Shown here: positions 1-64,000 of the stretch, one piece after another | Position numbering within the stretch: the stretch's first letter is position 1 | How the letters are laid out: every line of letters begins with the position of its first letter | Source: an uncultured Clostridium sp. | GTDB taxonomy: Bacteria > Bacillota_I > Bacilli_A > RF39 > UBA660 | Direction: 5' to 3' | DNA length: 64,000 nt | NCBI GenBank assembly: GCA_947427095.1 | Contig: CANEGO010000001.1 | Coordinates: 131,428 to 195,427 of the forward strand | Program-made: the position numbers and the translations under genes | The notes under the pieces: model-generated | Database searches by the model: none | What the model was told of the DNA's origin: nothing | Seen by the model: only the letters and a program-made list of their open reading frames with translations

Positions 1-47
1 TCCTTTACTAACTCTTTATTTTCTCTTATTAATTTAATATCTATCAT
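1..47 (-). CDS. serS: Seryl-tRNA synthetase N-terminus (partial; the gene continues beyond the window start)
   Basis: Reverse-strand ATG at 45-47 is preceded by a GGAG RBS. Translation MIDIKLIRENKELVK matches the conserved SerS N-terminus (MLDxKxIREN...). Only about 15 codons lie in the window. Confidence 0.45.
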   Translation of the reverse strand, partial: MIDIKLIRENKELVK

Positions 48-50
48 ATT

Positions 51-323
51 TTATTTCTCCTTTTTTAAAACCTTTGATTCTATTTCTTGTTCTTGAAACC
101 TATAAGGCTGTTCAATCTCCGGATATTTTTCATGATCAACTTCCGATAAAAACATATCTAGAGGTCTTACATAGGTCTTACAATCATCATATAAAGCTTT
201 ATATAATACTAATTCTTCTTTTGTTTCCGAGTGTAGTACAACATCCAAAACCAAATATAAATCCCCTTTAAAATGTCTGTAAATACTATTTAACTTTATC
301 TTTCTCATCTTTAATTCCTCCAT
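51..323 (-). CDS. DUF1653 family protein
   Basis: 90 aa. The YRHFKG..Y.V......HSET.EE.V.Y motif is typical of DUF1653 small proteins. Confidence 0.55.
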
Positions 324-732
324 TATTTTTAATTATATACATATTAGCATATTTATATTTTCCACCCTGGCTAAATATATAATGCTTTGGTATTGCTACT
401 CTTTGTTCAAATATCGCTCCTGCGCCAACTGCCGTTTTAATTGATGCAACATTATCAGGTAAAATCGATATATATAAATCCTCGTAATCGAGTTTAAATA
501 TGTTTTTTGCTAATATCTTAAGCGCCTTCTTAGCATAATTTTTGCCTCGATATTCATCAAAAACCATATATTCGACATTTCCGGTTGATGCATTCAACTC
601 GTGAAAAAATTTAATATATCCTACAACTTCAAGGGTATCATTAATAATAATCTCAAACAATTCTTCCTCACCCTCATGCCAAGGTGGCATAACAAGTGAT
701 ATTTCCTCATCTTTTCCTAGTACGTATCCCAT
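286..732 (-). CDS. GNAT family N-acetyltransferase
   Basis: 148 aa. The acetyl-CoA binding region ([15 protein letters not shown]) resembles RimJ/RimL-like GNAT folds. Confidence 0.65.
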
Positions 733-974
733 TTCATCACCTTTAGATATAAAAAGAACAAGCTAAATGCTGGAGTGATATTAACCACGGTGCCATCTCA
801 GCTTATTCTTAATTAGTATAACGGTACTTACCGCGAATGTTTTCATTCGTCTCAAAAGTAGATTCACTAAATAATTAATGTTATCTCACACCAAGCGATA
901 ACTCTCTTTAAATAATAGTTTTAGCTACTAGTCTTTCTCATCAATTTAAATATACCTATATATTATAATATTTA

Positions 975-1943
975 TTAATTATTGTCAATTTCATTTGTTA
1001 TTTCATCATGTTTTAATCCAGTACTTTTTTCAATTATATCAATAGATACGCCAGAGGCTAATAAATTTTTAGCAATTTCAGTTTGTTTAGTTCTTTTTCC
1101 TCTCTCAATTCCTTGTTCAATCCCTTGTTCGATTCCTTGTTTAATACCTTTTTCAATTCCCTTTTCAAATCCTTCAGTTGCTGCATGAGCTCTTATTCTA
1201 TCTCTTATAAACTTTTCTTGTTCTTCTACATCATAAATACCTTGTAGTTCTTCTTCTCTTGAAACTCTACTTATCTTTTCAGCCACTTTTTCCATCTCCT
1301 TACAACCTTTACTTGTTTTTGTAAGTTCTTCCTCATCATCTAGTGTCATTAATAACAATTCTTTTTCGAACTTATTTAACTTGTTATTATTATAATACAT
1401 TTTATTTATTCTTTTCAAGTTTATGTGGTATATTTCCACATCTGTATTATATACATAATCACTTCTAATAAGTCCTCTTTCTTCATCCATCATTCTAAAT
1501 TTTATCACTATTCTTTCATCAAATCTTTCAAAATCATCAAAATTTATCTGAATTAGTTTTTTCTGTTTTATATATTTATCTCCTTTACTTACTAATCCAT
1601 CTTTTATTTTATCTATATACCTATCATTCTTTTCAAACAATCCATTATAATAGTTTTTATTCATCTCTAAATTTATTATGTTTTCTTTTACTTCAATTAT
1701 TAAGTCAGTTGCTTTTTTCTTTTCGTTTTTTTCATCCTTCTTTAATTCAGTATTTTTAAATACTATATTGCCTTTTAAGTACTCTTTTTTTATTCCTGTT
1801 ATTCCGTTTATCAAATCAATTAAATACCCTTCCGATTCTTTATCCTGTAACACACTTTTAAATACTACGTCATACGTCATTGGTATTACCTTATTTTTTT
1901 CTTCAACCATGTATTTTTTCTCCCTTCCTTTGCATATTAACAT
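975..1943 (-). CDS. Rpn family recombination-promoting nuclease / putative transposase (PD-(D/E)XK)
   Basis: 322 aa. Its architecture and the C-terminal EKGIEKGIKQGIEQGIEQGIERG tandem repeat are typical of Rpn/YhgA-like (Transposase_31) proteins. Confidence 0.65.
   Translation of the reverse strand: MLICKGREKKYMVEEKNKVIPMTYDVVFKSVLQDKESEGYLIDLINGITGIKKEYLKGNIVFKNTELKKDEKNEKKKATDLIIEVKENIINLEMNKNYYNGLFEKNDRYIDKIKDGLVSKGDKYIKQKKLIQINFDDFERFDERIVIKFRMMDEERGLIRSDYVYNTDVEIYHINLKRINKMYYNNNKLNKFEKELLLMTLDDEEELTKTSKGCKEMEKVAEKISRVSREEELQGIYDVEEQEKFIRDRIRAHAATEGFEKGIEKGIKQGIEQGIEQGIERGKRTKQTEIAKNLLASGVSIDIIEKSTGLKHDEITNEIDNN
1105..1176. repeat. Tandem approximately 12-bp repeats inside the rpn-like gene (encoding the GIEQ/GIEK repeats)
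   Basis: Units tcaattccttgt / tcaatcccttgt / tcgattccttgt / ttaatacctttt / tcaattccctt are directly visible in tandem. Confidence 0.6.
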
Positions 1944-2081
1944 TTCAATTTTTCATTATCAAATTACAAAAATGGATTAATTGCACATAAAAAGACTAAA
2001 AAAAAGACATTTCACTTTAAAAAAAATGTCTTTTTAGTATTGTTTTTTTACTAAAAAAGAGAATTAGTAAAATTTCATTTT

Positions 2082-2795
2082 TTACAAATTAACATTATGA
2101 TATACTTTTTGAACATCTTCAACTTCGTCTAGCATGTTAAGTAATTTATCAAAGTTTTCCTTATCCTCGCCTACCAAGTTTACCATTTCATTAGGAAGCA
2201 TTGTTACTTCGTCCACTAAAAATTCAGCATCATTTTTACTAGATGTAATAGCATCCTTTATTTTAAATAAATCTGCAGGATCGCCATAAATGCTTACATT
2301 CCCATTTTCTTCTTCGATTTCTTTAGCATCCACTTCACCCATTAAAAGAGCCTCTAAAGCTTCATCCTCATTCATATCTTTTACAACAACAACAGATAAA
2401 TGTTCATACATATGAGACACACAACCTGAAACACCCATTTTACCTTTTGACTTAGTAAAAGCATTTCTAACCATGCTTACCGTACGATTAACATTATCAG
2501 TTAAACAATCAACCATAACGGTTGCACCACCTGATGCAAATCCTTCATAACGAACGGAAGTATAACTTTCATCAACCCCACTGTTTACCTTATCTATTGC
2601 CCTTTTAATAACGTCTGCCGGAACTTGTTCCTTTTTAGCCTTTTCAATTAAATGTCTTAAACTTAAATTACCATTTGGATCAGTACCGCCCTGCTTTGCA
2701 ACTTGATATATTTCCTTTGCATAACTAGAATAAACCTTAGCCTTAGCAGCTCCCGTTTTCGCCTTGCTAGCTGCTATATTTGGAAATCTTCCCAT
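2082..2795 (-). CDS. yebC: YebC/PmpR family DNA-binding transcriptional regulator
   Basis: 237 aa. The N-terminus MGRFPNIAASKAKTGAAKAKVYSSYAKEIYQVAKQGG and its length are characteristic of the YebC/TACO1 family. Confidence 0.85.
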   Translation of the reverse strand: MGRFPNIAASKAKTGAAKAKVYSSYAKEIYQVAKQGGTDPNGNLSLRHLIEKAKKEQVPADVIKRAIDKVNSGVDESYTSVRYEGFASGGATVMVDCLTDNVNRTVSMVRNAFTKSKGKMGVSGCVSHMYEHLSVVVVKDMNEDEALEALLMGEVDAKEIEEENGNVSIYGDPADLFKIKDAITSSKNDAEFLVDEVTMLPNEMVNLVGEDKENFDKLLNMLDEVEDVQKVYHNVNL

Positions 2796-2904
2796 TTTAT
2801 CACCTCTTTATACACGCTTATTATCATACTTTATTTTATAATATTTTTCAAGCTTTTATGTTTTATGTATAAAAAAAGGATAATGCGCTAATAACCTAAA
2901 CAGG

Positions 2905-3375
2905 GTGATTAAAATGATTAAAATAATAGAAAAAGATTTATTAGAAGACCAATTCATAATAAAACCATTTACAAAAAATATTAGCTTAAATGAGACCATT
3001 TATTTTTCAAAAGATAACATATATTATTTTGGCAATTATAAAAAAGATGCAATTACGAAAATTAAAAACAAACTAATTAAAAATAAAAAAAGAATTATTA
3101 AGGCCGTTGAAAACGGCGTTAAATTTATCGTTTGTGGAAATAGTATCGATATGTTTAATAACACGTTCAATCACAGAGGGTTTAATTTATTTACTAGCTA
3201 TAATCCTAATAATTTCAAAAGAAAAATAAAAGGAATAAAAATAAAACAAAAATACAAGCATAATAAAATTAAAAAAGTAGATAGCATTAAAGAAGTAATA
3301 CCTAGTGAAAATTTTTTATATAAAAATTTTCTATGCATAAGAAACAAAAAAATTATAGAAAAAAAGCTTCTATAA
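2905..3375 (+). CDS. Hypothetical lysine-rich protein
   Basis: 156-aa ORF with an AGGGTGA RBS. Composition is AT-rich and lysine-rich, and no domain is recognised. Confidence 0.3.
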   Translation: MIKMIKIIEKDLLEDQFIIKPFTKNISLNETIYFSKDNIYYFGNYKKDAITKIKNKLIKNKKRIIKAVENGVKFIVCGNSIDMFNNTFNHRGFNLFTSYNPNNFKRKIKGIKIKQKYKHNKIKKVDSIKEVIPSENFLYKNFLCIRNKKIIEKKLL

Positions 3376-3383
3376 TTTTTATT

Positions 3384-4088
3384 CTAATTTGTTTTTTGTT
3401 TCCAATTAAAGCTATAAGAAACATCAGATGTTACTAAAAAGTCTTTTCCACGATCATTATAATCAAAAACGTTTCCTACAAATAGAAAATAAACAGACTG
3501 TTCGGGTTTAACAATTATATTTCCTGTTGAGTCATCAAAAACTTCAGCTAAATCTTCATCAGTAGTTGCTAATGTTCCATCAGCTTTTTCAACTCCTAAC
3601 GGAGCAAAAGAATATATGTTAATGTAACCCCCAATTTGACTATTTATATCATGACACTCATCAGCTTCTTCTATCTGTCCATTAGTCTGATCAATCTGCA
3701 TATTTGGTCCACCATCAATACAAGCTTTTCCAGAAGCAGTTATACCATCAGACATATTTAAAACGGCATCCATCGTCCCGGCATTGGTCATTTTAACCGT
3801 AAAATAACGTCTTGCTCCTGGATAATCAAAATCAACATTAAGAGAAACCGTATTATCAACTACTGTACAACTATCATTTTTATATCCACCTTCGGGATCC
3901 AATCCATTTTCCGATAAAGAACCAAATACTGGGTTAAATCCTGTACTACATGTCGCCGTAATATCAAATTCACCCTTAGCGGTAGCAGTACCATTTATGG
4001 TTATGGTATCTGAAAATATTGCATAACCTACCATCATGGTTACTGCAAGAGCTAGCACTCCTATTATTATTCCTTTTTTCTTATTCAT
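3384..4088 (-). CDS. Secreted protein with a SipW-cognate-class signal peptide (TasA/camelysin-like)
   Basis: The N-terminus MNKKKGIIIGVLALAVTMMVGYAIFSDT resembles the TasA/CalY-type signal region (AAFND-like motif). The mature part is Thr/Asn/Asp-rich. An AGGAG RBS is present. Confidence 0.45.
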   Translation of the reverse strand: MNKKKGIIIGVLALAVTMMVGYAIFSDTITINGTATAKGEFDITATCSTGFNPVFGSLSENGLDPEGGYKNDSCTVVDNTVSLNVDFDYPGARRYFTVKMTNAGTMDAVLNMSDGITASGKACIDGGPNMQIDQTNGQIEEADECHDINSQIGGYINIYSFAPLGVEKADGTLATTDEDLAEVFDDSTGNIIVKPEQSVYFLFVGNVFDYNDRGKDFLVTSDVSYSFNWKQKTN

Positions 4089-4119
4089 ACTTTTACTCCT
4101 ATCTTCCTATTATTTCTTG

Positions 4120-4152
4120 TTTATAATATCATATACCCCCCCCCGGTCAATA
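4120..4152 (-). promoter_or_regulatory. Candidate sigma-A-type promoter with a G9 homopolymer in the -35/-10 spacer
   Basis: Minus strand reads TTGACC-GGGGGGGGG-TATATGA-TATTAT. The -35 is TTGACC and the -10 is an extended TG-n-TATTAT with a 16-nt spacer. The poly-C on the plus strand is at 4136-4144, about 50 nt upstream of the start codon. Confidence 0.5.
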
Positions 4153-4184
4153 TTTTTAAAAAAATGTGTAAAAAAAAAGTATTT

Positions 4185-4772
4185 CTACTTTGTAATTTGC
4201 AACTTAAATGGAGATTTAAAATTAGTATCTGTTTTTTCTTTATACTCAAAAAGCATATTAAGTAAAAAGTATAAAACTAAAATTAAAATAACTATCTCTA
4301 ATACATTTATAACATTTTTTAATACTGGACTAATACCAGACTTCTTATCCTTTTGATAAGAACCACAAGATTTACAATAAGTATCAGTATCAAATATTTT
4401 TTCTCCGCAACAAGAACAATATTTATTACCAGTTAATACAATCTGTTTTATAACAGTTTTTTCTTTAACTTTAGTTTGAGCTACTTCTTGTTTTTGGTTA
4501 AGTTCATAGTTATCAAACTCAAATGGTTCATAGTCCTTTAGAGTTATAGCTTCCTTAGAAACGTTATTTAAAGAAAGAGAAAGTAAAACCTTAATAAGAA
4601 AATATAAAACAAAACCACCAATAGAAATGTATAGATAAATCCTTAAGTTAGATAAAATTTGAAGCATTGTTACCGAATTATTAATAACACGATAATTAAA
4701 CACGTTTATTAAGTATATTATCGCAGCACTTATTCCAATGCCAAGAGGAACAAACGTAAGCATTTTCTTCAA
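4185..4772 (-). CDS. Membrane protein with a zinc-ribbon (CxxC...CxxC) domain
   Basis: 195 aa. The CSCCGEKIFDTDTYCKSCGSY zinc ribbon is flanked by transmembrane segments. Confidence 0.45.
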   Translation of the reverse strand: MKKMLTFVPLGIGISAAIIYLINVFNYRVINNSVTMLQILSNLRIYLYISIGGFVLYFLIKVLLSLSLNNVSKEAITLKDYEPFEFDNYELNQKQEVAQTKVKEKTVIKQIVLTGNKYCSCCGEKIFDTDTYCKSCGSYQKDKKSGISPVLKNVINVLEIVILILVLYFLLNMLFEYKEKTDTNFKSPFKLQITK

Positions 4773-4854
4773 GGCTGAACACCTCCCTTAAAAAGTCCTT
4801 TTTAAATGTCTCTATTATAATCATTTTATGAAAAAAAGCAAGTTATTATTAAAC

Positions 4855-6438
4855 TTACTCTCTGTTTAAATATTCATCATAAGTGCACATTTTATCAACG
4901 TACTTACCATCTTCCTTAAATTCAATTATACGATTTGCAACACTATTTATAAGCTCATAATCATAAGAAGAAAATAAACATACACCCCTAAAGGTTTTCA
5001 TTCCTTTATTAAGAGATGTAATTGATTCTATATCCAAGTGATTAGTAGGCTCATCTAGTATTATAACGTTAGCTTTTTTTAACATCATACGAGAAAACAT
5101 CAATCTTACTTTTTCACCGCCAGAAAGTACTCCTACCTTTTTTAAAGCTTCCTCTCCAGAAAATAGCATTCTACCCAAAAATCCTCTTAAAAACGCTTCT
5201 TCTTGTTCCTTAGAATAAGGCCTTAAAAAATCTACTAAATTAACATCTTCTTTAAAATAATCATCATGATCCTTAGGAAAGTATGAATACGAAACGGTTG
5301 TTCCCCACTTAATCGTTCCACAGTCTGGCTCTAATTCTCCAGTTATAATTTTGAAAAGCGTAGTTTTAGCAAGTTCGTTTTTTCCAACAAAAGCTACTTT
5401 ATCGGTATTATTTATGGTTAAGTTTAAGTTTTTTAAAACTACTTCTCCACCAATCGTTTTACTAACACCTTTAAGTTCTAAAACATCACGGCCTAAGTCT
5501 CTATCAATATCAAAATTAATGTATGGATATTTTCTTGATGATGCTACCATATCATCAAGTTCTATTTTTTCTAAGAGTTTCTTTCTTGATGTAGCTTGTT
5601 TAGATTTAGATGCATTCGCACTAAACCTTCTAATAAATTCTTGTAACTCTTTTATCTTATCTTCTTTCTTTTTATTAGAATCCCTCATTTGCTTTTGAAT
5701 AAGTTCGCTTGATTCTAACCAGAAATCATAATTACCAACGTACATTTTAATCTTACCATAATCAATATCAAGTGTATGAGTACATACCTTATTTAAAAAG
5801 TGTCTATCATGCGAAACAACAATTACCGTGTTTTTAAAATCTAGCAAGAAGTTCTCAAGCCATATCTTGGCACTTATATCAAGATAGTTGGTTGGTTCAT
5901 CTAAAATTAATATGTCTGGGTTGCCAAATAAAGCTTGTGCAAGCAAAACCTTAACCTTATCTTCACCAGATAAGTTTTCCATTTTATCACTATAATATGC
6001 TCTATCAAGACCAATACCAGAAAGAAGAATCTCTGCATCAGCCTCAGCTTGCCATCCATCCATCTCAGCAAACTCTGCTTCTAATTCCCCTACTCTTAAC
6101 CCATCCTCATCATTAAAATCGGGTTTAGAATATATTTCTTCCTTTTCTTTCATTATGTTATAAAGTCTTTGATTTCCCATGATTACGGTTTCAACAACAC
6201 CCTTATCATCATAAGCATTATGATCTTGTTTTAGCACTGACATCCTATCATTGTCTGTTAAGATAACTTCTCCCGTTGTAGAATCAATTTCTTTTGACAG
6301 TACCTTTAAAAAAGTAGACTTTCCTGCTCCATTAGCACCAATTACCCCGTAACAATTACCAGCGGTAAACTTTAGATTCACGTCCTTGAATAAAGTTCTT
6401 TTTCCAAAAGTTAAACTAAGGTTATTTACTTGAAGCAT
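4855..6438 (-). CDS. ABC-F family ATP-binding cassette protein (two tandem ABC domains, translation-factor type)
   Basis: 527 aa with two Walker A motifs (GANGAGKST; the second is in the C-terminal half) and an inter-domain linker. Uup/EttA/YdiF-like. Confidence 0.85.
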   Translation of the reverse strand: MLQVNNLSLTFGKRTLFKDVNLKFTAGNCYGVIGANGAGKSTFLKVLSKEIDSTTGEVILTDNDRMSVLKQDHNAYDDKGVVETVIMGNQRLYNIMKEKEEIYSKPDFNDEDGLRVGELEAEFAEMDGWQAEADAEILLSGIGLDRAYYSDKMENLSGEDKVKVLLAQALFGNPDILILDEPTNYLDISAKIWLENFLLDFKNTVIVVSHDRHFLNKVCTHTLDIDYGKIKMYVGNYDFWLESSELIQKQMRDSNKKKEDKIKELQEFIRRFSANASKSKQATSRKKLLEKIELDDMVASSRKYPYINFDIDRDLGRDVLELKGVSKTIGGEVVLKNLNLTINNTDKVAFVGKNELAKTTLFKIITGELEPDCGTIKWGTTVSYSYFPKDHDDYFKEDVNLVDFLRPYSKEQEEAFLRGFLGRMLFSGEEALKKVGVLSGGEKVRLMFSRMMLKKANVIILDEPTNHLDIESITSLNKGMKTFRGVCLFSSYDYELINSVANRIIEFKEDGKYVDKMCTYDEYLNRE

Positions 6439-6522
6439 AAAATCACGTCCTTTTCTTATATAAGTTTACTAAAGAAAATAGTAAAAAGCAAGTAAGTAAA
6501 AAAATAGCTTTTAAAGGCTATT

Positions 6523-6846
6523 TTAATCATTATAATAATGAAGCGTTAATACCACATCTTTTCTATCTTTTTCTGATGATGAAAAACCATTTGGATCAAT
6601 ATATCTTTTAGATTGTAAAGAAGGTTTATCACCATTTAGTTTAATTAAACTTGGTTTGCGTTGTCCTTTATTACTACTAAGTAATGAAGCAATTACTTTT
6701 TCATCTTTTATTAAAACTAAATCACATAATAATCTTCTAATATAAAAATCTTTTAATTCCAAATTTGTGGGTAATCTATCCATAATATATTTATCCCTTC
6801 TTGTAAGCCTTATCATTAGACATGAATAGTTTTTCCATATCAACAT
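6523..6846 (-). CDS. Hypothetical protein (possibly the downstream half of a frameshifted gene)
   Basis: 107-aa ORF that overlaps the 6791-7015 ORF by 56 nt in a different frame. Confidence 0.3.
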   Translation of the reverse strand: MLIWKNYSCLMIRLTRRDKYIMDRLPTNLELKDFYIRRLLCDLVLIKDEKVIASLLSSNKGQRKPSLIKLNGDKPSLQSKRYIDPNGFSSSEKDRKDVVLTLHYYND

Positions 6847-7015
6847 ATGTCATTCTAGGTTTGATAACATAAGATTTTTCTAACTTAAGCAAAAAATCCT
6901 TTGTCAAAAGAAATGGTTTTAAATTTACAGTTTCATCTATTTTTTGTTCTTCATAAGATTTTAAAACCTTATTATATTTAGTTAACGTATCAGTCTCAAC
7001 AGCTTTTACTCTCAT
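6791..7015 (-). CDS. Hypothetical protein (possibly the upstream half of a frameshifted gene)
   Basis: 74-aa ORF that overlaps the next ORF. Confidence 0.3.
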   Translation of the reverse strand: MRVKAVETDTLTKYNKVLKSYEEQKIDETVNLKPFLLTKDFLLKLEKSYVIKPRMTYVDMEKLFMSNDKAYKKG

Positions 7016-7103
7016 AATTTATTGTGTTCCTTTCTTGAAATCATATTATAGCATAAAACAAAAGAAAAACAACCAACTATAATTAAATGAAGTAATTAAA
7101 GGT

Positions 7104-9134
7104 CTAAGAAAGAATTTTTGGAGCATTATAAATTATTAGTTCATGTTGGCACCTAGTAGCTACAACATAAAATAGATATCTTTCGTCTTTAGTATATTTA
7201 TTATCTTTATCAGTATAAGAAATCACCGAATCAAATTCTAAACCTTTCGCGAGGTAACTTGGAACAATTACTAAGTTTTTATTAAACTCTTTATCACTAT
7301 CTTCCATTAGACTTATACCTTCTATTTTATCTTTTAATTTATCATATAATTTTATTGCTTCATCTTTACTTTTAGTAATTATCGCAAGTGATGCATATTT
7401 TTCTTTTAAAGCGTTTATATCATTTTCTATTGCGTTCATATCATCTCTAAATTTAACTGGTACGTTATTTTCTCTTCTAATCGCACTAACGTACTTTAAA
7501 CCAAGTATTTTATTAGTGTATGCTATTATTTCACCAGAGGAACGATAAGTTTTATTTAGTTCAACGTACTTGCTATTTTCGTTTAATATATCTGTTAAAA
7601 CTTCTAAAGTATCATACTTTATATATGGATTAATCGTTTGGTTAACATCTCCTAGTATCGTAAATGATGCTTTTTTAAATATCTTACTTAGTATTATATA
7701 TTGCATTTCATTATAATCTTGCGCTTCATCAACAACTATTTGCCTAATTAAGTTACTGTATGGAAAACCATTTAATAATCCTTTTAAATATATAAAGCAT
7801 AATGCATCTTCATAATTAATTTCTTTTGTGTTAAGTTTTACTGTTTCTTCTTTACCATAAGCATTTATAAATGCTTTGCTTTTATATAAATCTTCATATA
7901 TTTTCTTAAAATCAGGTTTTATATTAAGCCTTTCTTTAATTTGTTTCATAAAGCTTCTTTTTCCTTTACCATAGCTAATTCCAGTTTTATCACATAAGTG
8001 TTCAGCCATTTTTTCTATTCTTTCAAATAGTGGTAATCTATCAAACTTATCTTTTAATAAATTATTTAAGTATTTCTTTTCTATAGTTTCTATCTTAAGT
8101 TCTATATCATCTGTTATTAAAATATTTTGCTTTATTTCTTTTGCATAATTATCTATTACATCTATCATCTTTTTAGATAATTTAAACTTAACAAATTCTG
8201 GTTTATTTTCTTTTCTATCGTAAAACCTTTCAATAAAATCAGTAAAAGTTTCTACCCTTTTAAATTCCTTAGCATAACTTATGGCAAAATCATGAAAAGT
8301 AGTTTCCCCAGTGTTTTCTTCTCCAAGCTCTGGAAGTACGTTTGATATATATTCTGAAAATACATTATTAGGTGAAAAAATAAGTACGTTAGATGATTTT
8401 AAATTCTTTATTTTATATAGCAAGAACGCTATTCTATGAAGTGCTACCGACGTTTTACCAGAGCCAGCAATTCCTTGAACTATTAAATGTTTATTTGATA
8501 TGTTTCTTATTATATCGTTTTGTTCCGATTGTATGGTGTTAACAATATTTTTCATTTTATCAGAGGATTTTTCTGATAATACTTCCTGAAGGCATTCATC
8601 AACTACGTTTAAATCATTATCAAACACTCTTAACAATTTATTATTTTCTATCTTATATTGCCTTCTAAGTGACATATACCCCTTTATTTCTCCATCAGGT
8701 GCCTCATACTTACAAGGTCCTACTGGATAATCATAAAACAAACTAGCAATTGGACTTCGCCAGTCATAAACAAAATAATGTAAATCTTTTTCTACGTTAG
8801 TTAAACCTATATAAACTTTTTTTACAGCTTCATCATCTTCTTTAAAATCAACTCTTCCAAAGTATGGTGAATACTGCACTTTTAAAAGCTTTTTATAACA
8901 CTCCATTTTCATAAGCATAAAGCCTGCTTCAAGTTCTGATGACATAAGACCGGTTTGCATTTCAACTTTATCTATGCTTCCTTTATCTTCCCACAAAACC
9001 TTTCTAAACTCAGTTAATTTACTTTCTTCAACGTGAATTTCTTTTCCCAAAACATCTATTTGATTAGATATTTCCTTTGATGCATTTCGTAAGTAGCCAT
9101 TTTCTTCCTTTAACTCTTTTTCGGTTAAAGCCAT
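7104..9134 (-). CDS. helD: HelD-like UvrD-family helicase (RNA polymerase recycling / DNA helicase IV-like)
   Basis: 676 aa. Walker A motif QGIAGSGKTSVALHRIAFLL. The long N-terminal domain before the helicase core is typical of HelD. Confidence 0.7.
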   Translation of the reverse strand: MALTEKELKEENGYLRNASKEISNQIDVLGKEIHVEESKLTEFRKVLWEDKGSIDKVEMQTGLMSSELEAGFMLMKMECYKKLLKVQYSPYFGRVDFKEDDEAVKKVYIGLTNVEKDLHYFVYDWRSPIASLFYDYPVGPCKYEAPDGEIKGYMSLRRQYKIENNKLLRVFDNDLNVVDECLQEVLSEKSSDKMKNIVNTIQSEQNDIIRNISNKHLIVQGIAGSGKTSVALHRIAFLLYKIKNLKSSNVLIFSPNNVFSEYISNVLPELGEENTGETTFHDFAISYAKEFKRVETFTDFIERFYDRKENKPEFVKFKLSKKMIDVIDNYAKEIKQNILITDDIELKIETIEKKYLNNLLKDKFDRLPLFERIEKMAEHLCDKTGISYGKGKRSFMKQIKERLNIKPDFKKIYEDLYKSKAFINAYGKEETVKLNTKEINYEDALCFIYLKGLLNGFPYSNLIRQIVVDEAQDYNEMQYIILSKIFKKASFTILGDVNQTINPYIKYDTLEVLTDILNENSKYVELNKTYRSSGEIIAYTNKILGLKYVSAIRRENNVPVKFRDDMNAIENDINALKEKYASLAIITKSKDEAIKLYDKLKDKIEGISLMEDSDKEFNKNLVIVPSYLAKGLEFDSVISYTDKDNKYTKDERYLFYVVATRCQHELIIYNAPKILS

Positions 9135-9159
9135 GATGTATCACTTCCTTTCTAACAAC

Positions 9160-9190
9160 GCAAAAAACCACATATTACTATGTGGTGGGT
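9160..9190 (-). terminator. Intrinsic terminator downstream of 9345-9713
   Basis: The minus strand has a ccacat-atgtgg hairpin followed by a T run. Confidence 0.4.
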
Positions 9191-9344
9191 ATATATATTT
9201 ACCCAATTTTTGCAAAAACGTCATCTTAATTATATATCATATTAAAATAAATGCAATATAAAAACTTACAATTATCTATCTTTTTTTACATTTTCTTTTA
9301 CTACGTATCCTGCTGTTTTTGTCGAACAATAAAAATACGGAACA

Positions 9345-9713
9345 TTATTTTTTTGTTCCATACTTTATTTCTAAATATTTTTTCTTTTGAGTAATATATT
9401 CTTCAGTAAATATAATTTTAATTTCTTCATTTGTTAAAGGTTCAACTCTTTTAATCTGACAATATTTTTCTTGTTCTTCTACTGATAATTCTTTATTTAA
9501 ATCAGTATATTCTCTAGCGAATAATTTACCTTGAAAACAATTTAAATAAATAACTAAATCGGAATAATTAAAATTATCTGGATTATTGCCAACATACTTT
9601 GGTTTTACTAGATCGAAATATTTCTCATCAACGCCAATCGCTATTATTAAATAAATATTTTTTTCTATTAAATTCTTTCCTTTAAAATGCTTATAAAATC
9701 TACTAACTTCCAT
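9345..9713 (-). CDS. DUF1653-like protein
   Basis: 122 aa. The FYKHFKGKNL motif resembles DUF1653; this would be a second copy in the window. Confidence 0.4.
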   Translation of the reverse strand: MEVSRFYKHFKGKNLIEKNIYLIIAIGVDEKYFDLVKPKYVGNNPDNFNYSDLVIYLNCFQGKLFAREYTDLNKELSVEEQEKYCQIKRVEPLTNEEIKIIFTEEYITQKKKYLEIKYGTKK

Positions 9714-9744
9714 AATTTCACCTATGTTTTAATTATACTATATA

Positions 9745-10275
9745 TTAATTGATTTTACTATTATTTATTTTTACACACCTACCAGGTACCCCGACTATGG
9801 TAACGTTTTTTAAAACATCTTTTAAGACAACTGCTCCTGCACCTATTTTAGAATTATCTCCAACAGTTATATTACCAAGTACTTTAGCACCAGCACCAAT
9901 TAAAACATTGTTTCCTATCGTAGGATGTCTTTTTTTAGTTTTTTCATTACCTGTTCCACCAAGTGTTACCCCATGAAACATTGTAACATTATCACCTATT
10001 ATTGCAGTTTCTCCAATTACAACGCCCGTTCCGTGATCAATAAAAAGACCCTTTCCAATAGTTGCTCCAGGATGAATTTCAATACCAGTTCTTCTTTTTG
10101 CAAATTCAGATATTAATCTTGCTATAAAAAACATTCTATGATTATAAAAAAATTTAGACATTTTATGATAGATTTGTACCCTAAAAGATGGATATAAAAA
10201 TACCTCCAAAATACTTTTTATTGCAGGATCACCTTTTTTTATAGTTTGTATTTGTTCTTTAATAAATTTAAACAT
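9745..10275 (-). CDS. cysE: Serine O-acetyltransferase
   Basis: 176 aa. Left-handed beta-helix hexapeptide repeats ([41 protein letters not shown]...) and a CysE-typical N-terminal helical region. Confidence 0.8.
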
Positions 10276-10326
10276 ATATATTCACCAGTTTATATTATGA
10301 AAAAAAACACCTTTAGTTAAGTGCTT

Positions 10327-11250
10327 TTAGACTATTTTCCTTGCTATATAAGGAACTTCTTCTCTTGGTTCTTTTCCTTCAATTAAAATTCTTTTACATT
10401 TATCATAAGCATATTTTATTAAATTAGGATCTATTGAAATTCTATCTAGATACCTACCATAATATCTTTCTTCACAAAAAGCTAATACTCCCATTAATGA
10501 TATTTCCTCATATAATAAGATTAAAGCATCATCAAATTCAGCATGTTGATTTATTAAAACAGAAACAAAGTCTTGATTAAACATAGATTTACATAATCCA
10601 AATATGTTCTTTTCATCATTTTTTAAAAATAAAGTTTTTGATAAAAGATCAACTAATTCTTCACCAATACCATAATAATCGAATGAACTATAATAATTAA
10701 TTTCTTGTGTATTATAATTTCTACAGTAACGTTTATAGCTTAATTTTTCATTATATTTTCTAGCCACCATTAATGTTGATGTATATTCACATAATACTTC
10801 ATCTATTAATAATAATCCAAATTTATAATAAGTATATGGATTATTGATGTCTTGTAAATATGTAGTATTATATCCATAAGAATATGAACTAACAGAAGAA
10901 GAAAAATTATTTTCAACATAATTTTTAAATATATCAAATTTATTAGGATAATTTTTGTTAAATAATTCTTTATGAATACTATTACAAGTATGAGAAAACT
11001 CATGGAACAAAACTAAGCTAAGTTTTCTTTCATTATTAAAAAGACTCAGGTTTATATATAAATTATTATCCTGCACTTTTGCATCACCAGCTAAATTACT
11101 ATCTATAAATACTTTTAAATTAATTAACTTAGTTTTAAATAAATTTGCTTGAGTACTATTAAATAATCCTAATTCTAAACCATATTTAATATATTCTAAT
11201 ATATATTTTTCAATTTTTTTATTATAATTAATTTGCATTATATCCCCCAT
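10327..11250 (-). CDS. Hypothetical protein with an HExxH motif (putative metallopeptidase-like)
   Basis: 307 aa. HEFSH motif. Asn/Tyr-rich. Confidence 0.35.
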   Translation of the reverse strand: MGDIMQINYNKKIEKYILEYIKYGLELGLFNSTQANLFKTKLINLKVFIDSNLAGDAKVQDNNLYINLSLFNNERKLSLVLFHEFSHTCNSIHKELFNKNYPNKFDIFKNYVENNFSSSVSSYSYGYNTTYLQDINNPYTYYKFGLLLIDEVLCEYTSTLMVARKYNEKLSYKRYCRNYNTQEINYYSSFDYYGIGEELVDLLSKTLFLKNDEKNIFGLCKSMFNQDFVSVLINQHAEFDDALILLYEEISLMGVLAFCEERYYGRYLDRISIDPNLIKYAYDKCKRILIEGKEPREEVPYIARKIV

Positions 11251-11259
11251 TAATTAATA

Positions 11260-12519
11260 TTAATTCAAAAACTTTGTTTTATTTAGTTCTTTATTTTCTT
11301 TAGCTTGATTATCAAAATCAACATAAACTTTTTCACACCACTCATTAAACTTTATATTTTTTAATTCTTCTAAACTATATAAATATGTGCAACTAATGTC
11401 AAAATAATCAAAACTATTTCCTTTTATATTTAACTTGTCAAAATCTGGATAAGCATTTATTTTTATTTTATTACCATCAATCCATAAAGTATAATAAAAG
11501 TCCAAATTATTTATACCCAAAGTATAACCATCACTATTAATTATAAATTTACCAAGATCAGATTCAGTTATGTTAACTTTATACTTGTTTTCAAATATCT
11601 CATCAATTATTTCTCTAGCCTTATAAAAATTATCTAGATAACTTTCAGAATAAAATTCTTTTAACTCACCATATTTACTATCTTCATCTATTTGTCTATC
11701 ATAATTATCAGTAATTTTAGATACAAAAGTATCTTTATATTCAGAAAAAACCATAGCATCTAATATTGATACTAATTCAATTGCTTTTTGTATTGATGTG
11801 TATTTAGATAATTCTTTAATAAGTTCAAATGTGTTCCCGTTAGTATATAAATCAAATACTTTTTCTATTCCTAATATTAATGCTAAATCATTTACAATAA
11901 CACATTTTTCAAAATATCCATAATCATCATTAAATAAAGATACTGCACCTTCATTAAAACCATATCCAAACATCAGGGTAGATAATCCTGTAGTAGCAAG
12001 ACCATTTTTAGTTATAGCATGTAAATTTTCATGAGATACTGTAAAATTATCTTCTAAAGAGTATACAGAATATCTATTAGTATAAGAATTATAACTACCA
12101 CTCCACCAACCAATTTTTTTTGCAAGTGTACTCATTAATTTAATATCTATTGTTTGAGCAGAAGTACACATGTTAATAATTGATTCCTCATCCATAAATT
12201 CAGCGTACTTATTTAAAACATTTTCTTCAAACGAATCTATTATAATTACCTTTTCCTCATCAGATAAGTTTTTATTCTTATTTATACTATCTTCAAATAA
12301 CTTTTTAATCATTTCTATATTATTTAAATCCAAGCTTGAATCAGACGATATTGCATTCCCAACTGAAATTTTTTTACTATAAAATTTAATATTTGGAATT
12401 AATGTTAATGCTAATACACCTGATAATATCCCCGCTAATATTCTTTTTGCACAATTATTTTTAGTACCTTTTTTATTCATATAATAAAACCCCTTTTTTA
12501 TAGCCATATATATTAACAA
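11260..12519 (-). CDS. Hypothetical membrane-anchored or secreted protein with an HExxH motif
   Basis: 419 aa. N-terminal signal/TM segment (ILAGILSGVLALTLIP). HENLH motif. Confidence 0.35.
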   Translation of the reverse strand: MLIYMAIKKGFYYMNKKGTKNNCAKRILAGILSGVLALTLIPNIKFYSKKISVGNAISSDSSLDLNNIEMIKKLFEDSINKNKNLSDEEKVIIIDSFEENVLNKYAEFMDEESIINMCTSAQTIDIKLMSTLAKKIGWWSGSYNSYTNRYSVYSLEDNFTVSHENLHAITKNGLATTGLSTLMFGYGFNEGAVSLFNDDYGYFEKCVIVNDLALILGIEKVFDLYTNGNTFELIKELSKYTSIQKAIELVSILDAMVFSEYKDTFVSKITDNYDRQIDEDSKYGELKEFYSESYLDNFYKAREIIDEIFENKYKVNITESDLGKFIINSDGYTLGINNLDFYYTLWIDGNKIKINAYPDFDKLNIKGNSFDYFDISCTYLYSLEELKNIKFNEWCEKVYVDFDNQAKENKELNKTKFLN

Positions 12520-12605
12520 AAAATATATATTTTGTCAAACATATGTACTATAAATAAAAATCACGATTTCTCGTGATTTCATTATTTATATAATTAATTG
12601 CCCTT

Positions 12606-13673
12606 TTAGTATTTTAATTCTCCCATCCTTGATGTTGGAACAAAACCAGCATCTGCATTTATTACATCTGGTATTCTGTTTACTATGCTAGCACATGTAA
12701 GTTCTACGGTTGCTGGCTTTTCAATTACAAGCGTTGTATCAGGTTCACCATAAACAGTCCACTCGTTTCTATCAAACTCGTCTTTGTTATACACCTTACC
12801 AATGCACTCTGTTTCCAAAGTTATTCCTTCTTTAGTTTTTGTTGTAACAACCGCACTCATACCAGTTGCCATGTCAGCTTTAACCGTCATGCCTAAAGTA
12901 CTTGATTCTATGTCATAACTATTAAATTGTGGCACGCATTTTTGAGTTTGACTAATAACCGTAAGTCCTAGCTTATCACAAAGCCATCCATTTACATTCC
13001 ACATATAAGATGGCGCATACTTTCCGCTTTCAATTAATTTTTGTCTTTCTTCGTCAGATATTTCATCCGCTGATGCAATTTCTGTTTCAAATTCTTCTTT
13101 AGTAAGTCCTGCTCCATGTGCTTTAGCAAGTGCAATACCATAATCTTCCACGTTATAAGAAGAGCTTCCCTTTATTTTGGTAATATTATGACTAGCACCT
13201 ACTAAAGTAGTAATTAAATTACCCCAAAACGCATCCTGATAACCACTACCAGTAATCGTACAATCATTTTCTTTTGCAAGCTTATCAATTTCTTTTGTTA
13301 AGTTAGGATTAGAATTCATTGGATAAAACGCTTCTTCACAAGTAGTTATTGCGTTAACTCCACATTTAGCGCAAATAAGTAGTGCATCTTTAACATCATC
13401 AAGTAAACTCATCGTCGTAACTATCGCACAATCTGGTTTTAATTCAGTTAATAAACCTTCTACATTTTTAACATCATTTATAATAACGCCTAGTTTTTCA
13501 CACCCTATTATTTCACCAATATCTTTTCCTATAACATCCGGATTAACATCTACCGCTCCAACAATTTTACCACCATTTTCTATTACGTAACGCATGGTGT
13601 AGACACTCATTTTTCCACAGCCATATTGAAATATTTTTAAATCTTTCATATCATTTATCCCTTTCTTAATCAT
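12606..13673 (-). CDS. NAD(P)-dependent amine dehydrogenase family protein (DapB-like fold; 2,4-diaminopentanoate dehydrogenase-like)
   Basis: 355 aa. N-terminal Rossmann motif (KIFQYGCGKMS...GGKIVGAVD) and a length matching the Ord/amine dehydrogenase family. A terminator hairpin lies at about 12565-12586. Confidence 0.45.
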   Translation of the reverse strand: MIKKGINDMKDLKIFQYGCGKMSVYTMRYVIENGGKIVGAVDVNPDVIGKDIGEIIGCEKLGVIINDVKNVEGLLTELKPDCAIVTTMSLLDDVKDALLICAKCGVNAITTCEEAFYPMNSNPNLTKEIDKLAKENDCTITGSGYQDAFWGNLITTLVGASHNITKIKGSSSYNVEDYGIALAKAHGAGLTKEEFETEIASADEISDEERQKLIESGKYAPSYMWNVNGWLCDKLGLTVISQTQKCVPQFNSYDIESSTLGMTVKADMATGMSAVVTTKTKEGITLETECIGKVYNKDEFDRNEWTVYGEPDTTLVIEKPATVELTCASIVNRIPDVINADAGFVPTSRMGELKY

Positions 13674-13744
13674 ATTATAACATTCATATTTGAGGAATTT
13701 ATCAAAATAAAGGAAAAAGTTACGGTTTAAACCATAACTTTACG

Positions 13745-15037
13745 TTAATAAGAATATGTATCACTAGCGTTAGAATCATTCATAAAAAACATTGCTAATA
13801 ATTCTTCGATGCTCATCGTTGTTGCATCTTTAACATCAAAATCAAGTAATTTATATCCTTCCTGATTTTTTAAATTTATAAGTATTTGATTTAAAGCATC
13901 AGAGGTAAGCTCTTCTGAGTTAATTGGGTTGTTTACATCTTTTAAATCTATTTTTTTATTATACACATACTCATACTTCATATTAAATGCCATAGTTATT
14001 CCACCACTTTTAACACTTATAACATATCCATCTTTATTTTCAGTCGATTGCTTTATTTCTACCGTAACATCATCAGAAATAATCTTTACTTTAATTAAAT
14101 CTTTGTTCCACATACTAGTATATAATTTAATCTTTAATGTTTTAAAATCTTCATAACTTGCATTTTCATTTAAAGAAGCTTTAACCTGATCCTTATCTTC
14201 ACCAGCAATACTAGCATAAGCATTAATAAAATCATCATTTGCAAGTAAACGCTTAGTAATGTAATCTTCCATCTCTTTTGCATTTTTTTCATTCAAAATA
14301 AGTGTTGATACCCTTGCCTTAACTTTCTTATTATTAAGCATAATTGTTTCTTTACCACTTTCAAAATAATTATTTTGAAGCGAATCATTAAAAGCGTCTA
14401 CAAAGGAACTTAAAACAGTTTTTGTACTTTTAACATCAACTTTATTAAAAACATCTTCAAAATCACTTTCTTCTGCCATTATTGGCCTATCATATAAGTT
14501 ATTAAGCATTATGTAAAACTCTTTATCATATTGAAAATAAGCATTAACAAACTCTTTGTCATTATAATTTGTTACAAAGTTATAAAGAACTGTTTTTTTA
14601 TTATAGTCGACTCCGCCGGCTAGCTTAATTTCAAATTTATTAAATATATCTTCGAACTGCTTGCTCCCGGTTCCTTTAACTAATGGTGATAGAGAAAGTG
14701 ATAAATAAATTGAATCATAATCACCTTTAATTTCGGACAAAGAAGCTTTATAGCTTTCATTAACAACCTGTTTAAAAACGTTTTTAGGCGAAAACCTTGA
14801 TAAAACAAATGTTAATGCAGCACCTAAAACAAATAAAACAGAAAAAGTTATACAAAGTGAAATAATAAGTCTTTTTTTTGATTTTTTATTAGTGTTTTCA
14901 TGTTTTTGATTCTTTAATTCTTCTATGTCTTCTTTTTCATAAAATTCTAGTTTTTGATTACTATTTAATTCCTTTCCACAATTAGCACAAAATTTAGCGT
15001 TATCTAAATTATCAGCACCACAAAAAACACATTTCAT
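13745..15037 (-). CDS. Zinc-ribbon plus single-TM protein with a large extracytoplasmic domain
   Basis: 430 aa. N-terminal MKCVFCGADNLDNAKFCANCGKEL, then a TM segment. Confidence 0.45.
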   Translation of the reverse strand: MKCVFCGADNLDNAKFCANCGKELNSNQKLEFYEKEDIEELKNQKHENTNKKSKKRLIISLCITFSVLFVLGAALTFVLSRFSPKNVFKQVVNESYKASLSEIKGDYDSIYLSLSLSPLVKGTGSKQFEDIFNKFEIKLAGGVDYNKKTVLYNFVTNYNDKEFVNAYFQYDKEFYIMLNNLYDRPIMAEESDFEDVFNKVDVKSTKTVLSSFVDAFNDSLQNNYFESGKETIMLNNKKVKARVSTLILNEKNAKEMEDYITKRLLANDDFINAYASIAGEDKDQVKASLNENASYEDFKTLKIKLYTSMWNKDLIKVKIISDDVTVEIKQSTENKDGYVISVKSGGITMAFNMKYEYVYNKKIDLKDVNNPINSEELTSDALNQILINLKNQEGYKLLDFDVKDATTMSIEELLAMFFMNDSNASDTYSY

Positions 15038-15155
15038 ATTAATCCTCCTATCTTATATGTTAATTATAACATATGAACTAGAAATTATGACATAATATGA
15101 CACAAATTTTACAAAAGTATCTATTTAATATATAATAAAACCAAGGTGAAATAAA

Positions 15156-15887
15156 ATGAGCAACAGTATGAACTATTATGAGTTACTTGGCATAAAAAAT
15201 GATGCTACTGAAGCAGAAATTAAAATTGCATATAAAAGTCAAATGAAAAAATGGCACCCAGACTTAAATAAGAGCGATGAAGCAGTTTCGATGTCATCTA
15301 AAATAAACGAGGCTAAAGAGGTTTTATTAGATATTGAAAAAAGAAAAGATTATGACGAATACTTATCAAGAAAAGAAACCGAAAGTTATAACAGATATAC
15401 TCAAAGAAAAGCAAATAGTACTCAAGAACAAACAAATAATACTAACGATTCCATGGTAACAAAGTGGGAATACTTAAGAGATTGGCTTAAATTTAGCACT
15501 TATAAACCGATAATAAAGATAATTGGAACAATAGGAGTATTATTTGAAAGCCTATTATGTTTAATAATCAAACTAATTTTAATATTATTAGCATTTATCT
15601 GTAACATGGGAAGCTACATGATAAGAAACTTATTTAATTATTTATCTCCGGTTATTGGAATTATGGCATTTTTATTAGTAGCACAATTTTTAACCAATGG
15701 TTTAAAAGAAGTAATAAAACAAAATAAGGAAATTTTAAGAGGGATTATAATACTCTTGTTAGTTTATCTTTCAAGCTTTATTTTACCATTACTATCAAAC
15801 CTAATTTTATCACCAAAAGTATTTAATGTTTTATATAATAAAATAGACATAAACTTATTTAAAAAGTGTGTTGGTTATAAAGATTAA
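15156..15887 (+). CDS. J-domain (DnaJ-like) membrane protein
   Basis: N-terminal J domain (YYELLGIKNDATEAEIKIAYKSQMKKWHPDLNK with the HPD motif). C-terminal hydrophobic segments. Confidence 0.7.
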   Translation: MSNSMNYYELLGIKNDATEAEIKIAYKSQMKKWHPDLNKSDEAVSMSSKINEAKEVLLDIEKRKDYDEYLSRKETESYNRYTQRKANSTQEQTNNTNDSMVTKWEYLRDWLKFSTYKPIIKIIGTIGVLFESLLCLIIKLILILLAFICNMGSYMIRNLFNYLSPVIGIMAFLLVAQFLTNGLKEVIKQNKEILRGIIILLLVYLSSFILPLLSNLILSPKVFNVLYNKIDINLFKKCVGYKD

Positions 15888-15920
15888 TAGACATAGTTTA
15901 AATTATTCTAATAAATGCAT

Positions 15921-15945
15921 AAAAAAACTTCCCTCGAAGGAAGTC
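15921..15945 (-). terminator. Terminator hairpin downstream of tRNA-Ser (possibly bidirectional)
   Basis: acttcc-ctcgaa-ggaagt hairpin flanked by an A run on the plus strand (U run on the minus strand). Confidence 0.45.
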
Positions 15946-15956
15946 ATTATTCATAA

Positions 15957-16047
15957 TGGCGGAGTGAGAGGGATTTGAACCCTCGCGCCAGTTGCCCAGC
16001 CTACACCCTTAGCAGGGGCGCCTCTTCAGCCTCTTGAGTATCACTCC
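15957..16047 (-). tRNA. tRNA-Ser (anticodon GCT)
   Basis: The reverse complement folds as a class II tRNA. Acceptor stem GGAGTGA/TCACTCC with an encoded CCA. Anticodon loop CUGCUAA. Long variable arm. T-loop GGTTCAAATCC. Confidence 0.85.
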
Positions 16048-16107
16048 AGCTGATAAAATAATTTTACACTATTAAAAAAAATAGGTCAAGTATTAAACAA
16101 AATTTAC

Positions 16108-17019
16108 CTATTTTTTTTCATTTTTTAACTTATAACTTTTTTCCATCACCTTAGTAAAGTTCTTTTTGTTATTTTTATTATTAAAATTATGGATTTCATT
16201 TATTTTATCCGGTGGAAGAATATTATATCCTAGATAACCACTTACTATTTTTTGTAATAAAGTTATATTACTAACAGAAAAAGAAATCGTACTAATTAAA
16301 TCTTCTTCAATCATTGATATTATATCGATATCAAACTCATCATAAAGCAAATTATTGGATAACAAATATTTCTTATACACATAAAATGATTCTATCATTT
16401 CTAAAATAACGTACTTATAAGCATCAAAATCTTTTCTTTCTAAATTAATCAAGTCTTCCACACCAATTTGAACCGTAGTATTAAAGGCATCGTTATCATT
16501 CTGTCTTTTCCTTTCATGATACTCCTCTAAAACAGACATAGCATCATATCTGTTCAAATAAGAAAATGCATCAATTAAAAAGCATGGAAAAAATTTCATC
16601 AGATAACTTTTATCCTCAATCGAGCGTTCAACAAGATTTCTTTTATAATAAACATCAGAATCATAGAAATAATTTACATCTTCTAAAAAGCTCTTAAAGA
16701 TATTTATTGTCAAACGATCCTTAAGTTCCCCGATATTAGAAAAACTTTTTAAATATAAAATATTTTTTAATAAATCCTTATCTTCTGGATACATTGTTAA
16801 ACTTAATTTAGTTACTAAATAAGTCGACTCAAACACCAAGCCCAATATATAATCATATATTCCAGAACCGTTCTTTATATTATCATATAAGTTATAAAAT
16901 AAATCTATGTATTCATAGTTTTTATCCTCTTTCGATATTTCAAATATAAGATTACTAAGATATTTTCTTATTTCATCATTATAATTTACTACTTTCATTC
17001 CAAACTCCCTAACATTCAA
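16108..17019 (-). CDS. Hypothetical protein
   Basis: 303-aa ORF with no recognisable domain. Confidence 0.35.
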   Translation of the reverse strand: MNVREFGMKVVNYNDEIRKYLSNLIFEISKEDKNYEYIDLFYNLYDNIKNGSGIYDYILGLVFESTYLVTKLSLTMYPEDKDLLKNILYLKSFSNIGELKDRLTINIFKSFLEDVNYFYDSDVYYKRNLVERSIEDKSYLMKFFPCFLIDAFSYLNRYDAMSVLEEYHERKRQNDNDAFNTTVQIGVEDLINLERKDFDAYKYVILEMIESFYVYKKYLLSNNLLYDEFDIDIISMIEEDLISTISFSVSNITLLQKIVSGYLGYNILPPDKINEIHNFNNKNNKKNFTKVMEKSYKLKNEKK

Positions 17020-17089
17020 TTATATATTAACACACAATTAGTATATTTTTCAATTATTTGATAATAATATTAAGGAAAGGAAGAATAAA

Positions 17090-17245
17090 ATGAAAAATAA
17101 AGATAAGAAAAAAGGTTGTAAAGATTGTAACTGTAATGAAGTTATAGAAAAGAAAGTTAAAACCATGGAAAATGGCAAAGAATATTACGAGGAAGTAGAA
17201 AAAAAAGAAGTAGACGAAAATCAGGAACAAGATAGTAATGAATAA
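17090..17245 (+). CDS. Small acidic Cys-containing protein (51 aa), not in the ORF track
   Basis: An AAGGAAAGGAAG RBS lies 7 nt upstream of the ATG. Translation: MKNKDKKKGCKDCNCNEVIEKKVKTMENGKEYYEEVEKKEVDENQEQDSNE. A terminator hairpin (agagccaaaatggctct plus T run) follows at 17246-17268. Confidence 0.4.
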   Translation: MKNKDKKKGCKDCNCNEVIEKKVKTMENGKEYYEEVEKKEVDENQEQDSNE

Positions 17246-17264
17246 AGAGCCAAAATGGCTCTTT

Positions 17265-18482
17265 TTATCTATGTCTTAATTTACCTTTCATACCCTTAGT
17301 ACCTTTTGTACCATCAAACGTTGATAAAATATTTGATTCAAAGATAGTTGTCTTCTTTAATTTTTTCTTAAAACGCTTAACAGCGATATTAATCATATCG
17401 TCTAATAATTCATCATATTCCTTGTTTAAAGGCATCCATAAATAAAATGATAAACATCCTGGAATAGTATTAAGTTCATTAATATAATATTTTTTAGCTT
17501 TTTTATCATATAAATAATCTATTCTAACTACACCTGATGCACCTAATGCTCTAAATGCTTTTTTAGAAGTTTCAGAAATATCCTTAGCTAACTTTTCTGG
17601 AATATCAGCAGGTATTACACGATCAGCAGAAACCATTCCTTTAGATGCTCCGCTAAACTTTTTAGCAGCACCCTTTTTAGCTCCACTACCAATATATTTA
17701 TCATTAAATGATAATATCTCGTCTTTACCCATAACTTGCTCTATGCTAGACGTTTCCATGTAACTATTAGATCCTAATACGCTACAGTTAAGCTCAGTCA
17801 TGTTACCGATTACTTCTTCTACTAAGATTTTATCATCATATTTAGTAGCTTCTATAATTGCTTCTTTTAAAGCCTCTTCATCTTTAGCAACACTAATTCC
17901 AATGCTGCTACCTTGTCTTGCTGGTTTAACAATTAAAGGATAACCAATTTTTTTGGCATCTGCTAAAATTTTAGCTTCATCTTCAAAATATTCATTATCA
18001 TAAAACCACATATACTTAGTAACAGGAATATTTTCAGCTTCCAATATTTGTTTTTGGAATACCTTATCTTGTCCTACCGTACATCCATAAATATCACTAC
18101 CGGTATATGGAACACCAAAAGTTTCAAGCATTCCTTGAATGTTACCATCTTCCATGTTATATCCATGAACACAAGGAACAACAATATCAACCGTTGCAAT
18201 AGTTTTCTTAAATAAACCATTTTTATTTTGTAAAACTAATGCTCCATCTTTGTTATAGCACACTACGTTTTTACAATAACGTTTTAAAAGTTCTGGTTCC
18301 TTATAAACATCCATTTCTTTTAAAGGTGCTCCTGTATACATATCGTTTTCCTTTGTTAAATACATAGGAATAACCTCATACTTATCAGTATTTAAAAATC
18401 CCATTGCTTGAACAGCGGTTATTATACTAACTTCATGTTCCGTTGTTTTTCCACCATATAAAACTCCAACTCTTATTTTCAT
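17265..18482 (-). CDS. ddl: D-alanine--D-alanine ligase
   Basis: 405 aa. The N-terminus MKIRVGVLYGGKTTEHEVSIITA and the ATP-grasp core are typical Ddl. There is a C-terminal extension of about 40 aa. Confidence 0.85.
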   Translation of the reverse strand: MKIRVGVLYGGKTTEHEVSIITAVQAMGFLNTDKYEVIPMYLTKENDMYTGAPLKEMDVYKEPELLKRYCKNVVCYNKDGALVLQNKNGLFKKTIATVDIVVPCVHGYNMEDGNIQGMLETFGVPYTGSDIYGCTVGQDKVFQKQILEAENIPVTKYMWFYDNEYFEDEAKILADAKKIGYPLIVKPARQGSSIGISVAKDEEALKEAIIEATKYDDKILVEEVIGNMTELNCSVLGSNSYMETSSIEQVMGKDEILSFNDKYIGSGAKKGAAKKFSGASKGMVSADRVIPADIPEKLAKDISETSKKAFRALGASGVVRIDYLYDKKAKKYYINELNTIPGCLSFYLWMPLNKEYDELLDDMINIAVKRFKKKLKKTTIFESNILSTFDGTKGTKGMKGKLRHR

Positions 18483-18496
18483 ACTTTAATCAACTC

Positions 18497-20098
18497 CTAT
18501 TCGTTATATATATCAGGTAAATCATTTTCTATTAAGCAATAACTTTCTTTACCATTAGATAAACTCTTAACAAGGTTAAAAGCTTCTTTCGTGCTTTTTA
18601 CAACATATATGTTCTTATCGTTAAACTTAACTTCTTTTAAACCATCTTTAATTGGTTTAGTTATTTTTTCTCCAACTAAAATTACTACGTCACAAGAATC
18701 TTTCATGTACGTTCCAAACTTTTTATTAAGTTCGTATGACTTATCACCAAGCTCTACCATACCTGGCGTCATAACTATTCTTAACCCTGGCATATCTTTT
18801 AAGACCTCAAGAGCCATCTTAGATCCAACCGGATTAGAATTATAAGAATCATCTATGTAAGTTATGTTTCCGACAGGTCTTAGTTCTAGTCTATGTTCTA
18901 CGCTTCGAGCGCCAAGTACCGCTTTTTTCATTTGATCAACAGTTAGTCCAAACTCTTTAGATAAAGCAAGTGATGCTAATATGTTATATATGTTATTATA
19001 ACCTAATAATCTAGTTGTAAACTCATACTTAGTTTTATCTCCTTTAAAGATAACGTTAAACGTTGTACCTTTGTTAGATGTTTTAATGTCAAGAGCACGA
19101 ACATCTACGTCTTTATTATCAATACCAATCCAAATAATTTTACAATTATTTTTAAGTTTATAATTAACCTGAAGTTCATCATCACCATTTAAAACTCCAA
19201 TACCATCACTTGGAAGACTTTCGATAAGTTCAAACTTACCTTTTTGGATATTTTCTTGGGAACCAAATATTTCGATATGAGCAGTACCTATCTTTGTTAA
19301 AATACCATATTTAGGTTTAACTAAATCACATAAATCTTTTATTTCACCTACTTTGTAGGCACCCATTTCCGCGATTAATATATCATCAAACTTATCTAAA
19401 TGGTTATTAACCGTTATGATAAGTCCATATGGTGTATTAAAGTTTTTAGGACTAGGAAGTGCGCTATACTTAACGTTTAATATATCACTTAATATGTTTT
19501 TACTACTTGTCTTACCATAACTACCAGTAATACCAATTACCTTTAAATTATTCATCCCCTTTAACTTGTTAACAGCTTTTGTCTTATATGATAAGTAAAC
19601 CATTTTTTCAGCTGGTTTATTTATTATAACCACCAACATAATAACAAAGTTTAAAAGCATATCATATATAAATAAACATAAATATATGATGTTTACGTTT
19701 TTAACGAAATATAAACCTACGCATACTAATAAAAATAAAATTACGTTAGTAAAAATAAGTCTTTTTACCCTTGCGGTAACCTTTAGCTTAATCTTTGTAT
19801 CAGCGTTTTTATTTTCTTTCATTTTTATCAAAAGAATGATTAGACATACTATAAAGAAATACACGCTTGTTATAAAGCTAGTTTCCAACTTAAATATTAT
19901 TAACACTAAATAAGTAATTAAAACTACCAAAGAACATTTAAGTGGCGTTTTAAAAGATTTCATATCTTTTAAGGTCCATTTTAAAAACCTATGATCGTCA
20001 TTATATAAATTTTGCTGCGCCATATGAAGTGCTTTTTTCAAATCATAAATAAGTAAAACTATAAATGGTATTAAACTAATATAAAACATTATATACAC
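18497..20098 (-). CDS. murF: UDP-N-acetylmuramoyl-tripeptide--D-alanyl-D-alanine ligase with an N-terminal polytopic membrane region
   Basis: 533 aa. P-loop GITGSYGKTS at about residue 190, and the MurF signature IDDSYNSNP near the C-terminus. The first 180 or so residues are hydrophobic TM helices instead of the canonical N-terminal domain. Confidence 0.75.
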   Translation of the reverse strand: MYIMFYISLIPFIVLLIYDLKKALHMAQQNLYNDDHRFLKWTLKDMKSFKTPLKCSLVVLITYLVLIIFKLETSFITSVYFFIVCLIILLIKMKENKNADTKIKLKVTARVKRLIFTNVILFLLVCVGLYFVKNVNIIYLCLFIYDMLLNFVIMLVVIINKPAEKMVYLSYKTKAVNKLKGMNNLKVIGITGSYGKTSSKNILSDILNVKYSALPSPKNFNTPYGLIITVNNHLDKFDDILIAEMGAYKVGEIKDLCDLVKPKYGILTKIGTAHIEIFGSQENIQKGKFELIESLPSDGIGVLNGDDELQVNYKLKNNCKIIWIGIDNKDVDVRALDIKTSNKGTTFNVIFKGDKTKYEFTTRLLGYNNIYNILASLALSKEFGLTVDQMKKAVLGARSVEHRLELRPVGNITYIDDSYNSNPVGSKMALEVLKDMPGLRIVMTPGMVELGDKSYELNKKFGTYMKDSCDVVILVGEKITKPIKDGLKEVKFNDKNIYVVKSTKEAFNLVKSLSNGKESYCLIENDLPDIYNE

Positions 20099-20102
20099 TT
20101 CC

Positions 20103-20834
20103 TCACTTTATAAAATTTCCTATTATATTTATTGTTTGCCCTAATCTTTCTAAGTATGCATAGTGTGTGCAACCTTCATAAAGAATAAGACCACAATCAG
20201 GTATTAACCTTTCGTATTCTTTAGTATCTTCCTCTGGCACTTCACTATCCATATCACCATAAATTAAGATTACTGGTGCTTTTATCTTTCTAGCATCCTC
20301 TGATAAATCCTCGTTAACCGTTTTAACTAAGACATCTTTCATAACTGGACTAGCCGCTTTATAATCACGGGATCCAATATGATTTTTTGCCCAACCTTCT
20401 AAATTCTTAATTCCAGGAACAGTCTTCATAAACTTAAGTATTTTAGTTTTTAGTCCTTTTTTATCATGCCCTCTAAGCGCCGGAGATAAAAGAATAACTT
20501 TTTTAACCTTGTTTCTAGAAGCAAACTTAACAGATACTCTTCCACCAAACGAATGTCCAACAAGGATTGGTTCTTTAACATCTAATTTTTTTAATAGTTC
20601 TTCAATCAACACGGTATAATCATTAACGTCCATTACGCTTTCTGGTTCAGGAGAGAGTCCAAAGCCCGGGAAATCAACAGCAATAATACGATAATCTTTC
20701 TTAAAAGGTTCTCCTAGCATTTGCATCATCTCTATTTTTTGTCCCCAACCATGAAGCAAAATTATTGCATTTTTTTTCTTATTTCCATAGTCTAAATAAT
20801 TTATATAAAGTCCGTTTATGTTCAAGTTAATCAC
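20103..20834 (-). CDS. Alpha/beta hydrolase
   Basis: 243 aa. GHSFGG nucleophile elbow and an HGWG oxyanion-type motif. Confidence 0.7.
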   Translation of the reverse strand: MINLNINGLYINYLDYGNKKKNAIILLHGWGQKIEMMQMLGEPFKKDYRIIAVDFPGFGLSPEPESVMDVNDYTVLIEELLKKLDVKEPILVGHSFGGRVSVKFASRNKVKKVILLSPALRGHDKKGLKTKILKFMKTVPGIKNLEGWAKNHIGSRDYKAASPVMKDVLVKTVNEDLSEDARKIKAPVILIYGDMDSEVPEEDTKEYERLIPDCGLILYEGCTHYAYLERLGQTINIIGNFIK

Positions 20835-20910
20835 CTATTTCTATTATGGATAAATCTTCTTTACATATTATAACATTTTTATCATACAAAATAAAACAAA
20901 ATAAGCATAA

Positions 20911-21456
20911 TTACTTATTTTGTTTACTATTTATATACTTTTTATATTGTCTTTTACTTAACAGGCATTTTTTTACACCATCAGTTATATCTATCTGCCT
21001 ATCAGCATCATAATAGGTTATAACATCATCATTTTCACTTACTATTCTTTTATCATCTGGTCCTTTAATAGTAACAATAACATTGTTGTTCAAGTCCTCT
21101 ATTTGATCAACATCAATATGTTCTTCTTCACCAGTAATATCAAAATAAATACCTTTTTCATTTAAATAATCACATAATTCATTTAATTTTTTTGTGCTAG
21201 AAGACTTTCTGGCCAAATCATAAATACCAAGAAATATTTCTCCCCATGCAGCAACTCTAACTAAATAATGTACTATATTTATTATCTTATTATCGAAAAC
21301 GCCAAAATAAAATTTAACTAAACCTATACCAACATCACTTGCCCATAAGCTCCAAAACAATTTATTATTTTCTAAATTATTCAAACCAGCAACATTAGCA
21401 TAATTCTTAGTTAAAATACTTTTATTAAAATGTTTATATAACATATATTTTCTCAC
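20911..21456 (-). CDS. Hypothetical protein (paralog of 21527-22054)
   Basis: 181 aa. Its C-terminus KRQYKKYINSKQNK resembles the neighbour's KRQRKKYINSK. The upstream region is duplicated. Confidence 0.4.
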   Translation of the reverse strand: MRKYMLYKHFNKSILTKNYANVAGLNNLENNKLFWSLWASDVGIGLVKFYFGVFDNKIINIVHYLVRVAAWGEIFLGIYDLARKSSSTKKLNELCDYLNEKGIYFDITGEEEHIDVDQIEDLNNNVIVTIKGPDDKRIVSENDDVITYYDADRQIDITDGVKKCLLSKRQYKKYINSKQNK

Positions 21457-21526
21457 CTAAAACACTCCTTTTTCATTTGAATATGTATTATTTTAACATA
21501 TACTCACTTCGTCAAGTTTTTTATTA

Positions 21527-22054
21527 TTATTTACTATTTATATACTTTTTTCTTTGCCTTTTTGTAAGCGTAACATCATTTATTATATCTGTTACATCAA
21601 TAAAATTATCTTGATCTATAAAGACTGTTTCAATATCAGACATCTTAGTAATAACTCCTTTACCTAAAAGTAAGTTTGTTGTTTTAACATCATCACCCAC
21701 TTGTTCTTTAATTAAAAAAGCATGTAACAAATCCTCTTTTGTTATGTCTATATTAATATCATTTAATCTTTTAACTATTTCATCAAGTTTTTTTCTTGAA
21801 CTTACTACGTTTTTCATATCATTAATTCCATAAAAAGCTTGACTTGTCATAATACCCACAAGTCCAATTCTTAATATATTAGCAAATAAATTATCCTCGA
21901 AGTTAAAAATTTGTTGAGCACCAGTAAGTGTCCAATAAGATAAAATTGATGCCCAATTAATTTTTGGATTTTGACTATGATTCTCAAAATTAGCATAATC
22001 AACAATTCTTCCTAATCTATCCATTCCATTTTCGTATAATTTATATTTTTTCAT
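21527..22054 (-). CDS. Hypothetical protein (paralog of 20911-21456)
   Basis: 175 aa. Shared C-terminal motif and shared upstream region. Confidence 0.4.
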   Translation of the reverse strand: MKKYKLYENGMDRLGRIVDYANFENHSQNPKINWASILSYWTLTGAQQIFNFEDNLFANILRIGLVGIMTSQAFYGINDMKNVVSSRKKLDEIVKRLNDINIDITKEDLLHAFLIKEQVGDDVKTTNLLLGKGVITKMSDIETVFIDQDNFIDVTDIINDVTLTKRQRKKYINSK

Positions 22055-22087
22055 TCAAATTTTCCCCCTTTTTCATTTGAATGTGCA

Positions 22088-22118
22088 TTATTTTAACATA
22101 TAACCCCCCCCCGTCAAG
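22088..22118 (-). promoter_or_regulatory. Candidate promoter with a G9 homopolymer in the spacer
   Basis: Minus strand reads TTGACG-GGGGGGGG-TTATATGT-TAAAAT (extended TGn -10). The poly-C on the plus strand is at 22104-22112, about 50 nt upstream of the 21527-22054 start. Confidence 0.5.
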
Positions 22119-22143
22119 TTTTTTTGACATGTGGAAAAACACA

Positions 22144-22176
22144 AATAAAGTGCACATTAATTGTGCACTTTATTTT
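22144..22176. terminator. Perfect palindromic hairpin (aaagtgcaca-ttaa-ttgtgcactt)
   Basis: A 10-bp stem flanked by A and T runs, lying between leuS and the paralog pair. Confidence 0.45.
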
Positions 22177-22302
22177 AGAAAGTAGTATTTTAATTACGCT
22201 TATAATTTTTTTGTGTTTTTTTCATAAACTTCTCAGCTTTTTTATTGTTTTAATATACAAAATAACCACATATCATTAAATACAAGAGAATTTAAAATTC
22301 AA

Positions 22303-22328
22303 CTAAAAAAAGTTCATTTCTGAACTTT
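22303..22328 (-). terminator. leuS intrinsic terminator
   Basis: aaagttca-tttc-tgaacttt hairpin immediately after the leuS stop, with a U run on the minus strand. Confidence 0.55.
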
Positions 22329-22329
22329 T

Positions 22330-24744
22330 TTACTTTACTACTACGTTTACTATTTTATTTTTAATTACAATTACCTTAACTACTTCTTTTCCTTCAGTAT
22401 GTCTTTTAACGTTTTCGCAAGATAACGCTTTTTCTTTGATCACATCTTCAGAATCATCTACTGATATAGTAATCGTTCCTCTTAATTTACCATTTACTTG
22501 AACTGCTATATCAAATTCAGTTTGAACAAGTTTCGCTTCATCATACACTGGCCATGCTTCGTAAGCAATCGTACCTTCATGTCCTAGCATGCTCCATAAC
22601 TCTTCGGTAATATGGGGACATATTGGATTTAACATTTTAACAAGACCCTCCATATATTCCTTAGGAATAACGCTTTCTTTATACATAGCATTAACAAGTA
22701 CCATTAAGTGACTTATTGCTGTATTAAATGATAATTTTTCATAATCATTTGTAACGTTCTTAACCGTTTCATGATAAAGTCTTTCTAAGTTTTTGTTTTC
22801 TTTAATTTCTTTTTGTTCTTCAGTATATAATCTCCATACTCTATCCAAGAACTTCTTAGCACCTTCAACGCCTGACGTACTCCATGGTTTAGAAGCTTCT
22901 AATGGCCCCATAAACATTTCGTATAATCTTAATGTATCAGCACCATATTTTTCTACTATGTCGCTTGGATTAACAACGAATTCTGGGAAACGTTTGCCCA
23001 TCTTTATTCCGTTTTCACCCAATATCATGCCTTGATGAACTAATTTTTTAAATGGTTCTTTAACTGGAGATAATCCTTTGTCATAAAGGTAATTATTCCA
23101 TATCCTAGAATACATTAAGTGTCCAACAGCATGTTCTGGTCCACCAATATATAAATCAACTGGCATCCAATGTTTTAACAATTCTTGGTTAGCGAACTCG
23201 TGTGTATTATGAGGGTCAATGTATCTTAAGAAATACCAACTAGATCCTGCAGAACCTGGCATCGTTGACGTTTCACGGATTCCTTTTTTACCATCTTTTT
23301 CATAAGTTTTCCACTCTTTAGCGTTTTCTAAAGGTGCTTTACCATTATGACCTTTATAGTCTTCTAACTCTGGTAATACAAGTGGTAATTCATCATCAGG
23401 AAGTAAATAATCTGTACCATCTTCCATGTGAACAACCGGTACTGGTTCTCCCCAATATCTTTGCCTTGCAAATATCCATTCTCTAAATCTATAATTAGTT
23501 GTTTTTCTTGCAACACCCATTTTTATTAATTTATCAGTGATAGCTTCTTTTGCTTCTTCTACCGTTAAACCAGTAAACTCTTCAGAATTAATAAGTTTAC
23601 ATCCTTTACCTAAGTAATCTCCCTTTTCAAAAGCAGCTTTGCTTACATCTCTTCCATCAATTACCTGAATCATTGGAATTTTATGTTCTATAGCATATTC
23701 ATAATCTCTTTGGTCGTGAGATGGAACAGCCATAACAGCACCAGTACCATAATTTCCTAAAACAAAGTCTCCTAGGTATACTGGTACTTTTCTACCATTA
23801 ACTGGATTTATCGCTTCTATTCCTTTAAGCACGCAACCTGATTTACCTTTATTAAGTTCGGTTCTATCCATATCGGATTTCTTAAGTGTTTCGTCAATAT
23901 ACTTTTGTGCTTCTTCTTTATTTTCTACCCTTGGCATTAATTCTTTAATTAACTGTCCATCTGGTGCGATAACCATGAACGTAATACCATAAATGGTTTC
24001 TATACAAGTTGTATAAATAGAGAACTTACCTCCACCTACTACGTCAAAGTCTACTTCAACACCGGTTGATTTACCTATCCAGTTTCTTTGCATCTCTTTA
24101 GTGGATGCTGGCCAGTCTATTTCATTTAAACCTTCTAAAAGTCTTTCCGCAAAACGAGGCTGATCAATACATAGTTGCTTCATGTTTCGTCTTACAACCG
24201 GATATCCACCACGTTCTGATTTACCGTCAATTACTTCGTCGTTAGATAAAACGGTTCCTAACTCTTCACACCAGTTAACTGGCATATCAATGTATTTTGC
24301 ATAACCATCTTTATATAATTGTTTAAATATCCATTGTGTCCATTTATAGTATGATGGATCTGATGTTGATATTACTCTATCCCAATCATAATCGAAACCT
24401 AGTTCTTTAAGCTGATTAGTAAAATATTGTATATTTTTCTCAGTAAACCCACTTGGGTGATTACCAGTTTGAACCGCATATTGTTCCGCTGGAAGACCAA
24501 ACGAATCATATCCCATTGGATGTAAAACGTTATACCCTTGCATCCTTTTCATACGTGATACAATGTCAGTTGCCGTATAACCTTCAGGATGTCCTGCATG
24601 TAAACCTACTCCTGATGGATAAGGAAACATATCAAGTGCGTAAAACTTCGGCTTCGAAAAGTCCCAAACGTCAGTTTTAAACGTTTTATTATCTTCCCAA
24701 TACCGTTGCCATTTCTTTTCTATTTCTTTAAAATTATATTCCAT
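22330..24744 (-). CDS. leuS: Leucyl-tRNA synthetase
   Basis: 804 aa. HAGH-type HIGH motif (HAGHPEGYTATD), a KMSKS region and an editing domain. The N-terminus is typical (MEYNFKEIEKKWQRYWEDNKTFK). Confidence 0.95.
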   Translation of the reverse strand: MEYNFKEIEKKWQRYWEDNKTFKTDVWDFSKPKFYALDMFPYPSGVGLHAGHPEGYTATDIVSRMKRMQGYNVLHPMGYDSFGLPAEQYAVQTGNHPSGFTEKNIQYFTNQLKELGFDYDWDRVISTSDPSYYKWTQWIFKQLYKDGYAKYIDMPVNWCEELGTVLSNDEVIDGKSERGGYPVVRRNMKQLCIDQPRFAERLLEGLNEIDWPASTKEMQRNWIGKSTGVEVDFDVVGGGKFSIYTTCIETIYGITFMVIAPDGQLIKELMPRVENKEEAQKYIDETLKKSDMDRTELNKGKSGCVLKGIEAINPVNGRKVPVYLGDFVLGNYGTGAVMAVPSHDQRDYEYAIEHKIPMIQVIDGRDVSKAAFEKGDYLGKGCKLINSEEFTGLTVEEAKEAITDKLIKMGVARKTTNYRFREWIFARQRYWGEPVPVVHMEDGTDYLLPDDELPLVLPELEDYKGHNGKAPLENAKEWKTYEKDGKKGIRETSTMPGSAGSSWYFLRYIDPHNTHEFANQELLKHWMPVDLYIGGPEHAVGHLMYSRIWNNYLYDKGLSPVKEPFKKLVHQGMILGENGIKMGKRFPEFVVNPSDIVEKYGADTLRLYEMFMGPLEASKPWSTSGVEGAKKFLDRVWRLYTEEQKEIKENKNLERLYHETVKNVTNDYEKLSFNTAISHLMVLVNAMYKESVIPKEYMEGLVKMLNPICPHITEELWSMLGHEGTIAYEAWPVYDEAKLVQTEFDIAVQVNGKLRGTITISVDDSEDVIKEKALSCENVKRHTEGKEVVKVIVIKNKIVNVVVK

Positions 24745-24746
24745 AA

Positions 24747-25100
24747 TTATTCACACTCCTTTTTATAATACATCGCAACTAAATGATACACTCCCGCAAA
24801 TAAAGGGAATATTAAAATAAATGATACCAAAAGTCTTACGTAAACATTATCAATAACTCTAGTTATAGTAAACATAAACGCAACAATAAAAGAATCTGAT
24901 AACATAAGCGTTTTAAAAACTCTTTTGTATCCTAATCTTACTATGTCTAAATTATACCTTAATACTAGATATTTTATGTTTACAGGAGATTTTTTTCTAT
25001 CATATTTTTTAAGCTTTCTATATGAAAATAAATAATATCCCAAATAAACTATCAAAAAAATAACAATGAATTCTAACACAATCTTAGCAACTTCTACCAT
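24747..25100 (-). CDS. Small polytopic membrane protein (start revised to the internal Met behind the T-box terminator)
   Basis: The track ORF 24747-25166 overlaps the T-box terminator. An AGGAGG RBS sits 7 nt upstream of the Met at 25100 (MVEVAKIV...). Hydrophobic, 117 aa. Confidence 0.45.
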   Translation of the reverse strand: MVEVAKIVLEFIVIFLIVYLGYYLFSYRKLKKYDRKKSPVNIKYLVLRYNLDIVRLGYKRVFKTLMLSDSFIVAFMFTITRVIDNVYVRLLVSFILIFPLFAGVYHLVAMYYKKECE

Positions 25101-25111
25101 AATTCCTCCTG

Positions 25112-25385
25112 TTAAATAAAAAAAGTTCATCCTAAATAAAGGATGAACTTTCGTCCACGGTACCACCTTAATTTATACATAATTTATGTATACACTTAAT
25201 AATCCATAACGAGATAAACCGTACTATATTACTATTATTTCACATAATAACTCCGAAGCTAGTTCACTTAGTACGCTTTGTTTATTCCCACCAAACATAA
25301 ACTCTCTTTAAAAGCATATCTAACTTAATACTCTTCATCAACGTTTTAATACTTATAGTATATTATTTTAATTAATAAAAATCAA
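25112..25385 (-). promoter_or_regulatory. T-box riboswitch leader controlling the membrane protein-leuS operon (probable Leu specifier)
   Basis: The minus strand contains an AGAGAG stem I element and a candidate specifier CUA-A. It also has the T-box sequence AAGGUGGUACCGUGGACGAAAG overlapping a terminator hairpin (aaagttcatcc-tttattt-aggatgaacttt) followed by a U7 run. Confidence 0.6.
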
Positions 25386-25411
25386 GTAAAAAAGAAACCT
25401 TAATTGGTTTC

Positions 25412-26095
25412 TTAACTAAAAATTAGCGATATTACGTATAATACGATACTTAGTATTACAGATGTTAATACTATTGTATAAACAGACTTAGAATCATTTA
25501 AACCAATTACTTCTTTAACTCCTAAAACAAAGTTAGTAATAGTAAATAATGAAACTAAAGCGATAACTAGTACAACTATTACTGGCGAGATCAAAACACC
25601 AATAATACTAACTAATATTCCAGTTAAGCTAAAGATTGCTAAAGAAGTAAGTAAATTAAACGAACCTTTATAACCAACTTCTGCCTTAAATATTTTACCT
25701 GCTACTAAATAAAGAATTAAAGCTTGCAAATAATAAACGCCAATTACCAAGATAGTAGTTATGATGAATATTTTAAAATATGGAATTTCAAAGTACGCAC
25801 CAGACATTAACGAACTTAATCCACCATAAAGGTTTCCCATTGTTTCTTTCGTAAGAAGCATCGCGAATAATCCACTAATTATTCCTATTATAACAATGAT
25901 TACATTGGCTAAAGCAAAGTTTTCTTCCTTTATAAAATTTTTCATTGCATCAACTGGTTTTGTAAACATTCCCTTAAAAAGTTCAAGCGCTTTACCAAAA
26001 CACCGTTTAATATCAAAACTATTATTATTTAATTTACAATTACAAGTTTCTCCTTCATTTAATTTACGTCCACAATTTGAACAATATTTTGCCAT
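25412..26095 (-). CDS. Zinc-ribbon plus Yip1-like polytopic membrane protein
   Basis: 227 aa. N-terminal MAKYCSNCGRKLNEGETCNC, then five TM helices. Confidence 0.45.
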   Translation of the reverse strand: MAKYCSNCGRKLNEGETCNCKLNNNSFDIKRCFGKALELFKGMFTKPVDAMKNFIKEENFALANVIIVIIGIISGLFAMLLTKETMGNLYGGLSSLMSGAYFEIPYFKIFIITTILVIGVYYLQALILYLVAGKIFKAEVGYKGSFNLLTSLAIFSLTGILVSIIGVLISPVIVVLVIALVSLFTITNFVLGVKEVIGLNDSKSVYTIVLTSVILSIVLYVISLIFS

Positions 26096-26108
26096 TTTTA
26101 AATTCCTC

Positions 26109-27299
26109 CTAATAAAAATAATATTTTAAATTATCAAAATCAACTAGTTTATACCCTTTATCATAAGAGTATTCCATGCTTGAATAATATTTTCCACTAC
26201 TTTCGCTAGTTTTTGTTTCGTCAAAAAACTCATAAGTTGTCTTATAATCATAATTGTATGAGAAAGAAACTTTTAAATTACCATCATCGCTAAATTTTAA
26301 ATCGCTTAAAGTAACATTTTTAATGGTAATCTCAGTAAGGTAAGAGCGATCGTTTATATCTTCTTTAAACTCATCATAAGATTTTTGTAAACTAGTTAAA
26401 TTATCATCTTCTAAAGAAATCAAAGTTTTAACTTCATCAAACATCTTATTTTCTCTAGCAACATTATAAATAGTTTGCAAATTTTTTAAAGTAATATCTT
26501 CTATTTCTTTTTTTACCACTTTAGAAATTTTATTAACATCAATTTCTAAAGTTGTGCTTCTAGAATAAGAGTTTGGTGTTATTGAAGTATCTATTTTAAT
26601 CCCAAATGGATAAATAACTTTTACTGGGTAATTTAAATTAAATAATTCAGGTAAAACATAAACATCAAATTCATCAGTTGATTTACTTTTACTCATGTAT
26701 TTATCTAACTTTATTCCAGCAACTTCTACCTCAGATCCCTTAATAACCTTAATTTGATAATCCCGAATAGTTTCTAACTCTGGATTACTAATCTTCCAAT
26801 TATTAAAAAACAATATTTTATTTTTCTTATCTTTTATAAGCTTAATTGATACTGTGTCGTTTTTAGAATCATTTGTCACGTAATTAATCATTACAACGGC
26901 TGATAAATTATCCGCGCTAATAGTATCACTAATTACACTATAATTAACAACTTTATTTTTAGTATCTTTATCTTTTTTTGTTTCATTTAACTTTTTAAAC
27001 ACTTTTTTACTAGTAAAGTTTTTATCTTCAACATCAAAATACTGATAAAGCGTATCATAGTTATTACTTAGTGTTGCTTCAAAGTATTTAACCGCCAATC
27101 GTTTTGGTTTACACAAAGCACTTCCTATAACAAAAAACGCAATAATTAAGATAATAAAAAGCCCTGAAATGCCAATAATAATCTTATTTTTTTTATTTAA
27201 TGGTTTTCTTTTATCTGGTTGCTTTTTTAAAATACTTCCACACTCTTCACAATACTTAGCCCCATCTTTAGCTTTTGCACCACACTTCTCGCAATACAT
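26109..27299 (-). CDS. Zinc-ribbon plus single-TM protein with an extracytoplasmic domain
   Basis: 396 aa. N-terminal MYCEKCGAKAKDGAKYCEECG, then a TM segment. Confidence 0.45.
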   Translation of the reverse strand: MYCEKCGAKAKDGAKYCEECGSILKKQPDKRKPLNKKNKIIIGISGLFIILIIAFFVIGSALCKPKRLAVKYFEATLSNNYDTLYQYFDVEDKNFTSKKVFKKLNETKKDKDTKNKVVNYSVISDTISADNLSAVVMINYVTNDSKNDTVSIKLIKDKKNKILFFNNWKISNPELETIRDYQIKVIKGSEVEVAGIKLDKYMSKSKSTDEFDVYVLPELFNLNYPVKVIYPFGIKIDTSITPNSYSRSTTLEIDVNKISKVVKKEIEDITLKNLQTIYNVARENKMFDEVKTLISLEDDNLTSLQKSYDEFKEDINDRSYLTEITIKNVTLSDLKFSDDGNLKVSFSYNYDYKTTYEFFDETKTSESSGKYYSSMEYSYDKGYKLVDFDNLKYYFY

Positions 27300-27575
27300 A
27301 TCTATACCTCCTTAATTTAAGGATATATAAAATAAAAATTAAAGTCAATTAAAAAATGCCATAATAAGCATTTTTTACATACGTCAAAAACATTTTATTT
27401 CATTATGTCTTTAAGAGGAATAGCCATTTCTTTTAGTTTTTAAAAAAACTTACCAGAATTCAAATCACCCAACCACATAATATACTGAATTATAAACAAT
27501 ACCAAGGATAATTTTATTAATGCTTAGTTTTTCTTACTTTTACATTTAAAGTATTTACTGATATACTATTTTTAG

Positions 27576-29039
27576 GTGATAAAGATGGAATTTAAGTATA
27601 GCTTAGACAATAAAAGATACCATACTCTTAATTATGACTTAGTAAAAAGATTTAATACCAGAGTATTTAAAGTTAGTTTAAACGGAGGTTTTTCTTGTCC
27701 TAACTTCAAAAATGGTAGTGGTTGTATTTTTTGCTCTGCTAAAGGATCAGGTGATTTTGCAGGCAATAAAGAAGATGATTTACTAACTCAGTTTAATAGT
27801 GTTAAATCTAAATTAAATAATAAGTGGCCTGATACTAAGTACATTGCTTATTTTCAAGCCAACACTAACACTTACGCACCTGTAAGTGTATTAAAAAAGA
27901 AGTTTGAAGAAGTACTTACCTTTCCTAACGTTGTCGGCATTAACATTGGAACAAGACCAGATGCTATAACTGATGAATGCTTAGAATACTTAAAAGATTT
28001 AAATAAAAGAACTTTTTTAACAATAGAACTTGGCCTTCAAAGTATGCATGATAATACTTTAAATTTAATAAATAGAGGACATAATTTAAATTGTTTTGAT
28101 AAGTGCGTAAAACTATTAAAAGAAAATAATATAAACGTTGTTGTTCACATTATAAACGGACTACCAGGTGAAACATTTAGCATGATGATAGATACGGTTA
28201 GGCATTTAAATAAATTAAAAATAGATGGGATTAAAATCCATATGCTTCACGTACTTAAAAATACCAAACTTGAAGAATACTATAAAACAAAACCATTTCA
28301 TTTGCTAACTAAAGAAGAATACGTAAACGTAGTATGCAACCAAATAGAAGAGTTAAATGAGGATATTGTTATACACCGACTTACTGGCGATGGTGCTAAA
28401 GATGATTTGATAGCACCAGATTGGACACTTAAAAAAGTATGTGTTTTAAATGACATTGATAAAGAATTAAAAAAACGTGAAACATACCAAGGATTTAATA
28501 AAAGTATTTTAAACAGGGTAAATTTAATATATAAAAAATTTATAAAGCCCAGGGATATCGTAGTTGATGCAACCTGTGGTAATGGCAATGACACCCTTAG
28601 CCTATCTAGATTAGCAAAAAAAGTATTTGCCTTTGATATTCAAAAAGAAGCTATAGAAAATACTAGGAAACTGTTTATAAGTAATAACGTTAATAACGTT
28701 ACATTAATAAATAGTTCTCATGAATTTATGGATAAACTTTTAAATGATTATAAAAATAAAATAAGTTTGGTGTTATTTAATTTAGGTTATTTACCTAACG
28801 GAAATAAAGACATAACTACAAAAGCTAACACAACTTTAAATGCTATTAAAAGTTCATTTAAGCTATTAAATAAAAAAGGAATAATACTTGTTGTTTGTTA
28901 TCCTCATGAAGAAGGTAAAAAAGAGTCTAAAGAAATAATTAATTATTTAGGTACTAATAAAATAAACTATAAAATATATAAAAACACAGATAACATAAAT
29001 GCCCCTTTCTTAATAGAAATAAAAAATAATTCGGTTTAA
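27576..29039 (+). CDS. Fusion of a TIGR01212-type radical SAM protein (YtqA/MnmL-like) and a class I SAM-dependent methyltransferase (YtqB/MnmM-like)
   Basis: 487 aa. The N-terminal half is FKVSLNGGFSCPNFKNGSGCIFCSAKGSGDFAG (TIGR01212-like). The C-terminal half is DIVVDATCGNGNDTLSLS...FAFDIQKEAIENT (YtqB-type putative rRNA/tRNA methylase fold). Confidence 0.6.
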   Translation: MIKMEFKYSLDNKRYHTLNYDLVKRFNTRVFKVSLNGGFSCPNFKNGSGCIFCSAKGSGDFAGNKEDDLLTQFNSVKSKLNNKWPDTKYIAYFQANTNTYAPVSVLKKKFEEVLTFPNVVGINIGTRPDAITDECLEYLKDLNKRTFLTIELGLQSMHDNTLNLINRGHNLNCFDKCVKLLKENNINVVVHIINGLPGETFSMMIDTVRHLNKLKIDGIKIHMLHVLKNTKLEEYYKTKPFHLLTKEEYVNVVCNQIEELNEDIVIHRLTGDGAKDDLIAPDWTLKKVCVLNDIDKELKKRETYQGFNKSILNRVNLIYKKFIKPRDIVVDATCGNGNDTLSLSRLAKKVFAFDIQKEAIENTRKLFISNNVNNVTLINSSHEFMDKLLNDYKNKISLVLFNLGYLPNGNKDITTKANTTLNAIKSSFKLLNKKGIILVVCYPHEEGKKESKEIINYLGTNKINYKIYKNTDNINAPFLIEIKNNSV

Positions 29040-29047
29040 AACCCGAA

Positions 29048-30133
29048 TTATTTTATTATGTATGGATCATCAAGTTTTCCAGAACCAGCGTTAGTAATAA
29101 CCTTATTAGATAAGTAAATTACTGGATTTATTTTTCTCTCATTACTAGCATATGATTCATCTATCGTAGTATAAATGAACATAACTTTATAAGTGTTTTC
29201 CGAAGAAGAATTTAAAGTCCAAGTATATATATCATCAGATGCCAAATAATTTCTATTCACACATTCCCTACTACTTAAATTAACACACGCAGTATCCAAA
29301 CTTGCATTTTGATAATCACTAGCATTAAGTAATGAAACCTTCTCATTTTCTTTTATAAGCGAACATTCTTTTTCAGTACTAAATGCGTCAGTTATCATAT
29401 ATTTACCTACACAAATATTTTTCGATACCATTTTTGCTTTACTTTCTTTTGTAAAGGTTTCGTCATAATAAGTATTAAGTGTTTTACGAATATCAGTAAG
29501 TAAATAATTAGAAGTGTTACCGGAATTATCTTCACTTTCTGAGTTATACTTAGTATCCCAAGCGTAGCCATCAATTGTATACTTAGCTAAAACTAGTTTT
29601 ATATCACCTGCTTCATCTATTTTAACTATTCGCCATAATAAATCATTGAAAGAAACATAATTATCTACGTCCTCTCCTTTGTATACATAACTACCCCCAA
29701 CAGTATAAACTCCATTTCCTAATTCATCTGTTTTTGTATTTTTAATCTTATTCGATAAGTATTCTGGTTCATAATTACCTTTGCAAGTTAAGAATGGAAC
29801 ATATGAATAATCATTTTCGATTTTAGTAACTTCAACATACCCAGAACAACTATTTGCATTATCTTTGGGATCCGTAACTTCTTTTAATAATTCAGCTTCC
29901 ACGAGAGAAGAAATGGTAACTTTAACAGTTCCGCCTTCTTCTTTAGGCAAAATATCTTTTCTATTTTCATAATAAGATTTTGCGGCACTAACCATTTTAT
30001 TTTCTATTGCCTCATAACTATTTCCATTCCCACCAGAACAAGCTGATATAACAATTAACAAAATTATAACAACGATGGTACCACCTAAAAAGTAATAAGA
30101 CTTATCTTTGATAAAACTCCATAAATTTTTCAT
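29048..30133 (-). CDS. Hypothetical membrane-anchored extracellular protein
   Basis: 361 aa. N-terminal TM or lipobox-like segment (LLIVISACSGG). Confidence 0.35.
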   Translation of the reverse strand: MKNLWSFIKDKSYYFLGGTIVVIILLIVISACSGGNGNSYEAIENKMVSAAKSYYENRKDILPKEEGGTVKVTISSLVEAELLKEVTDPKDNANSCSGYVEVTKIENDYSYVPFLTCKGNYEPEYLSNKIKNTKTDELGNGVYTVGGSYVYKGEDVDNYVSFNDLLWRIVKIDEAGDIKLVLAKYTIDGYAWDTKYNSESEDNSGNTSNYLLTDIRKTLNTYYDETFTKESKAKMVSKNICVGKYMITDAFSTEKECSLIKENEKVSLLNASDYQNASLDTACVNLSSRECVNRNYLASDDIYTWTLNSSSENTYKVMFIYTTIDESYASNERKINPVIYLSNKVITNAGSGKLDDPYIIK

Positions 30134-30195
30134 TTTTTACACCTCATCTGCTAAATAAATTATAACTATTTTTAAGATAAAAGTAAACCATATAT

Positions 30196-30618
30196 TTACC
30201 AAGTTTTATAAACAACATTTTTAGAAGATAAATATTTTTCTATTTCATCACGGTAAGCAATAAAATAAACACCGGTTATTTTAAAACCAGTCGCAATATA
30301 ATTAGTCTCGAATTCCAAATCATTGAAAGTATAAATATCATCTATACATTTTTTAAATTCAGAACAGGAAACAATTATTTCGTCACCATTAACATCTAAT
30401 TTAGATACGTAGTATTCCCCGTCATAAGCATCAAATAAAGTTTTTAAATCTTTACTATTTATTCCGTTTTCATAATTTATCTTAACCATCACAACTCCAT
30501 CTTTTTTCAAATCTTCATAAGATAATACATCCGCTGTTTTTGGCGATAACATTAATATAAAATAAACAACTAGTAAACACAATAAAAAAAGACACCTCTT
30601 CATAATATTAATCACCAT
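30196..30618 (-). CDS. Hypothetical small secreted protein
   Basis: 140 aa with an N-terminal signal/TM segment. Confidence 0.35.
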   Translation of the reverse strand: MVINIMKRCLFLLCLLVVYFILMLSPKTADVLSYEDLKKDGVVMVKINYENGINSKDLKTLFDAYDGEYYVSKLDVNGDEIIVSCSEFKKCIDDIYTFNDLEFETNYIATGFKITGVYFIAYRDEIEKYLSSKNVVYKTW

Positions 30619-30656
30619 TATTATTATGAAAACAATGTCTTTTTTAATTCAAACTA

Positions 30657-31964
30657 TTACATTTTTTTTGAGCTTTCTTCTGTTAAAACATTTGGAATTT
30701 CATCGACCTTAGTAGCTCCCTTTATAATAACATTTTTTCTTTTTCCATCAGGAGCAATTCTATCACCAATATTATATAACGTTTCTGAAGCCTTTTCTCT
30801 TACAGAAACACCATAATCAGATACACGATTAGCAAAATCATTTATCTTACTTGCAGCGTTTTCTTTCGCTTCCTCAAACGATTCGTTAAGATCTTTCTTA
30901 AACTCTCTATATTCTGTTTTAACCTCAGTTGCTGTTTTTGAAGCACTTTCTTTTATTCTTCTACTAGTGTTAACAAAAGCCTCTTTAATAATAGCATTAA
31001 TCTCTTTACTAGGTTTAACTAACTGTTTTAATAAAGACAATCTTCTTTTTGCAGAATTATAAATTGCTCTTACAAGCGCATTATCACTACTAGCAATCTT
31101 ATCAAAAATATTTTCCTTTTTCACAACTTTCAAAGTTGAAAGACCATCATTATCTAATATTTCTAATTCAAGGTTATTAAAGGTTTTAGCCGAAAGAACT
31201 TTTGACTTTATTTTCTGATAAACATTTTTTGGCATAGTAGCAGCAATCGCAGAATTAGCCGCTAACTTAGAAACTAAACGAGGATCAACTTCAATTCTAT
31301 CTATGTTTAAAGATTCATCTTTTCCCACTCTTTTTATTAGTTTTTGTTCATTTATTCCAATGCTATTTGATACTTGTTTAAATAAAGAATCTCTTTTTTG
31401 AACCTTTTGATTTTCTAAATCTGCTTGACGTTTTTTTAGACTTTCTAACTCTTCATCAATCGATTTGCTGGTTTTATCATCAGAAAAAACAACATCATCT
31501 GCCTTATTAGAGTTTTCTATAACCCCTTGTTTAATTAATGATTCTTCAATTTTTTTATAAACTTGTAAATATTTATCGCTTCCGGTTTTTGTATGAATTG
31601 CATTTTCAACCCTAGCATAGGTATATAAATCATTTTTAACATTTTCATTACATACTTTTAGTATGGTATCTAACAACTTTTCATCACTTACAATATCATC
31701 AAAAGAAGATTTAATTATATCCTTGGTAAGATAGTTAGAAAGATTATTTTGATAAAAATCTATCCATCCTTTTTGTTCATTAATAAAATTAAATCCATGA
31801 TCATTCATGTACTCATAAAAAGCATAAATAGTAGTAAATAAATCTTTATCTCTCTTTCCTACTACTTCTTGACCTAATAAGTGACTAACGTTATTCGGTT
31901 CCTTCCATTCCCCCTCTAGGGAATCTAGCTTAGTTTTTATACGCTCATATAATTCTTTATTCAT
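30657..31964 (-). CDS. Hypothetical protein
   Basis: 435 aa, predicted helical, no recognised domain. Confidence 0.35.
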   Translation of the reverse strand: MNKELYERIKTKLDSLEGEWKEPNNVSHLLGQEVVGKRDKDLFTTIYAFYEYMNDHGFNFINEQKGWIDFYQNNLSNYLTKDIIKSSFDDIVSDEKLLDTILKVCNENVKNDLYTYARVENAIHTKTGSDKYLQVYKKIEESLIKQGVIENSNKADDVVFSDDKTSKSIDEELESLKKRQADLENQKVQKRDSLFKQVSNSIGINEQKLIKRVGKDESLNIDRIEVDPRLVSKLAANSAIAATMPKNVYQKIKSKVLSAKTFNNLELEILDNDGLSTLKVVKKENIFDKIASSDNALVRAIYNSAKRRLSLLKQLVKPSKEINAIIKEAFVNTSRRIKESASKTATEVKTEYREFKKDLNESFEEAKENAASKINDFANRVSDYGVSVREKASETLYNIGDRIAPDGKRKNVIIKGATKVDEIPNVLTEESSKKM

Positions 31965-31976
31965 AATAATCTCCTA

Positions 31977-32228
31977 TTATTCTGATAATTCTTTAATTGC
32001 CTTTTGAACTAAATCCCAATCTTCTTTTTCGGTAATTGAATCTAAAATGTAACTTCCTTCTTCTTCCTTAATAATCGATGCATAAATATCAACATTTTCA
32101 GCCTTTTCATCAAAGGTATATAAAAGAAAACTCTTTTCATCATTTGGCTTCTTTAAAATAGTAATAACCTTTAAATCCATTTCCTTTCCTTCTGGGGTAG
32201 TTATTTTTATAGTTTCAAAGTCTTGCAT
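31977..32228 (-). CDS. DUF1292 family protein
   Basis: 83 aa, acidic. The pattern resembles DUF1292 (YrzB-like). Confidence 0.5.
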   Translation of the reverse strand: MQDFETIKITTPEGKEMDLKVITILKKPNDEKSFLLYTFDEKAENVDIYASIIKEEEGSYILDSITEKEDWDLVQKAIKELSE

Positions 32229-32337
32229 TATTAATCCTCCTTATTCTCTATTTATAATTATAATAAATTTTTATCTATTTTACAAGAAAAAAGCATAATT
32301 ATCATATATTTTTCCTTTGCTTTACTTAATATTTTAA

Positions 32338-32362
32338 CAAAAAAGAGGAGCCATAGGGCTCC
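32338..32362 (-). terminator. glmS intrinsic terminator
   Basis: ggagccctatggctcc hairpin plus a U run on the minus strand, downstream of the glmS stop. Confidence 0.5.
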
Positions 32363-32480
32363 AAGGGGGTTTTGGTTGTACCCTCAAACTATATCGTAAG
32401 GGTACCTTGCGTGATATCATCACGCTATTATAATAATAAAGATTTTTAAGCGAATTGTCAATAATTTTTAGTATAATTTT

Positions 32481-34292
32481 TTACTCAACCGTAACTGACT
32501 TAGCTAAATTTTTAGGTTTATCAATGTTACAATTCTTTATTTTAGCCACCTCATAGGCTATCATTTGAAGTGGAATTATGGTAAGAAGTGATTGAAATAA
32601 CTTATGGGTACGTGGAATTATAAGTCTTTCATCATACAAACGGCTTTTTTCATCATTTAGTCTATTAGTTATGTATAAAACATTTGCCCCTCTTGACTTT
32701 ACCTCAATTATGTTACTTATCGTTTTAGGAGCTATTAAATCATCCGTCACTATCCCAATTACTGGTGTTCCTTCTTCTATTAGTGATATAGTACCATGTT
32801 TTAATTCTCCTGCTGCATACGCTTCACTATGAGTGTAGGATATCTCTTTTAATTTCAAAGACCCCTCTTGAGCTAAAGCATAATCTACTTTCCTACCAAT
32901 AAAGAATATATCATTATGGCAAGAGAGCCTCTCGGCTATTTTTCTATATCTTTCATCGTTACTAAGTAGTTCTTCCATTTGACTTGGTAAACTCCTTACA
33001 CTATTTAAAATTTCCTTCATCTCTTGACTGGAAATTAAATTCTTTTTATAAGAAAGGTTAAGTGCTATTAACGATAGCATAGCGACTTGCGCAGAATAAG
33101 CCTTAGTTGTTGCAACAGCAATCTCCTTTCCGGCTTCGGTATAAAGAACCATATCAGCTTCTCTTGCAATTGAACTACCTTTAGCATTAATTATTCCCAA
33201 GGTATCATTTCCATTATCTTTAGCTAATTTTAAAGCCCCTAAAGTATCAGCGGTTTCACCTGATTGTGATATTACTATAACTAGTTCATCTTTATTTAAA
33301 AACGGTTTGCTATACCTAAACTCACTTGCGGTTTCAACATCAGTCTTAACGTTACCATACTCCTCTAACATTTGTTTTCCAACTAGCGCAGCATGAGTAG
33401 CACTACCACAAGCCACTATTCTTACCTTGTTATACTTAGTAAAATCCGGCATCTTAGAAACCAATCCATCAAAATCAGTATTGACATATGGATTAACTGT
33501 TTTCTTAAACACATCAGGTTGTTCATGAATCTCTTTTAACATATAATGTGGATAACCTTTTTTATCCATTAGATCAGCATCAAATTCAAACTTCTGAACT
33601 TTAAATTCTTTTTCCTTTCCATTATTATAAACGTTTATTTTATTTTGGGTTATAACCCCGTAATCCCCATCATCTAACGCAATATAGTTGTCAGTTTTAT
33701 CTAAAACTGCTGGAACATCAGAAGCAATAAAGTTTTCCTCTCGTCCAACACCTATAATTAGTGGACTTTTATTTTTTGCAACGTATAGTTTATCCTTTTC
33801 ATCATCACATATAAGACCAATCGCATAAGAACCTATTACTACCGCACCAGCTTTTCTTATTACATTTAAAACGTTTTTATCTTTTTTATAAAGATAATCT
33901 AAAAGAGCACATAAAACCTCAGTATCAGTATCAGATTTAAATGAATAACCCTTTTTTTCCAAATCGGCTCTAAGAGATGCATAATTTTCAATTATTCCAT
34001 TATGTACAATCGTAAAACTACCAACATGATGAGGATGAGAATTTTCCTTTCTTGCCTCTCCATGGGTTGCCCATCTGGTATGACCAATTCCAATATTCGA
34101 ATCATTAGAAAAATTAATGATATTTTTCAAATTTTCTAATTTACCATTTTCTTTAAATATTTTAATAGAGCCGTTATGAACATAAGCTATTCCAGCCGAA
34201 TCATAACCCCTATATTCCAATTTTTCTAAACCGTCAATTAAAACACGTACACAATTGTCCTTCTTGCCTACGTAACCAACTATTCCACACAT
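32481..34292 (-). CDS. glmS: Glutamine--fructose-6-phosphate aminotransferase
   Basis: 603 aa. N-terminal MCGIVGYVG (Ntn Cys) followed by two SIS domains. Confidence 0.95.
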   Translation of the reverse strand: MCGIVGYVGKKDNCVRVLIDGLEKLEYRGYDSAGIAYVHNGSIKIFKENGKLENLKNIINFSNDSNIGIGHTRWATHGEARKENSHPHHVGSFTIVHNGIIENYASLRADLEKKGYSFKSDTDTEVLCALLDYLYKKDKNVLNVIRKAGAVVIGSYAIGLICDDEKDKLYVAKNKSPLIIGVGREENFIASDVPAVLDKTDNYIALDDGDYGVITQNKINVYNNGKEKEFKVQKFEFDADLMDKKGYPHYMLKEIHEQPDVFKKTVNPYVNTDFDGLVSKMPDFTKYNKVRIVACGSATHAALVGKQMLEEYGNVKTDVETASEFRYSKPFLNKDELVIVISQSGETADTLGALKLAKDNGNDTLGIINAKGSSIAREADMVLYTEAGKEIAVATTKAYSAQVAMLSLIALNLSYKKNLISSQEMKEILNSVRSLPSQMEELLSNDERYRKIAERLSCHNDIFFIGRKVDYALAQEGSLKLKEISYTHSEAYAAGELKHGTISLIEEGTPVIGIVTDDLIAPKTISNIIEVKSRGANVLYITNRLNDEKSRLYDERLIIPRTHKLFQSLLTIIPLQMIAYEVAKIKNCNIDKPKNLAKSVTVE

Positions 34293-34299
34293 ATTATTA

Positions 34300-34470
34300 A
34301 ATTCTCCTTTTTAATGCATAATAAAAATAACTGTGTGAAATACTCCTCTGTTATAATCTTTATTTTATATTTTAAAAGTATTTCTTACGAGTAACAAACC
34401 CGCCTGAGTATCCGCCGAACATTTCGATAACCCAGAACCTCGTCACCCATTTAAGGGTCTGGCGCTAGAA
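34300..34470 (-). ncRNA. glmS ribozyme (GlcN6P-responsive) in the glmS 5' UTR
   Basis: The minus strand carries the ribozyme motifs: cleavage-site A-GCGCCAGA, GACGAGG, UUAUCGAAA and UUCGGCGGAU, in the canonical order upstream of glmS. Confidence 0.7.
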
Positions 34471-34567
34471 TAAAAAGTAATCCTCCAAGTACTTTTTTAT
34501 CTTTATGCATTATATTATACGAAAAAAAGAAAGTTTGTGCAACCTTCTTTTGGACCGTAACTTTTCA

Positions 34568-35437
34568 TTACATACTTTTTTTAGCTGCTATCACATCTTC
34601 AAATAACGTAAGTTTTAATCCTAACTTATCATAATCAGTATAATAATTAGTTTGTATTAAACCATCTTCTTGTAAATGTTCTTTAAGACAATTAGCTAGT
34701 AAATCTTCAAATTTTAAATTATCAACATAATCAATTATGTTTGATAAAAATATACTTGAAAACTTTTCACTAGACTTTATTTTGCTTGGCAAACTAAAAA
34801 TATCAGCTTCTAGAAATTTAAGCTTTTTAAAATGCAAGGCTTTTTCTTGTAAATCGTAATAAGTATCTTCATCATAATAAGAAGTATTAAAAGATATAAT
34901 ATCAAAGCCACTAGGGTAAAAATTATATTCAGTTAATCCATCTTTAATAACTTCATCCCAAAAATATTTATCTTCTGGCAAAAGGGCTTTTCTTACCTTG
35001 TTATATAATCTTTCATTTTTTAAGTTAACCATTAGTGGCACGACTTGAAAGTATATTAAAAATTCTTCATATGAAAGAGTTTTAATGCCAGCTAATTTAA
35101 GCATGCAAAAATATTTAGTTAACCTATTTATATCAAATAAAGTTATGTCTGTTGCTCCAGCAAGTATTGAGTGAAGCATATGATCACCAGAAGATGCAAC
35201 TGTAAGAACAGCACCATCATAGTTAAAATTCTTATAATACTGATTTATTTGTTCATTATTAAATGGATATACCCTGCCATACTTATTAAAAGTATTATTT
35301 TTATTATATGGATCATACCCGTATTTTGAAACTCTTTTTGCACCTTTTATATCTCTTTCAACTAATTTAACATTCATTAAATAAAACCCCTTCTTCAAAT
35401 TAGGTATTATAATATCATAGTCTTTATTCTTAGTCAA
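34568..35437 (-). CDS. Hypothetical protein
   Basis: 289-aa ORF, possibly a Rossmann-like fold. Confidence 0.35.
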   Translation of the reverse strand: MTKNKDYDIIIPNLKKGFYLMNVKLVERDIKGAKRVSKYGYDPYNKNNTFNKYGRVYPFNNEQINQYYKNFNYDGAVLTVASSGDHMLHSILAGATDITLFDINRLTKYFCMLKLAGIKTLSYEEFLIYFQVVPLMVNLKNERLYNKVRKALLPEDKYFWDEVIKDGLTEYNFYPSGFDIISFNTSYYDEDTYYDLQEKALHFKKLKFLEADIFSLPSKIKSSEKFSSIFLSNIIDYVDNLKFEDLLANCLKEHLQEDGLIQTNYYTDYDKLGLKLTLFEDVIAAKKSM

Positions 35438-35599
35438 TTATTTTAAATATTATCAATTCAATCTGTTTTTACCGGATAAATCAAGATAATTTTCATTAGA
35501 AACTATCGAACTTTTGGTTCTATCTTGGTTCAATCCGAACAAATTCCCAGTTTATATTTCTACAAAATTTTTGATATTCCTTTTATCTCGCTTTGATTT

Positions 35600-36280
35600 T
35601 TATTTCTGCTTTAGAAAGTATGAGATATCCGGGGTTATTTCCTTTTCATTTAAAATATTATTCAAAAATTCACTCATATTACAACCAAATCGAGGTTGTT
35701 GATATTCATATATTCTTAAACAGTTTAATATATCATTATTAATCTCATTTCCACATTCCATATTAAAATCTATATGTTTTTTAGTTTGATAATTAATACA
35801 TTCTTCATAAGAATCGAATTTGTGAATACCTCTGTTTTTATAATCCGAATGCTCAAACCAACACCATTTACCATCATTATCTTTGTATACTAAATAAGTA
35901 TGCGTTATATAATTATTATCGTAATCCAATAAGAACCATATAAATATAGTTTTAAATTCATAATTATTTTTTTTAAACCAATCTCTTTCTAATTCTACTT
36001 GATCCCAGCAATGCCCATAACAATAATTTAATAATCTATTTGGACTTGATAATTTCCATTTTGTTCGGCAAGCCCTTTGAAATTCACTAGAACTATCTTG
36101 GTTCCAGGGAGAATAAATATTCCCATCATCAGTAAAACCATATTTAATATTATTTTTCATAAAAAGTAATAATTCTTCTGGGCTTTTAATTCTTTCATAC
36201 TCTAATATTCTTTTATGATTCATATTATAATGCTCCTTAATTTTATTATTAATAGACAATAACTTATTTAAAATACTCAT
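35600..36280 (-). CDS. Hypothetical Cys/His/Trp-rich protein
   Basis: 226-aa ORF. Confidence 0.35.
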   Translation of the reverse strand: MSILNKLLSINNKIKEHYNMNHKRILEYERIKSPEELLLFMKNNIKYGFTDDGNIYSPWNQDSSSEFQRACRTKWKLSSPNRLLNYCYGHCWDQVELERDWFKKNNYEFKTIFIWFLLDYDNNYITHTYLVYKDNDGKWCWFEHSDYKNRGIHKFDSYEECINYQTKKHIDFNMECGNEINNDILNCLRIYEYQQPRFGCNMSEFLNNILNEKEITPDISYFLKQK

Positions 36281-38186
36281 CTACATCATATCTTACCTTA
36301 ACAAGTAAGTCATAATCACGTCTTACGTCCGACAACCTAAATGATAAAGCACCACTTTGACGATTCCCAAATAAGTCACCTTGACCTCTTAACTTAAAGT
36401 CTGCCTCACTTATTTTGTAACCATCAGTAGTCTCTTCCATTATCTTTAATCTTTCTTTATCCTTATCACTAATTAAATAACAGTATGATTGCAAGTCATT
36501 TCTACCAACTCTACCCCTTAGCTGGTGCAAAGTAGAAAGCCCAAATCTATCAGCATCAAAGATAACCATAACGGTTGCATTAGAAACATCTACCCCTACT
36601 TCAACAACGGTAGTAGAAATAAGAATGTTTATTTTACCCTCAAGATAATCATTCATTACCTTATCTTTTTCCTCGTAAGTCATCTTTCCATGTAAGATTT
36701 CCACAGTATAATTTTTAAAAGCAAGTTCAAACTTATGTTTTAAATCAAAAACATTGGTGTAATCAGTTTCCTCGTTTTCCTCTATCATTGGTGCGATAAC
36801 ATACGCTTGATTACCATTTTTTAAAGCACCATATATACCTTCTAAAACATCTTTTAATTCATCTGTTTTTTTGACGCTAGTAATAACTGGTAATCTTCCT
36901 TTTGGCTTTTGTTTAATACTAGATACGTCAGTATCACCATAAATAGTTAGAGCATAAGTCCTAGGTATTGGCGTTGCACTCATCATTAAAACATCAGGTG
37001 CATCTGACTTATTTTTTAAAGCAAGTCTTTGATTAACACCAAACCTATGTTGTTCATCCGTTATAACAAGTCCAAGATTATTCCAAGTTACTTTATCACT
37101 AATAAGCGCATGAGTACCAACAAGTAAATCTATCTTTTTACGTTCTAGTTTTTCATATACTTCCTTTTTTTCTTTTAAAGTCATCTTACCAGTTAAAAGA
37201 CCTATTTTAAAATCAGTATCCTTAAATAATTTACTTGCATTTTCAAAATGCTGAATAGCAAGTATTTCGGTAGGTGCCATAAGGGCACTTTGATAACCTG
37301 CGGTAAAAGAAGCATATGCTAAAACAAATGCTACTATCGTTTTACCAGATCCAACATCACCTTGAAGCAACCTATTCATCTTAACGTCACTTTTTAAATC
37401 ACTTATCATTTCGTCTATAACCTTTTTTTGATCACCAGTTAATTCAAACGGAAGGTTATTAATAAAGTCATTAACTAAAGTTTCATTTACGCTTTTAATA
37501 AACAAATCATTGTGCACTTCGTTCTTTTTCTTAAGCTCCCTTACCTTTTTCATATAAGTAAATATCTCTTCGTACTTTAAGGTCTTTAAAGCCGTCTTTA
37601 ACTTTTTTTCATCTACTGGATTATGAACTACCTTAACTGCTTCTTCTTCATCCATAAACCCATACTTATCTTTTAACGCTTTTGGTATGTTATTTGAAGC
37701 ACCACTTACACTTATAGCGTTATTAATAAAGTTCTTCATCTGCTTAGAAGTTATTCCTTTACATAAATGATAAACCGGAATTATTTCTAAACCATTAGGT
37801 AACGCTTTAAGTAAAATATTACTTGCTGTTAAAGTCTCATTTTTTGGATTATACTTTCCAATTACCGTGACAACACTGCCCGGTTTAATGTTATTTTTTA
37901 AAAAGGCACGATTAAAAATCGTAACCTTAATTATCTTATTTTGAACGTTACATCTAAAGGTTAGTCTATTCATTCGTCCTTTAAAAAAGTTTACCACCGG
38001 GCTTGATTCAACAATACCGTCACTTACGAAATTATTATAAAATCTTTCATCATTAATATCTCTTCTTACAAGCACATCAAAACGGTATGGATAGTTTCTT
38101 ATTAAATCTTCCACACTATATATGCCTAAGTTATTTAAAAGTCCAAGTGACTTTGAACCGATACCAGTTAAATCTTTAAGTCCCAT
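36264..38186 (-). CDS. recG: ATP-dependent DNA helicase RecG
   Basis: 640 aa. Walker A motif GDVGSGKTIVAFVLAYAS, a DEQH box and a wedge domain in the N-terminus. Confidence 0.9.
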   Translation of the reverse strand: MGLKDLTGIGSKSLGLLNNLGIYSVEDLIRNYPYRFDVLVRRDINDERFYNNFVSDGIVESSPVVNFFKGRMNRLTFRCNVQNKIIKVTIFNRAFLKNNIKPGSVVTVIGKYNPKNETLTASNILLKALPNGLEIIPVYHLCKGITSKQMKNFINNAISVSGASNNIPKALKDKYGFMDEEEAVKVVHNPVDEKKLKTALKTLKYEEIFTYMKKVRELKKKNEVHNDLFIKSVNETLVNDFINNLPFELTGDQKKVIDEMISDLKSDVKMNRLLQGDVGSGKTIVAFVLAYASFTAGYQSALMAPTEILAIQHFENASKLFKDTDFKIGLLTGKMTLKEKKEVYEKLERKKIDLLVGTHALISDKVTWNNLGLVITDEQHRFGVNQRLALKNKSDAPDVLMMSATPIPRTYALTIYGDTDVSSIKQKPKGRLPVITSVKKTDELKDVLEGIYGALKNGNQAYVIAPMIEENEETDYTNVFDLKHKFELAFKNYTVEILHGKMTYEEKDKVMNDYLEGKINILISTTVVEVGVDVSNATVMVIFDADRFGLSTLHQLRGRVGRNDLQSYCYLISDKDKERLKIMEETTDGYKISEADFKLRGQGDLFGNRQSGALSFRLSDVRRDYDLLVKVRYDVDEYFK

Positions 38187-38279
38187 AAGCGTACCTTCCT
38201 AACATATAAAACAATTATAACAAACGATTGTTTGCAAATCAATTAAGCTTTAATTTTTTTTAAAAAATTATTCAAAAAA

Positions 38280-38445
38280 GGTTGACTTTTGCACGAGTTT
38301 CGATTAGTATAAATGGCACCAGCTGGAGGAAACGAAAGCTGGCCGCTAGTATCACAACTAGCCAACCCCTTTTTATTCTTTTTGAGATTGCATGGGAAAC
38401 CGTGTAATCTCCTTTTTTTGTAATTTTTTTCCTAGTTATGGGCAA
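38280..38445 (+). promoter_or_regulatory. Structured leader or sRNA candidate ending in an intrinsic terminator ahead of the gerA operon
   Basis: A TTGACT...TATAAA promoter-like site is followed by two hairpins (ccagctgg...agctgg and gctag...ctagc) and a terminator (gagattgcatgggaaaccgtgtaatctc plus T7) about 30 nt before the gerAA RBS. Confidence 0.3.
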
Positions 38446-38468
38446 CACTATAAAAAAAGAGGGATAAT

Positions 38469-39917
38469 ATGACAATAGGAAAAGACAGAAAAAAAATCAT
38501 TAAAGAAATGAAAAAGAAAACTGGCCAGGCTCCAGATGTTACATATAAAGATTTTCCAATCGGGAAAAAGATGATTACCTTTGTTTACGCTAACAGCGTA
38601 AGTGATGCATCGAGCATAAACGATTTTATTTTAAGAAGGCTAGATGAAGAAGGAAACGAATTAGAAGAAAAAGATATCTTTAACTACGTTAAAAATTACG
38701 TTCCAAATAACAGTTCAAAAGAAATAACAACCCTTGAAGATGCTTTATATTATCTTTTTAACGGATTTACCCTTGTCTTATTTGATGACGAAAACAAAAT
38801 AATAGTTTTTGAAAACAAAGCTAACAGAAATAGTAGTATTGGGAAAAGTGAAAACGAAAAAAGCCTTAAAGGTCCAACCGATGCCTTTACCGAAAACTAT
38901 GAAAACAACACGGGAATGATAAGAAGAAGACTTCGTAGTGAAAACTTATGGTTTAAAGAATGCGTTGTTGGTAGGGAAAGCAAAACCAGGGTTGCACTCT
39001 TTTACATGAACGGAATATGTGATGAAAAATTGGTTGATGACATTTATAAAAAAATAGAAAAAATAGATATAGAATACGTTGGTAACGCAAACTATATCCT
39101 TGATGCGATAAGTAATCCTAACCGTGCAATATTTCCAACTAACCTTGCAACCGAAAGACCTGACTTAGTAAGTCAAATGCTTCTTCAAGGAAGGGTTTGC
39201 CTAATGGTTGAAAACTCAAACGAAGTAATAATCTTACCTTGCACGTTCATTGACTTTTTTAAAAATCCTGATGATTATTACGAAAAAGGATTAAACGTCT
39301 TCGGAAGTAGAGTTGTTAGAATAATCGCAATGATCCTTGCCCTACTTACCCCTGCAATTTACATTTCTCTTATGGCGTATAACCTAGAAGCCATACCAAG
39401 TGGTCTTTTAATTAACTTTTCAATTCAAAGAGATGGCGTCCCCTTTTCTACCGTGTTTGAAATACTGGTCATGAGTTTTATGTTTCAAATCTTAAGAGAA
39501 AGCGACATGCGTTTTCCTGGTAAAGGAGGAAGCTCAATATCAATCGTTGGTGCTTTAGTACTTGGTCAAGCAGCGGTTGAAGCAGGAATAGTATCGCCTA
39601 TTACCATCATAATAGTTGGTATTGCATCAGTTGCATCGCTCGCCTTTTCATCAATCGAGCTTATCAACTCAATTAGATGGTGGCAATTAATATTAATCTT
39701 GCTTGCCTCACTTTTTGGTTTTATTGGCGTTATGTTTGGATGCATCATAATGGTTACCGTACTGGTAAGTCAAAGATCATGTGGTAAGCCTTATTTAGCA
39801 CCATTTGAACCATTTAATAAAAAGGATCAAGATGATGCAATCCTAGTAAAAAAGGAAGCTAAACTACACCCTAATAACATATATAACAAGGAGGACGAAG
39901 ATGAAGAACGTTTTTAA
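38469..39917 (+). CDS. Spore germination protein, GerA family A subunit
   Basis: 482 aa. Conserved NTGMIRRRL motif and a C-terminal polytopic membrane domain. Confidence 0.85.
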   Translation: MTIGKDRKKIIKEMKKKTGQAPDVTYKDFPIGKKMITFVYANSVSDASSINDFILRRLDEEGNELEEKDIFNYVKNYVPNNSSKEITTLEDALYYLFNGFTLVLFDDENKIIVFENKANRNSSIGKSENEKSLKGPTDAFTENYENNTGMIRRRLRSENLWFKECVVGRESKTRVALFYMNGICDEKLVDDIYKKIEKIDIEYVGNANYILDAISNPNRAIFPTNLATERPDLVSQMLLQGRVCLMVENSNEVIILPCTFIDFFKNPDDYYEKGLNVFGSRVVRIIAMILALLTPAIYISLMAYNLEAIPSGLLINFSIQRDGVPFSTVFEILVMSFMFQILRESDMRFPGKGGSSISIVGALVLGQAAVEAGIVSPITIIIVGIASVASLAFSSIELINSIRWWQLILILLASLFGFIGVMFGCIIMVTVLVSQRSCGKPYLAPFEPFNKKDQDDAILVKKEAKLHPNNIYNKEDEDEERF

Positions 39918-41103
39918 AACATTAATCCTATTAATTACTTTATTTTCTCTTTCTGGTTGTTTTAATTATAAGGAAATTAATGAATACGCAATCGTATCAG
40001 GAATCTCAATTGATAAAAAAGAAGACAATCCTTCAAAGTACGAAGTCGGAATACAAATAATGAATGCTAAAAAAGATGAGGAATCAGATAACAGTTTAAT
40101 TACCATTTATAAATCAGATGGTGATACAATCTACGAAGCCTTTGAAAAGATAATGCTTGATTCTCCTAAAGAACTATACTTAGGCCATAACGAGGTTGTG
40201 GTTATTGGAGAAGATTTATTAAAGGAGAAGAATCCGCTTAATTATTTAGATTATTTTTTAAGGGACTCACAGGTTGAAAAAGACTCCCTTGTCATGGTCG
40301 CTAAAGATGATAAAGCATATGACGTATTAAAAATAATTACTCCACTTGAAACTATTCCGTCTAGGAACTTAAAATCCACCCTTTCCATTGCAGATAACTT
40401 TAGTGGCTCTTTAACACTTGTTACAATTGATGAGTTTATCTCGGATTTATCACTCGAAGGAGAAGAAGCAATCATTCCTTCCATCATGATCAAAGGAGAT
40501 GTTAAAGATGGAGAAAAAATGGAAAACATCGCGGAAAGTGATCCTAAAGCAAAACTAAAATTTGGAACCCTTGGATATTTCAAGGATAGCAAGTTTAAAG
40601 GATACTTAACTAGTGATGAATCAACTGGCTATAACTTTTTAGCAGGAGAACCTAACCAAACTTACGTAAACGTTAAATGCAGCAATAAAAACTACGCTAG
40701 CATAAGGGTTACTGATTCAAAAATAAAAGAAGACTTATCCTTTAAAGATAAAAAACCGCTTGTTAGTATAAACGTAAAAGTTAACGCGGACTTACTTGAG
40801 TATAATTGTGATGCGGACTTTATCAAAAGTGAAAAATACATAAAAGAATTAGAAAAAAAAGCTGCTTCTAAAATAAAAAGTCTAATGAATAAAGCAACCA
40901 ATAAACTTTACAAAGAGGAAAAATCGGACGTTTTAAAGTATGGTTCTAAGTTCTATGGTAAAAAGTATAAAGAAATGAAAGAATTAGGATATAAAAAATC
41001 CGAAATAGTAAATGATGTTTCATTTAACCTTAAAACCGAAGTTAACATTAACTCTACTAACCTATCAATTAAATCCGTAAGGGAGGGCATTAATCATGAA
41101 TGA
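39901..41103 (+). CDS. Spore germination lipoprotein, Ger(x)C family
   Basis: 400 aa. Lipobox LSGC at the N-terminus. Overlaps gerAA by 17 nt. Confidence 0.8.
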   Translation: MKNVFKTLILLITLFSLSGCFNYKEINEYAIVSGISIDKKEDNPSKYEVGIQIMNAKKDEESDNSLITIYKSDGDTIYEAFEKIMLDSPKELYLGHNEVVVIGEDLLKEKNPLNYLDYFLRDSQVEKDSLVMVAKDDKAYDVLKIITPLETIPSRNLKSTLSIADNFSGSLTLVTIDEFISDLSLEGEEAIIPSIMIKGDVKDGEKMENIAESDPKAKLKFGTLGYFKDSKFKGYLTSDESTGYNFLAGEPNQTYVNVKCSNKNYASIRVTDSKIKEDLSFKDKKPLVSINVKVNADLLEYNCDADFIKSEKYIKELEKKAASKIKSLMNKATNKLYKEEKSDVLKYGSKFYGKKYKEMKELGYKKSEIVNDVSFNLKTEVNINSTNLSIKSVREGINHE

Positions 41104-42196
41104 TAAAGTATCAAGAATTCAAATAGGAATGTTTTTATCTCTTATATGTTGTAGCTTGTTTTTAGGAATTAGCGATATTATTATTCTTAGAAAATCAGGA
41201 AACGAAGTTTTAATATCAATGCTACTTGGGGTGGTTTTGGGGTTGATACCAGTTTTAATGTATTTAAAAATTAATTCAAGTATGCCTCGTCTTAACATAT
41301 ATGAAAAAAACGTTAAGTTATTTGGTAAGGTTTTAGGAAATATTTTAAACGTGCTAATAATTTTAATATACATGATTATGCTAACCATGGCGATAAGGGC
41401 AATCGTAATATTCGTAACAAGTAAATATCTTAGGGATACACCGTTTAGTTTGGTTGGATTGCTTGTTATAACAACATGTTTAATACTTTGTTTCAAAGGG
41501 CTTGAAACACTTGCTAGAACGGCTCAAATCGCCTTTTTCTCAAGCATTATATTCATGATTGTAATAGAAGTTTTTCTAGCTAAATATATTGAAATTGGAA
41601 ACATATTACCGATTATTAATAACGCTAACTTCTTTAGCATTTTAGATGGAGCACTTTACTTTGCGGCATCATGCGCACTTCTTACCATGTTACTACTTAC
41701 AATTAGTAAATCAAAGGTTAAAAAACCAGAGAAGTATAATAGAACCGTAATTATATTTTATTTATACACCGCTTTATCACTTACCTTCGTAATGTTTTTT
41801 ATCGTATCTTGTTTTGGGTATGAAATGGCGGCATTATTTAGGTATCCAGAGTACATCTTACTTAAGAAAATAGGAATATCATCTTCTGAGCTTCACTTAG
41901 AAAACTTACTTGCTTTTAGATGGGTATTTTACATGATAGCACTTGCTAACGTATCTACGTTTGGTATTATAAACGGTGTTAAGAACTTTAGTCAAAACGT
42001 AAAATTAAATAAAGTAATAGTTATTATAATATCAATAATTTGTATATTTGCGGGTAAATTCTTATTCGGAAATATTCCGCATTCAATAATAACGGTTAAG
42101 AATCTTTACATGCCACTTATTGCTCTTCCTATGTTTATTATATTATTAATTTTATTTATAAGATGTTTATTCATACCAAAAGAAAAGGACCTATGA
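41096..42196 (+). CDS. Spore germination protein, GerAB family permease
   Basis: 366 aa, about 10 TM helices. N-terminus MNDKVSRIQIGMFLS is typical of GerB. Overlaps the upstream gene by 8 nt. Confidence 0.75.
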   Translation: MNDKVSRIQIGMFLSLICCSLFLGISDIIILRKSGNEVLISMLLGVVLGLIPVLMYLKINSSMPRLNIYEKNVKLFGKVLGNILNVLIILIYMIMLTMAIRAIVIFVTSKYLRDTPFSLVGLLVITTCLILCFKGLETLARTAQIAFFSSIIFMIVIEVFLAKYIEIGNILPIINNANFFSILDGALYFAASCALLTMLLLTISKSKVKKPEKYNRTVIIFYLYTALSLTFVMFFIVSCFGYEMAALFRYPEYILLKKIGISSSELHLENLLAFRWVFYMIALANVSTFGIINGVKNFSQNVKLNKVIVIIISIICIFAGKFLFGNIPHSIITVKNLYMPLIALPMFIILLILFIRCLFIPKEKDL

Positions 42197-42205
42197 AGGT
42201 TCTTT

Positions 42206-42655
42206 TTAAATCGTTATGTATTTTTCTATTAATCCACACCCTATTTTTCTACCAAAATTGGCCTGATTTTCAGCATTATCGGTTGCCTCGTGAATTATAA
42301 CTAATTTATTTTCAATATCATATACTTTAAATCGTGTGGTATAAAATTTTAAATATGCATATCCATTATTAGAAAAAAGTGGTGGCATATCTCCCGCATG
42401 ATAAGGATGTTTCTCTAAGGTCGGATTATAATGTCCTCCTACGTTTGCAAAAACTCCATTTACCGTATTACAATTCTGCCCATCATGAACATGAATTGGA
42501 AATATTTGATAGTTTCTCCCAACAGGAAGTCCATTTACTTCTATTTCAACCATTGTTCCATCTTTATATGGATAAAAATATGCTATTCCTTTTAAATTAG
42601 GACTACTTATATCTCCTTTTATGTTAGCAACTGCATACATGTTAGACCCATTCAA
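42206..42655 (-). CDS. sodC: Cu/Zn superoxide dismutase family protein
   Basis: 149 aa. Metal ligand pattern HVHD...GGHYNP...HPYHAGDMP...IHE and a C-terminal GRKIGCGLI. Confidence 0.6.
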   Translation of the reverse strand: MNGSNMYAVANIKGDISSPNLKGIAYFYPYKDGTMVEIEVNGLPVGRNYQIFPIHVHDGQNCNTVNGVFANVGGHYNPTLEKHPYHAGDMPPLFSNNGYAYLKFYTTRFKVYDIENKLVIIHEATDNAENQANFGRKIGCGLIEKYITI

Positions 42656-42709
42656 TTCAAATCACCTAATTAAGTATATTCAAAAATATAATCAATATAA
42701 GTTTTTTTA

Positions 42710-43675
42710 TTATTTTTTTAATGTTAAACATGGATTTTTTAATGGTTTTTTTTGAAAATCCAAAACAAATTCTGACTCGTAATTTAACTGATTATCTTCA
42801 CCATCTAAAAAGTTTTTATAATCTTTACTAGAATACTTTGTTTCAAAAGAAAAATCATTAGTTTGTTCATAATACAGTCCGTTTCTATATGATAATGCAA
42901 AACCATCCATATAATCTTTTAACGTGACATCATCTAATTTTATCCATCCGTCTTTTAAAAGCTTTTGTGCAACTTTTATTCGTGAATCATTCATTATCAT
43001 AAATGCGCCGGATAAACACCCACTTAATTTTGGGATACCTATTCTTTGTAAAATACATCTATTTAACTGAAAAAACTGCGCATAAGTACAATCTATTAAA
43101 TACTCTTTCCCGTCTATTTGGACAATAACAGCATAATGTTGCTTAATACCATTGCACAAAATGGGCTTTGTTGTAAAACCTGGAAACAAAGCTATTTTTT
43201 TACAATTTATCCCTATTTCCCTACACAGACTTTCTATATAATTGCTAACTGGCAAACATTGCCCTACCATGTTAAATTTATCTAAAGATAAATTTAATTG
43301 ATGATTAGCTTTAGAGCATATAAAATTCCTTGCATTATTAGTAATATAGCTTAAAATATCTTCAGGATTTTTTCCACAAACAAATAAATTATCATCTGGA
43401 TTATAATTTGCTTTAATATCTATAACATATTCATTTGATAATAATCTTTCACACTTAAGAACTAAGCTTGTTATGGCAAAATAATTTTTCCCAAAGTTTT
43501 CATCTTTACTATATAACTCAAACGATATATCTTTTACATATTGATATAATTGTTCAATGCTCTTTATCTTAGAATCAGTATTGCTAAGGTTTAACATATA
43601 AGTATAATATTTTTTTATTTCTTGACAATATTCACCATAATAATCATTTGCTTTTTTTGCTTGTTCTAACGTCAT
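42710..43675 (-). CDS. Hypothetical protein (possible Cys-His-Asp papain/transglutaminase-like fold)
   Basis: 321 aa. Candidate catalytic triad in GQCLPVSNY ... HYAVIVQIDGKEYLIDCT. Confidence 0.3.
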   Translation of the reverse strand: MTLEQAKKANDYYGEYCQEIKKYYTYMLNLSNTDSKIKSIEQLYQYVKDISFELYSKDENFGKNYFAITSLVLKCERLLSNEYVIDIKANYNPDDNLFVCGKNPEDILSYITNNARNFICSKANHQLNLSLDKFNMVGQCLPVSNYIESLCREIGINCKKIALFPGFTTKPILCNGIKQHYAVIVQIDGKEYLIDCTYAQFFQLNRCILQRIGIPKLSGCLSGAFMIMNDSRIKVAQKLLKDGWIKLDDVTLKDYMDGFALSYRNGLYYEQTNDFSFETKYSSKDYKNFLDGEDNQLNYESEFVLDFQKKPLKNPCLTLKK

Positions 43676-43947
43676 AAAACCCCTCTTTTAATGACAAATA
43701 CTATATATTATTAAGATAAAAAAGTCAATATTTGAAGAATTTTCTTAAATATGTTTTAGTCTCAAAGTAATTATCATCACCAGATAAAGAAAAATTCATA
43801 TTATTTATTTCTAAATATGTTTAAAACTCTTTATAAGAAAATTTAATTGTAATCCTTTTATTATTTTAAAACAATAAAGAACTTGTCGTACTGCTGCTTC
43901 TTTAAATTAGTTAATAATTTTATCTTCTTTCTAAATTTAAATAACAA

Positions 43948-43980
43948 AAACACTAATCCAAATTTGGATTAGTGTTTTAT
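43948..43980. terminator. Orphan hairpin terminator in a divergent intergenic region
   Basis: aacactaatcca-aat-ttggattagtgtt hairpin (12-bp stem) with a T run. Confidence 0.4.
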
Positions 43981-44212
43981 TCTTAACTCGAAGAGTTCGA
44001 GCAAATTTCACTATGGAGCCTTAACGATACACGTATGCGAAAAATTATACTCCCAAGATTGATTAAATCAACTGATAATTAAATTATAGCAGATATTCCA
44101 ATTATTTCAAGTGGGAGTATGGAAAAAAATGCCTAAATATGTTATTATTATAGTAGATTTGTATCATTAAAATTATGATACTTTTTATTTTAGAAAAATT
44201 AAGGAGGATGTT

Positions 44213-45025
44213 ATGGAAACAGTAAATGGATATTTAACTTCAATACAATCAGATTTATATGTAAATGGTACAGAAAAAGATAGTATTAAGACATCTATAG
44301 ATGCAATATGTACTAGACTAGGTTATTACTTTGGAAATTCAGAACATAATATTCATAAAATTATTAAGAAAGATATCTTTGGTTCTTATAGTAGAGACAC
44401 TATGCTTTCAAGAAAGTACGATGAAGATTCGGATATTGACTTAATGATTATTTTTGAAGATGCTAATGAATATACACCGCAAACTTGCTTAAATTGGCTA
44501 AAAGAATTTGCTGATTATTGGTATCCAAATTCATTAGTAAAACAATCTTTACCAACAATAGTTATTGAATTACAAAATATAAAATTTGAATTAGTACCAG
44601 CATATAAAAATGATTATAACAATTTATATATAGCAAAAGACAGTTCAAATTGGCAATATACTAATCCTAAAGATTTAAACGATAGGATGGTTAAATTAAA
44701 TTCAAATACTAATTTTGAATTTAAAAGAATGATAAGAACAATCAAATATTGGAATGTTAAAAAGAATTATAGAAGATATAAATCATATTTTTTAGAAAAA
44801 TATTTAACAGAAAAGTTTGAAACTTCTTATATACATTGTAAAAATCAATTTGATTATTTAGATTGGGCTTTCTATCATTTAGGACATTATGATGCCAATG
44901 ATGACTATATAAGTAGTAGAATAAAATCTGCTCAGTCAAATATTACGGATGCTCAAAATTATGAAAAAAATTGCGACTATGATTCTGCAGTGAAATGTAT
45001 AAAAAAAATAATTCCAGAGACATAA
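44213..45025 (+). CDS. Pol-beta-superfamily nucleotidyltransferase, SMODS-like (candidate second-messenger synthase)
   Basis: 270 aa. Strong AAGGAGG RBS. Active-site pattern GSYSRDT...DEDSDIDL (GS-x10-DxD) plus a downstream acidic residue. Confidence 0.45.
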   Translation: METVNGYLTSIQSDLYVNGTEKDSIKTSIDAICTRLGYYFGNSEHNIHKIIKKDIFGSYSRDTMLSRKYDEDSDIDLMIIFEDANEYTPQTCLNWLKEFADYWYPNSLVKQSLPTIVIELQNIKFELVPAYKNDYNNLYIAKDSSNWQYTNPKDLNDRMVKLNSNTNFEFKRMIRTIKYWNVKKNYRRYKSYFLEKYLTEKFETSYIHCKNQFDYLDWAFYHLGHYDANDDYISSRIKSAQSNITDAQNYEKNCDYDSAVKCIKKIIPET

Positions 45026-45035
45026 GAGGTATTGT

Positions 45036-45812
45036 ATGGAAAATGAAAGAAAAGATGAAGTTCAAGAACTTTACGATAGATGCAATAGAATTTCAAAGTA
45101 TGCAGATTGGTTGTTTTTAATTAATATAGTGATTTCATTTATATTAATATTTGATTTTAAATATAGAGATATACTTATTATTATAAGTTTAATATTAACT
45201 ATTATATATGTTGTATTAGTAAATATAAATGAAATCTATTTTAATAATCTAGCAGAAAATGAAAGAAGGAAATCCCTTTTAAAAGAGTCTTTTGATGTTA
45301 ATACTACTTTAAGAGAAACAAATAAGTATTACAATAATGAAGCTGAACCATCTATTAAAAAACTTGGTCTAAATTGTTATGAAAGTGCTTTTTTTACAAA
45401 AAGAGTAGTAGATAAAATGCTTCCCAGAAATATTATTAAAATTGTTATATTTACTATAATATATATTGTTTTAATGATGAAATTAGAAAATATGGATTTA
45501 TTATTAGTAATTACACAAACATTATTTTCGGCTGAAATTATATTTTCATTTATAAAATTATGTTATTATAAATTCCAATTAGATAAAGTTTGTAACGAAT
45601 TTCAAAATATATTTCTTATAATAGGCTTAAAAAATAAGGATGTGAATGTTTTAATTTTAGATGCTACTATGGATTATGAATGCTTAAAAAACTACTGCAA
45701 GATTTCAACGTCAAGTAAAATATTTTTTGACAATAACAAGAAATGGTCAAAAGATTGGCAAAAATTGTTAAGTAAAATTAGGAAAAAATCGGAGAGGGAT
45801 AATAATGAATAA
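45036..45812 (+). CDS. Four-TM membrane protein (S-4TM-like candidate effector)
   Basis: 258 aa. Four predicted TM helices (WLFLINIVISFILIF, ILIIISLILTIIYVVLV, IIKIVIFTIIYIVLMM, LLLVITQTLFSAEIIFSFI). It lies 10 nt downstream of the NTase. Confidence 0.45.
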   Translation: MENERKDEVQELYDRCNRISKYADWLFLINIVISFILIFDFKYRDILIIISLILTIIYVVLVNINEIYFNNLAENERRKSLLKESFDVNTTLRETNKYYNNEAEPSIKKLGLNCYESAFFTKRVVDKMLPRNIIKIVIFTIIYIVLMMKLENMDLLLVITQTLFSAEIIFSFIKLCYYKFQLDKVCNEFQNIFLIIGLKNKDVNVLILDATMDYECLKNYCKISTSSKIFFDNNKKWSKDWQKLLSKIRKKSERDNNE

Positions 45813-46434
45813 AAAAATTGAAAATGCTATAAAATACTATAAGTTATGTACTAAACTAAAAGATACAATTAGGACAGGTCCTATTGTTTGGAATGCCAAA
45901 AGAGAAAGAATCGAAAGTGTTGCAGAACACATATATGGAGTTCAAATGTTAGCATTAGCTATTTATTATCAATTTGGATACAAATTAGATATTATGAAAG
46001 TTATTTATATGTTAGCAATCCATGAACTAGAAGAAATAGAAATTGGTGATTTAGCATTTTTTGAAACTACAAGAGAAGAAAAACTCGTTAAAGGCAAGGA
46101 AGCAACAGATTATATACTAAAAGATTTTCTTGGAAAAGATGAAATATCGGCATTATTAGATGAGTATAATGAAAGAACTACAGAAGAATCTAAATTTGCT
46201 TATAATTGTGATAAATTAGAATGTGATATTCAAATGAAACTGTATGATCAAGAAGGATGTTTTGATTTAAATAATCAGCCTAATAACCCAATCCTCAATA
46301 ATCCTAGTGTTAAAAAAGTATTGGATAGTGAAAAAAGCATATCTAATGCCTGGATTGAATTTGATAGAAGCAAGTATGAAGATGATAAAAACTTTATTGA
46401 AATTGTTGACTATTTAAAAGAAAAAGAAATATAA
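45805..46434 (+). CDS. HD-domain phosphohydrolase (YfbR-like 5'-deoxynucleotidase family)
   Basis: 209 aa. HD motif ESVAEHIYGVQMLALAI...AIHELEEIEIGD. Overlaps the upstream gene by 8 nt. Confidence 0.55.
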   Translation: MNKKIENAIKYYKLCTKLKDTIRTGPIVWNAKRERIESVAEHIYGVQMLALAIYYQFGYKLDIMKVIYMLAIHELEEIEIGDLAFFETTREEKLVKGKEATDYILKDFLGKDEISALLDEYNERTTEESKFAYNCDKLECDIQMKLYDQEGCFDLNNQPNNPILNNPSVKKVLDSEKSISNAWIEFDRSKYEDDKNFIEIVDYLKEKEI

Positions 46435-46451
46435 ATTAGGAGGCTAAAATT

Positions 46452-47258
46452 ATGCAAAAATTAATTATGTTAGGAACAGGACACGGCTTTGTCTATAATT
46501 GTTATAATACCTGCTTTCTGTTGCAAAATGATAATGAATACTTTTTAGTTGATACTGGAGGCAGTGCTCATATAGTACAGAATCTTGAAAAATTAAATAT
46601 AAGTTTAAATAAAATACATAACATTTTTATTTCCCATAGCCATACAGATCATATTTTAGGATTATTTTGGCTATTAAAACGAATAACTGGAATGGTTCGT
46701 TCTAAGAAGTATGATGGAAATTTAAATGTTTATTGTAATGATGAAGTAGCAAATGCTATTAAAAATATTTATCCTTATTTATTTCCAGATGTTTATGGTG
46801 AAGTGATAGATAAATATTTAAATATAGTAGTTTTAAATAATAATGAAACAAGGAAAATTACTAATAGAGAATATACTTTTTTTGATGTAATGGCAAGTAA
46901 AAATAAATTATATGGATTTGAAACAATTCTTGATAATAATAAAAAATTAGTATTTCTTGGTGATGAAACTTGTAATCCGTTGTTGTATGATAGAATCAAA
47001 AATAGTGATTATGTAATGCATGAGGCGTTTTGCTTGGATAGTGAGCAAGATATATTTAAACCTTACGAAAAAAAGCATTCAACTGTGAAATCAGTATGTG
47101 AGAATTTTACAAACTTAAATATTAGAAATTTAATTTTATATCATACAGAAGATACACATTTAGAAAACAGAAAAGGATTATATATAAAAGAGGCTCAAGA
47201 ATATTTTAATGGTAATGTTATAGTACCAAATGATTTAGAAATAATCGACTTAGATTAA
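46452..47258 (+). CDS. MBL-fold metallo-hydrolase
   Basis: 268 aa. HSHTDH (HxHxDH) motif and an MLGTGHG N-terminus. Confidence 0.7.
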   Translation: MQKLIMLGTGHGFVYNCYNTCFLLQNDNEYFLVDTGGSAHIVQNLEKLNISLNKIHNIFISHSHTDHILGLFWLLKRITGMVRSKKYDGNLNVYCNDEVANAIKNIYPYLFPDVYGEVIDKYLNIVVLNNNETRKITNREYTFFDVMASKNKLYGFETILDNNKKLVFLGDETCNPLLYDRIKNSDYVMHEAFCLDSEQDIFKPYEKKHSTVKSVCENFTNLNIRNLILYHTEDTHLENRKGLYIKEAQEYFNGNVIVPNDLEIIDLD

Positions 47259-47273
47259 GGAGATGTTTAAAAT

Positions 47274-48035
47274 ATGGATTCAAACAATAAAGTTAATAAT
47301 TATGATAAGTTTGCTGAAAAAAGACATTATGAGGTTAAAAATGGAATGAAAAAGTCATTAAGATTTGTAGAAAAACCTATGATGACATCAATGCTACCAA
47401 ATTTAGAAGGCAAAAGAATTCTTATGTTAGGATGTGGCACTGCCGAAGAAAGTGAGTTATTAAGTAGATATAATCCTAAAAAGATAACTGGAATTGATAT
47501 ATCAGAAAAATCTATTCAAGTTGCTAAAGAAAGTTATCCAAATTGTGATTTTTATGTTGGTGATATGTTAAGCCTTCCATTTAAAGATAATGAATTTGAC
47601 TTTATTTTTAGTAGTTTAGCAATTAGTCATGTTGAAGATAAAAACAAAGTCTTTAAAGAATTATATAGAGTTTTGGATAATGAAGGACAATTATTATTTT
47701 CAGTTGGTCATCCAATGAGATTTGCTACTGAAAAAATTGATTATAATGATACTTCATATCATGTTATTGGATTTGAGGCTGGTAATGATGGTAATCATAT
47801 ATTAGGAAATTATATGTCTCATACAAAGCAGGTAAATTATTTTAAAGATAATGAAGTATTAGAAGAATTCATTGCTCCACCATCATATTTTTTTGAGGCA
47901 CTTATGAAAAATAATTTTGTAGTTGAGAACTTTAAAGAATCTAGATGTATTGATGAATGTAAAGAAGTAGATGAAGCCTATTACAATAGATTTCACGAAC
48001 TACCACAATTTATGGCATTTTTGGCAAAAAAATAA
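47274..48035 (+). CDS. Class I SAM-dependent methyltransferase (type 11)
   Basis: 253 aa. SAM-binding motif I ILMLGCGTAEES and motif post-I GIDISE. Confidence 0.7.
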   Translation: MDSNNKVNNYDKFAEKRHYEVKNGMKKSLRFVEKPMMTSMLPNLEGKRILMLGCGTAEESELLSRYNPKKITGIDISEKSIQVAKESYPNCDFYVGDMLSLPFKDNEFDFIFSSLAISHVEDKNKVFKELYRVLDNEGQLLFSVGHPMRFATEKIDYNDTSYHVIGFEAGNDGNHILGNYMSHTKQVNYFKDNEVLEEFIAPPSYFFEALMKNNFVVENFKESRCIDECKEVDEAYYNRFHELPQFMAFLAKK

Positions 48036-48050
48036 AAGACAATGGCTAGG

Positions 48051-49355
48051 TTACCAATTCCTAGAATTGTCTTTTTCTTTTTGCATATCCTTATCAAAAT
48101 TATTAAGATTATTTTGTATAGATTCAGATTGTTTTCTAATTTCTTTACAGTAATTATCTAATTTGCGAAGTTCTTTGATTTTGGGTTGAATAGAATTTAT
48201 TTCAGCAAGTATATCTGATTTTTTATCTTCAGTTTTTACTCTGTGATATCGTTTCCAAAGATTTTCTCTTTTACCCATAAGGTTTTGATATTCTTCATAA
48301 TTATTTTTAGCAAATGCCTCCAAATCCTCTTTAGTTTCAATTTTATTGGCTACCATAAATCTTGTTTGTTCTGAAAATGAATCTAACTTTTTTATTTCTT
48401 TTCTTATAGAATAGGATAGATATTGTTTTGGGTATTTTTTTGGAAAGACTCCTAGAAGATAGCAATAGTATAAATATAAGCCATAGATACCTTTGTAATG
48501 ATTATTAGTCTTTGATAAATATTCTTGAAAAATAGACTTTTGAGATATAGATTTAAAAATAATTTGTTTTGAATAATATAATCGTTCATTAATTCTATTT
48601 TTTGAATAATCACTACCAAATACTTTTTCAATTCTAACTTTATCATAACCATCTCTATAAATAGTTATTATGCCATTACGAGAATAACATTTATAACCTA
48701 TCTGTTTCATTCTATCCATAACTTGTGTTAGTGTAACAGAATAATTAATAATGCTATCTAAATCATCTTTTAGGACTTTGTAATAATCGTTATCAATCAC
48801 TTTATGATTATAAGTGTTTTTATAACCAACATCCTCATTTAAAACAGAGAGTCCATATTCAGCACATAGTGAATCAGAAATGTGTCTTAGCTTGGCTAAG
48901 TTAGTTCTATTGTTATTATACTTTTTGCCAGTCTTGAATGAAACAGAGTTGACTATGAAATGATTGTGAATATGATTTGTATTCTGATGAGTAGCAACAA
49001 CCACTTCATAATCTTTAAACATTTCTTCTACAAACTTAACTCCAATTTCGTGAGCAACATCAGCTGTAACTTCTCCTTCCTTAAAAGATTGGTATCCATG
49101 ATATGCTAGAACCCCATCATTCTTACGATAATAATCTTTTGTATCTTTCATATCATCATAGGGATTATCATCATTACAATTTAAACAACTTACGTAACAG
49201 ATTTTTTCTTTTTTAAAATCATAATCTTTTTTACCTTCTAAAAAATCGTAATCAACTTTACCATAATCTTTATTGGTAGTCTTTTCTGGATTGATGATAT
49301 AATTTATAGATTGTTTTAAATTATTTTTAATACTCCATATAGATGTTGTCGCCAT
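48051..49355 (-). CDS. Mobilization relaxase (MobA/VirD2-type relaxase domain)
   Basis: 434 aa. Histidine triad motif HQNTNHIHNHFIVN and a C-terminal coiled-coil-like region. Confidence 0.6.
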   Translation of the reverse strand: MATTSIWSIKNNLKQSINYIINPEKTTNKDYGKVDYDFLEGKKDYDFKKEKICYVSCLNCNDDNPYDDMKDTKDYYRKNDGVLAYHGYQSFKEGEVTADVAHEIGVKFVEEMFKDYEVVVATHQNTNHIHNHFIVNSVSFKTGKKYNNNRTNLAKLRHISDSLCAEYGLSVLNEDVGYKNTYNHKVIDNDYYKVLKDDLDSIINYSVTLTQVMDRMKQIGYKCYSRNGIITIYRDGYDKVRIEKVFGSDYSKNRINERLYYSKQIIFKSISQKSIFQEYLSKTNNHYKGIYGLYLYYCYLLGVFPKKYPKQYLSYSIRKEIKKLDSFSEQTRFMVANKIETKEDLEAFAKNNYEEYQNLMGKRENLWKRYHRVKTEDKKSDILAEINSIQPKIKELRKLDNYCKEIRKQSESIQNNLNNFDKDMQKEKDNSRNW

Positions 49356-49421
49356 AATTAAGGTTTAGCCTTTCTTTTTTAGTGGTGGGAGTACCAGCAC
49401 GTTGCTCGCTTATAGACAACA

Positions 49422-49775
49422 TCATACATATACCAACTCTTTTAAGATAATTTCTTCTGCACAGTCTTTATAATTATTCATCAATTCCACCCATTCAATT
49501 TGATTATTTGCTTTACTTTTTTCAGTTAGTTTTTCATCATTTTTAATATAATTATCCATTAAAATTTTAAGTCTATCTTCACATTCATTACTGACTGAAA
49601 CAAGATGATTTGTTAATTCATCTTGCATAAGAAGGGTCGTATATAGACCTTTATTATGCTCTTTTAGATAATTTAATCTCAAATATCCATACTTGTTAAT
49701 TCTTTCATAATTTTGATTTTTTATAGTTAGATTTGGTAATAAATAATCTCCAACTTTTGTATAATTTAATTTCAT
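49422..49775 (-). CDS. TnpV-like small protein
   Basis: 117 aa. Its size and its position next to the large serine recombinase match TnpV of Tn4451/Tn4453-type elements. This is recalled from family knowledge and has not been searched. Confidence 0.4.
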   Translation of the reverse strand: MKLNYTKVGDYLLPNLTIKNQNYERINKYGYLRLNYLKEHNKGLYTTLLMQDELTNHLVSVSNECEDRLKILMDNYIKNDEKLTEKSKANNQIEWVELMNNYKDCAEEIILKELVYV

Positions 49776-49778
49776 TTT

Positions 49779-51924
<2,146 letters not shown>

Positions 51925-52005
51925 TCACATAACAAGGACACCTAGAATATATTGATTTTTACACGACAAAATAAATCAATATAGTGGGAGTATGTAACTC
52001 ACCAA

Positions 52006-52278
52006 TTAATGCCTTGCTATGTACTCTGATAATTCAGACAATGGGATTTTCTTTTTTAGATTCCCTATGTAAAAATGTTTCTGCTCATTGAAGAATAAGT
52101 ATAACTTATTATCAATAATCACTTTGTGTGGTTCCACATATGCGATATTCGTGTGTTCCACAATTCGTAAATAACCCTCTATGATTTTATAGGAGAGGTT
52201 ATTAAATTTGCAAGACCAATTAATTTTGTCTTTGAGTTCATCGCTCATATTGATTTTCTTTTTTACAATTTTAATCAT
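52006..52278 (-). CDS. Hypothetical protein
   Basis: 90-aa ORF lying between the Tn-like element and the partial tRNA-Gly copy. Confidence 0.35.
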   Translation of the reverse strand: MIKIVKKKINMSDELKDKINWSCKFNNLSYKIIEGYLRIVEHTNIAYVEPHKVIIDNKLYLFFNEQKHFYIGNLKKKIPLSELSEYIARH

Positions 52279-52385
52279 ACCACATCACACCTTTCTTGAC
52301 TAGACCTTTTTAGTCGACAAAAAAATCAATCATATTTCAGATTGATTTAATCATTAACGTCACTTGGTGCGACGATTTTACCTTT

Positions 52386-52429
52386 TGGAGCAAGTGATGG
52401 GAATCGAACCCACGTCTCAGCCTTGGCAA
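52386..52429 (-). repeat. 44-bp direct repeat identical to the 3' end of tRNA-Gly (island att repeat, partial tRNA)
   Basis: Positions 52386-52429 are identical to 56208-56251 (tggagcaagtgatgggaatcgaacccacgtctcagccttggcaa). Confidence 0.75.
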
Positions 52430-52558
52430 TTTAAAAAAATATGCATTAGAAACAGCGCTTTTTTGCTGATATTTTAATGAAGTTTAACTAATTTTAATCG
52501 TTTTAAAAAGGGCTTAAATTTAAAGAAAATTCAGAAAAATTAAAATAAATTTAACAAT

Positions 52559-52582
52559 TTGGCACGATTTTGGCACGATTTT
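52559..52582 (+). repeat. Tandem TTGGCACGATTTT-GGCACGATTTT repeat (left end of the island)
   Basis: Directly visible. A degenerate third copy TTGGTGCGACGATTTT lies at 52365-52380. Confidence 0.6.
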
Positions 52583-52748
52583 AATTTTAGGGTGAATTTA
52601 CCATGTGTAACAATTAAGTTACAGCTTACAAACTTTGTTTTCTTTTTAAAAACATTATATATGAATTATTGTTAAATTTTCATGGGAGTATATAAATAAT
52701 TTGAAAATTATTATATAATTTAATTAGTTTGTTTGTCGGAGGTGCTGT

Positions 52749-54440
52749 ATGAATATCATAGATAAACTTGAACAAGAAAAAATACATGTTGGTATAAGAT
52801 ACTATGGATTAGAAGACTTATCTACAGGAATAATAGTTAAAAGTTTATTAGATGGTAAAAATACTATATTAGATAACTATAAAACTAATAGTATCACAAC
52901 AATTGAAGATTATATTGATTATATTTTTCTAGATTTTATTATGAAATTTGAAGAAGTTATTCCATATGTTAAAGAGGAAAAGAGAGATGAATTCGGAGAA
53001 TTTATAGCAAACTGCAAAGTTATTTATAAAGAATATTCAATTGGTAATGTAGTTAAATACATTCAAAAAGATTATAAAAACATTTATCAATATACTGATA
53101 AAAATGAAAGTACTTATATAGCATTTGATTTAAAGAATTATACTTCTGAATTTGTTGCTGATCATTTTAATTGTTTTAATGATGATATTATGAATTATAT
53201 AATAAATGAGGAAACATATGATGTTATTGATTGTTTTAGAAAATGGCAGAAATATTTTATAAGAAAACCTGAGCAATTAATTGAGCTATTGAATGAAAAA
53301 AATATTAATAAAGTATTTTTCATGAGAGTTCAAGAAATTATTGATATAATTGATTCTTTAAAAAATAATAATAAATTTGATAAAATAGTATCAGATGCTG
53401 TAGAAATTATTTATAAAATATTAGAAACGCAGTATTTTAATCCAAACGGAGATCAGAAAATATGGCAGAGTTTCTATATGTTAAATGATTGTCTACCATT
53501 ATTTAAAAAAATGAAATCAACTTATGCCTATAGCTTAGAACAAGAATTAGAAAAACAAGAAAACTTATTTAATGAGAATTTAGTGAAAAATGGCCATAAA
53601 CAAACTATAAAGTTTGATTTAAAACCTTTTAAAGATTTCTTTGAAGATAACACAAAACCTTGGGAAGTTAGAATAGTATTTTTAACACATTCAAAGGATG
53701 AGGACGGAAAAATTGTTAGTTTTCTTGAACAAGGTGTAAAATGTGATACAAAAGCACTAACAGATGAATTGGTCAGAAAAAATCCTGGCACAGATGATTA
53801 TTTTACAAGTTGGAGATTAAGAAACTTAAGTTATTATTCATTTGAAATCAAATCAAGATTTATGACTTTAATGAATTCTAGTAATAATATTAGTGAATAT
53901 CTATCTGACATTTATGGTGAATTAAAATATATCTGCGATAATCTTAATACAAGTATGGAGATTGAATCATTAGATGAAAATATGGAGATGTTATCTCAGT
54001 TTTTAACTGATTTGTTTATAAATTATTCTAAAGATTCAGACAAATATAAAATTTCTATAAAAAACTTAATTTATGGGTGTTCTATGTTTTTATGTGGCTT
54101 TATTGAAAAAATATTAAGAATTATTTATAAAAACAGTATGAAGGATATATCTTATATTCCTGATTCAAGTATAACGTTGGGTAACTTGTTAGTTGAAAAT
54201 GATAATAATACTGAGATTTTAATTAATATATTGGGAATAGAACAAATAAAATGTCTTAGGTATTACTTGCATAAAATAGATTATTATAATGTTGTTGGGC
54301 AAAATATTAGAAATAATCTTGCACATATAAATGGTAAAACAATGAAAAACTTAAATTATGATTTGATATTAGAATTACTTTCCTATTTTACGTCTATTCT
54401 TAATAGTTGTGTTTTATACTATCAAGGGAAAAACAAATAA
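52749..54440 (+). CDS. Hypothetical 563-aa protein with a C-terminal HEPN-like Rx4H motif (Abi-like?)
   Basis: A GGAGGTG RBS is present. The C-terminus carries NIRNNLAHINGK (R-x4-H), as seen in Abi_2/HEPN families. The rest is unrecognised. Confidence 0.35.
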   Translation: MNIIDKLEQEKIHVGIRYYGLEDLSTGIIVKSLLDGKNTILDNYKTNSITTIEDYIDYIFLDFIMKFEEVIPYVKEEKRDEFGEFIANCKVIYKEYSIGNVVKYIQKDYKNIYQYTDKNESTYIAFDLKNYTSEFVADHFNCFNDDIMNYIINEETYDVIDCFRKWQKYFIRKPEQLIELLNEKNINKVFFMRVQEIIDIIDSLKNNNKFDKIVSDAVEIIYKILETQYFNPNGDQKIWQSFYMLNDCLPLFKKMKSTYAYSLEQELEKQENLFNENLVKNGHKQTIKFDLKPFKDFFEDNTKPWEVRIVFLTHSKDEDGKIVSFLEQGVKCDTKALTDELVRKNPGTDDYFTSWRLRNLSYYSFEIKSRFMTLMNSSNNISEYLSDIYGELKYICDNLNTSMEIESLDENMEMLSQFLTDLFINYSKDSDKYKISIKNLIYGCSMFLCGFIEKILRIIYKNSMKDISYIPDSSITLGNLLVENDNNTEILINILGIEQIKCLRYYLHKIDYYNVVGQNIRNNLAHINGKTMKNLNYDLILELLSYFTSILNSCVLYYQGKNK

Positions 54441-54522
54441 CTTTATTAATTATATTAAGTTTTTAATTAATTTTTATGTATAATTATTATTAAAATAATT
54501 TATTGGTAAAAGGAGTATAAGA

Positions 54523-55572
54523 ATGAATGAGATTAATATGGTTTGGTTAACTCTTAATAGAAATTGTAATTTAAGGTGTAAATGGTGTTATGCAAAAGGA
54601 GAAAAGTTTGATTTTAATCTTAAAATGGATTTTGGTTTAGCTCAAGAGCTTATTGATTTTATTAATGATTTAGGAGTTAAAGAGGTTGCTCTAATCGGTG
54701 GAGAACCAACTTGTTATAGTGAACTTAAGAAGTTAATTTCTTATATAAAATCAAAAGATATAAAAGTTTGTTTAATAACAAATGGTCTTATTTTTAGCGA
54801 TAAATCTTATTTACAAGAATTAGAAAATTTAGGTGTTGATAGTGTCAACTTTTCTATGAAGGGTTGGTCAAAAGAAAGTTACATCGTTAATACTGGTGTA
54901 GATGCTTTTGATAAAACATTAGAAGCATTAAAAAATATATCTAATTCAAATATCAATAGCATGGTTTCTTTTGTAATCAGTTATGAAAATATTGATTATC
55001 TTTTAAAAGTTGTTGAAATTACTTCAGAATGTGGAATAAAAAACTTTTACTTCTCATTTGAAAACGACTTTTCTGTGCTTGACGGTGAAATAAAAAAATA
55101 TGATGTGAATGAAATTTCTAAAATTGTTAAAGTTTTTTCTGAAAATTATGAAGAGTTAAATAGATTAACAAGGGAAAATTTTACATTACACCAATCACTT
55201 CCTCTTTGTGTTTGGAATAAGGATATAATAGAGAAAATGAGAAATAAAACCCAAATTCAAACATCTTGTATATTACTACAAAGGAGTGGACTAGTTTTTG
55301 ATACAAATGGATTTTTAATACCGTGTAATTCTATACACCAAGTCAAACTTGGTAAGTTTAAAAAAGATTTTAAAGATAAAAAAACATTTTACTCATTCTG
55401 GAATTCAAATCAGATGAATAAAATATATAATAAGTTTTGTTCTTTACCAAGTAAAACATGTAATAAGTGCAAAGATGAGTCTGTTTGTGGAGGAGGATGT
55501 CTTTCGAATTGGTATAATTATGAATTTAATGATTTATTAAATGAAAATATAATAAAAAATAATGTAAATTAA
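54523..55572 (+). CDS. Radical SAM/SPASM-domain peptide maturase
   Basis: 349 aa. CxxxCxxC cluster CNLRCKWC at the N-terminus and a C-terminal Cys-rich SPASM region (CNKCKDESVCGGGC). Confidence 0.8.
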   Translation: MNEINMVWLTLNRNCNLRCKWCYAKGEKFDFNLKMDFGLAQELIDFINDLGVKEVALIGGEPTCYSELKKLISYIKSKDIKVCLITNGLIFSDKSYLQELENLGVDSVNFSMKGWSKESYIVNTGVDAFDKTLEALKNISNSNINSMVSFVISYENIDYLLKVVEITSECGIKNFYFSFENDFSVLDGEIKKYDVNEISKIVKVFSENYEELNRLTRENFTLHQSLPLCVWNKDIIEKMRNKTQIQTSCILLQRSGLVFDTNGFLIPCNSIHQVKLGKFKKDFKDKKTFYSFWNSNQMNKIYNKFCSLPSKTCNKCKDESVCGGGCLSNWYNYEFNDLLNENIIKNNVN

Positions 55573-55641
55573 TTTTTAAGTTGTAAATTGACAGGTTAAA
55601 AAAATTAATATATTATAGTTAAAAGAAGAGGTGAATATCTT

Positions 55642-55881
55642 ATGGAAATTAATGGTGCATTACAAAAATTAAAAAAGAACGGAAGCTTACCTAAGAAGCC
55701 TTTTAGAAGTATTGGAAGTCATATCAAACTGGCTACTATAGGACCGTGTTCGGCATGTGGTGCTTGTTTCCGTGATAATGATGATGTGATTAAAAAAAGT
55801 ATAAATGACAGTTCATTTCAAAAAAGTAATAAGTTTAAACGTTGCGTTTCTGGTCCATGCTCAGCATGTGGTGCTTGCTAA
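55642..55881 (+). CDS. Cys-rich precursor peptide with a duplicated GPCSACGAC core (candidate RiPP precursor)
   Basis: 79 aa with an AGAGGTG RBS. It contains ...ATIGPCSACGACFRDNDD... and a C-terminal ...VSGPCSACGAC. It sits immediately downstream of the rSAM/SPASM gene. Confidence 0.6.
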   Translation: MEINGALQKLKKNGSLPKKPFRSIGSHIKLATIGPCSACGACFRDNDDVIKKSINDSSFQKSNKFKRCVSGPCSACGAC

Positions 55882-56093
55882 TTTAATAATAAATATTTTT
55901 AGAAAAAATATAATTTTGTAAAAAAGATAATTAAAAATTGTAAAATTTGTTTAATTATCTTTTTTAATTTGTTTAAAGCTCTAACCCTGGTTTCAGCCAT
56001 AAAATTTTAATTATATTTATATTAATTTCAACGAGTTTTAAACAAAAGTATAATAGATTATGATTAAAAAATATTAATCTATAGTTTATTATT

Positions 56094-56118
56094 TTGGCAC
56101 GATTTTTGGCACGATTTT
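56094..56118 (+). repeat. Tandem TTGGCACGATTTTT-GGCACGATTTT repeat (right end of the island)
   Basis: Directly visible. Same unit and orientation as 52559-52582. Confidence 0.6.
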
Positions 56119-56173
56119 CATTTTTGAGTAAAAAAAGGCTATTTTTTGATATTTTTGAACTTTTTAAAATATG

Positions 56174-56200
56174 AAAAAACCCTTATTTTATAAGGGTTTA
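56174..56200 (-). terminator. Terminator downstream of the tRNA-Cys/tRNA-Gly pair
   Basis: aaaccctta-tttta-taagggttt hairpin plus a U run on the minus strand, immediately 3' of tRNA-Gly. Confidence 0.5.
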
Positions 56201-56207
56201 TTTGCTA

Positions 56208-56282
56208 TGGAGCAAGTGATGGGAATCGAACCCACGTCTCAGCCTTGGCAAGGCCGCGTACTAGCCGTTGTACTACACCTGC
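56208..56282 (-). tRNA. tRNA-Gly (anticodon GCC)
   Basis: The reverse complement GCAGGTGTAGTACAACGGCTAGTACGCGGCCTTGCCAAGGCTGAGACGTGGGTTCGATTCCCATCACTTGCTCCA folds as a cloverleaf with anticodon loop UUGCCAA and an encoded CCA. Confidence 0.85.
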
Positions 56283-56286
56283 AAAA

Positions 56287-56361
56287 TGGAGGGGCCAGCC
56301 GGACTTGAACCGGCGATCGTGGAGTTGCAGTCCAATGCCTTACCAACTTGGCTATAGCCCC
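56287..56361 (-). tRNA. tRNA-Cys (anticodon GCA)
   Basis: The reverse complement GGGGCTATAGCCAAGTTGGTAAGGCATTGGACTGCAACTCCA...GGTTCAAGTCCGGCTGGCCCCTCCA folds as a cloverleaf with anticodon loop CUGCAAC. Confidence 0.85.
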
Positions 56362-56442
56362 GTGTAAAGAAATTATAACATAACTGATAAATAAATATCA
56401 AGTGTTATTCCCTATATTTTATGCAAATAAAATTCTAATTAT

Positions 56443-56877
56443 TTATTTTATTCCATATTTATCTACTATAGCCTTAAGAAGCTTTCTAATTAAATAATAA
56501 GTTATTAACAAAAATACAATAAGAACTAATAGTGGCAAGAAAAAATCAATTAAAGTAAACACAAATAATAAACTAAAAATAATTATTAAAACAATTATTC
56601 CCACAGTAATATAACTACTTGTTTCCCACCCTTTATGTTCTTTTGCTTCAGGTTCATCTGAAATATTTAGTATAACTAATAAACATAATAATATTATTAT
56701 CGCAATACTATATATAATTATGGTTTTAGATTCTCTTAAATCAAATAATAAAGAATAAAAACCACCATTTATTAAATATGTTATGGTAAGTAAGGTGCCA
56801 ACAATAATACAGAAAATCTTTAGCATTTTATTGCTTTTATTTAAGAATTCTTGTTCTTTATCTCTTCTTTTCTTCAT
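56443..56877 (-). CDS. Hypothetical polytopic membrane protein
   Basis: 144 aa with four hydrophobic helices. Confidence 0.4.
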   Translation of the reverse strand: MKKRRDKEQEFLNKSNKMLKIFCIIVGTLLTITYLINGGFYSLLFDLRESKTIIIYSIAIIILLCLLVILNISDEPEAKEHKGWETSSYITVGIIVLIIIFSLLFVFTLIDFFLPLLVLIVFLLITYYLIRKLLKAIVDKYGIK

Positions 56878-56937
56878 TGGAATCCACCTCGCAAAACAAT
56901 TATATAATGAAACTTATTTTTTGTAAATAAAAGAGTT

Positions 56938-57387
56938 CTATTTAGAACCCTTACTATTTTTCAAATATTTTAATTTTTCATCCACTAAATATTTAGATAA
57001 CGCATCTTCTATTTTAGAAAGAGACCGTTTATCTAAACAACCAATAGTAAAATGTTCTTTTACGGTATCTATTTCTACTACACCAAATAAAATGTTTGTT
57101 CTAATTTCAAAATCATTTAACATATCTGGCGTAATAGAGGTATAAAAATACCTTCCAAAACTTCTTTTTCTACCTAGTAACATTCTTTTGTTAGTAAAAA
57201 CAATGATAGTGGTATAAAAAGGCATGGTCCAGTTGGTATCCTTTTGACCCGCAAATGTAAATAACACAACCTCATCATCATTTATATGTTGATCAACGAC
57301 CTTAGCGTGTCTTTTCACGTTCCAAGCGATTGTTTTAGGATACTTTCTCAAAAAATCTTTACAACTGTTATATACTTTATTAACCAT
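56938..57387 (-). CDS. Bacterial PH-domain-containing protein (YokE/GRAM-like)
   Basis: 149 aa. Pattern VVLFTFAGQ...IVFTNKRMLL is typical of the bacterial PH (bPH) fold. Confidence 0.4.
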   Translation of the reverse strand: MVNKVYNSCKDFLRKYPKTIAWNVKRHAKVVDQHINDDEVVLFTFAGQKDTNWTMPFYTTIIVFTNKRMLLGRKRSFGRYFYTSITPDMLNDFEIRTNILFGVVEIDTVKEHFTIGCLDKRSLSKIEDALSKYLVDEKLKYLKNSKGSK

Positions 57388-57389
57388 TA

Positions 57390-57974
57390 CTATTCACCAT
57401 ATCCGTTAGCTTTAAAAAATGACTTTATTCTGCTAAGTTCAACATACCCGTTATTTTCTGCTATAACTTCTCCATTTTGAACAATAAGTACTAGTGGTGT
57501 CCCCCACTCCTCACTATTTAAATAAGCTAAAGAAGAACTAAACGTTGTCCAATCTTCACTTGAAAATTTATCGGTATCAACATAATTTATCGTTAAGTCC
57601 ATATCATCCATTGCTTCTTTTAAAATAGGACTAAATTTTTCACAAAAAGTACACGTTGGTCTAGCAACTAAAATTATACTTTTTTCTTCCTTTTTAATAA
57701 TATCAAGATATTCACTTAAAGTAAGCTCATTAAATCCAGCAGTTTCAAGAGTTATGGTCTCATTTGTTTTAGGGCTATCCTTTTTTACATAAGAAACACC
57801 AACCGAAGCTGCTATAATAATTACGATAGCTAAAGCAACACCAGTTATTTTTAACGTTTTCTTAACTAAACTTTCAGCATGTTTATCTTTAACTTCTATT
57901 ATTGTTGTTATTATAGAACAAACCATCGTTATCAATAACATAATAGCAATAATCACTAATAAAAAATTCGTCAT
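57390..57974 (-). CDS. Membrane-anchored thioredoxin-family thiol-disulfide oxidoreductase
   Basis: 194 aa. N-terminal TM anchor and a CxxC active site (RPTCTFCEKF). Confidence 0.65.
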   Translation of the reverse strand: MTNFLLVIIAIMLLITMVCSIITTIIEVKDKHAESLVKKTLKITGVALAIVIIIAASVGVSYVKKDSPKTNETITLETAGFNELTLSEYLDIIKKEEKSIILVARPTCTFCEKFSPILKEAMDDMDLTINYVDTDKFSSEDWTTFSSSLAYLNSEEWGTPLVLIVQNGEVIAENNGYVELSRIKSFFKANGYGE

Positions 57975-58026
57975 AATATCCCTCCCATGTACCTTATTAT
58001 ACTACAAAAAAAGAGGAATTTAAACA

Positions 58027-59133
58027 TTATAATTCCCCTTTTTTCTTTTTCTCAAGCATAGAAAGAATTTTTTTCTTACCGTTTTTAAGTTCTGAAACAG
58101 AACCACTAGTATTTAAAGTATTAATTATATCGGATGCATACTCAGAGCAATCAATCTGTTTATACCATGACATTTTAAGAGCTTCTGGATCTACATAAGT
58201 TAAATTAGTCGAGTATAGGCTGTCAAACAAACCCTTTTCAAAAGCTTCATTGAATCCGTCTAACCCGTTAGTAAACATAGAAAACGTTGATATTAAAAAT
58301 ACTTTTTCAGCCCCTCTTGTCTTTAAATCTTCAGCAACTTCTAACATCGAACTTCCTGATGCAATCATATCATCTACAACTATAGCAATTTTACCATTTA
58401 AATCACTACCTAAGTAATTATGTGCAACAATAGGATTCTTTCCATCAACTACTTTACTATAGTCTCTTCTTTTATGAAACATCCCGACATCTGCTCCAAA
58501 CATATTTGCATAAAACTTAGCCCTGTCAAAAGCACCTCCATCTGGACTTATAAACTTAACGTTATTCTGATCAAATTCTTCATTTTTAATAAATTCTTTT
58601 AAAATTGTATTGGTAGGATAAAAATTTTCAAAGGATATGCTAGTAGGTACTGCATTTTGTATATTGGGATCGTGAACATCAAAAGTAACGATAGTGTTTA
58701 CTCCTAAATTTTGCAATTCCTGAAGAGCAAGCGCACAGTCTAAAGACTCCCTTCCTTTGCGTCGATGTTGTCTTGATGAGTAAAGCATAGGCATCACAAC
58801 GGTTATTCTATCAGCTTGACCACGAACTGCTGAAATAACCCTTTTTATGTCTTGATAATGATCGTCTGGACTCTTATGATTATAATAACCAAACATTTTA
58901 TAAGTTTCACTATGGTTACCTATATCTGATAAAATATACAAATCTTTATCTCTAACAGTATCATTTATAACTACTTTACCCTCTCCATTATTAAATCTAA
59001 TGACATCAGTTGGAATAATAAAGCTATCTTTTTTACTTCTTCTTGACATCAAATTGTTATTAATGCTTTCTCCAAATTCTTTACAGTTTTCCATAACTAT
59101 AAGACCTAGTTCGTCTTGAAATTTACTACTCAT
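58027..59133 (-). CDS. Ribose-phosphate diphosphokinase (PRPP synthetase) family protein
   Basis: 368 aa. PRPP-binding motif VVDDMIASGSSM and a divalent-cation/ATP region. The N-terminus is divergent. Confidence 0.55.
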   Translation of the reverse strand: MSSKFQDELGLIVMENCKEFGESINNNLMSRRSKKDSFIIPTDVIRFNNGEGKVVINDTVRDKDLYILSDIGNHSETYKMFGYYNHKSPDDHYQDIKRVISAVRGQADRITVVMPMLYSSRQHRRKGRESLDCALALQELQNLGVNTIVTFDVHDPNIQNAVPTSISFENFYPTNTILKEFIKNEEFDQNNVKFISPDGGAFDRAKFYANMFGADVGMFHKRRDYSKVVDGKNPIVAHNYLGSDLNGKIAIVVDDMIASGSSMLEVAEDLKTRGAEKVFLISTFSMFTNGLDGFNEAFEKGLFDSLYSTNLTYVDPEALKMSWYKQIDCSEYASDIINTLNTSGSVSELKNGKKKILSMLEKKKKGEL

Positions 59134-59316
59134 AAATACCTCCCTAAAAATATAAAAAAACTAGCGCGTAGAACGTGTTAGTTTTTTCGTTAAAAATAGC
59201 GTAAAGAAGCCTTACTAGATAAAAAATAATCAAAAAAGTAATTTAATGAATGTTCTTTTATCATAATTTACCTCTTACACTCTAAGTATAACAAAAAATA
59301 CTAAATAAGTTAACCA

Positions 59317-59895
59317 TTAATTAGTATTTTTATTAAATTCTTCATTTTGTTTTTTATTTTTATTTATTAATTTTTCATATCTTTCTTCTTCACTAAATAT
59401 ACAACCACAATATTTTTGCATATAAAGTCCTATTTCTCTGGCTCTATTTTGACCTTCTTTAAAACCTGGTCTAAAATCCTTATATAAAAAATTAACATTA
59501 TACTTTTTAGATAACATCTCACCAGTTTTCTTAAGTAATTCATGGTTTTGATAGGGACTAATTAATAAAGTAGTAGAAAAAGCATCAAAACCATGTTCTT
59601 TTGCATATTTAGCAGTCTTTTCTAATCTGCATAAATAACAGTAGCCACATCTATTATCTAACTTATCTACAGTGTTTTTGCAAAATTCTCTTAATCCATA
59701 GTAATCATCTATTATTAAGGGAATTCTTAATTCTTCATCATACTTTTTTAAGCATTCTAACCTTGCTTCGTATTCCTTATACGGATGAATATTAGGATTA
59801 TACCAATAACTAGTTATATCAATATTTTCTTTTTTTAATTCTTCTAAACAATATACACTACAAGGTGCACAACATGTATGTAATAATAATTTCAT
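59317..59895 (-). CDS. queH: Epoxyqueuosine reductase QueH (DUF208)
   Basis: 192 aa. N-terminal LLHTCCAPCS and a YWYNPNIHPYKEY motif. Confidence 0.8.
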   Translation of the reverse strand: MKLLLHTCCAPCSVYCLEELKKENIDITSYWYNPNIHPYKEYEARLECLKKYDEELRIPLIIDDYYGLREFCKNTVDKLDNRCGYCYLCRLEKTAKYAKEHGFDAFSTTLLISPYQNHELLKKTGEMLSKKYNVNFLYKDFRPGFKEGQNRAREIGLYMQKYCGCIFSEEERYEKLINKNKKQNEEFNKNTN

Positions 59896-59903
59896 TCAAC
59901 ACA

Positions 59904-60491
59904 CTACTTTCTATACATCTTATCATTTAATAAATTCCCTAAAAAATCATAAATAGGTAAATTAATATCATACTGTAATAATATTTGAGAAACTTTTTCT
60001 AATAAACCTTCCTTTTGGGGAATTATTATTCCCTTAAAATAATCGGTTGGAATCTTATCTTTTACCATAACTTCAGTATAATCGAAATCATTTCTTTGAG
60101 AGGTTAAATCTTCTTCTACCTTTCTGTCAATTAAAAAGATTATTTCATTTAAATCAATTGGATATTGTTTAATTTTTTTTGATAATAATTTATCCTTTAG
60201 TGTATAAATGGTAGGGTCAAATAAAGAAACAAATATTTCCTTTGTCATTCTTATGTTACCAGCAAATTTGCCAGTTACCATAATACCTAATCGCTTTAAG
60301 CTATCTTTAGAATATAAACCACCTTGTTTAATAATATTATTAAACTTCCACAACGTTTGTGGAAGTTGCAAATCATCTACTTTACCTATTCCATGTGTAA
60401 AAACATCATTATCAATTAGGATATTATATAATTCTTCAGTCATATCATAATCACCAGAAAATATATTATCATAAAAATCAAATGTTATCAA
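59904..60491 (-). CDS. Hypothetical protein
   Basis: 195-aa ORF. Confidence 0.35.
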   Translation of the reverse strand: MITFDFYDNIFSGDYDMTEELYNILIDNDVFTHGIGKVDDLQLPQTLWKFNNIIKQGGLYSKDSLKRLGIMVTGKFAGNIRMTKEIFVSLFDPTIYTLKDKLLSKKIKQYPIDLNEIIFLIDRKVEEDLTSQRNDFDYTEVMVKDKIPTDYFKGIIIPQKEGLLEKVSQILLQYDINLPIYDFLGNLLNDKMYRK

Positions 60492-63107
60492 TCATACACT
60501 AAAGGTTTTACTATGTTTTTTTGTAGTAAATTTTCTTATCATATCTACTGGTACAACGCTAAACGCAAAAACAAGCATAATAATAAATTCTTTTAATGTT
60601 AGGGGAACCGTTCTAAATAAAGTTCCACCATAATAAATCATCAACATTTGAACAACTGATATAAAAGCAATTACAATAATAAACATTTTATTTTTTAAAA
60701 GGTGCGCTAAAATATTTATTCTTGAAGTATGGGCGTTAAAACAGTTAAATATACCAGCAAAAATAAAAAGTCCAAAAAACGCCGTCATAAAAGATTCATA
60801 ACTATTAAAAAAGTTTTTTATAAATGGTAATTTTAAAAATAATATACAAAGGATTGTTGTATAAAGACCGGTTATGATAATTTCATTTAGCATGTAATTA
60901 TTCATTATGCTTTCTTCTTTTTTCTTTGGCTTTTCTTCCATGTACTCTTTAAGCGGTGGTTCAAAAGCAAAGGCAAGTCCAGCTAATGTATCCATAACCA
61001 TGTTAATCCATAGCATCTGAATTACAGTAACGGGAGTATCAACACCAATAAACGGACCTATTATCGAAATACTTAAGGCACATAAGTTAACCGTTAGTTG
61101 AAATATAATAAATTTTCTTATACTTTTAAATATAGTTCTACCAAATAAAATAGCTTTACTTATAGATAAAAAATTATTATCTAATATTACTATATCACTA
61201 GCTTCTTTTGATACTTCACTACCCGATCCCATTGCAAAACCCACGTCCGCTCTTTTTAAGGCTGGAGCATCGTTTACGCCGTCACCAGTCATTCCAACGA
61301 CAAGGTTCATCTCCTTTGATATTCTAACTAACCTTGATTTATCTTGTGGTAAACTACGAGCTACAACTTTTAGATTAGGGATAACTTTTTTCACCTCTAA
61401 ATCAGTCATATTATTAAGTTCATCAGATGTTAAAATAATATCATCATTATTATTTTCCATTATTCCTATTTCTTTTGCAACCGATATTGCGGTATCTTTA
61501 TTATCACCAGTTATCATAATTGTCTGTACTCCAGCACTTTTAGTCATTTTAAGTCCTTCTATTGCTTCTTTTCTTACCTCATCTTTTATTATCAAGACTC
61601 CTACTAAAGTAAGTTCTTTAAAATCCTTTTCATTTTTATTATTACTTGTTGCAACAGCAATAACCCTAGAACCACTTTTTGTGTAATTATCAATTTGGTT
61701 TTGAAGGTTTTCCTTTTTATTAAATGGTAATTTAACTGCATCACTATTATAGTAGTAACTACAATTAGGTATTATTTTCTCTGGCGCCCCTTTGATTAAG
61801 TTTCTTGCTTTTTTATCATCTAAAACAGTTATCATATATTTATTTTTACTATCAAATGGAATTGTTTTCAATTTTTTCAAGTCACTGAAATCACATGGCT
61901 TAAAAAATTCTAATAAGCATCTATCTGTTATATTACCTCCTATGGCCTTTTTTCCATCATAAGATGACATATTATTAATAATCATAGATATTCTAAGTAA
62001 GTTATAAAAGTTAGTGCCTTTTTGTTTTATTTCTTCCTCATTTTTATAATTATGCAAAGAACCATCAATTACGTTTGTAACAGTTAATTTTCCGGTTGTT
62101 AAAGTTCCCGTTTTATCGCTAAATAAAATGTTTAAACTTCCAGCAGTTTCAATGCCAACTAACTTTCTTACCAAAACATTATCTTTTAGCATCCTTCTCA
62201 TGTTAGAGGATAAAACAAGCGTTATCATCATAGGAAGTCCTTCTGGAACTGAAACAATAATTATAGTAACACTAATCGTTAATGCGTAAATAACATGTTC
62301 CATCATAATTGGAAAGTTAGTAATGGTTTCGATTATTTTACTTAATACGAAGCCATTATCAACGATAACAACTGAAAAAAGATACGAAATAGAGGCTAAA
62401 AAAGCACCTATGTAACCAAATGTACTAATTATTTTAGCAAGGTTTCTTAGTCTTATTTTAAGGGGACTATCACCAGTTTTTTCCTTAAGCTCGCTGGCAA
62501 TCTTTCCATAGAATGTATTTTCTCCGACCATGTTTACTTTCATTATTCCAGTACCAGAACAAACAACAGTTCCTCTAAAAAGTTTATTTTTAGCAGTTAA
62601 GTTTGTCCCTTTAAGCATCTCTTTTCGTATTTCTTTTGATTCCCCATTAAGAGAGGATTCATCTACTGATACTTCTCCTTTTATTAAAATACCATCAGCA
62701 GGCACTTTATCTCCATATTGTAATATAACCAAATCATCTTTTACAACTTCATCTACCGAGATTTCTCTTACTTTTTTGTCTCTTTTAACACGACATTTTA
62801 TTTTGGATGATTCTTCTTGCAGCCTTTTAAAAGCTTTTTCGGAACCATATTCAGAAATGGTAGAAATAAATGATGCTAAAAATATTGCAATTAATATACC
62901 TAGTGTTTCAAACCAATCAAAATCTCTAAATAAAAATACTATTTTTATAGCAAGTGCTATTAAAAGTATCTTAATAATTGGATCACCTAATGACTCTAAT
63001 AAAAGTGCAAAAAAGCTATTTGTCTTGCCTTTTTTTATTTCGTTTGTACCATATTTTTTTCTTGATTGAATAACTTCTTCTTTATTTAAACCATTATAAT
63101 TGTTCAT
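60492..63107 (-). CDS. P-type cation-transporting ATPase, Ca2+ (type IIA/IIB)
   Basis: 871 aa. Phosphorylation motif DKTGTLT, hinge motif MTGDGVNDAPALK (GDGxND) and 8-10 TM helices. Confidence 0.85.
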   Translation of the reverse strand: MNNYNGLNKEEVIQSRKKYGTNEIKKGKTNSFFALLLESLGDPIIKILLIALAIKIVFLFRDFDWFETLGILIAIFLASFISTISEYGSEKAFKRLQEESSKIKCRVKRDKKVREISVDEVVKDDLVILQYGDKVPADGILIKGEVSVDESSLNGESKEIRKEMLKGTNLTAKNKLFRGTVVCSGTGIMKVNMVGENTFYGKIASELKEKTGDSPLKIRLRNLAKIISTFGYIGAFLASISYLFSVVIVDNGFVLSKIIETITNFPIMMEHVIYALTISVTIIIVSVPEGLPMMITLVLSSNMRRMLKDNVLVRKLVGIETAGSLNILFSDKTGTLTTGKLTVTNVIDGSLHNYKNEEEIKQKGTNFYNLLRISMIINNMSSYDGKKAIGGNITDRCLLEFFKPCDFSDLKKLKTIPFDSKNKYMITVLDDKKARNLIKGAPEKIIPNCSYYYNSDAVKLPFNKKENLQNQIDNYTKSGSRVIAVATSNNKNEKDFKELTLVGVLIIKDEVRKEAIEGLKMTKSAGVQTIMITGDNKDTAISVAKEIGIMENNNDDIILTSDELNNMTDLEVKKVIPNLKVVARSLPQDKSRLVRISKEMNLVVGMTGDGVNDAPALKRADVGFAMGSGSEVSKEASDIVILDNNFLSISKAILFGRTIFKSIRKFIIFQLTVNLCALSISIIGPFIGVDTPVTVIQMLWINMVMDTLAGLAFAFEPPLKEYMEEKPKKKEESIMNNYMLNEIIITGLYTTILCILFLKLPFIKNFFNSYESFMTAFFGLFIFAGIFNCFNAHTSRINILAHLLKNKMFIIVIAFISVVQMLMIYYGGTLFRTVPLTLKEFIIMLVFAFSVVPVDMIRKFTTKKHSKTFSV

Positions 63108-63217
63108 GATTCCTCCTTAGTAAATGTTACTTACCAAAACAAGGAAATATCACCCATTTCAAACGACAAAACATTTACTTTTTTTTAATTTGTAGTATAA
63201 TAAGCAAAAAAAAGGAA

Positions 63218-63901
63218 ATGTTGTATATGACATATGAAAGATTGGCATTAGAAATACTATTAATAAACGAAATAAAACATCAGTTTAACGCACCTATAAT
63301 TACTGATGATATGGCAATAAAAAAATCTAATGATTTTTACAAAAGTATTTTTAATGATAAACTAAAAAACATAGATGATAAAATAGATTATGTGGCAGAT
63401 AAAAACTTAACTTCTTATGAAGGCTTTTGCAAACCTACGGGCTTTAGCCCCAAAGGTATAAGTAAAGTTACTATTATTCTTCCAAAGGAAGAAAGTGTTA
63501 AAAAGATAGTTACAATAAGCCATGAAAAAGCTCATGCATATCATATGTTATCAAACACCAAAACCTCAGAATTAATTTCGTCATTTTTAGACATATTAAA
63601 CAGTTTAATGCTTGATAAAGAGTTTCCTGGAATAAAAATAGATAATATAAATTACAAAATTAGAGAGGCTAAAAAAGTAGCTAGCTTATATTTGAAACAT
63701 AAGCAAAAATATAATATTAAAAAACAAGAAGATTATATGAAAGATTTTGCCATGGCAATTTTTTTGGTAAAAAAATATTTATCAGAAGATAAAAGCGAAA
63801 TAACTGAAATGATAATTAAAAACTTATTAGGAAAAGAAAGTCTTCCAATTTATAAAGACGAAATAGAAGTATCAAAGATAATAGAGTTTATTAGAAATTA
63901 A
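63218..63901 (+). CDS. Hypothetical protein with an HExxH motif
   Basis: 227 aa. HEKAH motif. Confidence 0.35.
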   Translation: MLYMTYERLALEILLINEIKHQFNAPIITDDMAIKKSNDFYKSIFNDKLKNIDDKIDYVADKNLTSYEGFCKPTGFSPKGISKVTIILPKEESVKKIVTISHEKAHAYHMLSNTKTSELISSFLDILNSLMLDKEFPGIKIDNINYKIREAKKVASLYLKHKQKYNIKKQEDYMKDFAMAIFLVKKYLSEDKSEITEMIIKNLLGKESLPIYKDEIEVSKIIEFIRN

Positions 63902-64000
63902 TAAACTCTTTTTTGTTTCACAAAATGTGTTTTTATCATAGACTACTATGAAAACCAAATCATGAAAGTGAAGTGAAAGTTTGGAAACCACATTAAATAA

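What the first reader, a model, noticed from the sequence alone, without database searches (positions are those of the whole stretch)
4120..4152. G9 homopolymer inside the -35/-10 spacer of the promoter of a TasA/camelysin-like secreted protein gene
A run of 9 G residues (poly-C on the plus strand, 4136-4144) sits exactly between a TTGACC -35 element and an extended TG-n-TATTAT -10 element, about 50 nt upstream of the 3384-4088 start codon. In a genome that is about 28% GC a 9-nt G/C run is very unlikely by chance. The same architecture recurs at 22088-22118. Homopolymeric tracts in promoter spacers are the classical slipped-strand-mispairing mechanism of phase variation: the tract length sets the -35/-10 spacing and therefore promoter strength. 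The regulated gene encodes a surface or secreted TasA/camelysin-like protein with a SipW-cognate signal peptide, which is the typical kind of target.
Basis: partly seen in the sequence, partly recalled or inferred. Interest (0 to 1): 0.75.

Follow-up and report, generated by a model that had tools for sequence, protein, structure and literature searches.

The report
Phase-variable poly-G promoter for secreted protein
A run of nine G's sits between the two recognition boxes of a promoter for a secreted protein; its length differs between strains of this uncultured gut bacterium and the design recurs in relatives, so it is most likely a classical slippage on/off switch, seen here in a new lineage and gene family.

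Summary
The window (28% GC) has exactly two G/C runs longer than 5 nt. Both are G9 on the minus strand, and both fill the spacer of a near-consensus promoter, TTGAC(C)-G9-(T)TATATGnTAnnAT, with a 16-bp spacer.

The tract behaves as hypermutable. At the second locus, 12 independent assemblies with otherwise near-identical flanks carry G7, G8, G9 (x8) or G10 (x2). That tract is the only real indel in 4.4 kb. A 76%-identical ortholog has G11.

The same cassette occurs 43 times in a scan of 185,579 species genomes, where about 1 is expected by chance. Most hits are in uncultured low-GC gut Firmicute MAGs, with up to 13 per MAG and six in tandem in one array. Most lie in front of paralogs of the 234-aa protein.

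Cassettes without a G tract have exactly 17-bp spacers. One of them is identical across 9 assemblies.

I conclude that this is a slipped-strand phase-variable promoter of the porA/fetA/vlp type. For locus 1 itself the evidence is indirect, and no expression data exist.

The "TasA/camelysin-like, SipW-cognate" label is only weakly supported: the N-terminal motif fits and the fold is a beta-sandwich, but every match is below threshold and no signal peptidase gene was found nearby.

The mechanism is known. The lineage, the cassette and the target family appear to be undescribed.

The parts
4145..4150 (-). -35 hexamer TTGACC of the locus-1 promoter
   Evidence: Read directly from the sequence and reported by the consensus scan. 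TTGAC directly precedes the G tract in every homologous cassette.
4136..4144 (-). G9 homopolymer (C9 on the plus strand) filling the upstream part of the spacer; the proposed slippage site
   Evidence: One of only two G/C runs longer than 5 nt in 64 kb. Homologous cassettes carry G7-G12.
4123..4135 (-). TATATGA + TATTAT: a Gram-positive type -16 region (TRTG) with TGn extended -10 and the -10 hexamer (4128-4123)
   Evidence: TATATGaTATTATAAACA is the consensus of 49 non-redundant low-GC cassettes.
4089..4122 (-). Short 5' leader with Shine-Dalgarno AGGAG at 4096-4100
   Evidence: Read directly from the sequence. Homologous leaders in the CASEKZ01 MAG are near-identical among paralogs.
3384..4088 (-). 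234-aa secreted beta-sandwich protein. The N-terminus is MNKKKGIIIG...VGYAIFSDTITINGTATAKGEFD. It belongs to a fast-evolving, unnamed family.
   Evidence: The ORF is. 78 homologs, none named and none sharing a Pfam family (one has a lone PF18998 hit). Family alignment. Structure model with pLDDT 88. 21 of 37 ORFs downstream of cassettes fall in this family.
3347..3380 (-). AT-rich hairpin AAAAATTATAGAA / TTCTATAATTTTT followed by a T run, directly after the stop codon; a probable terminator, which would make the gene monocistronic
   Evidence: Read directly from the sequence. The terminator scan did not call it because the stem has too few G-C pairs. This is an inference.
22090..22117 (-). Second poly-G promoter: TTGAC-G9 (22104-22112)-TTATATGT-TAAAAT
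   Evidence: Tract length is 7-10 in 12 other assemblies, and it is the only real indel in 4.4 kb. An ortholog has G11 with a 17-bp spacer.
21527..22054 (-). 175-aa orphan protein downstream of the second poly-G promoter
   Evidence: No Pfam or NCBIfam hit. Only 4 homolog clusters in 5.8 billion proteins.
21487..21515 (-). Paralogous promoter without a G tract (TTGACGAAGTGAGTATATGTTAAAATAAT) in front of the 181-aa paralog at 20911-21456
   Evidence: The two proteins are 32% identical.
22143..22175 (-). Terminator-like hairpin of the upstream leuS gene, showing that the second promoter starts a new transcription unit

Best explanation
The G9 run is a hypermutable homopolymer placed in the spacer of a sigma-A type promoter. 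The promoter has an A-rich upstream stretch, a -35 of TTGACC, the G tract, a TATG -16 region and a -10 of TATTAT.

Slipped-strand mispairing during replication adds or removes G's. That changes the -35/-10 distance in 1-bp steps: G9 gives 16 bp, G10 gives 17 bp and G8 gives 15 bp. Each step also changes the rotational alignment of the two boxes. Promoter strength, and so transcription of the monocistronic gene 3384-4088, would then switch stochastically and heritably between strong, weak and off states.

The gene encodes a secreted beta-sandwich protein with a TasA-superfamily-like N-terminal signal and donor-strand motif. In related genomes this protein belongs to a multigene family in which each copy has its own poly-G promoter. 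The likely result is combinatorial variation of a surface or matrix component in a spore-forming gut commensal.

Shown here:
- the position of the tract;
- its non-random occurrence;
- its conservation across genomes;
- length polymorphism at orthologous sites;
- the stability and 17-bp spacing of tract-less versions.

Inferred, not shown:
- that length changes alter transcription;
- which lengths are ON;
- that switching is fast and reversible within a clone;
- what the protein does.
For: 1. Only two G/C runs exceed 5 nt in 64 kb, where 0.002 runs of 9 or more are expected. Both lie between TTGAC and TATATGnTAnnAT.

2. Locus 2 was compared across 12 independent assemblies that are 99.1-99.6% identical to the window. 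They carry G7 x1, G8 x1, G9 x8 and G10 x2. An alignment of 10 of them spanning the tract has 78 substitution columns, and the tract is the only genuine indel. Ten A7/A8/T7 runs in the same region do not vary.

3. An ortholog with 76% protein identity keeps a tract, G11, in a diverged promoter with exactly a 17-bp spacer.

4. The pattern TTGAC-N0-1-G7+-N0-6-TATATGNTANNAT matches 43 times in 41 stretches of 596 Gb of genomes. About 1 match is expected under uniform base composition. Hits are concentrated in low-GC gut MAGs: 13 tract-bearing promoters in CASEKZ01, 9 in CANQHF01 (including 6 in tandem about 820 bp apart), and 4 in the window's 95.6%-identical relative CAYOWI01.

5. In the low-GC loci fetched in that scan, every G run of 7 or more follows TTGAC within 0-3 nt.

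6. Tract-bearing cassettes have spacers of 15-19 bp: 15 (8 cases), 16 (26), 17 (12), 18 (2) and 19 (1). The tract-less promoters with the identical -10 region that the metagenome pattern matched all have 17 bp. A family gene with a decayed tract (CATTGTGGGG, 17 bp) is identical in length in 9 assemblies.

7. In human-gut metagenomes, promoters with the same flanks differ only in tract length: G6/G7/G7/G9/G9 at one locus and G9/G9/G10/G11 at another.

8. 21 of 37 downstream ORFs belong to one family of signal-bearing secreted proteins. This is the usual class of target.

9. The mechanism is established for fetA and porA in Neisseria (PMC5320596).
Against: - For locus 1 itself there is no clean allele series. 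The exact protein and its neighbours are absent from the assembly collection. A locus-specific metagenome scan found nothing.
- The commonest length, G9, gives a sub-optimal 16-bp spacer. A human-gut lineage mostly has 19-20 bp, and one locus is G10 in four samples. So the tract might serve another purpose, or most copies are simply OFF.
- Length calls come from assemblies, not reads. Some are low-coverage metagenomes, and G9-G10 runs are error-prone.
- No transcription start site or expression data are available.
- Whether the organism has mismatch repair is unknown.
Confidence: 0.75

Rival explanations
1. The G tract is a fixed cis-element. It could be the binding site of a regulator, or a stiff A-form-like spacer that tunes RNA polymerase contacts. 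It would then be conserved for its sequence rather than its mutability, and the length differences would be incidental.
For: - G9 is strongly modal across species and paralogs.
- G is on the sense strand in every tract found in the fetched low-GC loci.
- Many copies sit at non-optimal spacings of 16 or 19-20 bp. One locus has G10 in four metagenomes.
- The whole cassette, including the upstream A-rich stretch and the AAACA after the -10, is conserved.
Against: - Length varies at orthologous sites while the flanks stay constant.
- Tracts decay by substitution with no conserved G pattern (GGGGTGGGG, GATGTGGGG, CATTGTGGGG).
- Functional-looking cassettes exist with unrelated 17-bp spacers.
Confidence: 0.12
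2. The conserved cassette (promoter plus leader plus signal-peptide coding region) is mainly a portable or recombinogenic module. Divergent surface-protein genes would be exchanged or duplicated through it, and the G tract would be a passenger.
For: - Homology between the window and its 95.6% relative ends at the stop codon of the upstream gene (window 4186). About 435 nt of unrelated sequence follow in the relative, and then a different cassette allele.
- The window's 234-aa allele has no match above 66% identity.
- Many contigs end at the cassette.
- Paralogs in CASEKZ01 share near-identical promoter-to-signal-peptide stretches but have divergent mature parts.
Against: - It does not explain why a homopolymer, rather than any other sequence, is kept in the spacer.
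- It does not explain why the tract length varies on its own.
- It is compatible with the phase-variation model rather than an alternative to it.
Confidence: 0.08
3. The tract is genetically stable, and the observed length differences are sequencing or assembly errors at a difficult homopolymer.
For: - G9-G10 runs have raised indel error rates on short-read platforms.
- Several assemblies are low-coverage metagenomes.
- Assemblies break at the tract.
Against: - The differences span four lengths, 7 to 10. They occur within and between sequencing projects (SRR279999xx: G10, G9, G9; SRR100900xx: G9, G8, G9).
- Contigs are consensus sequences.
- No indels occur at ten A/T runs of 7-8 nt.
- Cross-species conservation of a tract with different lengths (G7-G12) cannot be an artefact.
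Confidence: 0.05

Closest known systems
Neisseria porA (poly-G), fetA/frpB and opc (poly-C) promoters
   Same: A homopolymeric G/C tract of about 9-14 nt sits between the -35 and -10 boxes. Its length sets the spacer length and so the transcription level of a surface protein gene, and it varies between strains (PMC5320596; van der Ende 1995 and Carson 2000 are cited there; opc is added from my own knowledge).
   Different: - The host is a Gram-positive, spore-forming gut Firmicute rather than a proteobacterial pathogen.
- The promoter has a TRTG -16 region.
- The cassette is copied to many genes per genome and is conserved across genera.
- The target is a secreted beta-sandwich protein, not an outer-membrane porin.
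Mycoplasma hyorhinis vlp family (poly-A tract in the promoter spacer) (from my own knowledge: Yogev et al. 1991; Citti and Wise 1995)
   Same: A multigene family in which each paralog has a highly conserved promoter, leader and signal-peptide region containing a homopolymer in the -35/-10 spacer. A divergent mature part follows. The result is combinatorial on/off surface variation. The arrays in L042 and the 13 copies in CASEKZ01 look like this.
   Different: - The tract is poly-G rather than poly-A.
- The proteins have no lipobox cysteine, so they are not lipoproteins.
- The organism has a cell wall and spores.
- Only one family member lies in this window.
TasA / camelysin (Pfam PF12389) and the wider TasA superfamily (AbpA, AbpX, TafE)
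   Same: - The N-terminus has a basic stretch, a hydrophobic stretch and then GYA|xFSD. If cleavage follows A23, there is an aromatic residue at mature position 2 and an acidic one at position 4, as described for TasA-superfamily donor strands (bioRxiv 10.64898/2026.01.04.697558).
- The core is a beta-sandwich.
- The family profile weakly matches AbpX (E 0.017).
- The most conserved segment, residues 21-41, is the least confidently folded part of the monomer model. That is expected of a donor strand.
   Different: - No match reaches a curated threshold.
- hhalign against TasA gives a probability of 1%.
- No dedicated signal peptidase gene was found nearby.

Membership tests
Slipped-strand phase-variable promoter (homopolymer in the -35/-10 spacer) | A homopolymeric tract of about 7 nt or more lies between recognisable -35 and -10 elements | tested here: met
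   TTGACC-G9-TATATGA-TATTAT at 4150-4123, and the same design at 22117-22090.
Slipped-strand phase-variable promoter (homopolymer in the -35/-10 spacer) | Tract length is polymorphic between strains or assemblies while the flanks are conserved | tested here: met
   Locus 2 carries G7, G8, G9 or G10 in 12 assemblies, and the tract is the only real indel in 4.4 kb. Locus 1 has weaker support: G9 here, G8 in a 95.6% relative with a different allele, and one contig that ends inside the run.
Slipped-strand phase-variable promoter (homopolymer in the -35/-10 spacer) | High-frequency, reversible length change within a clonal population | not testable with these tools
   No reads or cultures are available. 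This needs read pile-ups or colony lineages.
Slipped-strand phase-variable promoter (homopolymer in the -35/-10 spacer) | Transcription level depends on tract length | not testable with these tools
   The only support is indirect. The tract-less promoters with the identical -10 region matched by the metagenome pattern all have 17-bp spacers, while tract-bearing ones range over 14-21 bp.
TasA/camelysin family (Pfam PF12389 Peptidase_M73) | Match to the family model at or above the gathering score | tested here: not met
   The window protein scores E 1.1 and 9.4 bits against a cut-off of 22.5, over residues 6-46 only. Six of 40 family members hit the model, the best at E 0.014. NCBIfam gives no hit at E up to 1.
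TasA superfamily (TasA, AbpA, AbpX, TafE) | Jelly-roll or beta-sandwich core structurally similar to TasA or Abp protomers | tested here: inconclusive
TasA superfamily (TasA, AbpA, AbpX, TafE) | N-terminal signal followed by a donor strand with an aromatic residue at mature position 2 and an acidic one at position 4 | tested here: inconclusive
   G21, Y22, A23 and F25 are invariant, S26 is nearly so, and D/E is usual at position 27. This fits if cleavage follows A23, but the cleavage site was not predicted with any tool.
TasA superfamily (TasA, AbpA, AbpX, TafE) | Co-located dedicated signal peptidase I (SipW-like) | tested here: not met
   No SPase I box-B motif occurs in any frame of the window or in suitably sized ORFs of the fetched loci. 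This was a crude motif test, and the rest of the genome was not seen.
Mycoplasma vlp-type variable surface lipoprotein families | Lipoprotein signal peptide with a lipobox cysteine | tested here: not met
   No cysteine occurs in the first ~45 residues of the window protein or of the family consensus. The system works like vlp but is not a member.
Mycoplasma vlp-type variable surface lipoprotein families | Several paralogs per genome, each with its own conserved homopolymer-bearing promoter | tested here: met
   This is met in related genomes: 13 in CASEKZ01 and six in tandem in L042. The window itself holds one family member.

The most novel reading that the evidence does not exclude
The two tracts in this window may be samples of a lineage-wide set of phase-variable genes.

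In this reading, one portable promoter cassette (A-rich upstream stretch, TTGAC, Gn, TATG extended -10, conserved leader) has been copied in front of dozens of genes per genome in uncultured spore-forming gut Firmicutes. Most of these genes would encode a previously undescribed, fast-evolving branch of TasA-superfamily-like fibre or matrix proteins. Each copy would switch independently.

The same poly-G spacer design also turns up in front of secreted proteins in unrelated gut phyla (Kiritimatiellae, Lachnospiraceae and Patescibacteria MAGs). That would make it a general and overlooked mode of surface variation in the gut microbiota, alongside invertible promoters.
Probability: 0.45. Interest if true: 0.7.

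Novelty: new member of a known kind. Interest (0 to 1): 0.6.

Why it matters
Phase variation in gut commensals is known mainly from invertible promoters in Bacteroides and from Clostridioides. Homopolymer-spacer switches are textbook for Neisseria, Bordetella and Mycoplasma. As far as five literature searches could show, they have not been described for uncultured gut Firmicutes or for TasA-like proteins.

If the switch is real, three consequences follow.
- These organisms continuously vary a secreted or surface protein repertoire, which bears on immune (IgA) and phage evasion and on aggregation.
- The conserved cassette gives a simple sequence signature for finding phase-variable genes in metagenomes.
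- The cassette explains recurrent assembly breaks and strain-variable islands in these MAGs.

Tried and rejected
- **Plasmid origin.** Megablast of 5-kb pieces around both loci against plasmids found nothing. The window is chromosomal: it carries leuS with a T-box, glmS with its ribozyme, tRNAs and a Ger operon.
- **Exact-protein look-ups for locus 1.** The 234-aa protein, YebC and ABC-F are not on record. The upstream zinc-ribbon protein gave two short contigs that stop at or before the tract.
- **Locus-1 metagenome scan.** A scan specific to this locus gave 0 hits.
- **SipW-like peptidase.** A motif search in the window and in the fetched loci found nothing convincing.
- **G-quadruplex.** I considered this and rejected it, because a single G run cannot form an intramolecular quadruplex.
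- **Alternative -10 hexamer.** TATAAA, 3 nt downstream, would give 17 bp at G7. It is possible but less likely than the TG-extended TATTAT, because tract-less cassettes place TATTAT at exactly 17 bp.

Full report
**Observation**

On the minus strand the sequence at 4150-4123 reads TTGACC GGGGGGGGG TATATGA TATTAT. A 34-nt leader follows, with AGGAG at 4100-4096 and the ATG of ORF 3384-4088 at 4088. The consensus scan lists it as TTGACC-16-TATTAT with TG before the -10.

A second site at 22117-22090 reads TTGAC GGGGGGGGG TTATATGT TAAAAT, listed as TTGACG-16-TAAAAT with TG. It lies 35 nt upstream of ORF 21527-22054 and just downstream of the leuS terminator hairpin.

The window is 27.9% G+C. Apart from these two 9-nt runs, no G or C run exceeds 5 nt, and 0.002 runs of 9 or more are expected from composition.

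**Context**

The window is chromosomal DNA of a low-GC, spore-forming Firmicute. It carries leuS behind a T-box, glmS behind its ribozyme, three tRNAs, Mur-ligase and Ddl-like genes, and a GerA/GerC/GerB operon. There is no match among plasmids.

The nearest genome found is a MAG (CAYOWI01, isolate SRP287540_co1_447). It is 95.6% identical over window 4186-9302.

Gene 3384-4088 is followed directly by a 13-bp AT-rich hairpin and a T run. It therefore looks monocistronic.

**Is the tract hypermutable?**

Exact-protein look-ups recovered the second locus from twelve other independent assemblies of public sequencing runs. The ten recovered through the exact 175- and 181-aa proteins are 99.1-99.6% identical to the window. 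Their tracts are G7 (1), G8 (1), G9 (8) and G10 (2).

In a multiple alignment of 4.4 kb that includes ten of these assemblies spanning the tract, there are 78 substitution columns. The tract is the only genuine indel, and ten A/T runs of 7-8 nt do not vary.

An ortholog with 76% protein identity has a diverged promoter that still contains a tract: TTGACAT-G11-TATGT-TATCAT, with a 17-bp spacer.

For the first locus the evidence is thinner.
- The 234-aa protein and its neighbours are not on record elsewhere.
- One assembly that shares the upstream gene ends inside a run of at least 9 G.
- In the 95.6% relative, homology to the window ends at the stop codon of the upstream gene. About 435 nt of unrelated sequence follow, and then a different allele of the cassette with G8.
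- A locus-specific metagenome scan found nothing.

**The cassette elsewhere**

I scanned one genome for each of 185,579 species with the pattern TTGAC-N0-1-G7-N0-6-TATATGNTANNAT. It gave 43 matches in 41 stretches. About 1 is expected under uniform composition (22 fixed bases, 14 gap combinations, two strands, 596 Gb).

Most matches are in 25-32% GC gut MAGs from rabbit, mouse, chicken and human. These are labelled uncultured Bacilli, Ca. Aphodocola, Clostridium sp. CAG:594 or Mollicutes, and some are evidently mislabelled.
- One MAG (CASEKZ01) has 13 tract-bearing promoters.
- CANQHF01 has 9. Six of these are G9 promoters about 820 bp apart, inside an array of eight paralogous ~215-aa genes.
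- The window's close relative has 4.

In the low-GC loci fetched in that scan, every G run of 7 or more lies within 0-3 nt of TTGAC, with G on the sense strand. The consensus of 49 non-redundant cassettes is an A-rich stretch, TTGAC, Gn, then TATATGaTATTATAAACAtg. Tract lengths run from 7 to 12, with a mode of 9.

A few matches come from 46-58% GC MAGs of other phyla (Kiritimatiellae, Lachnospiraceae, Clostridia, Patescibacteria). Several of these also precede signal-bearing proteins.

**A natural control**

A second scan did not require G's: TTGAC-N6-15-TATATGATATTATAAACA in metagenome contigs. It gave 31 hits.
- The three with ordinary spacers all have exactly 17 bp.
- Interrupted tracts give 16, 17 or 19 bp.
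- Pure tracts give 12-21 bp.

Across the genome-scan loci, tract-bearing cassettes have spacers of 15 (8), 16 (26), 17 (12), 18 (2) and 19 (1) bp.

A family gene whose tract has decayed to CATTGTGGGG (17 bp) has a spacer of the same sequence and length in nine independent assemblies.

In human-gut contigs, promoters with the same flanks differ only in the tract: G6/G7/G7/G9/G9 at one locus and G9/G9/G10/G11 at another.

So 17 bp is the spacing used when the spacer is ordinary sequence. Length variation is a property of the tract.

In this window G9 gives 16 bp at both loci, and G10 would give 17. Which states are on, weak or off cannot be read from sequence. Many copies, especially those at 19-20 bp in the human-gut lineage, are probably off in the majority population. 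That is usual for multigene phase-variable families, but it is also the main point in favour of a rival role for the tract.

**The regulated genes**

Of 37 ORFs downstream of cassettes, 21 fall into one family that includes the window's 234-aa protein. The human-gut set adds 380-945-aa proteins with the same type of N-terminus.

The family has 78 detectable members. None is named, and none shares a Pfam family (one has a lone PF18998 hit). The best match is 66% identical.

Its alignment shows three features:
- an invariant N-terminal block, with a basic stretch, a hydrophobic stretch and then GYAxFS(D/E)..I.GTA.A.G.F;
- a conserved YPGA.RYFT.K.TN.G(T/S)I motif;
- variable loops.

The AlphaFold model (pLDDT 88) is an N-terminal helix followed by a beta-sandwich. 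The most conserved segment, residues 21-41, is modelled with the lowest confidence.

The resemblance to TasA/camelysin is real but below threshold.
- Pfam Peptidase_M73 is the family most often hit, by 6 of 40 members. The best is E 0.014, the window protein scores E 1.1, and the match covers the N-terminal 40 residues only.
- The profile weakly matches AbpX, a TasA-superfamily fibre protein (E 0.017).
- Foldseek finds nothing.
- hhalign against TasA aligns the PG...N.G motif at 1% probability.

No signal peptidase gene was found in the window or in the fetched loci. I therefore treat the protein as a secreted beta-sandwich protein that is possibly a distant TasA-superfamily member. It is not established as one.

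The second tract controls a 175-aa orphan protein with only four homolog clusters. A 32%-identical paralog follows it. Its promoter is clearly homologous but has GAAGTGAG in place of the tract. In some strains only one copy is present.

**Mechanism and comparison**

The best-supported explanation is slipped-strand mispairing in the G tract. This changes the -35/-10 spacing and so the promoter strength. The mechanism is established for Neisseria porA and fetA (PMC5320596). From my own knowledge it also applies to opc and to the Mycoplasma hyorhinis vlp family.

The organisation in related genomes works like vlp: many paralogs, each with a near-identical promoter, leader and signal region and a divergent mature part. 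The proteins are not lipoproteins, however.

Three rivals are ranked below this model because the length varies while the flanks do not, because decayed tracts show no conserved G pattern, and because tract-less cassettes exist.
- The tract is a fixed cis-element.
- The cassette is mainly a recombination module.
- The length differences are sequencing artefacts.

The recombination idea is compatible with phase variation, and the allele replacement at locus 1 supports it.

**Novelty**

The mechanism is classical. Five literature searches found no description of poly-G spacer promoters in uncultured gut Firmicutes or in front of TasA-like genes. I rate this a new member of a known kind, and of moderate to good interest because of the scale and conservation of the cassette.

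**Limits**

All length data come from assemblies. No reads, transcription start sites or expression data were available. The taxonomy of the organism rests on MAG labels. Only 64 kb of this genome was seen.

Noticed in passing
window 20911-22117 (minus strand): Two tandem paralogs (175 aa and 181 aa, 32% identical) have homologous promoters and leaders. Only the upstream copy carries the G tract; the downstream one has GAAGTGAG in its place. Some strains (L098-L100) have a single copy followed directly by the alpha/beta hydrolase, Mur-ligase-like and Ddl-like genes.
   Followed up: partly
window 4186 / L037 5119-5595 (CAYOWI010000008.1): Homology between the window and its 95.6%-identical relative stops at the stop codon of the zinc-ribbon gene. 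The relative has about 435 nt of unrelated sequence and then a different cassette allele (G8, TATATGCTATTAT). The locus is a strain-variable island. Part of the inserted sequence (ttagttgtctacttttagtttaccac) recurs in the intergenic region between family genes in L088.
   Followed up: partly
L042 1100-7700 (CANQHF010000027.1): An array of eight paralogous ~215-aa genes (MEKNKSSKIIAI...LSLGFAAFS...LTIKSSAEV). Six of them are preceded by their own TTGACCC-G9 promoter, spaced about 820 bp apart.
   Followed up: partly
L057-L087 (human gut metagenome contigs): A separate lineage uses TTGACA-CCC/TCC-G6..G11-TATATGATATTATAAACA, mostly with 19-20 bp spacers. These sit in front of 380-945-aa proteins with the same type of N-terminal signal. 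Decayed tracts keep the 19-bp length (GGGGTGGGG, GATGTGGGG, GGTGGGGAG). It is not explained why the commonest length is so far from 17 bp.
   Followed up: partly
L015, L016, L020, L022, L023, L026, L031, L046, L047: The same TTGAC-Gn-TATATGnTAnnAT design occurs in 46-58% GC MAGs of other phyla (Kiritimatiellae x2, Lachnospiraceae x2 on one contig, Clostridia, Patescibacteria x2). Several of these precede signal-bearing proteins. One (L022, G12) precedes a protein with a classic TasA-like signal, GSTFALFTSES.
   Followed up: no
L018, L030, L037, L038, L048, L051 (CAYOWI01, CAYVPV01): These MAGs are labelled 'uncultured Muribaculaceae' in the records. They have 27-30% GC and are close relatives of this spore-forming Firmicute window, so the taxonomic labels look wrong.
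   Followed up: no
window 44000-56400: A probable integrated mobile element next to tRNA-Gly and tRNA-Cys (56208-56361). It has a large serine recombinase (50008-51879) and a MobA/VirD2-type relaxase (48051-49355), and its GC skew is opposite to its surroundings.
   Followed up: no
window 975-1943 (minus strand); L002 2-220: A PD-(D/E)XK family transposase gene lies near locus 1. In some assemblies an rve-type integrase fragment lies directly upstream of locus 2. Short-read contigs of this organism often end at such repeats or at the promoter cassette.
   Followed up: no
window 2905-3375 (plus strand): A 156-aa GTG-start ORF lies between yebC and the 234-aa gene. It has no family match and is possibly not a gene. 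The 590-bp stretch is otherwise unassigned.
   Followed up: no
window 25136-25350 and 34328-34477 (minus strand): A T-box leader lies upstream of a 139-aa ORF and leuS. A glmS ribozyme lies upstream of glmS. Both are ordinary features and confirm the chromosomal Firmicute context.
   Followed up: no

Follow-up and report, generated by a model that had tools for sequence, protein, structure and literature searches.

The window analyzed here (the whole stretch of DNA, 64 kb in length, with a G+C content of 28%) contains two runs of at least six G or C residues, each exactly 9 nt long (22104-22112 and 4136-4144). Both of them have G on the minus (sense) strand and are located between a TTGAC box and a TGnTAnnAT box. 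The pattern TTGACS-GGGGG-N11-TAWAAT (with at most two mismatches) was found twice in the window, whereas 0.01 matches were expected from shuffled sequences; the presence of two spacer G9 runs in the window is far beyond chance. The run at 22104-22112 is part of a predicted promoter in front of an orphan gene, and the following features could be identified at this locus:

22143-22175, minus strand: intrinsic terminator hairpin with a 14-bp stem and a T run, immediately upstream of the G9 promoter
22112-22117, minus strand: predicted -35 hexamer TTGACG, which shares its final G with the start of the tract; TTGAC is kept at the homologous position in three orthologs (L005-L007)
22104-22112, minus strand: G9 homopolymer (C9 on the plus strand), hypermutable, filling the free part of the spacer
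22090-22098, minus strand: predicted extended -10 element, TGT plus TAAAAT (hexamer 22095-22090, preceded by TG)
22064-22068, minus strand: ribosome-binding site GGGGG in a leader of ~29 nt, invariant in 10/10 assemblies
21527-22054, minus strand: gene for a 175-aa orphan protein, downstream of the variable promoter

On the minus strand, the locus reads ...caaaaaaaCTTGACGGGGGGGGGTTATATGTTAAAATaatgcacattcaaatgaaaaaGGGGGaaaatttgaATG, and positions 22117-22090 correspond to TTGACG-(G8 TTATATGT)-TAAAAT, which is the arrangement that the initial annotation had described upstream of 21527-22054. The predicted promoter (22090-22117) had the best sigma-70-like score in the region, and with G9 its -35/-10 spacer is 16 nt long. 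The distance from the end of the -10 box to the ATG (22054) is 35 nt, and the G tract lies ~50 nt before this codon. Considering the strong terminator upstream (22175-22143), the G9 promoter should be insulated from leuS read-through. No Rfam match was found in or around the locus (22088-22118). It should be noted that the gap of ~190 nt between the leuS terminator and the G9 promoter (22125-22330, minus strand) contains a strong terminator of its own (22175-22143) and a tiny ORF (MKKTQKNYKRN); this gap, which had no Rfam match either, might represent a remnant or a gene for a small RNA or a peptide.

Searches of Pfam, PHROG, PADLOC and NCBIfam returned no match to the 175-aa protein, and homologs with a known function could not be detected. 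When 1.84 billion representative proteins were searched with a full profile, 24 representatives of the family were found; a word-indexed search revealed four clusters, and nothing was found in viral contigs or JGI metagenomes. Members of the family are ~160-190 aa long and have MKKYKLY conserved at the N-terminus, together with a DITD motif and a basic tail, and the AF2 model of the 175-aa protein (pLDDT 81.7) has a small C-terminal beta domain. No signal peptide could be observed in this protein, whose helices are only marginally hydrophobic (KD maximum 1.39, internal). Judged by these features, the product would not be a typical one for contingency loci, which usually encode surface antigens; its participation in phage exclusion or immunity is speculation.

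Examination of orthologs provided information on the history of the promoter. In L005, an ortholog with 76% identity, the upstream DNA is different, yet the gene is again preceded by a spacer run, in TTGACA-T-G11-TATGT-TATCAT, with a 17-nt spacer and TGn. Two orthologs of 53-55% identity (L006 and L007) have a plain TTGACA-17-TAT(G/T)AT at the homologous position, with no tract. The occurrence of a plain promoter at this place in L006 and L007 suggests that the promoter is old and that the G run arose within it.

We then compared the tract among 13 independent assemblies of the species (the window included), which were found by exact-protein look-ups and represent many separate sequencing runs. 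All tract alleles were taken from short-read assemblies (Logan and ENA), and the lengths are assembly consensus values at the population level. Nine assemblies had G9 (the window, L002, L003, L004, L013, L014, L016, L017 and L019), two had G10 (L011 and L001, the latter being the same contig as L012), one had G8 (L020) and one had G7 (L015). The 45 nt on each side of the tract were identical across assemblies, with L015 as the one exception, in which divergence of the upstream DNA starts ~15 nt ahead of the -35 box. Over the adjoining 2.5-3.6 kb, strains differed by 0.1-1.8% SNPs with no sign of indels in an ungapped comparison, and all six control homopolymers within 2.5 kb of flanking DNA (four A7, one A8 and one G5) were invariant in 10/10 assemblies. 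The initial annotation had proposed that the tract is phase-variable in length, and the G7-G10 polymorphism with identical flanks agrees with this proposal. Two outcomes had been specified in advance as evidence against it, namely absence of other copies and absence of length polymorphism, and both were contradicted by the data.

Comparison of haplotypes revealed how fast the tract changes. L011 (G10) showed 0 mismatches with L016 and L017 (both G9) over 3825 nt, and 0 mismatches with L019 (G9) over 2793 nt. In addition, G10 was found on two haplotypes six SNPs apart, each with a G9 nearest neighbor, and is homoplastic. Both the zero-SNP haplotype carrying G9 and G10 and the presence of G10 on two haplotypes indicate that tract length changed repeatedly, faster than point mutations accumulate. 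The tract is hypermutable between as well as within haplotypes, and the recurrence of G10 is only suggestive of reversibility or of heterogeneity within populations.

Differences in homopolymer length might also be artifacts of sequencing or assembly, considering that all alleles come from short-read assemblies (Logan, ENA), that a homopolymer consensus can err by one base and that two contigs covering the second locus described below (L023 and L024) end exactly at its tract. Such artifacts are, however, an extremely improbable source of the variation observed here: the 13 independent assemblies gave four lengths over a 4-base range, the invariance of the A7, A8 and G5 controls (10/10 assemblies) argues against one-base errors in this case, and a tract, of other lengths, is also present in diverged orthologs that were obtained by different projects. 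At 9 nt, the run is within the range in which a homopolymer is long enough to slip (~7 or more); it is placed between the -35 and -10 boxes of a promoter that is predicted from sequence and conserved in position in orthologs, and among the 13 assemblies its length changes at high frequency independently of the flanks. As a separate observation, an IS3-type element (rve transposase fragment) is present at the leuS terminator in many other strains and contigs break there (L002 1-260, the start of L003, the start of L001 and L015 1-45); in the G7 strain L015, foreign DNA starts only ~15 nt upstream of the -35 box.

A tandem paralog follows the 175-aa gene, and the 5' regions of the two genes were compared using these features:

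22067-22102, minus strand: promoter/leader module, copy 1, a 94% match to copy 2, 600 nt apart
21467-21502, minus strand: promoter/leader module, copy 2, a 94% match to copy 1
21487-21515, minus strand: locked promoter TTGACG-AAGTGAGTATATGT-TAAAAT with a 14-nt spacer (or a 17-nt one, counted to the weaker AATAAT)
20911-21456, minus strand: gene for the 181-aa paralog, 32% identical to the 175-aa protein (E 5e-15)

Duplication of the 5' region upstream of both paralogs had been reported previously, and formal alignment of 21467-21502 with 22067-22102 (94%) corroborated it; no third copy of the module was found in the window. Outside the tract, the promoter and leader of the tandem paralogs are ~96% identical, as against ~55% for the coding DNA. 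The 181-aa protein shows greater identity to other branches of the family (36-39%) than to its 175-aa neighbor, and the two genes appear to be true but distant paralogs. The 181-aa protein has no N-terminal hydrophobic signal (KD maximum 1.44, internal).

The two promoters differ in the spacer, in which GAAGTGAG (8 nt) stands where the variable promoter has G9T (10 nt). The initial annotation was right that the tract is replaced in the paralog, by GAAGTGAG, but the promoter is not simply a tract-less version, as its spacer measures 14 nt. The sequence of the locked promoter was invariant in 10/10 other assemblies containing the 181-aa paralog, and the gene was intact in all strains containing it. 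The suggestion that one paralog is variable and the other locked is borne out, as far as the DNA is concerned, by G7-G10 versus an invariant GAAGTGAG. A putative phase-variable promoter with a locked sibling is well supported at the DNA level, and the sibling promoter, with its 14-nt spacer, is presumably still used.

Copy-number polymorphism was also observed at this locus. L003 (294-830) and L004 (86-622) carry one 178-aa gene where the window has the tandem pair, and the encoded protein (P0001) is 95% identical to the 175-aa protein but ends in ...KQNK like the 181-aa paralog. The 3' ends of the two paralogs (20920-20955 and 21527-21562) are 86% identical, which suggests that the single 178-aa gene may have been generated by recombination between these conserved 3' ends.

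The second G9 run of the window was found in a promoter of the same design, upstream of an unrelated gene:

4123-4150, minus strand: second G9-spacer promoter, TTGACC-G9-TATATGA-TATTAT (tract 4136-4144, 16-nt spacer, TGn)
3384-4088, minus strand: gene for a 234-aa exported beta-sandwich protein, under the second G9 promoter

A strong signal or anchor helix (KD 2.49) without a Cys lipobox is located at the N-terminus of the 234-aa protein, and the model of this protein is a confident beta-sandwich (pLDDT 86.8) with only non-significant Foldseek matches in PDB and no recognizable relative there. A SipW/TasA-type signal was considered for its N-terminus and dropped, because no such match was present in NCBIfam or Pfam and the Foldseek result was non-significant. 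Exact look-ups of the hydrolase and of the 234-aa protein yielded no further strains. Homologs could be identified in two other MAGs. In L022 (GCA_949288625.1), the gene for a homolog with 46% identity to the 234-aa protein is located behind a near-identical promoter with G9, and the promoter of its tandem paralog reads TTGACA-GGAACTTT-G6-ATGA-TATTAT. Identity between the tandem genes of this genome (9267-10714), whose leaders are nearly the same, is 99% in the first 90 coding nt and drops to 53% thereafter; this pattern suggests that the 5' module may have undergone gene conversion or that the gene body may be under diversifying selection. In L021 (GCA_964616405.1), a 66% ortholog of the 234-aa gene is preceded by TTGACG-T-G12-TTATTC-TAAAAT. 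Each of the two families has its own conserved expression module and, in the spacer, a G run whose length depends on the lineage, and each includes a tract-poor sibling. Metagenomes were also scanned for the sibling promoter, and no match was obtained. Two independent metagenome contigs, L023 (1-10) and L024 (1), end at or just after the promoter tract of the 234-aa locus, which is consistent with length heterogeneity or with poor sequencing through the run. It should also be noted that a gene for a PD-(D/E)XK nuclease-family transposase (PF12784; 975-1943, minus strand), which contains a 12/24-nt tandem repeat (1097-1174), is located a few genes from the 4123-4150 locus.

The core TTGAC-G9-T(T)ATATG is common to the promoters at 22088-22118 and 4120-4152, which precede unrelated genes, as the initial annotation pointed out, and a reusable phase-variable promoter cassette had been proposed on this basis. 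A mobile or copy-pasted cassette inserted before unrelated genes would account for this core at both loci, and also for the observation that within each family the promoter and leader are far better conserved than the coding body. Nevertheless, identity between the two families is only 68% over 75 nt of AT-rich sequence and does not extend beyond functional promoter elements, the common ones being TTGAC, the G run, TATG-n and the -10 box. No terminal (inverted) repeats, target duplications or extra copies could be found in the window. In the ortholog series, the G run originates inside a homologous promoter that was already present (TTGACA-17-TATnAT). A scan of 185,579 reference genomes with the exact promoter and a variable gap returned unrelated consensus promoters only, namely three chance matches without a tract in unrelated higher-GC Clostridia MAGs. 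A mobile cassette or miniature insertion element would be expected to have defined ends and to recur before unrelated genes, whereas the module was found only as a tandem pair. Since the shared parts are generic promoter elements plus a tract that arose in situ, the proposal of a cassette was not supported, and mobile DNA would be a most improbable origin of the two promoters.

The TATG-n of both G9 promoters is the TRTG -16/extended -10 motif. This motif is typical of Gram-positive promoters and is reportedly common among them. We read the two promoters as the same solution reached under the same constraints, which may be independent or kept up by each gene family on its own, rather than as mobile DNA. 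What appears cassette-like is instead a trait within each family, in which the promoter, leader and 5' end stay constant and the gene body diverges or is exchanged.

With regard to function, the G run at 22104-22112 is probably a simple-sequence contingency locus within a sigma-70-type promoter, in which slippage would alter spacing and thereby transcription of the 175-aa gene. The G9 tract is most likely a 'dimmer switch' of the classic slippage kind that acts on an orphan gene. Replication slippage in a run of 7-12 G would add or remove a single residue. Between TTGACG and the -16/-10 element TATGT-TAAAAT, very little of the unconstrained spacer lies outside the run, so that each slip would shift the -35/-10 spacing by one base, resulting in predicted spacings of 14 nt for G7, 15 nt for G8, 16 nt for G9, 17 nt for G10 and 18 nt for G11. 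Under this model, the 175-aa gene should be transcribed most strongly near G10 (17 nt), at an intermediate level with G9 or G11, and poorly with G7-G8 or G12. The outcome would be mixed populations with differing expression levels that are heritable yet reversible. In the paralog, GAAGTGAG would break the run, fix the spacing and remove the switch. Between the 175-aa gene and the genes that follow it, no terminator could be detected, and thus transcription might read through into the paralog and beyond. We infer that the predicted promoter is the active one, that spacing controls its strength and that switching is biologically useful. However, extended -10 (TGn) promoters depend less on the -35 box, and the switching amplitude could therefore be small, that is, graded rather than on/off.

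It might even be argued that the tract is a tolerated mutational hotspot with little regulatory effect, the promoter running mainly on its extended -10 element. TGn is present in both G9 promoters, the paralog has a 14-nt promoter spacer and an intact gene in all strains, and the most frequent allele, G9, sets a sub-optimal spacing of 16 nt. Such near-neutrality seems unlikely, considering that a neutral G9-G12 run should decay quickly in a genome with 28% GC. Instead, spacer runs persist in diverged lineages and in two unrelated families (G11 in L005, G12 in L021 and G9 in L022), whereas the 64-kb window has no G/C run of such length (six or more) elsewhere. The run may also act otherwise than by spacing, either as a binding site for a regulator or as stiff DNA affecting promoter opening. 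In every case seen, the run is sense-strand G and abuts the -35 box, and the effects of the tracts of Neisseria meningitidis opc and Treponema pallidum tpr exceed those of spacing, with a CRP homolog acting jointly with tract length (PMC7864442). However, no candidate regulator was found here, and the observed spacers, which range from 14 to 19 nt, cluster at 16-17 nt (G9-G11) as expected from the spacing model, so that a role independent of spacing appears very unlikely.

Promoter switches based on slippage are textbook knowledge in a few pathogens (Neisseria, Haemophilus, Treponema and Mycoplasma). In the Mycoplasma hyorhinis Vlp system, a poly-A tract is located in the promoter spacer of tandem lipoprotein genes, each of which is controlled independently. 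The locus described here resembles this system in that each of the tandem paralogs has a conserved promoter/5' module followed by a diverged body, and in that the host, by NCBI labeling, belongs to the broader low-GC Bacilli/Mollicutes neighborhood. It differs from Vlp in having poly-G instead of poly-A, in lacking a lipoprotein signal and in having the tract in only one of the two tandem genes. Lipobox surface lipoproteins, which characterize Vlp-type systems, were not found among the 175-, 181- and 234-aa proteins, and these had no family matches. In contrast with M. hyorhinis, the host here also has peptidoglycan genes (murF and ddl).

In Neisseria, tracts between the -10 and -35 boxes of fetA and porA alter expression (PMC5320596). 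The present tract is similar to those of N. meningitidis and N. gonorrhoeae porA (poly-G) and fetA/frpB (poly-C) in being a G/C run of strain-variable length within the spacer (PMC5320596; PMC7864442). Slippage in porA and fetA changes spacing and grades transcription, an effect that is here only predicted. Moreover, these systems belong to Gram-negative pathogens and control outer-membrane products, whereas here a Bacilli-type MAG with a TRTG/extended -10 promoter and a non-secreted orphan product is concerned. In T. pallidum tp0126, a poly-G tract is located between -35 and -10 and transcription is optimal at 17-nt spacing, and the tprL tracts contain 7 to 11 G with 9 predominant (PMC7864442). 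The same position of the poly-G tract and a similar distribution of lengths (7-10, with a mode of 9) were found here. T. pallidum differs in being a spirochete pathogen with outer-membrane products, and its variation was observed within isolates by fragment analysis, whereas ours was observed between assemblies. According to a recent review, genomes with many such loci seem to be restricted to pathogens, which may merely reflect database bias (PMC11868660).

Thus the mechanism of the switch is known, and what is new is the organism and the gene, namely an uncultured low-GC Bacilli-type host, represented solely by metagenome assemblies, and a non-secreted orphan product. Length variation at the population level was seen at one locus, and a G9 promoter of the same design is present before a second, unrelated gene in the window. 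These results point to bet-hedging of the slippage-switch type outside the classic pathogens and flag two orphan protein families as probably being under fluctuating selection. In addition, the natural pair of a variable and a locked promoter offers a built-in control for spacer-length tuning of an extended -10 Gram-positive promoter. It is conceivable, although rather doubtful, that this commensal lineage runs a multi-locus contingency system, in which family-specific expression modules (G-tract promoter, leader and first codons) are kept near-identical by gene conversion before fast-diversifying bodies, with tandem pairs of variable and locked genes; the non-secreted 175- and 181-aa orphans might then have a role inside the cell that is new among phase-variable functions, for instance in phage exclusion or in immunity.

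Several other features of the window were also recorded. Its murF and ddl genes, T-box and glmS ribozyme are what would be expected in a low-GC Firmicute with a cell wall. The T-box leader (25136-25350, minus strand) is located upstream of an operon of a small membrane-protein gene and leuS, and the glmS ribozyme (34328-34477, minus strand) is located upstream of an ORF of 603 aa (32481-34292); both are ordinary Firmicute riboregulators and are useful for placing the organism. An 871-aa ORF was considered as MutS, which would have been a clue to mismatch repair in the window, and this was rejected because the ORF encodes a P-type ATPase. Finally, perfect short tandem repeats, TTTGGCACGAT / TTTTGGCACGAT, were found 3.5 kb apart at 52558-52582 and 56092-56118. 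A gene for a large serine recombinase (50008-51879) and a pair of tRNA genes (56211-56361) are located nearby, and the repeats could be boundaries of an integrated element or represent a TGGCACG sigma-54-like motif.

Follow-up and report, generated by a model that had tools for sequence, protein, structure and literature searches.

The window, by which we mean the whole 64,000-nucleotide stretch of DNA analysed here, carries an 8.4-kb integrative mobilizable element (IME) that spans positions 44014-52391 and has a TGGAGC repeat at each end. The cargo genes lie on the forward strand and the backbone genes on the reverse strand, as follows.

44014-44019, no strand: left junction core TGGAGC of the IME, where sibling homology starts
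44020-44212, + strand: element-internal leader 5' of the cyclase gene, conserved among siblings; probable cargo promoter region
44213-45025, + strand: CD-NTase / SMODS oligonucleotide cyclase, 270 aa (Pfam, PADLOC, fold)
45036-45812, + strand: CBASS 4TM membrane effector, 258 aa (PADLOC profile, hydrophobic segments)
45805-46434, + strand: HD_3-family phosphohydrolase (HE variant), 209 aa, passenger cargo (Pfam)
46452-47258, + strand: ElaC/RNase Z-like MBL-fold hydrolase, 268 aa, passenger cargo (Pfam, AF2 fold)
47274-48035, + strand: class I SAM-dependent methyltransferase (MTase), small-molecule type, 253 aa, passenger cargo (Pfam)
48051-49355, - strand: MobA/VirD2-type relaxase, 434 aa (Pfam PF03432, E=1.1e-36)
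49422-49775, - strand: TnpV, 117 aa (Pfam PF14198, E=3.5e-34)
49779-50021, - strand: 80-aa backbone ORF that overlaps the recombinase gene and is 66-68% identical in one sibling element
50008-51879, - strand: large serine recombinase, 623 aa (Pfam Resolvase and Recombinase)
52006-52278, - strand: 90-aa backbone ORF at the recombinase end, 82-91% identical in four siblings
52386-52391, no strand: right junction core TGGAGC, where sibling homology ends
52386-52429, - strand: insertion target, a 44-nt repeat of the tRNA-Gly(GCC) 3' end that is identical to 56208-56251

All five forward-strand ORFs lie at the coordinates claimed in an earlier note on this DNA, and the 10-nt spacer between the cyclase and 4TM genes and the 8-nt overlap between the 4TM and HD genes were both found as it described them. 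Its domain calls were likewise borne out by Pfam, which recognised SMODS, HD_3, MBL (Lactamase_B_2) and class I SAM MTase domains. Little space separates the five genes, no terminator-like site was found between them, and the same block recurs at 99.9% nucleotide identity over 4128 nt on another, independent metagenome contig, where the sequence to its left is different. The HD, MBL and MTase genes are probably co-transcribed with the cyclase-4TM pair. Within the leader, a weak sigma-70-like site was found at 44120-44148, with the scan as a whole scoring no better than shuffled sequence, and an Rfam search of 44020-44212 matched no family.

The boundaries of the element are set by its siblings. 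At the left edge, homology to eight sibling or related elements starts at the junction of ATGGAGC and CTTAACGATACACG, with upstream flanks that all differ; at the right edge, sibling homology stops at ...GATTTTAyCTTwTGGAGC. The 56208-56251 segment is the 3' end of a true tRNA-Gly gene, and five siblings abut intact tRNA-Gly genes. The element, which is presumably mobile, is inserted at the TGGAGC core within the copy of the tRNA-Gly 3' end. The recombinase is 67-85% identical in sibling elements and the relaxase 73-74% identical in three of them, the Zn_ribbon_recom match of the recombinase is sub-threshold (22.2 bits versus a cutoff of 25.3), and neither the 80-aa nor the 90-aa backbone ORF had a Pfam match. 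The recombinase and relaxase domains and the sibling-defined edges support the proposal that the NTase-4TM pair is cargo of a serine-recombinase mobilizable element. The label 'Tn4451-family' that came with this proposal holds in part. As in Tn4451/Tn4453, there is a TnpX-like large serine recombinase, TnpV, a relaxase of the element's own, a compact overall size, and cargo genes that sit between the relaxase gene and one end of the element (PMC5704250). However, it departs from those elements in relaxase family and target site: the relaxase TnpZ of those elements is MobV (Mob_Pre), as Tn4451 is listed (PMC5704250), whereas the relaxase here is MobA/VirD2 (PF03432), and insertion there is at a GA dinucleotide at many sites, whereas the junction here is a TGGAGC core at the tRNA-Gly 3' end. 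The cargo differs as well, being catP there and a predicted defence system here.

The 270-aa protein matches Pfam PF18144 (SMODS) with E=1.8e-30 and 106.8 bits against a gathering cutoff of 26.5 (residues 3-163 on profile positions 2-164 of 164), and the PADLOC cyclase profile PDLC00769 matches it over its full length (E=2.6e-71). Its AF2 model (pLDDT 94.0) has a two-lobed, cGAS/DncV-like fold, and the top 50 Foldseek matches in the PDB are all CD-NTases (CdnD, CdnB, CdnC, CdnE, DncV and CdnG), which also cover the helical C-lobe. The nearest solved structures are CD-NTases of clades D, B and C, with a query-normalised TM of 0.75-0.81 for the best CdnD and CdnB matches, and identity to solved CD-NTases is only 12-16%. 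G57, S58, D74, D76 and E126 do not vary among 26 homologues that share 34-89% identity with the window protein. The active-site motif, previously read as GS-x10-DxD, should read GS-x15-DxD; the catalytic pair is D74xD76 on predicted beta-strand 74-81, and E126, the third acidic residue, lies on predicted strand 123-132 of the AF2 model. The NCBIfam models CBASS_cyclase_a and CBASS_cyclase_b gave 75.2 and 42.8 bits, both under their 200-bit equivalog cutoff. Because it scores under these strict cutoffs, the protein is classed as a divergent, short CD-NTase that stands outside the two narrow equivalog models.

The 258-aa protein matches the PADLOC 4TM effector profile PDLC00719 with E=8.4e-57 (residues 4-247 on profile positions 2-253 of 256), and has four Kyte-Doolittle hydrophobic segments (residues 19-37, 41-59, 128-146 and 155-173) and no recognisable nucleotide-binding domain. 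Cyclase and effector are thus both recognised by CBASS models in PADLOC, a check that the earlier note had proposed, and Pfam, PADLOC and the fold matches together support its view that the pair is of the SMODS/S-4TM type, a CBASS-like signal generator together with a membrane effector. A SMODS and S-4TM pairing was reportedly predicted by Burroughs and colleagues in 2015; the window pair has the same architecture, a minimal SMODS NTase beside a four-TM protein with no other domain, and does not differ from it in principle, this architecture now being subsumed under type I CBASS. The pairing is conserved: in 44 of the 79 species-level loci that carry the cyclase family, the cyclase has a 4TM homologue no more than 150 nt away, and most of the loci that have no adjacent 4TM homologue have another TM protein beside the cyclase. 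Relatives at 70-71% identity consist of the cyclase-4TM pair alone, set between housekeeping genes. No Cap2/Cap3, HORMA/TRIP13 or QueC/TGT/OGG domain was found by Pfam on the ten element genes or by PADLOC on the five cargo genes, and the pair is therefore assigned to type I. By its sequence features it is a canonical minimal (type I) CBASS, a system of an already known kind. We also observed that cyclases and effectors are swapped between elements in this lineage.

The three genes that follow the pair present a different picture. Within 5 kb of the cyclase, homologues of HD, MBL and MTase are found in only 3, 0 and 1 of the 79 species-level loci, respectively. Homologue clusters number 3674 for HD and 6272 for MBL, versus 81 for the cyclase; close relatives of HD (80-90% identical) and MBL (50-89%) are far commoner than the cyclase, and serine-recombinase elements of the same kind repeatedly carry them as cargo without CBASS. 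For example, HD copies that are 90% identical occur in the GNAT+HD+MTase cargo of CBASS-free serine-recombinase elements, and copies that are 81% identical occur beside a Pol-beta/WDGH NTase on other such elements. Likewise, the 80 metagenome loci with MBL relatives include neither a cyclase nor a 4TM protein, and in about 17 of them a serine recombinase or TnpV is the neighbour. The position of the three genes is taken by others in sibling CBASS elements, namely NUDIX and PHP-NUDIX; a 366-aa protein of unknown kind; FAD oxidoreductase and MTase; KilA-N and HTH; or an alpha/beta-hydrolase.

As to the proteins themselves, the HD enzyme is a member of HD_3 (E=1e-26, 94.3 bits, cutoff 22.5), with a YfbR-like PF12917 match of 20.9 bits that falls under its cutoff of 25.9. 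Its version of the H...HD...D metal motif reads H42...H73-E74...D82...D135, with H73-E74 invariant among relatives, and its nearest solved relatives are HDDC2 (4dmb) and 1xx7. The MBL protein matches Lactamase_B_2 (E=9e-16; AF2 model pLDDT 93.5), and its best fold matches are an arylsulfatase (8gyg), the YhfI/ElaC homologues 1zkp and 6knt, RNase Z and Apyc1, with identities of 17-21% throughout. The MTase matches Methyltransf_11 (E=1.5e-24); its NCBIfam matches to BioC/UbiE-like models are all under the cutoffs, and no Erm or Cfr model in NCBIfam matched. PADLOC gave no match for HD and only generic, weak matches for MBL and MTase.

We consider the best explanation, with a probability of roughly 85%, to be a two-gene type I CBASS accompanied by independent passenger genes on an 8.4-kb IME. 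The earlier note had proposed instead an undescribed five-gene system. If the five genes did form one integrated system, the HD enzyme, the MBL enzyme or both would hydrolyse the CBASS signal in the manner of a ring nuclease, either resetting signalling or preventing self-killing, or would deplete nucleotides as a second effector, and the MTase would add a modification. The tight spacing, the 8-nt HD overlap, the lack of an internal terminator-like site and the placement of MBL in the ElaC/YhfI/Apyc1 phosphodiesterase branch all favour such integration, as does the finding that several close relatives have nucleotide hydrolases behind the pair (HD+NUDIX, NUDIX+PHP-NUDIX, HD). The 4TM/HD junction of a relative at 89% identity is also the same as that in the window; in this same relative, however, the HD copy is truncated by a deletion of about 70 nt. 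Nor is the overlap a sign of a dedicated HD partnership, as had been suggested, because the overlapping ATG at the 4TM junction is used in siblings by three unrelated genes, among them those for the 366-aa unknown and the FAD oxidoreductase. Together with the rarity of the three genes beside the cyclase family, their recurrence on CBASS-free siblings, the bare two-gene systems at 70% identity and the lack of specific PADLOC matches, this makes a single integrated system very unlikely: its core is a canonical type I CBASS known to PADLOC models, and HD, MBL and MTase are interchangeable passengers rather than components of a new system. A looser form of the idea, in which HD (and perhaps the ElaC-like MBL) is a facultative CBASS accessory that hydrolyses the cyclic signal or its precursors and so sets an activation threshold, like the ring nucleases of type III CRISPR, or in which HD/NUDIX/MBL cargo more broadly serves as signal-degrading counter-defence that aids establishment in new hosts, is speculative and seems to us improbable.

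It is also unlikely, if a little easier to entertain, that a type I CBASS travels here with separate functional cargo, in which HD, MBL and MTase benefit the element through counter-defence, by breaking down the signalling nucleotides of Pycsar- or CBASS-like systems in a new host, or by sanitising or detoxifying the nucleotide pool. The recurrence of HD and MBL on many serine-recombinase elements and the likely membership of HD in the HDDC2/YfbR-type nucleotidase family are consistent with this possibility. So is the likeness of the 268-aa MBL to the anti-Pycsar phosphodiesterase Apyc1, with which it has in common an ElaC-like MBL fold (TM 0.70-0.81 to 7u2r and 7u2s), the region of the HxHxDH motif and a sub-threshold profile match. 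However, 7u2r ranks 17th among the fold matches (TM 0.75/0.81), the arylsulfatase, YhfI and RNase Z are equal or better, and identity to Apyc1 is 17-20%. The models for cyclic-nucleotide phosphodiesterases of this type are matched far under their cutoffs (Apyc1 PF23023, 24.9 versus 50 bits; cyc_nuc_deg_phdiest NF041851, 23.6 versus 400), and a search for MBL relatives on viral contigs found none. The remaining proposal, that the NTase is an antibiotic-modifying (Lnu/ANT-like) enzyme on a Tn4451-like resistance transposon, could appeal to the Pol-beta NTase core, seen in weak PF18765 and PF01909 matches, and to resistance genes as the classic cargo of Tn4451-type elements (PMC5704250). It is effectively refuted: Pfam SMODS is matched at 106.8 bits and the PADLOC cyclase profile at E=2.6e-71, the NCBIfam matches at E<=0.1 are to CBASS cyclase models and, weakly, to MntA but to no Lnu or ANT model, the top 50 fold matches include neither an ANT nor a Lnu structure, and the 4TM partner is conserved.

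The two-gene CBASS has close counterparts among known systems. EcCdnD12-4TM is a type I CD-NTase and 4TM operon that is experimentally defensive and whose toxicity needs the cyclase aspartates (bioRxiv 10.1101/2023.05.21.541620). The window pair resembles type I CBASS with a 4TM effector, as known from PADLOC and EcCdnD12-4TM, in joining a CD-NTase and a four-TM protein of about 250 aa in an operon of two genes with no ancillary Cap genes, in the full-length PADLOC profile matches, and in the GS/DxD/acidic triad of its cyclase. In a comparison made by architecture, it differs from these systems in its short (270 aa), divergent cyclase and its low-GC Firmicute host. A further counterpart lies on the Lactococcus lactis conjugative plasmid pMRC01 (NC_001949.1, 21584-23131), where a cyclase homologue (40.6% identity over 99% of the query) is followed after 3 nt by a 4TM homologue (31.6% over 95%), flanked by ISS1 and a recombinase. 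The annotation of these two stops at 'nucleotidyltransferase domain-containing protein' and 'hypothetical protein', and no HD, MBL or MTase gene accompanies them. We found no publication that ties this pMRC01 pair to phage resistance; the type I CBASS tested in lactococci is of the SLATT/AGS-C type (PMC11381338).

By analogy with other CBASS, the 270-aa CD-NTase would be activated during phage infection and would synthesise a cyclic oligonucleotide, probably a cyclic di- or trinucleotide, and protection against phage is predicted to depend on its active site. The signal may bind the cytoplasmic parts of the 4TM protein, that is, the loop of about 70 aa between its two TM hairpins and the C-terminal tail of about 80 aa. 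Once activated, the effector would disrupt or depolarise the membrane, as in related systems, so that phage production stops (abortive infection). The HD_3, MBL and MTase genes would act outside this signalling pathway, having been drawn, in all probability, from the shuffled cargo pool of this class of elements.

Current understanding of CBASS is unchanged by this locus, which adds a well-delimited new example of a minimal CD-NTase and 4TM CBASS on a small mobilizable element that targets tRNA-Gly in low-GC Firmicutes of the gut. Since unrelated genes have been joined onto the same overlapping start codon, close packing and start/stop overlap are a poor guide to whether cargo genes of a mobile element form a functional system. 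The swapping of cyclases and effectors between elements bears on how signal specificity is maintained.

The cargo of the integrative mobilizable element (IME, 44014-52391) comprises the five same-strand open reading frames that the earlier note had claimed, all of which were found:

44213-45025, + strand: cyclase ORF, 270 aa
45036-45812, + strand: effector ORF, 258 aa, after a 10-nt spacer downstream of the cyclase
45805-46434, + strand: HD ORF, 209 aa, overlapping the effector gene by 8 nt
46452-47258, + strand: MBL ORF, 268 aa
47274-48035, + strand: MTase ORF, 253 aa

Beyond the cargo, the opposite strand encodes a relaxase, a 117-aa ORF, an 80-aa ORF, a 623-aa serine recombinase and a 90-aa ORF. 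The five cargo genes recur at 99.9% nucleotide identity on an independent metagenome contig with a different left flank, and we therefore regard the block as real and mobile. Among named genomes, Clostridium sp. CAG:609 comes closest, with a cyclase that is 87% identical.

The 270-aa protein had been read either as a SMODS-type nucleotidyltransferase or as an antibiotic nucleotidyltransferase of the Lnu/ANT resistance type. The first identity is supported by two profile searches: the protein matches SMODS PF18144 in Pfam (106.8 bits against a cutoff of 26.5), and the PADLOC CBASS cyclase model PDLC00769 spans it end to end (E=2.6e-71). At E<=0.1, the NCBIfam matches were limited to a weak MntA hit and two CBASS cyclase models, neither of which reached its strict 200-bit cutoff; no Lnu/ANT resistance model matched at that threshold. 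The active site, described in the earlier note as GS-x10-DxD, reads GS-x15-DxD, and aligning 26 homologues that are 34-89% identical to the window protein revealed no variation at G57, S58, D74, D76 and E126. An AlphaFold2 model (pLDDT 94.0) places D74/D76 and E126 on neighbouring strands, and all 50 of its best 50 PDB matches are CD-NTases (CdnD, CdnB, CdnC, CdnE, DncV and CdnG), with query-normalised TM scores of 0.75-0.81 for CdnD and CdnB. With no NCBIfam resistance model and exclusively CD-NTase folds among those 50 matches, the antibiotic-modifying identity is refuted.

The 258-aa effector contains no Pfam domain, and the PADLOC CBASS "Effector 4TM" model PDLC00719 covers its whole length (E=8.4e-57). 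Its four hydrophobic segments form two hairpins (residues 19-59 and 128-173), which are separated by a loop of ~70 residues and followed by a tail of ~80 residues. A scan with the cyclase alignment, taking one genome per species, yielded 80 loci from many phyla. Pairing was counted on the 79 species-level loci whose cyclase ORF is intact: in 44 of them the cyclase has a 4TM-family gene no more than 150 nt away, and in most of the others a different TM protein adjoins it. No Cap2/3, HORMA/TRIP13 or QueC/TGT/OGG protein was found among the element genes in Pfam, or among the cargo genes in PADLOC. Because the cyclase and 4TM proteins match their profiles and these accessory proteins are absent, the pair is assigned, on profile evidence, to type I CBASS. 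The proposal of a SMODS and 4TM defence-type core carried by a serine-recombinase element was thus right, given the two PADLOC matches and the recombinase; the core is not an undescribed system, since PADLOC models already recognise it as type I CBASS. A type I operon of a CD-NTase and a 4TM protein defends E. coli broadly, and its toxicity needs the cyclase aspartates (bioRxiv 10.1101/2023.05.21.541620).

Comparison with related elements shows that this CBASS family has exchanged cyclase and effector, with the swap falling exactly at the gene boundary. The effectors at loci L032, L033, L038 and L100 are 82-84% identical to that of the window (86% at the nucleotide level), whereas the cyclases are only 41-43% identical, and the similarity breaks at the cyclase/effector boundary (45025). 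The converse is seen at loci L005 and L012, where the cyclases are 70% identical and their paired effectors only 37-41%. The exchange implies that the signal is shared or that the effector is tolerant.

Homologues of the pair also occur on Lactococcus lactis pMRC01, the lacticin 3147 conjugative plasmid (41% identity for the cyclase and 32% for the 4TM protein). They lie at NC_001949.1 21584-23131 (L203 5998-7545), with ISS1 on one side and a recombinase gene on the other, and have gone unrecognised: the annotation gives no more than a nucleotidyltransferase and a hypothetical protein. The pMRC01 pair was also considered as a published lactococcal Abi system and rejected as such: the type I CBASS already tested in lactococci is of a different, SLATT/AGS-C type (PMC11381338). 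Cyclase relatives with 34-43% identity are found on 20 viral or prophage contigs from IMG/VR (L183-L202), and both proteins match function-unassigned PHROG families (phrog_23526 and phrog_31574); the pair therefore travels on prophages too. At L008/L009 (1493-5243 and 8001-13995), a sibling element with a 63%-identical cyclase and a Mob_Pre relaxase adjoins AAA_13 and SLFN/AlbA_2-HATPase genes, a neighbourhood that may represent a small defence island.

The element boundaries were defined by homology with sibling serine-recombinase elements. On the left, homology begins at ATGGAGC|CTTAACGATACACG (44013/44014); on the right, it stops at ...TTTTGGAGC (52391). TGGAGC is present at both junctions (44014-44019 and 52386-52391), and this core is the complement of the acceptor-end GCUCCA. 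The right flank (52386-52429) duplicates 44 nt of the tRNA-Gly(GCC) 3' end and is identical to 56208-56251, and five siblings (L031, L038, L040, L034 and L008) abut intact tRNA-Gly(TCC) genes. Judged from these junctions, the element is classified as a site-specific IME, and its family appears to be specific for tRNA-Gly gene 3' ends. The Tn4451-family label proposed earlier holds in part: both elements carry a large serine recombinase and TnpV, but the window relaxase is of the MobA/VirD2 family whereas that of Tn4451 is MobV. Tn4451 inserts with low specificity at many sites, its target being a GA dinucleotide (PMC5704250), unlike the tRNA-Gly 3' end used here. The insertion site is indicated to be chromosomal, in a spore-forming, low-GC Firmicute, because the surrounding genes include recG, a gerA-type germination operon and a Cu/Zn SOD and the GC content is 25-30%. 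Searched at near-identity on the DNA level, plasmids gave no match to the complete element. A promoter scan proved uninformative, the DNA being AT-rich (43 sites, 39 expected), and Rfam models matched nothing in 43.6-56.5 kb but two tRNAs, with no riboswitch or leader.

The flanking DNA has features of its own. The 44-nt perfect direct repeat (52386-52429 and 56208-56251) brackets a 3.8-kb islet (52430-56207) that has the appearance of a second element added at this same tRNA hotspot. The islet contains no integrase; it encodes a radical SAM enzyme (54523-55572) and a 563-aa protein (52749-54440) for which Pfam, PADLOC, NCBIfam and PHROGs gave no match. Immediately to the left of the element, a 321-aa protein (42710-43675, - strand) has weak, sub-threshold matches to the Tox-PLDMTX papain-like toxin fold and to arylamine N-acetyltransferase, and is possibly an enzyme of the transglutaminase/papain-like kind. 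At 35 nt outside the left junction, T and A runs flank a perfect hairpin of 14 bp, AAAACACTAATCCAAATTTGGATTAGTGTTTT (43947-43978), which is probably a bidirectional host terminator.

The earlier note had extended the system to all five genes, with a translationally coupled HD enzyme as a possible signal-degrading or nucleotide-depleting component. Several lines of evidence argue that HD, MBL and MTase are not part of the CBASS system: they rarely accompany the cyclase and recur without CBASS. Within 5 kb of the cyclase, HD is present at 3, MBL at 0 and MTase at 1 of the 79 species-level loci, and cyclases 70-71% identical occur in bare cyclase and 4TM pairs between an integrase and housekeeping genes. 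Homologue clusters number 81 for the cyclase, 3674 for HD and 6272 for MBL. HD copies with 90% identity sit without CBASS in a cargo of 574-aa, GNAT, HD and MTase genes adjoining a Mob_Pre relaxase and serine recombinase, and on a relaxase-TnpV-recombinase element, also without CBASS, 81%-identical copies adjoin an AAA_15 protein and a Pol-beta/WDGH NTase. MBL relatives (50-89% identity) at 80 metagenome loci were in no case accompanied by a cyclase or 4TM, and ~17 of these loci adjoin a serine recombinase or TnpV. CBASS siblings carry other genes at the same cargo position: a truncated HD with ASCH-NUDIX and MTase in one, and in others NUDIX and PHP-NUDIX, a 366-aa unknown with a 49%-identical HD, FAD oxidoreductase and MTase, KilA-N and HTH, or an alpha/beta-hydrolase. 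PADLOC gave no match for HD and only generic, weak matches for MBL and MTase. The effector gene ends (45791-45812) in GGAGAGGGATAATAATGAATAA, which combines a Shine-Dalgarno-like sequence with an ATG overlapping the stop codon, and this ATG starts three unrelated genes in different elements (HD, the 366-aa unknown and the FAD oxidoreductase; window, L023, L032, L033, L038 and L100). The 8-nt overlap is not HD-specific, because unrelated genes start at the same ATG, and the effector 3' end acts as a cassette-like junction.

The HD protein is an HD_3 member in which an invariant H-E replaces H-D; among solved structures, HDDC2 and 1xx7 are the closest to it. Gut metagenomes contain this protein in great abundance (more than 120 of the 3674 clusters are at least 79% identical), and it recurs as serine-recombinase element cargo with varied partners (L016-L022). 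In L002, the 89%-identical relative, a ~70-nt deletion (L002 5009-5135 against window 46238-46309) truncates HD to 149 aa, and cyclase and 4TM are intact despite it. A confident model of the MBL (pLDDT 93.5) places it in the ElaC/RNase Z-YhfI-Apyc1-arylsulfatase branch, with identities of 17-21%, and the protein is probably a phosphodiesterase. Membership of Apyc1 was rejected, as its scores for the Apyc1 and cyclic-nucleotide-phosphodiesterase models fall well short of the curated cutoffs; by fold, the candidates could not be told apart. No MBL relatives were found in viral contigs. By sequence, the MTase is classed as a BioC/UbiE-like small-molecule type and not as an rRNA-resistance enzyme. 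There is a slim chance that the nucleotide hydrolases found repeatedly in this cargo pool act as modulators or antagonists of nucleotide signalling, and this possible role constitutes the main residual novelty.

Follow-up and report, generated by a model that had tools for sequence, protein, structure and literature searches.

The locus lies in a 64-kb window, by which is meant the whole stretch of DNA that was analysed, and is centred on a tRNA-Gly(GCC) gene that is followed at its 3' end by an island of 3.8 kb (Table 1). The island is enclosed by a perfect 44-nt direct repeat, and its cargo comprises three plus-strand ORFs, all of which were found where the initial annotation had placed them. 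Beyond the far copy of the repeat, toward lower coordinates, is a separate element encoding a large serine recombinase. The tRNA-Cys(GCA) gene beside the tRNA-Gly gene served as a marker of the same locus in other strains and in comparison locus L017.

Table 1. Features of the tRNA-Gly locus, with positions counted in the window.
Feature	Position	Strand	Basis or remark
GCTCCA (44014-44019), then native tRNA-Gly downstream sequence with native terminator hairpin	43949-44019	-	
Tn4451-like mobilisable element, 8.4 kb, outside the island	44020-52385	-	inserted at tRNA-Gly CCA end
Large serine recombinase, 623 aa	50008-51879		Resolvase + Recombinase + Zn_ribbon_recom, 2.1e-35
Direct repeat copy 2, displaced tRNA-Gly 3' fragment, far end of island	52386-52429	-	exact repeat
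Distal arm: small hairpin (52453-52468) and tandem motif	52430-52613	.	~70% similar to L026 distal arm
Tandem GGCACGATTTTGGCACGATTTT, putative arm-type sites, distal arm	52561-52582	+	motif count; same orientation as other pair
Cargo module 1: conserved leader (52614-52748) and 563-aa all-helical protein (52749-54440)	52614-54440	+	
Cargo module 2a: radical SAM/SPASM enzyme, 349 aa	54523-55572	+	Pfam Radical_SAM 6.9e-24, Fer4_12
Cargo module 2b: promoter-like site (55588-55616, 11/12 matches) and 79-aa precursor-like peptide (55642-55881)	55588-55881	+	
tRNA-proximal arm: terminator and tandem motif	56091-56207	.	alignment with L017; terminator scan
Tandem GGCACGATTTT-T-GGCACGATTTT, putative integrase arm-type sites, tRNA-proximal arm	56096-56118	+	motif count
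Direct repeat copy 1, junction with regenerated tRNA	56208-56251	-	exact repeat; 3' 44 nt of tRNA-Gly
tRNA-Gly(GCC), intact, integration target	56208-56282	-	ARAGORN; Rfam tRNA 63.7 bits
tRNA-Cys(GCA), directly upstream of tRNA-Gly	56287-56361	-	ARAGORN; Rfam

The direct repeat and the alleles of other strains

The 44-mer TGGAGCAAGTGATGGGAATCGAACCCACGTCTCAGCCTTGGCAA has exactly two copies in the window, with no third copy there even when three mismatches are allowed, and shuffled controls gave matches in none of 100 cases. Within the tRNA it covers positions 32-75, beginning at the first anticodon-loop base (the anticodon is at position 34) and running through to the encoded CCA. An intact tRNA is thus paired with its cognate fragment, 44 nt long, 100% identical, on the same strand and 3,822 bp away, which is the type of bounding used by Islander, among whose islands an anticodon-centred attP is the commonest class (PMC4383910).

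Comparison with other strains agrees with the initial annotation, which had recognised the far repeat as an exact copy of the tRNA 3' end, read it as the mark of site-specific integration, and proposed a search for empty sites in related strains. In two loci with 99% identical flanks (L006 and L010) the island is absent exactly at the repeat, the tRNA-Gly end being joined directly to the sequence that in the window follows 52386. Once 52430-56251 is excised in silico, the window is colinear with both loci across the junction, and L010 aligns over it as a single block of 5,999 columns, the core flank being 99.2% identical. Both of these loci carry the serine-recombinase element, and three others (L005, L008, and L009) are fully empty, having neither that element nor the island. 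The island itself was also found, at 100% identity, in a second sample (L032), whose contig terminates within the repeat and confirms the right junction. The loci used for comparison come from metagenome contigs that in many cases end at the repeat, and the join of the left arm of the island to the serine-recombinase element is seen in the source assembly alone. The contigs compared showed neither an excised circle nor an attP junction or a further insertion site, and one ancestral insertion, or RecA-dependent loss of the DNA between the 44-bp repeats, could account for the island being present in some strains and absent from others.

At least six different sequences were found 3' of tRNA-Gly in other strains, and here the serine-recombinase element sits at the CCA end of the same tRNA, which bears out the earlier description of the site as a composite hotspot. 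Besides the recombinase, that element encodes ORFs of 90 and 80 aa, TnpV (3.5e-34) and a Mob relaxase (Relaxase 1.1e-36), and its plus-strand cargo includes a CBASS cyclase with a 4TM effector, HD, MBL and methyltransferase genes. Its junctions (44014-44019 and 52386-52391) have only GCTCCA in common. The 71 nt from 43949 to 44019 are 100% identical in the three empty loci, where they are contiguous with the tRNA end. With a large serine recombinase, TnpV, a Mob relaxase, and short-core junctions, the element is Tn4451-like.

Two cargo modules

The leader of the first module has ~77% similarity to what precedes the homologous genes in L001 and L002, and the 563-aa protein that follows belongs to a family of 35 proteins. 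Across 31 sequences, residues N519, R521, N522, A525, and H526 do not vary; they fall within an NxRNxLAH motif. This contains, in a helical C-terminal region of the confident AF2 model (pLDDT 89.8), an R-x4-6-H motif of the HEPN type, here R-x4-H. The earlier label "HEPN-like" therefore keeps some footing in the invariant motif and in weak DUF4209 matches in 6 of 31 family members, but a search for a matching fold returned none, and the protein is only tentatively regarded as HEPN/DUF4209-like.

The translation of the 349-aa enzyme contains the radical SAM (rSAM) motif CX3CX2C (as CNLRCKWC), followed by CX13GX4C and CX2CX5CX3C (as CNKCKDESVCGGGC). There was no match to the Pfam SPASM model, and matches to NCBIfam SPASM maturases were full-length but sub-threshold, far under the cut-offs. 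The Cys-rich peptide has two GPCSACGAC motifs, the second at its C-terminus, and was matched by no NCBIfam model. Downstream of homologous rSAM genes, whose enzymes are 68 and 62% identical to this one, lie genes for peptides of 76 and 72 aa, which share with the 79-aa peptide a common leader and a C(S/A)ACGAC end. The rSAM and SPASM motifs, together with the adjacent conserved Cys-rich precursor-like peptide, are those of an rSAM/SPASM maturase cassette. Membership of the ACGX-repeat rSAM system (TIGR04340) was rejected, the score being 51 bits against a cut-off of 400. The cargo is two independent modules, the HEPN-like gene on the one hand and the rSAM/SPASM gene with its peptide on the other, not an operon of single function.

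Integrase-bearing relatives and the missing recombinase

Searches of Pfam, NCBIfam, and PADLOC found no integrase or excisionase domain in the three ORFs of the island, and tblastn with three Int, three Xis, and three 131-135-aa proteins from the related elements described below gave no match in it even at E ≤ 10. The search for a recombinase in the source genome covered the 64-kb window, the rest of which likewise held no tblastn homologue or remnant of Int, Xis or the 135-aa protein, and no relaxase or T4SS genes lie between the repeats. Two other identities were considered and rejected: an IME, as 52430-56207 has neither its own recombinase nor relaxase/oriT function, and a phage satellite (PICI/P4-like), as the three ORFs carry no integrase, replication/primase, capsid-redirecting or packaging domains.

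Relatives that do encode an integrase were found at tRNA-Gly(GCC) in other loci. Three such elements (L017, L026, and L031) possess a tyrosine integrase of 474-510 aa, an HTH_17 Xis-like protein, and a protein of 131-135 aa; L031 additionally encodes a T4SS coupling protein and ArdC, and by their gene content these elements look conjugative or mobilisable rather than phage-like. The integrase family (428-537 aa among full-length matches) adjoins tRNA-Gly(GCC) in all five loci that reach the tRNA, namely L017, L031, and L060-L062. In L017, tRNA-Cys and tRNA-Gly are followed by an arm homologous to that of the island, a Phage_integrase protein of 510 aa, and the HTH_17 excisionase-like protein. 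This 117-bp tRNA-proximal arm, which in the island holds an element-borne terminator for the tRNA (56177-56199, by terminator scan), is ~95% identical between the two, the similarity ending right past a tandem motif that is identical in both. L026, a near-complete relative of 7.6 kb, begins within the same 44-nt repeat, the boundary falling between ...CCTTGGCAA and TTT as in the island, and has homologous arms and the same terminator. The initial annotation had argued that the recombinase is either supplied from elsewhere or lost by decay; this is supported by its absence from island and window, and a candidate family of suppliers can now be named.

The tandem motif is built on the 11-mer GGCACGATTTT, of which the window has four copies, all of them in the two arm pairs, a number reached in 0 of 100 shuffles. 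The pairs sit 88 and 131 bp inside the two repeats. In L026 a variant, TGCACACGATT, is found at the homologous place in both arms, and the two arms of an element therefore vary in step at this motif. Tyrosine integrase genes in the unrelated loci L019, L021, L042, and L050 also have this tandem motif immediately after their 3' end. Elsewhere the motif is arrayed in 2-6 units with a spacing of 11-12 bp, directly after integrase genes or tRNA 3' ends; in the more distant family members L060-L062 (51-62% identity) the interval from int to the tRNA has no such motif. To judge from position, copy pattern, and co-variation in the sequences compared, the tandem pairs are probably integrase arm sites. 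They could instead be sigma-54 promoters (TGGCACG-N4-TTGCW-like) for the cargo, as TGGCACGATTTTGGCA at 52560, upstream of the 563-aa gene, has GG-N10-GC spacing and the 11-mer appears in published sigma-54 promoter lists. The second pair is, however, directed outward to the tRNA, and its 12-bp spacing sets the GC one base off; the L026 variant is without the essential GG in both arms, and the arrays past integrase genes and tRNA ends speak against promoters as well, which makes this explanation improbable.

Explanations for the segment as a whole differ in what moved it, if anything did. The adjacent large serine recombinase might do so, within its own element or on the segment as a second substrate, considering that its stated distance to the left repeat is 107 bp and that its own element likewise targets the tRNA-Gly end. 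That element nevertheless has separate junctions with a much shorter shared core, occurs without the island in L006 and L010, and is missing along with it from the empty sites. Furthermore, 44-bp identity from the anticodon loop with flanking arm repeats is the layout of tyrosine-integrase elements, and it is elements encoding such an integrase that the arms match, leaving this the least probable of the readings. Scarcely more credible is an assembly artefact in which contigs of two strains became fused at the 3' end of the tRNA, duplicating the 44 bp, so that island and serine-recombinase element would not be one molecule. Nearly all short-read contigs of the locus do break at or just past the tRNA, that of L032 ending inside the repeat, and the passage from left arm through repeat to serine-recombinase element is not covered by any independent contig. 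The window was drawn, on the other hand, from a contig of 206,880 bp, and a chimeric join would alter only the "composite" order, since the right junction in L032 and a left junction of the same kind in L026 would still leave an integrase-less island with two repeats.

A more serious alternative, possible but less favoured, is that the segment is an inert fossil, derived from an integrase-bearing tRNA-Gly element or once mobilised by one, and now immobile. The strain differences would then go back to one old, vertically inherited insertion, or to occasional loss by homologous recombination between the repeats, and such a deletion would yield exactly the allele of L006 and L010. This is consistent with the lack of a recombinase in island and window and of a circular or attP junction in any contig, and in tandem arrays decayed elements beside functional ones are the usual state (PMC5704250). 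A slowly decaying remnant would, however, be expected to show debris and degraded sites, yet int and xis pseudogene debris is absent, the 44-bp repeats match each other exactly, none of the four 11-mer sites has a mismatch, and the tRNA-proximal arm remains very close to that of an integrase-bearing element.

A probable non-autonomous island and its known counterparts

The tRNA and repeat bounds, the alleles without the island, the arms shared with integrase-bearing elements, and the lack of Int and Xis together suggest, with a probability of roughly 60%, that the 3.8-kb segment is a non-autonomous integrative element, a CIME-like island. As it has no recombinase of its own, it would move only if a related mobile element supplied the enzyme. 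Entry may have occurred by tyrosine-recombinase strand exchange in the anticodon-loop region, with the anticodon stem as the likely source of the core inverted repeat. The element would bring the loop-to-CCA segment that rebuilds the tRNA, as well as its own terminator, and integrase would bind the tandem GGCACGATTTT pairs as arm-type sites. Excision and re-integration would then take place only when Int (and Xis) of L017 specificity is supplied, either in trans from a co-resident element or by a related element that integrates in tandem and allows joint excision. Between the arms there would be cargo only, namely a HEPN/DUF4209-like gene with its own leader and an rSAM/SPASM and peptide cassette with its own putative promoter.

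Among known systems, the second cargo module resembles rSAM/SPASM cassettes (ACGX-repeat TIGR04340, ranthipeptide PapB, and sactipeptide maturases) in having a SPASM-motif rSAM enzyme and, after it, a short peptide rich in Cys whose leader is conserved and whose C-terminal cores read CxACGAC, but differs in that the NCBIfam matches of its enzyme all fall far short of the cut-offs and its peptide is without a model. The neighbouring element shares with Tn4451/Tn4453 a large serine recombinase, TnpV, a MobA/VirD2-type relaxase, and a very short junction core (PMC3158075), whereas its cargo is CBASS/HD/MBL/methyltransferase instead of catP and its insertion is at the tRNA-Gly CCA end; its TnpV match is above the Pfam threshold, and the likeness is one of domain content.

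The island is like the tyrosine-integrase, anticodon-centred class of Islander islands (PMC4383910) in its intact tRNA with a 3' fragment in the same orientation, the start of the repeat in the anticodon loop, the restoration of the tRNA, and its presence or absence exactly at the repeat. Islander requires an integrase gene within the interval (PMC4383910), however, and the island, which has none, would be filtered out. With IMEs/ICEs bearing the integrase module of L017, L026 or L031 it shares the target tRNA, the repeat boundary, homologous arms with tandem GCAC-type repeats, and the element-borne terminator, but their Int, HTH_17 Xis-like, and 131-135-aa proteins, and the T4SS coupling protein and ArdC of L031, have no counterpart in it.

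A CIME is defined as a cis-mobilisable element with attL and attR and without integration or transfer genes (PMC5704250). The island keeps both ends, in the form of identical 44-bp repeats with arm repeats inside them, has no integration or transfer genes, and its att sites are related to integrase-bearing elements with the same target, as seen in the L017 arm and in the boundary and arms of L026. In these respects it resembles the CIMEs of the ICESt1/ICESt3 family in Streptococcus thermophilus, and similar decayed elements in streptococcal tRNA and gene 3' ends, with which it also shares a hotspot position as tandem partner of a second mobile element. It differs from them in its target, tRNA-Gly(GCC) in a low-GC spore-former, in a cognate integrase family known here from sequence alone, and in a tandem neighbour that is an unrelated serine-recombinase element, not a relative capable of co-excision. 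The kind of element is already known, and the tRNA-Gly island is a clear example of it.

Boundaries of the island and the element beside it

The island lies between two identical 44-bp direct repeats, the right-hand copy being part of tRNA-Gly(GCC). With the anticodon at tRNA position 34, the repeat corresponds to positions 32–75, from the first anticodon-loop base to the encoded CCA, and among catalogued tRNA islands, repeats beginning at the anticodon loop form the commonest class (Islander, PMC4383910). The initial annotation described the left copy as an exact copy of the 3' part of the tRNA, and this was confirmed, with only two copies in the window, no further copy there even allowing three mismatches, and matches in 0 of 100 shuffled sequences. 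The three plus-strand ORFs that it placed between the repeats are present, and domain searches of these ORFs bear out the absence of a recombinase domain. An Rfam scan of 43500–57000 returned the two tRNAs and no other RNA.

Features of the tRNA-Gly locus and related loci (window positions unless a contig is named)
Feature	Coordinates or loci	Strand	Remarks
Tn4451-like element	44020–52385		8.4 kb; separate from island
90-aa ORF	52006–52278	minus	tRNA-proximal end of Tn4451-like element
Direct repeat (44-mer)	52386–52429 and 56208–56251		identical
Island	52430–56251
Tandem pair, left arm	52561–52582	plus	131 bp inside repeat
563-aa gene	52749–54440	plus
Tandem pair, right arm	56096–56118	plus	88 bp inside repeat
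Terminator hairpin	56177–56199		between right-hand pair and tRNA
tRNA-Gly(GCC)	56208–56282	minus	ARAGORN; Rfam concurs
tRNA-Cys(GCA)	56287–56361	minus	ARAGORN; Rfam concurs
149-aa core gene	56938–57387
Other inserts after the same tRNA-Gly	L004:11181–11706; L011:4921–4938; L013:3672–3695		mutually different; strains with identical 149-aa neighbour
Tandem GGCACGATTTT array loci	L015–L025, L041, L042, L044, L047, L050, L051, L057

Four copies of the 11-mer GGCACGATTTT are present in the 64-kb window, always in tandem pairs, and none of 100 shuffles gave four matches. The likeness between the left and right arms of the island spans about 29–40 bp, and the hairpin at the right end would terminate the regenerated tRNA-Gly. 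That the 11-mer is a sigma-54 promoter was considered and judged unlikely, given the variant motifs of an integrase-bearing relative (L026) and the arrays found elsewhere.

In the neighbouring Tn4451-like element, genes for a large serine recombinase, for TnpV and for a MobA/VirD2 relaxase (Mob) are accompanied by plus-strand cargo: a CBASS cyclase with a 4TM effector, and proteins of the HD, MBL-fold and methyltransferase types. Its insertion point is precisely the CCA end of tRNA-Gly, and its two junctions have only GCTCCA, the tRNA end, in common, in keeping with a serine recombinase and with the gene set of Tn4451 type in PMC3158075. This element does not account for the 44-bp repeat. A serine-recombinase origin of the island was rejected because of the junction structure, and so was the idea that this element and the island belong to one repeat series, there being no third 44-mer and no fragment of it at the element's far end.

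A homologue of the element's 90-aa ORF (33% identical, E 2e-17) occupies the equivalent position in another element, at L004:11278–11553, and this ORF may be a conserved end-proximal accessory factor, e.g., a directionality factor. Between L010:3681–5993 and window 52385–50073 the element is 92% identical, against 99.2% for the core flanks, a gap suggesting that the element was acquired independently or exchanged, and not inherited vertically.

Alleles and integrase-bearing relatives

Exact look-ups of the 563-aa and radical SAM (rSAM) proteins retrieved no contig, and the island was traced through its neighbouring 149-aa core gene. The identical 149-aa protein is encoded on 21 metagenome contigs; ten were fetched, nine of which reach tRNA-Cys/tRNA-Gly, with eight of those running far enough past to be informative. 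Among these eight, the sequence 3' of the tRNA-Gly CCA end varies. Three (L005, L008, and L009) have tRNA-Gly followed by TAGTGAAATTTGCTCGAAC... and a terminator hairpin, with 71 nt (counting the final GCTCCA from the tRNA) 100% identical to window 44019–43949, and represent the empty site. In another two (L006 and L010), tRNA-Gly is followed directly by AAAGGTAAAATCGTCGCACC..., the sequence that in the window comes after the partial tRNA copy at 52386, and continues into the 90-aa ORF and serine recombinase. When 52430–56251 was removed in silico, L010 aligned across the junction as a single block of 5,999 columns (core flank 99.2% identical, serine-recombinase side 92.3%). The boundary of the island is exactly the 44-bp repeat. 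A contig from another sample, L032, is 100% identical to 54912–56234 and ends within the repeat.

From these alleles, the locus exists in at least three related states: empty, with the serine-recombinase element alone, and with both the island and that element. The comparison of related strains for empty sites, recommended in the initial annotation, yielded island-free as well as fully empty alleles. The other inserts after this tRNA-Gly, on L004, L011, and L013, indicate that the site holds at least four kinds of insert besides the empty state.

The first integrase-bearing relative, L017 (CAYOWI010000052.1), was found by an exact tandem-motif scan of species-representative genomes. This 4.1-kb contig (26% GC) carries tRNA-Cys and tRNA-Gly(GCC), and 117 bp of it are about 95% identical to window 56207–56091, including the terminator and an identical tandem motif, with the similarity ending just past the motif. 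Besides two small ORFs, it encodes an HTH_17 (Xis-like) protein and, facing the tRNA, a Phage_integrase protein of 510 aa. The contig is filed in a Muribaculaceae MAG, yet its tRNA-Cys/tRNA-Gly pair is of Firmicutes type and its GC content is low, and it is probably mis-binned.

The L017-type integrase family comprises 39 proteins in the database searched, and the convergent arrangement of integrase gene and tRNA-Gly(GCC) recurs in L031, L060, L061, and L062. The presence in L031 of a T4SS coupling protein and of ArdC implies that some relatives, at the least, are conjugative or mobilisable. No tandem motif was found in L060–L062 (integrases 51–62% identical), and the far repeat of L060 was absent within 10 kb. 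L026 is a nearly complete 7.6-kb element with an integrase 66% identical to that of L017; it begins within the repeat, with the boundary, as in the window, between ...CCTTGGCAA and TTT, and similarity of its distal arm to window 52430–52600 is about 70%. Where the window has its motif, L026 has TTCTGCACACGATTTGCACATG, and at the other end TTCTGCACACGATTCTGCACACGG followed by the same AAAAACCCTTATTTTATAA terminator; within a single element the motif thus varies in concert between the two arms, which is what sites recognised by that element's integrase should show. A three-gene module of Int, Xis and a 131–135-aa protein is conserved in L017, L026, and L031, and no homologue or remnant of any of the three was found in the island or the window.

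Cargo genes

About 35 metagenomic proteins make up the family of the 563-aa protein, in which residues N519, R521, N522, A525, and H526 are invariant. Its predicted structure is all-helical and confident (pLDDT 89.8), a PDB fold search gave no match, and DUF4209 matched weakly in 6 of 31 relatives. PADLOC, Pfam, and NCBIfam returned nothing for this protein or for the Cys-rich peptide. A HEPN-like identity is plausible but unproven. About 120 bp of upstream sequence are conserved with the gene, indicating a self-contained module. The first three homologue contexts (L001–L003) are other mobile contexts with different downstream genes in each; they contain no tRNA and no motif, and so are uninformative on island mobility. 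In L001 and L003 the homologue lies inside or beside mobile elements (conjugation genes; a serine recombinase). Downstream sets in the family comprise Orn/Arg-decarboxylase-like with YbaK, AP_endonuc_2 with inositol phosphatase and YbaK, DUF4238, and, in the window, rSAM with the peptide, a variation that resembles variable cargo/defence hotspots inside mobile elements.

The 349-aa protein carries rSAM and SPASM cysteine motifs. Its relatives at 62–68% identity are chromosomal, downstream of the spoVA or suf operon, and each precedes a peptide of 72–76 aa that shares the leader and ends in C(S/A)ACGAC. The pair constitutes an independent cassette of enzyme and peptide. Membership of the ACGX family was rejected (51 bits against a cut-off of 400). 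Close chromosomal homologues of the pair occur in L033–L036 (8001–9329 in L033) and L037:8001–9322, in four contigs directly after the sigF-spoVA sporulation genes, an adjacency that tentatively suggests a spore-related function of the modified peptide.

Possible mobility and comparison with known islands

The 22-base tandem pattern, for which the chance expectation is well under one in the 596-Gb collection (estimated from 4^-22), turned up in one viral contig and in 10 genome contigs spanning several phyla; a metagenome scan for the motif with its 3' extension gave no match. Tandem GGCACGATTTT arrays (2–6 units at 11–12 bp, degenerate units counted) occur in Bacteroidales, Acidobacteria, Clostridia, Synergistales, and phage contigs, often by tyrosine integrase genes or tRNA 3' ends. 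The motif lies 50–90 bp past the tRNA 3' end in L017, L018, L021, and L023, and no more than about 220 bp from the 3' end of the integrase gene in L017, L019, L021, L042, and L050, whose integrases differ in their N-terminal domains. This association with tRNA 3' ends and integrase genes is real but unexplained.

The alleles and relatives establish the structure of the element, its polymorphism and its relatedness to integrase-bearing elements, and the island is a CIME-like (cis-mobilisable element) integrase-less island in a well-documented three-state hotspot. The original reading of a tRNA-integrated island without an integrase is supported and refined. In the proposed mechanism, crossover would take place in the anticodon loop, an integrase would bind the 11-mers, and the island would rely on Int and Xis given in trans or by a tandem relative. 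Excision is predicted to leave an attP junction of ...AAGGGTTTATTTGCTA + 44-mer + TTTAAAAAAATATGCATTAG... and a repaired junction of intact tRNA-Gly then AAAGGTAAAATCGTCGC.

The repeats and the sites are perfect and no gene debris is left, which inclines us toward the island being a usable recombination substrate. The observed alleles would also be produced by a single old insertion, or by RecA-dependent deletion between the repeats. That the island is an actively moving hitchhiker on the Int/Xis of tRNA-Gly IMEs/ICEs, with the GGCACGATTTT array a widely shared arm-site signal letting many otherwise unrelated integrases mobilise small cargo-only cassettes, is improbable, at roughly one chance in eight; such a signal, if true across phyla, would bear on how far non-autonomous islands spread.

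With this CIME-like island, a tRNA hotspot where a CBASS-carrying transposon is already present gains a candidate defence-type gene together with a peptide-modifying cassette. For testing integrase borrowing by cargo-only elements, the locus has every component required, namely empty, single-, and double-occupancy alleles, a candidate cognate integrase family, and candidate arm sites co-varying in both arms of an element. Compared with the L017/L026/L031 family, the island has the same core repeat, two arms with tandem sites and the terminator, but none of the family's recombination genes. Islander requires an integrase gene (PMC4383910) and would therefore reject the island, and integrase-requiring finders of this kind overlook such elements. 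The phenomenon itself is already known, and the island is a clean, well-bounded example of it.
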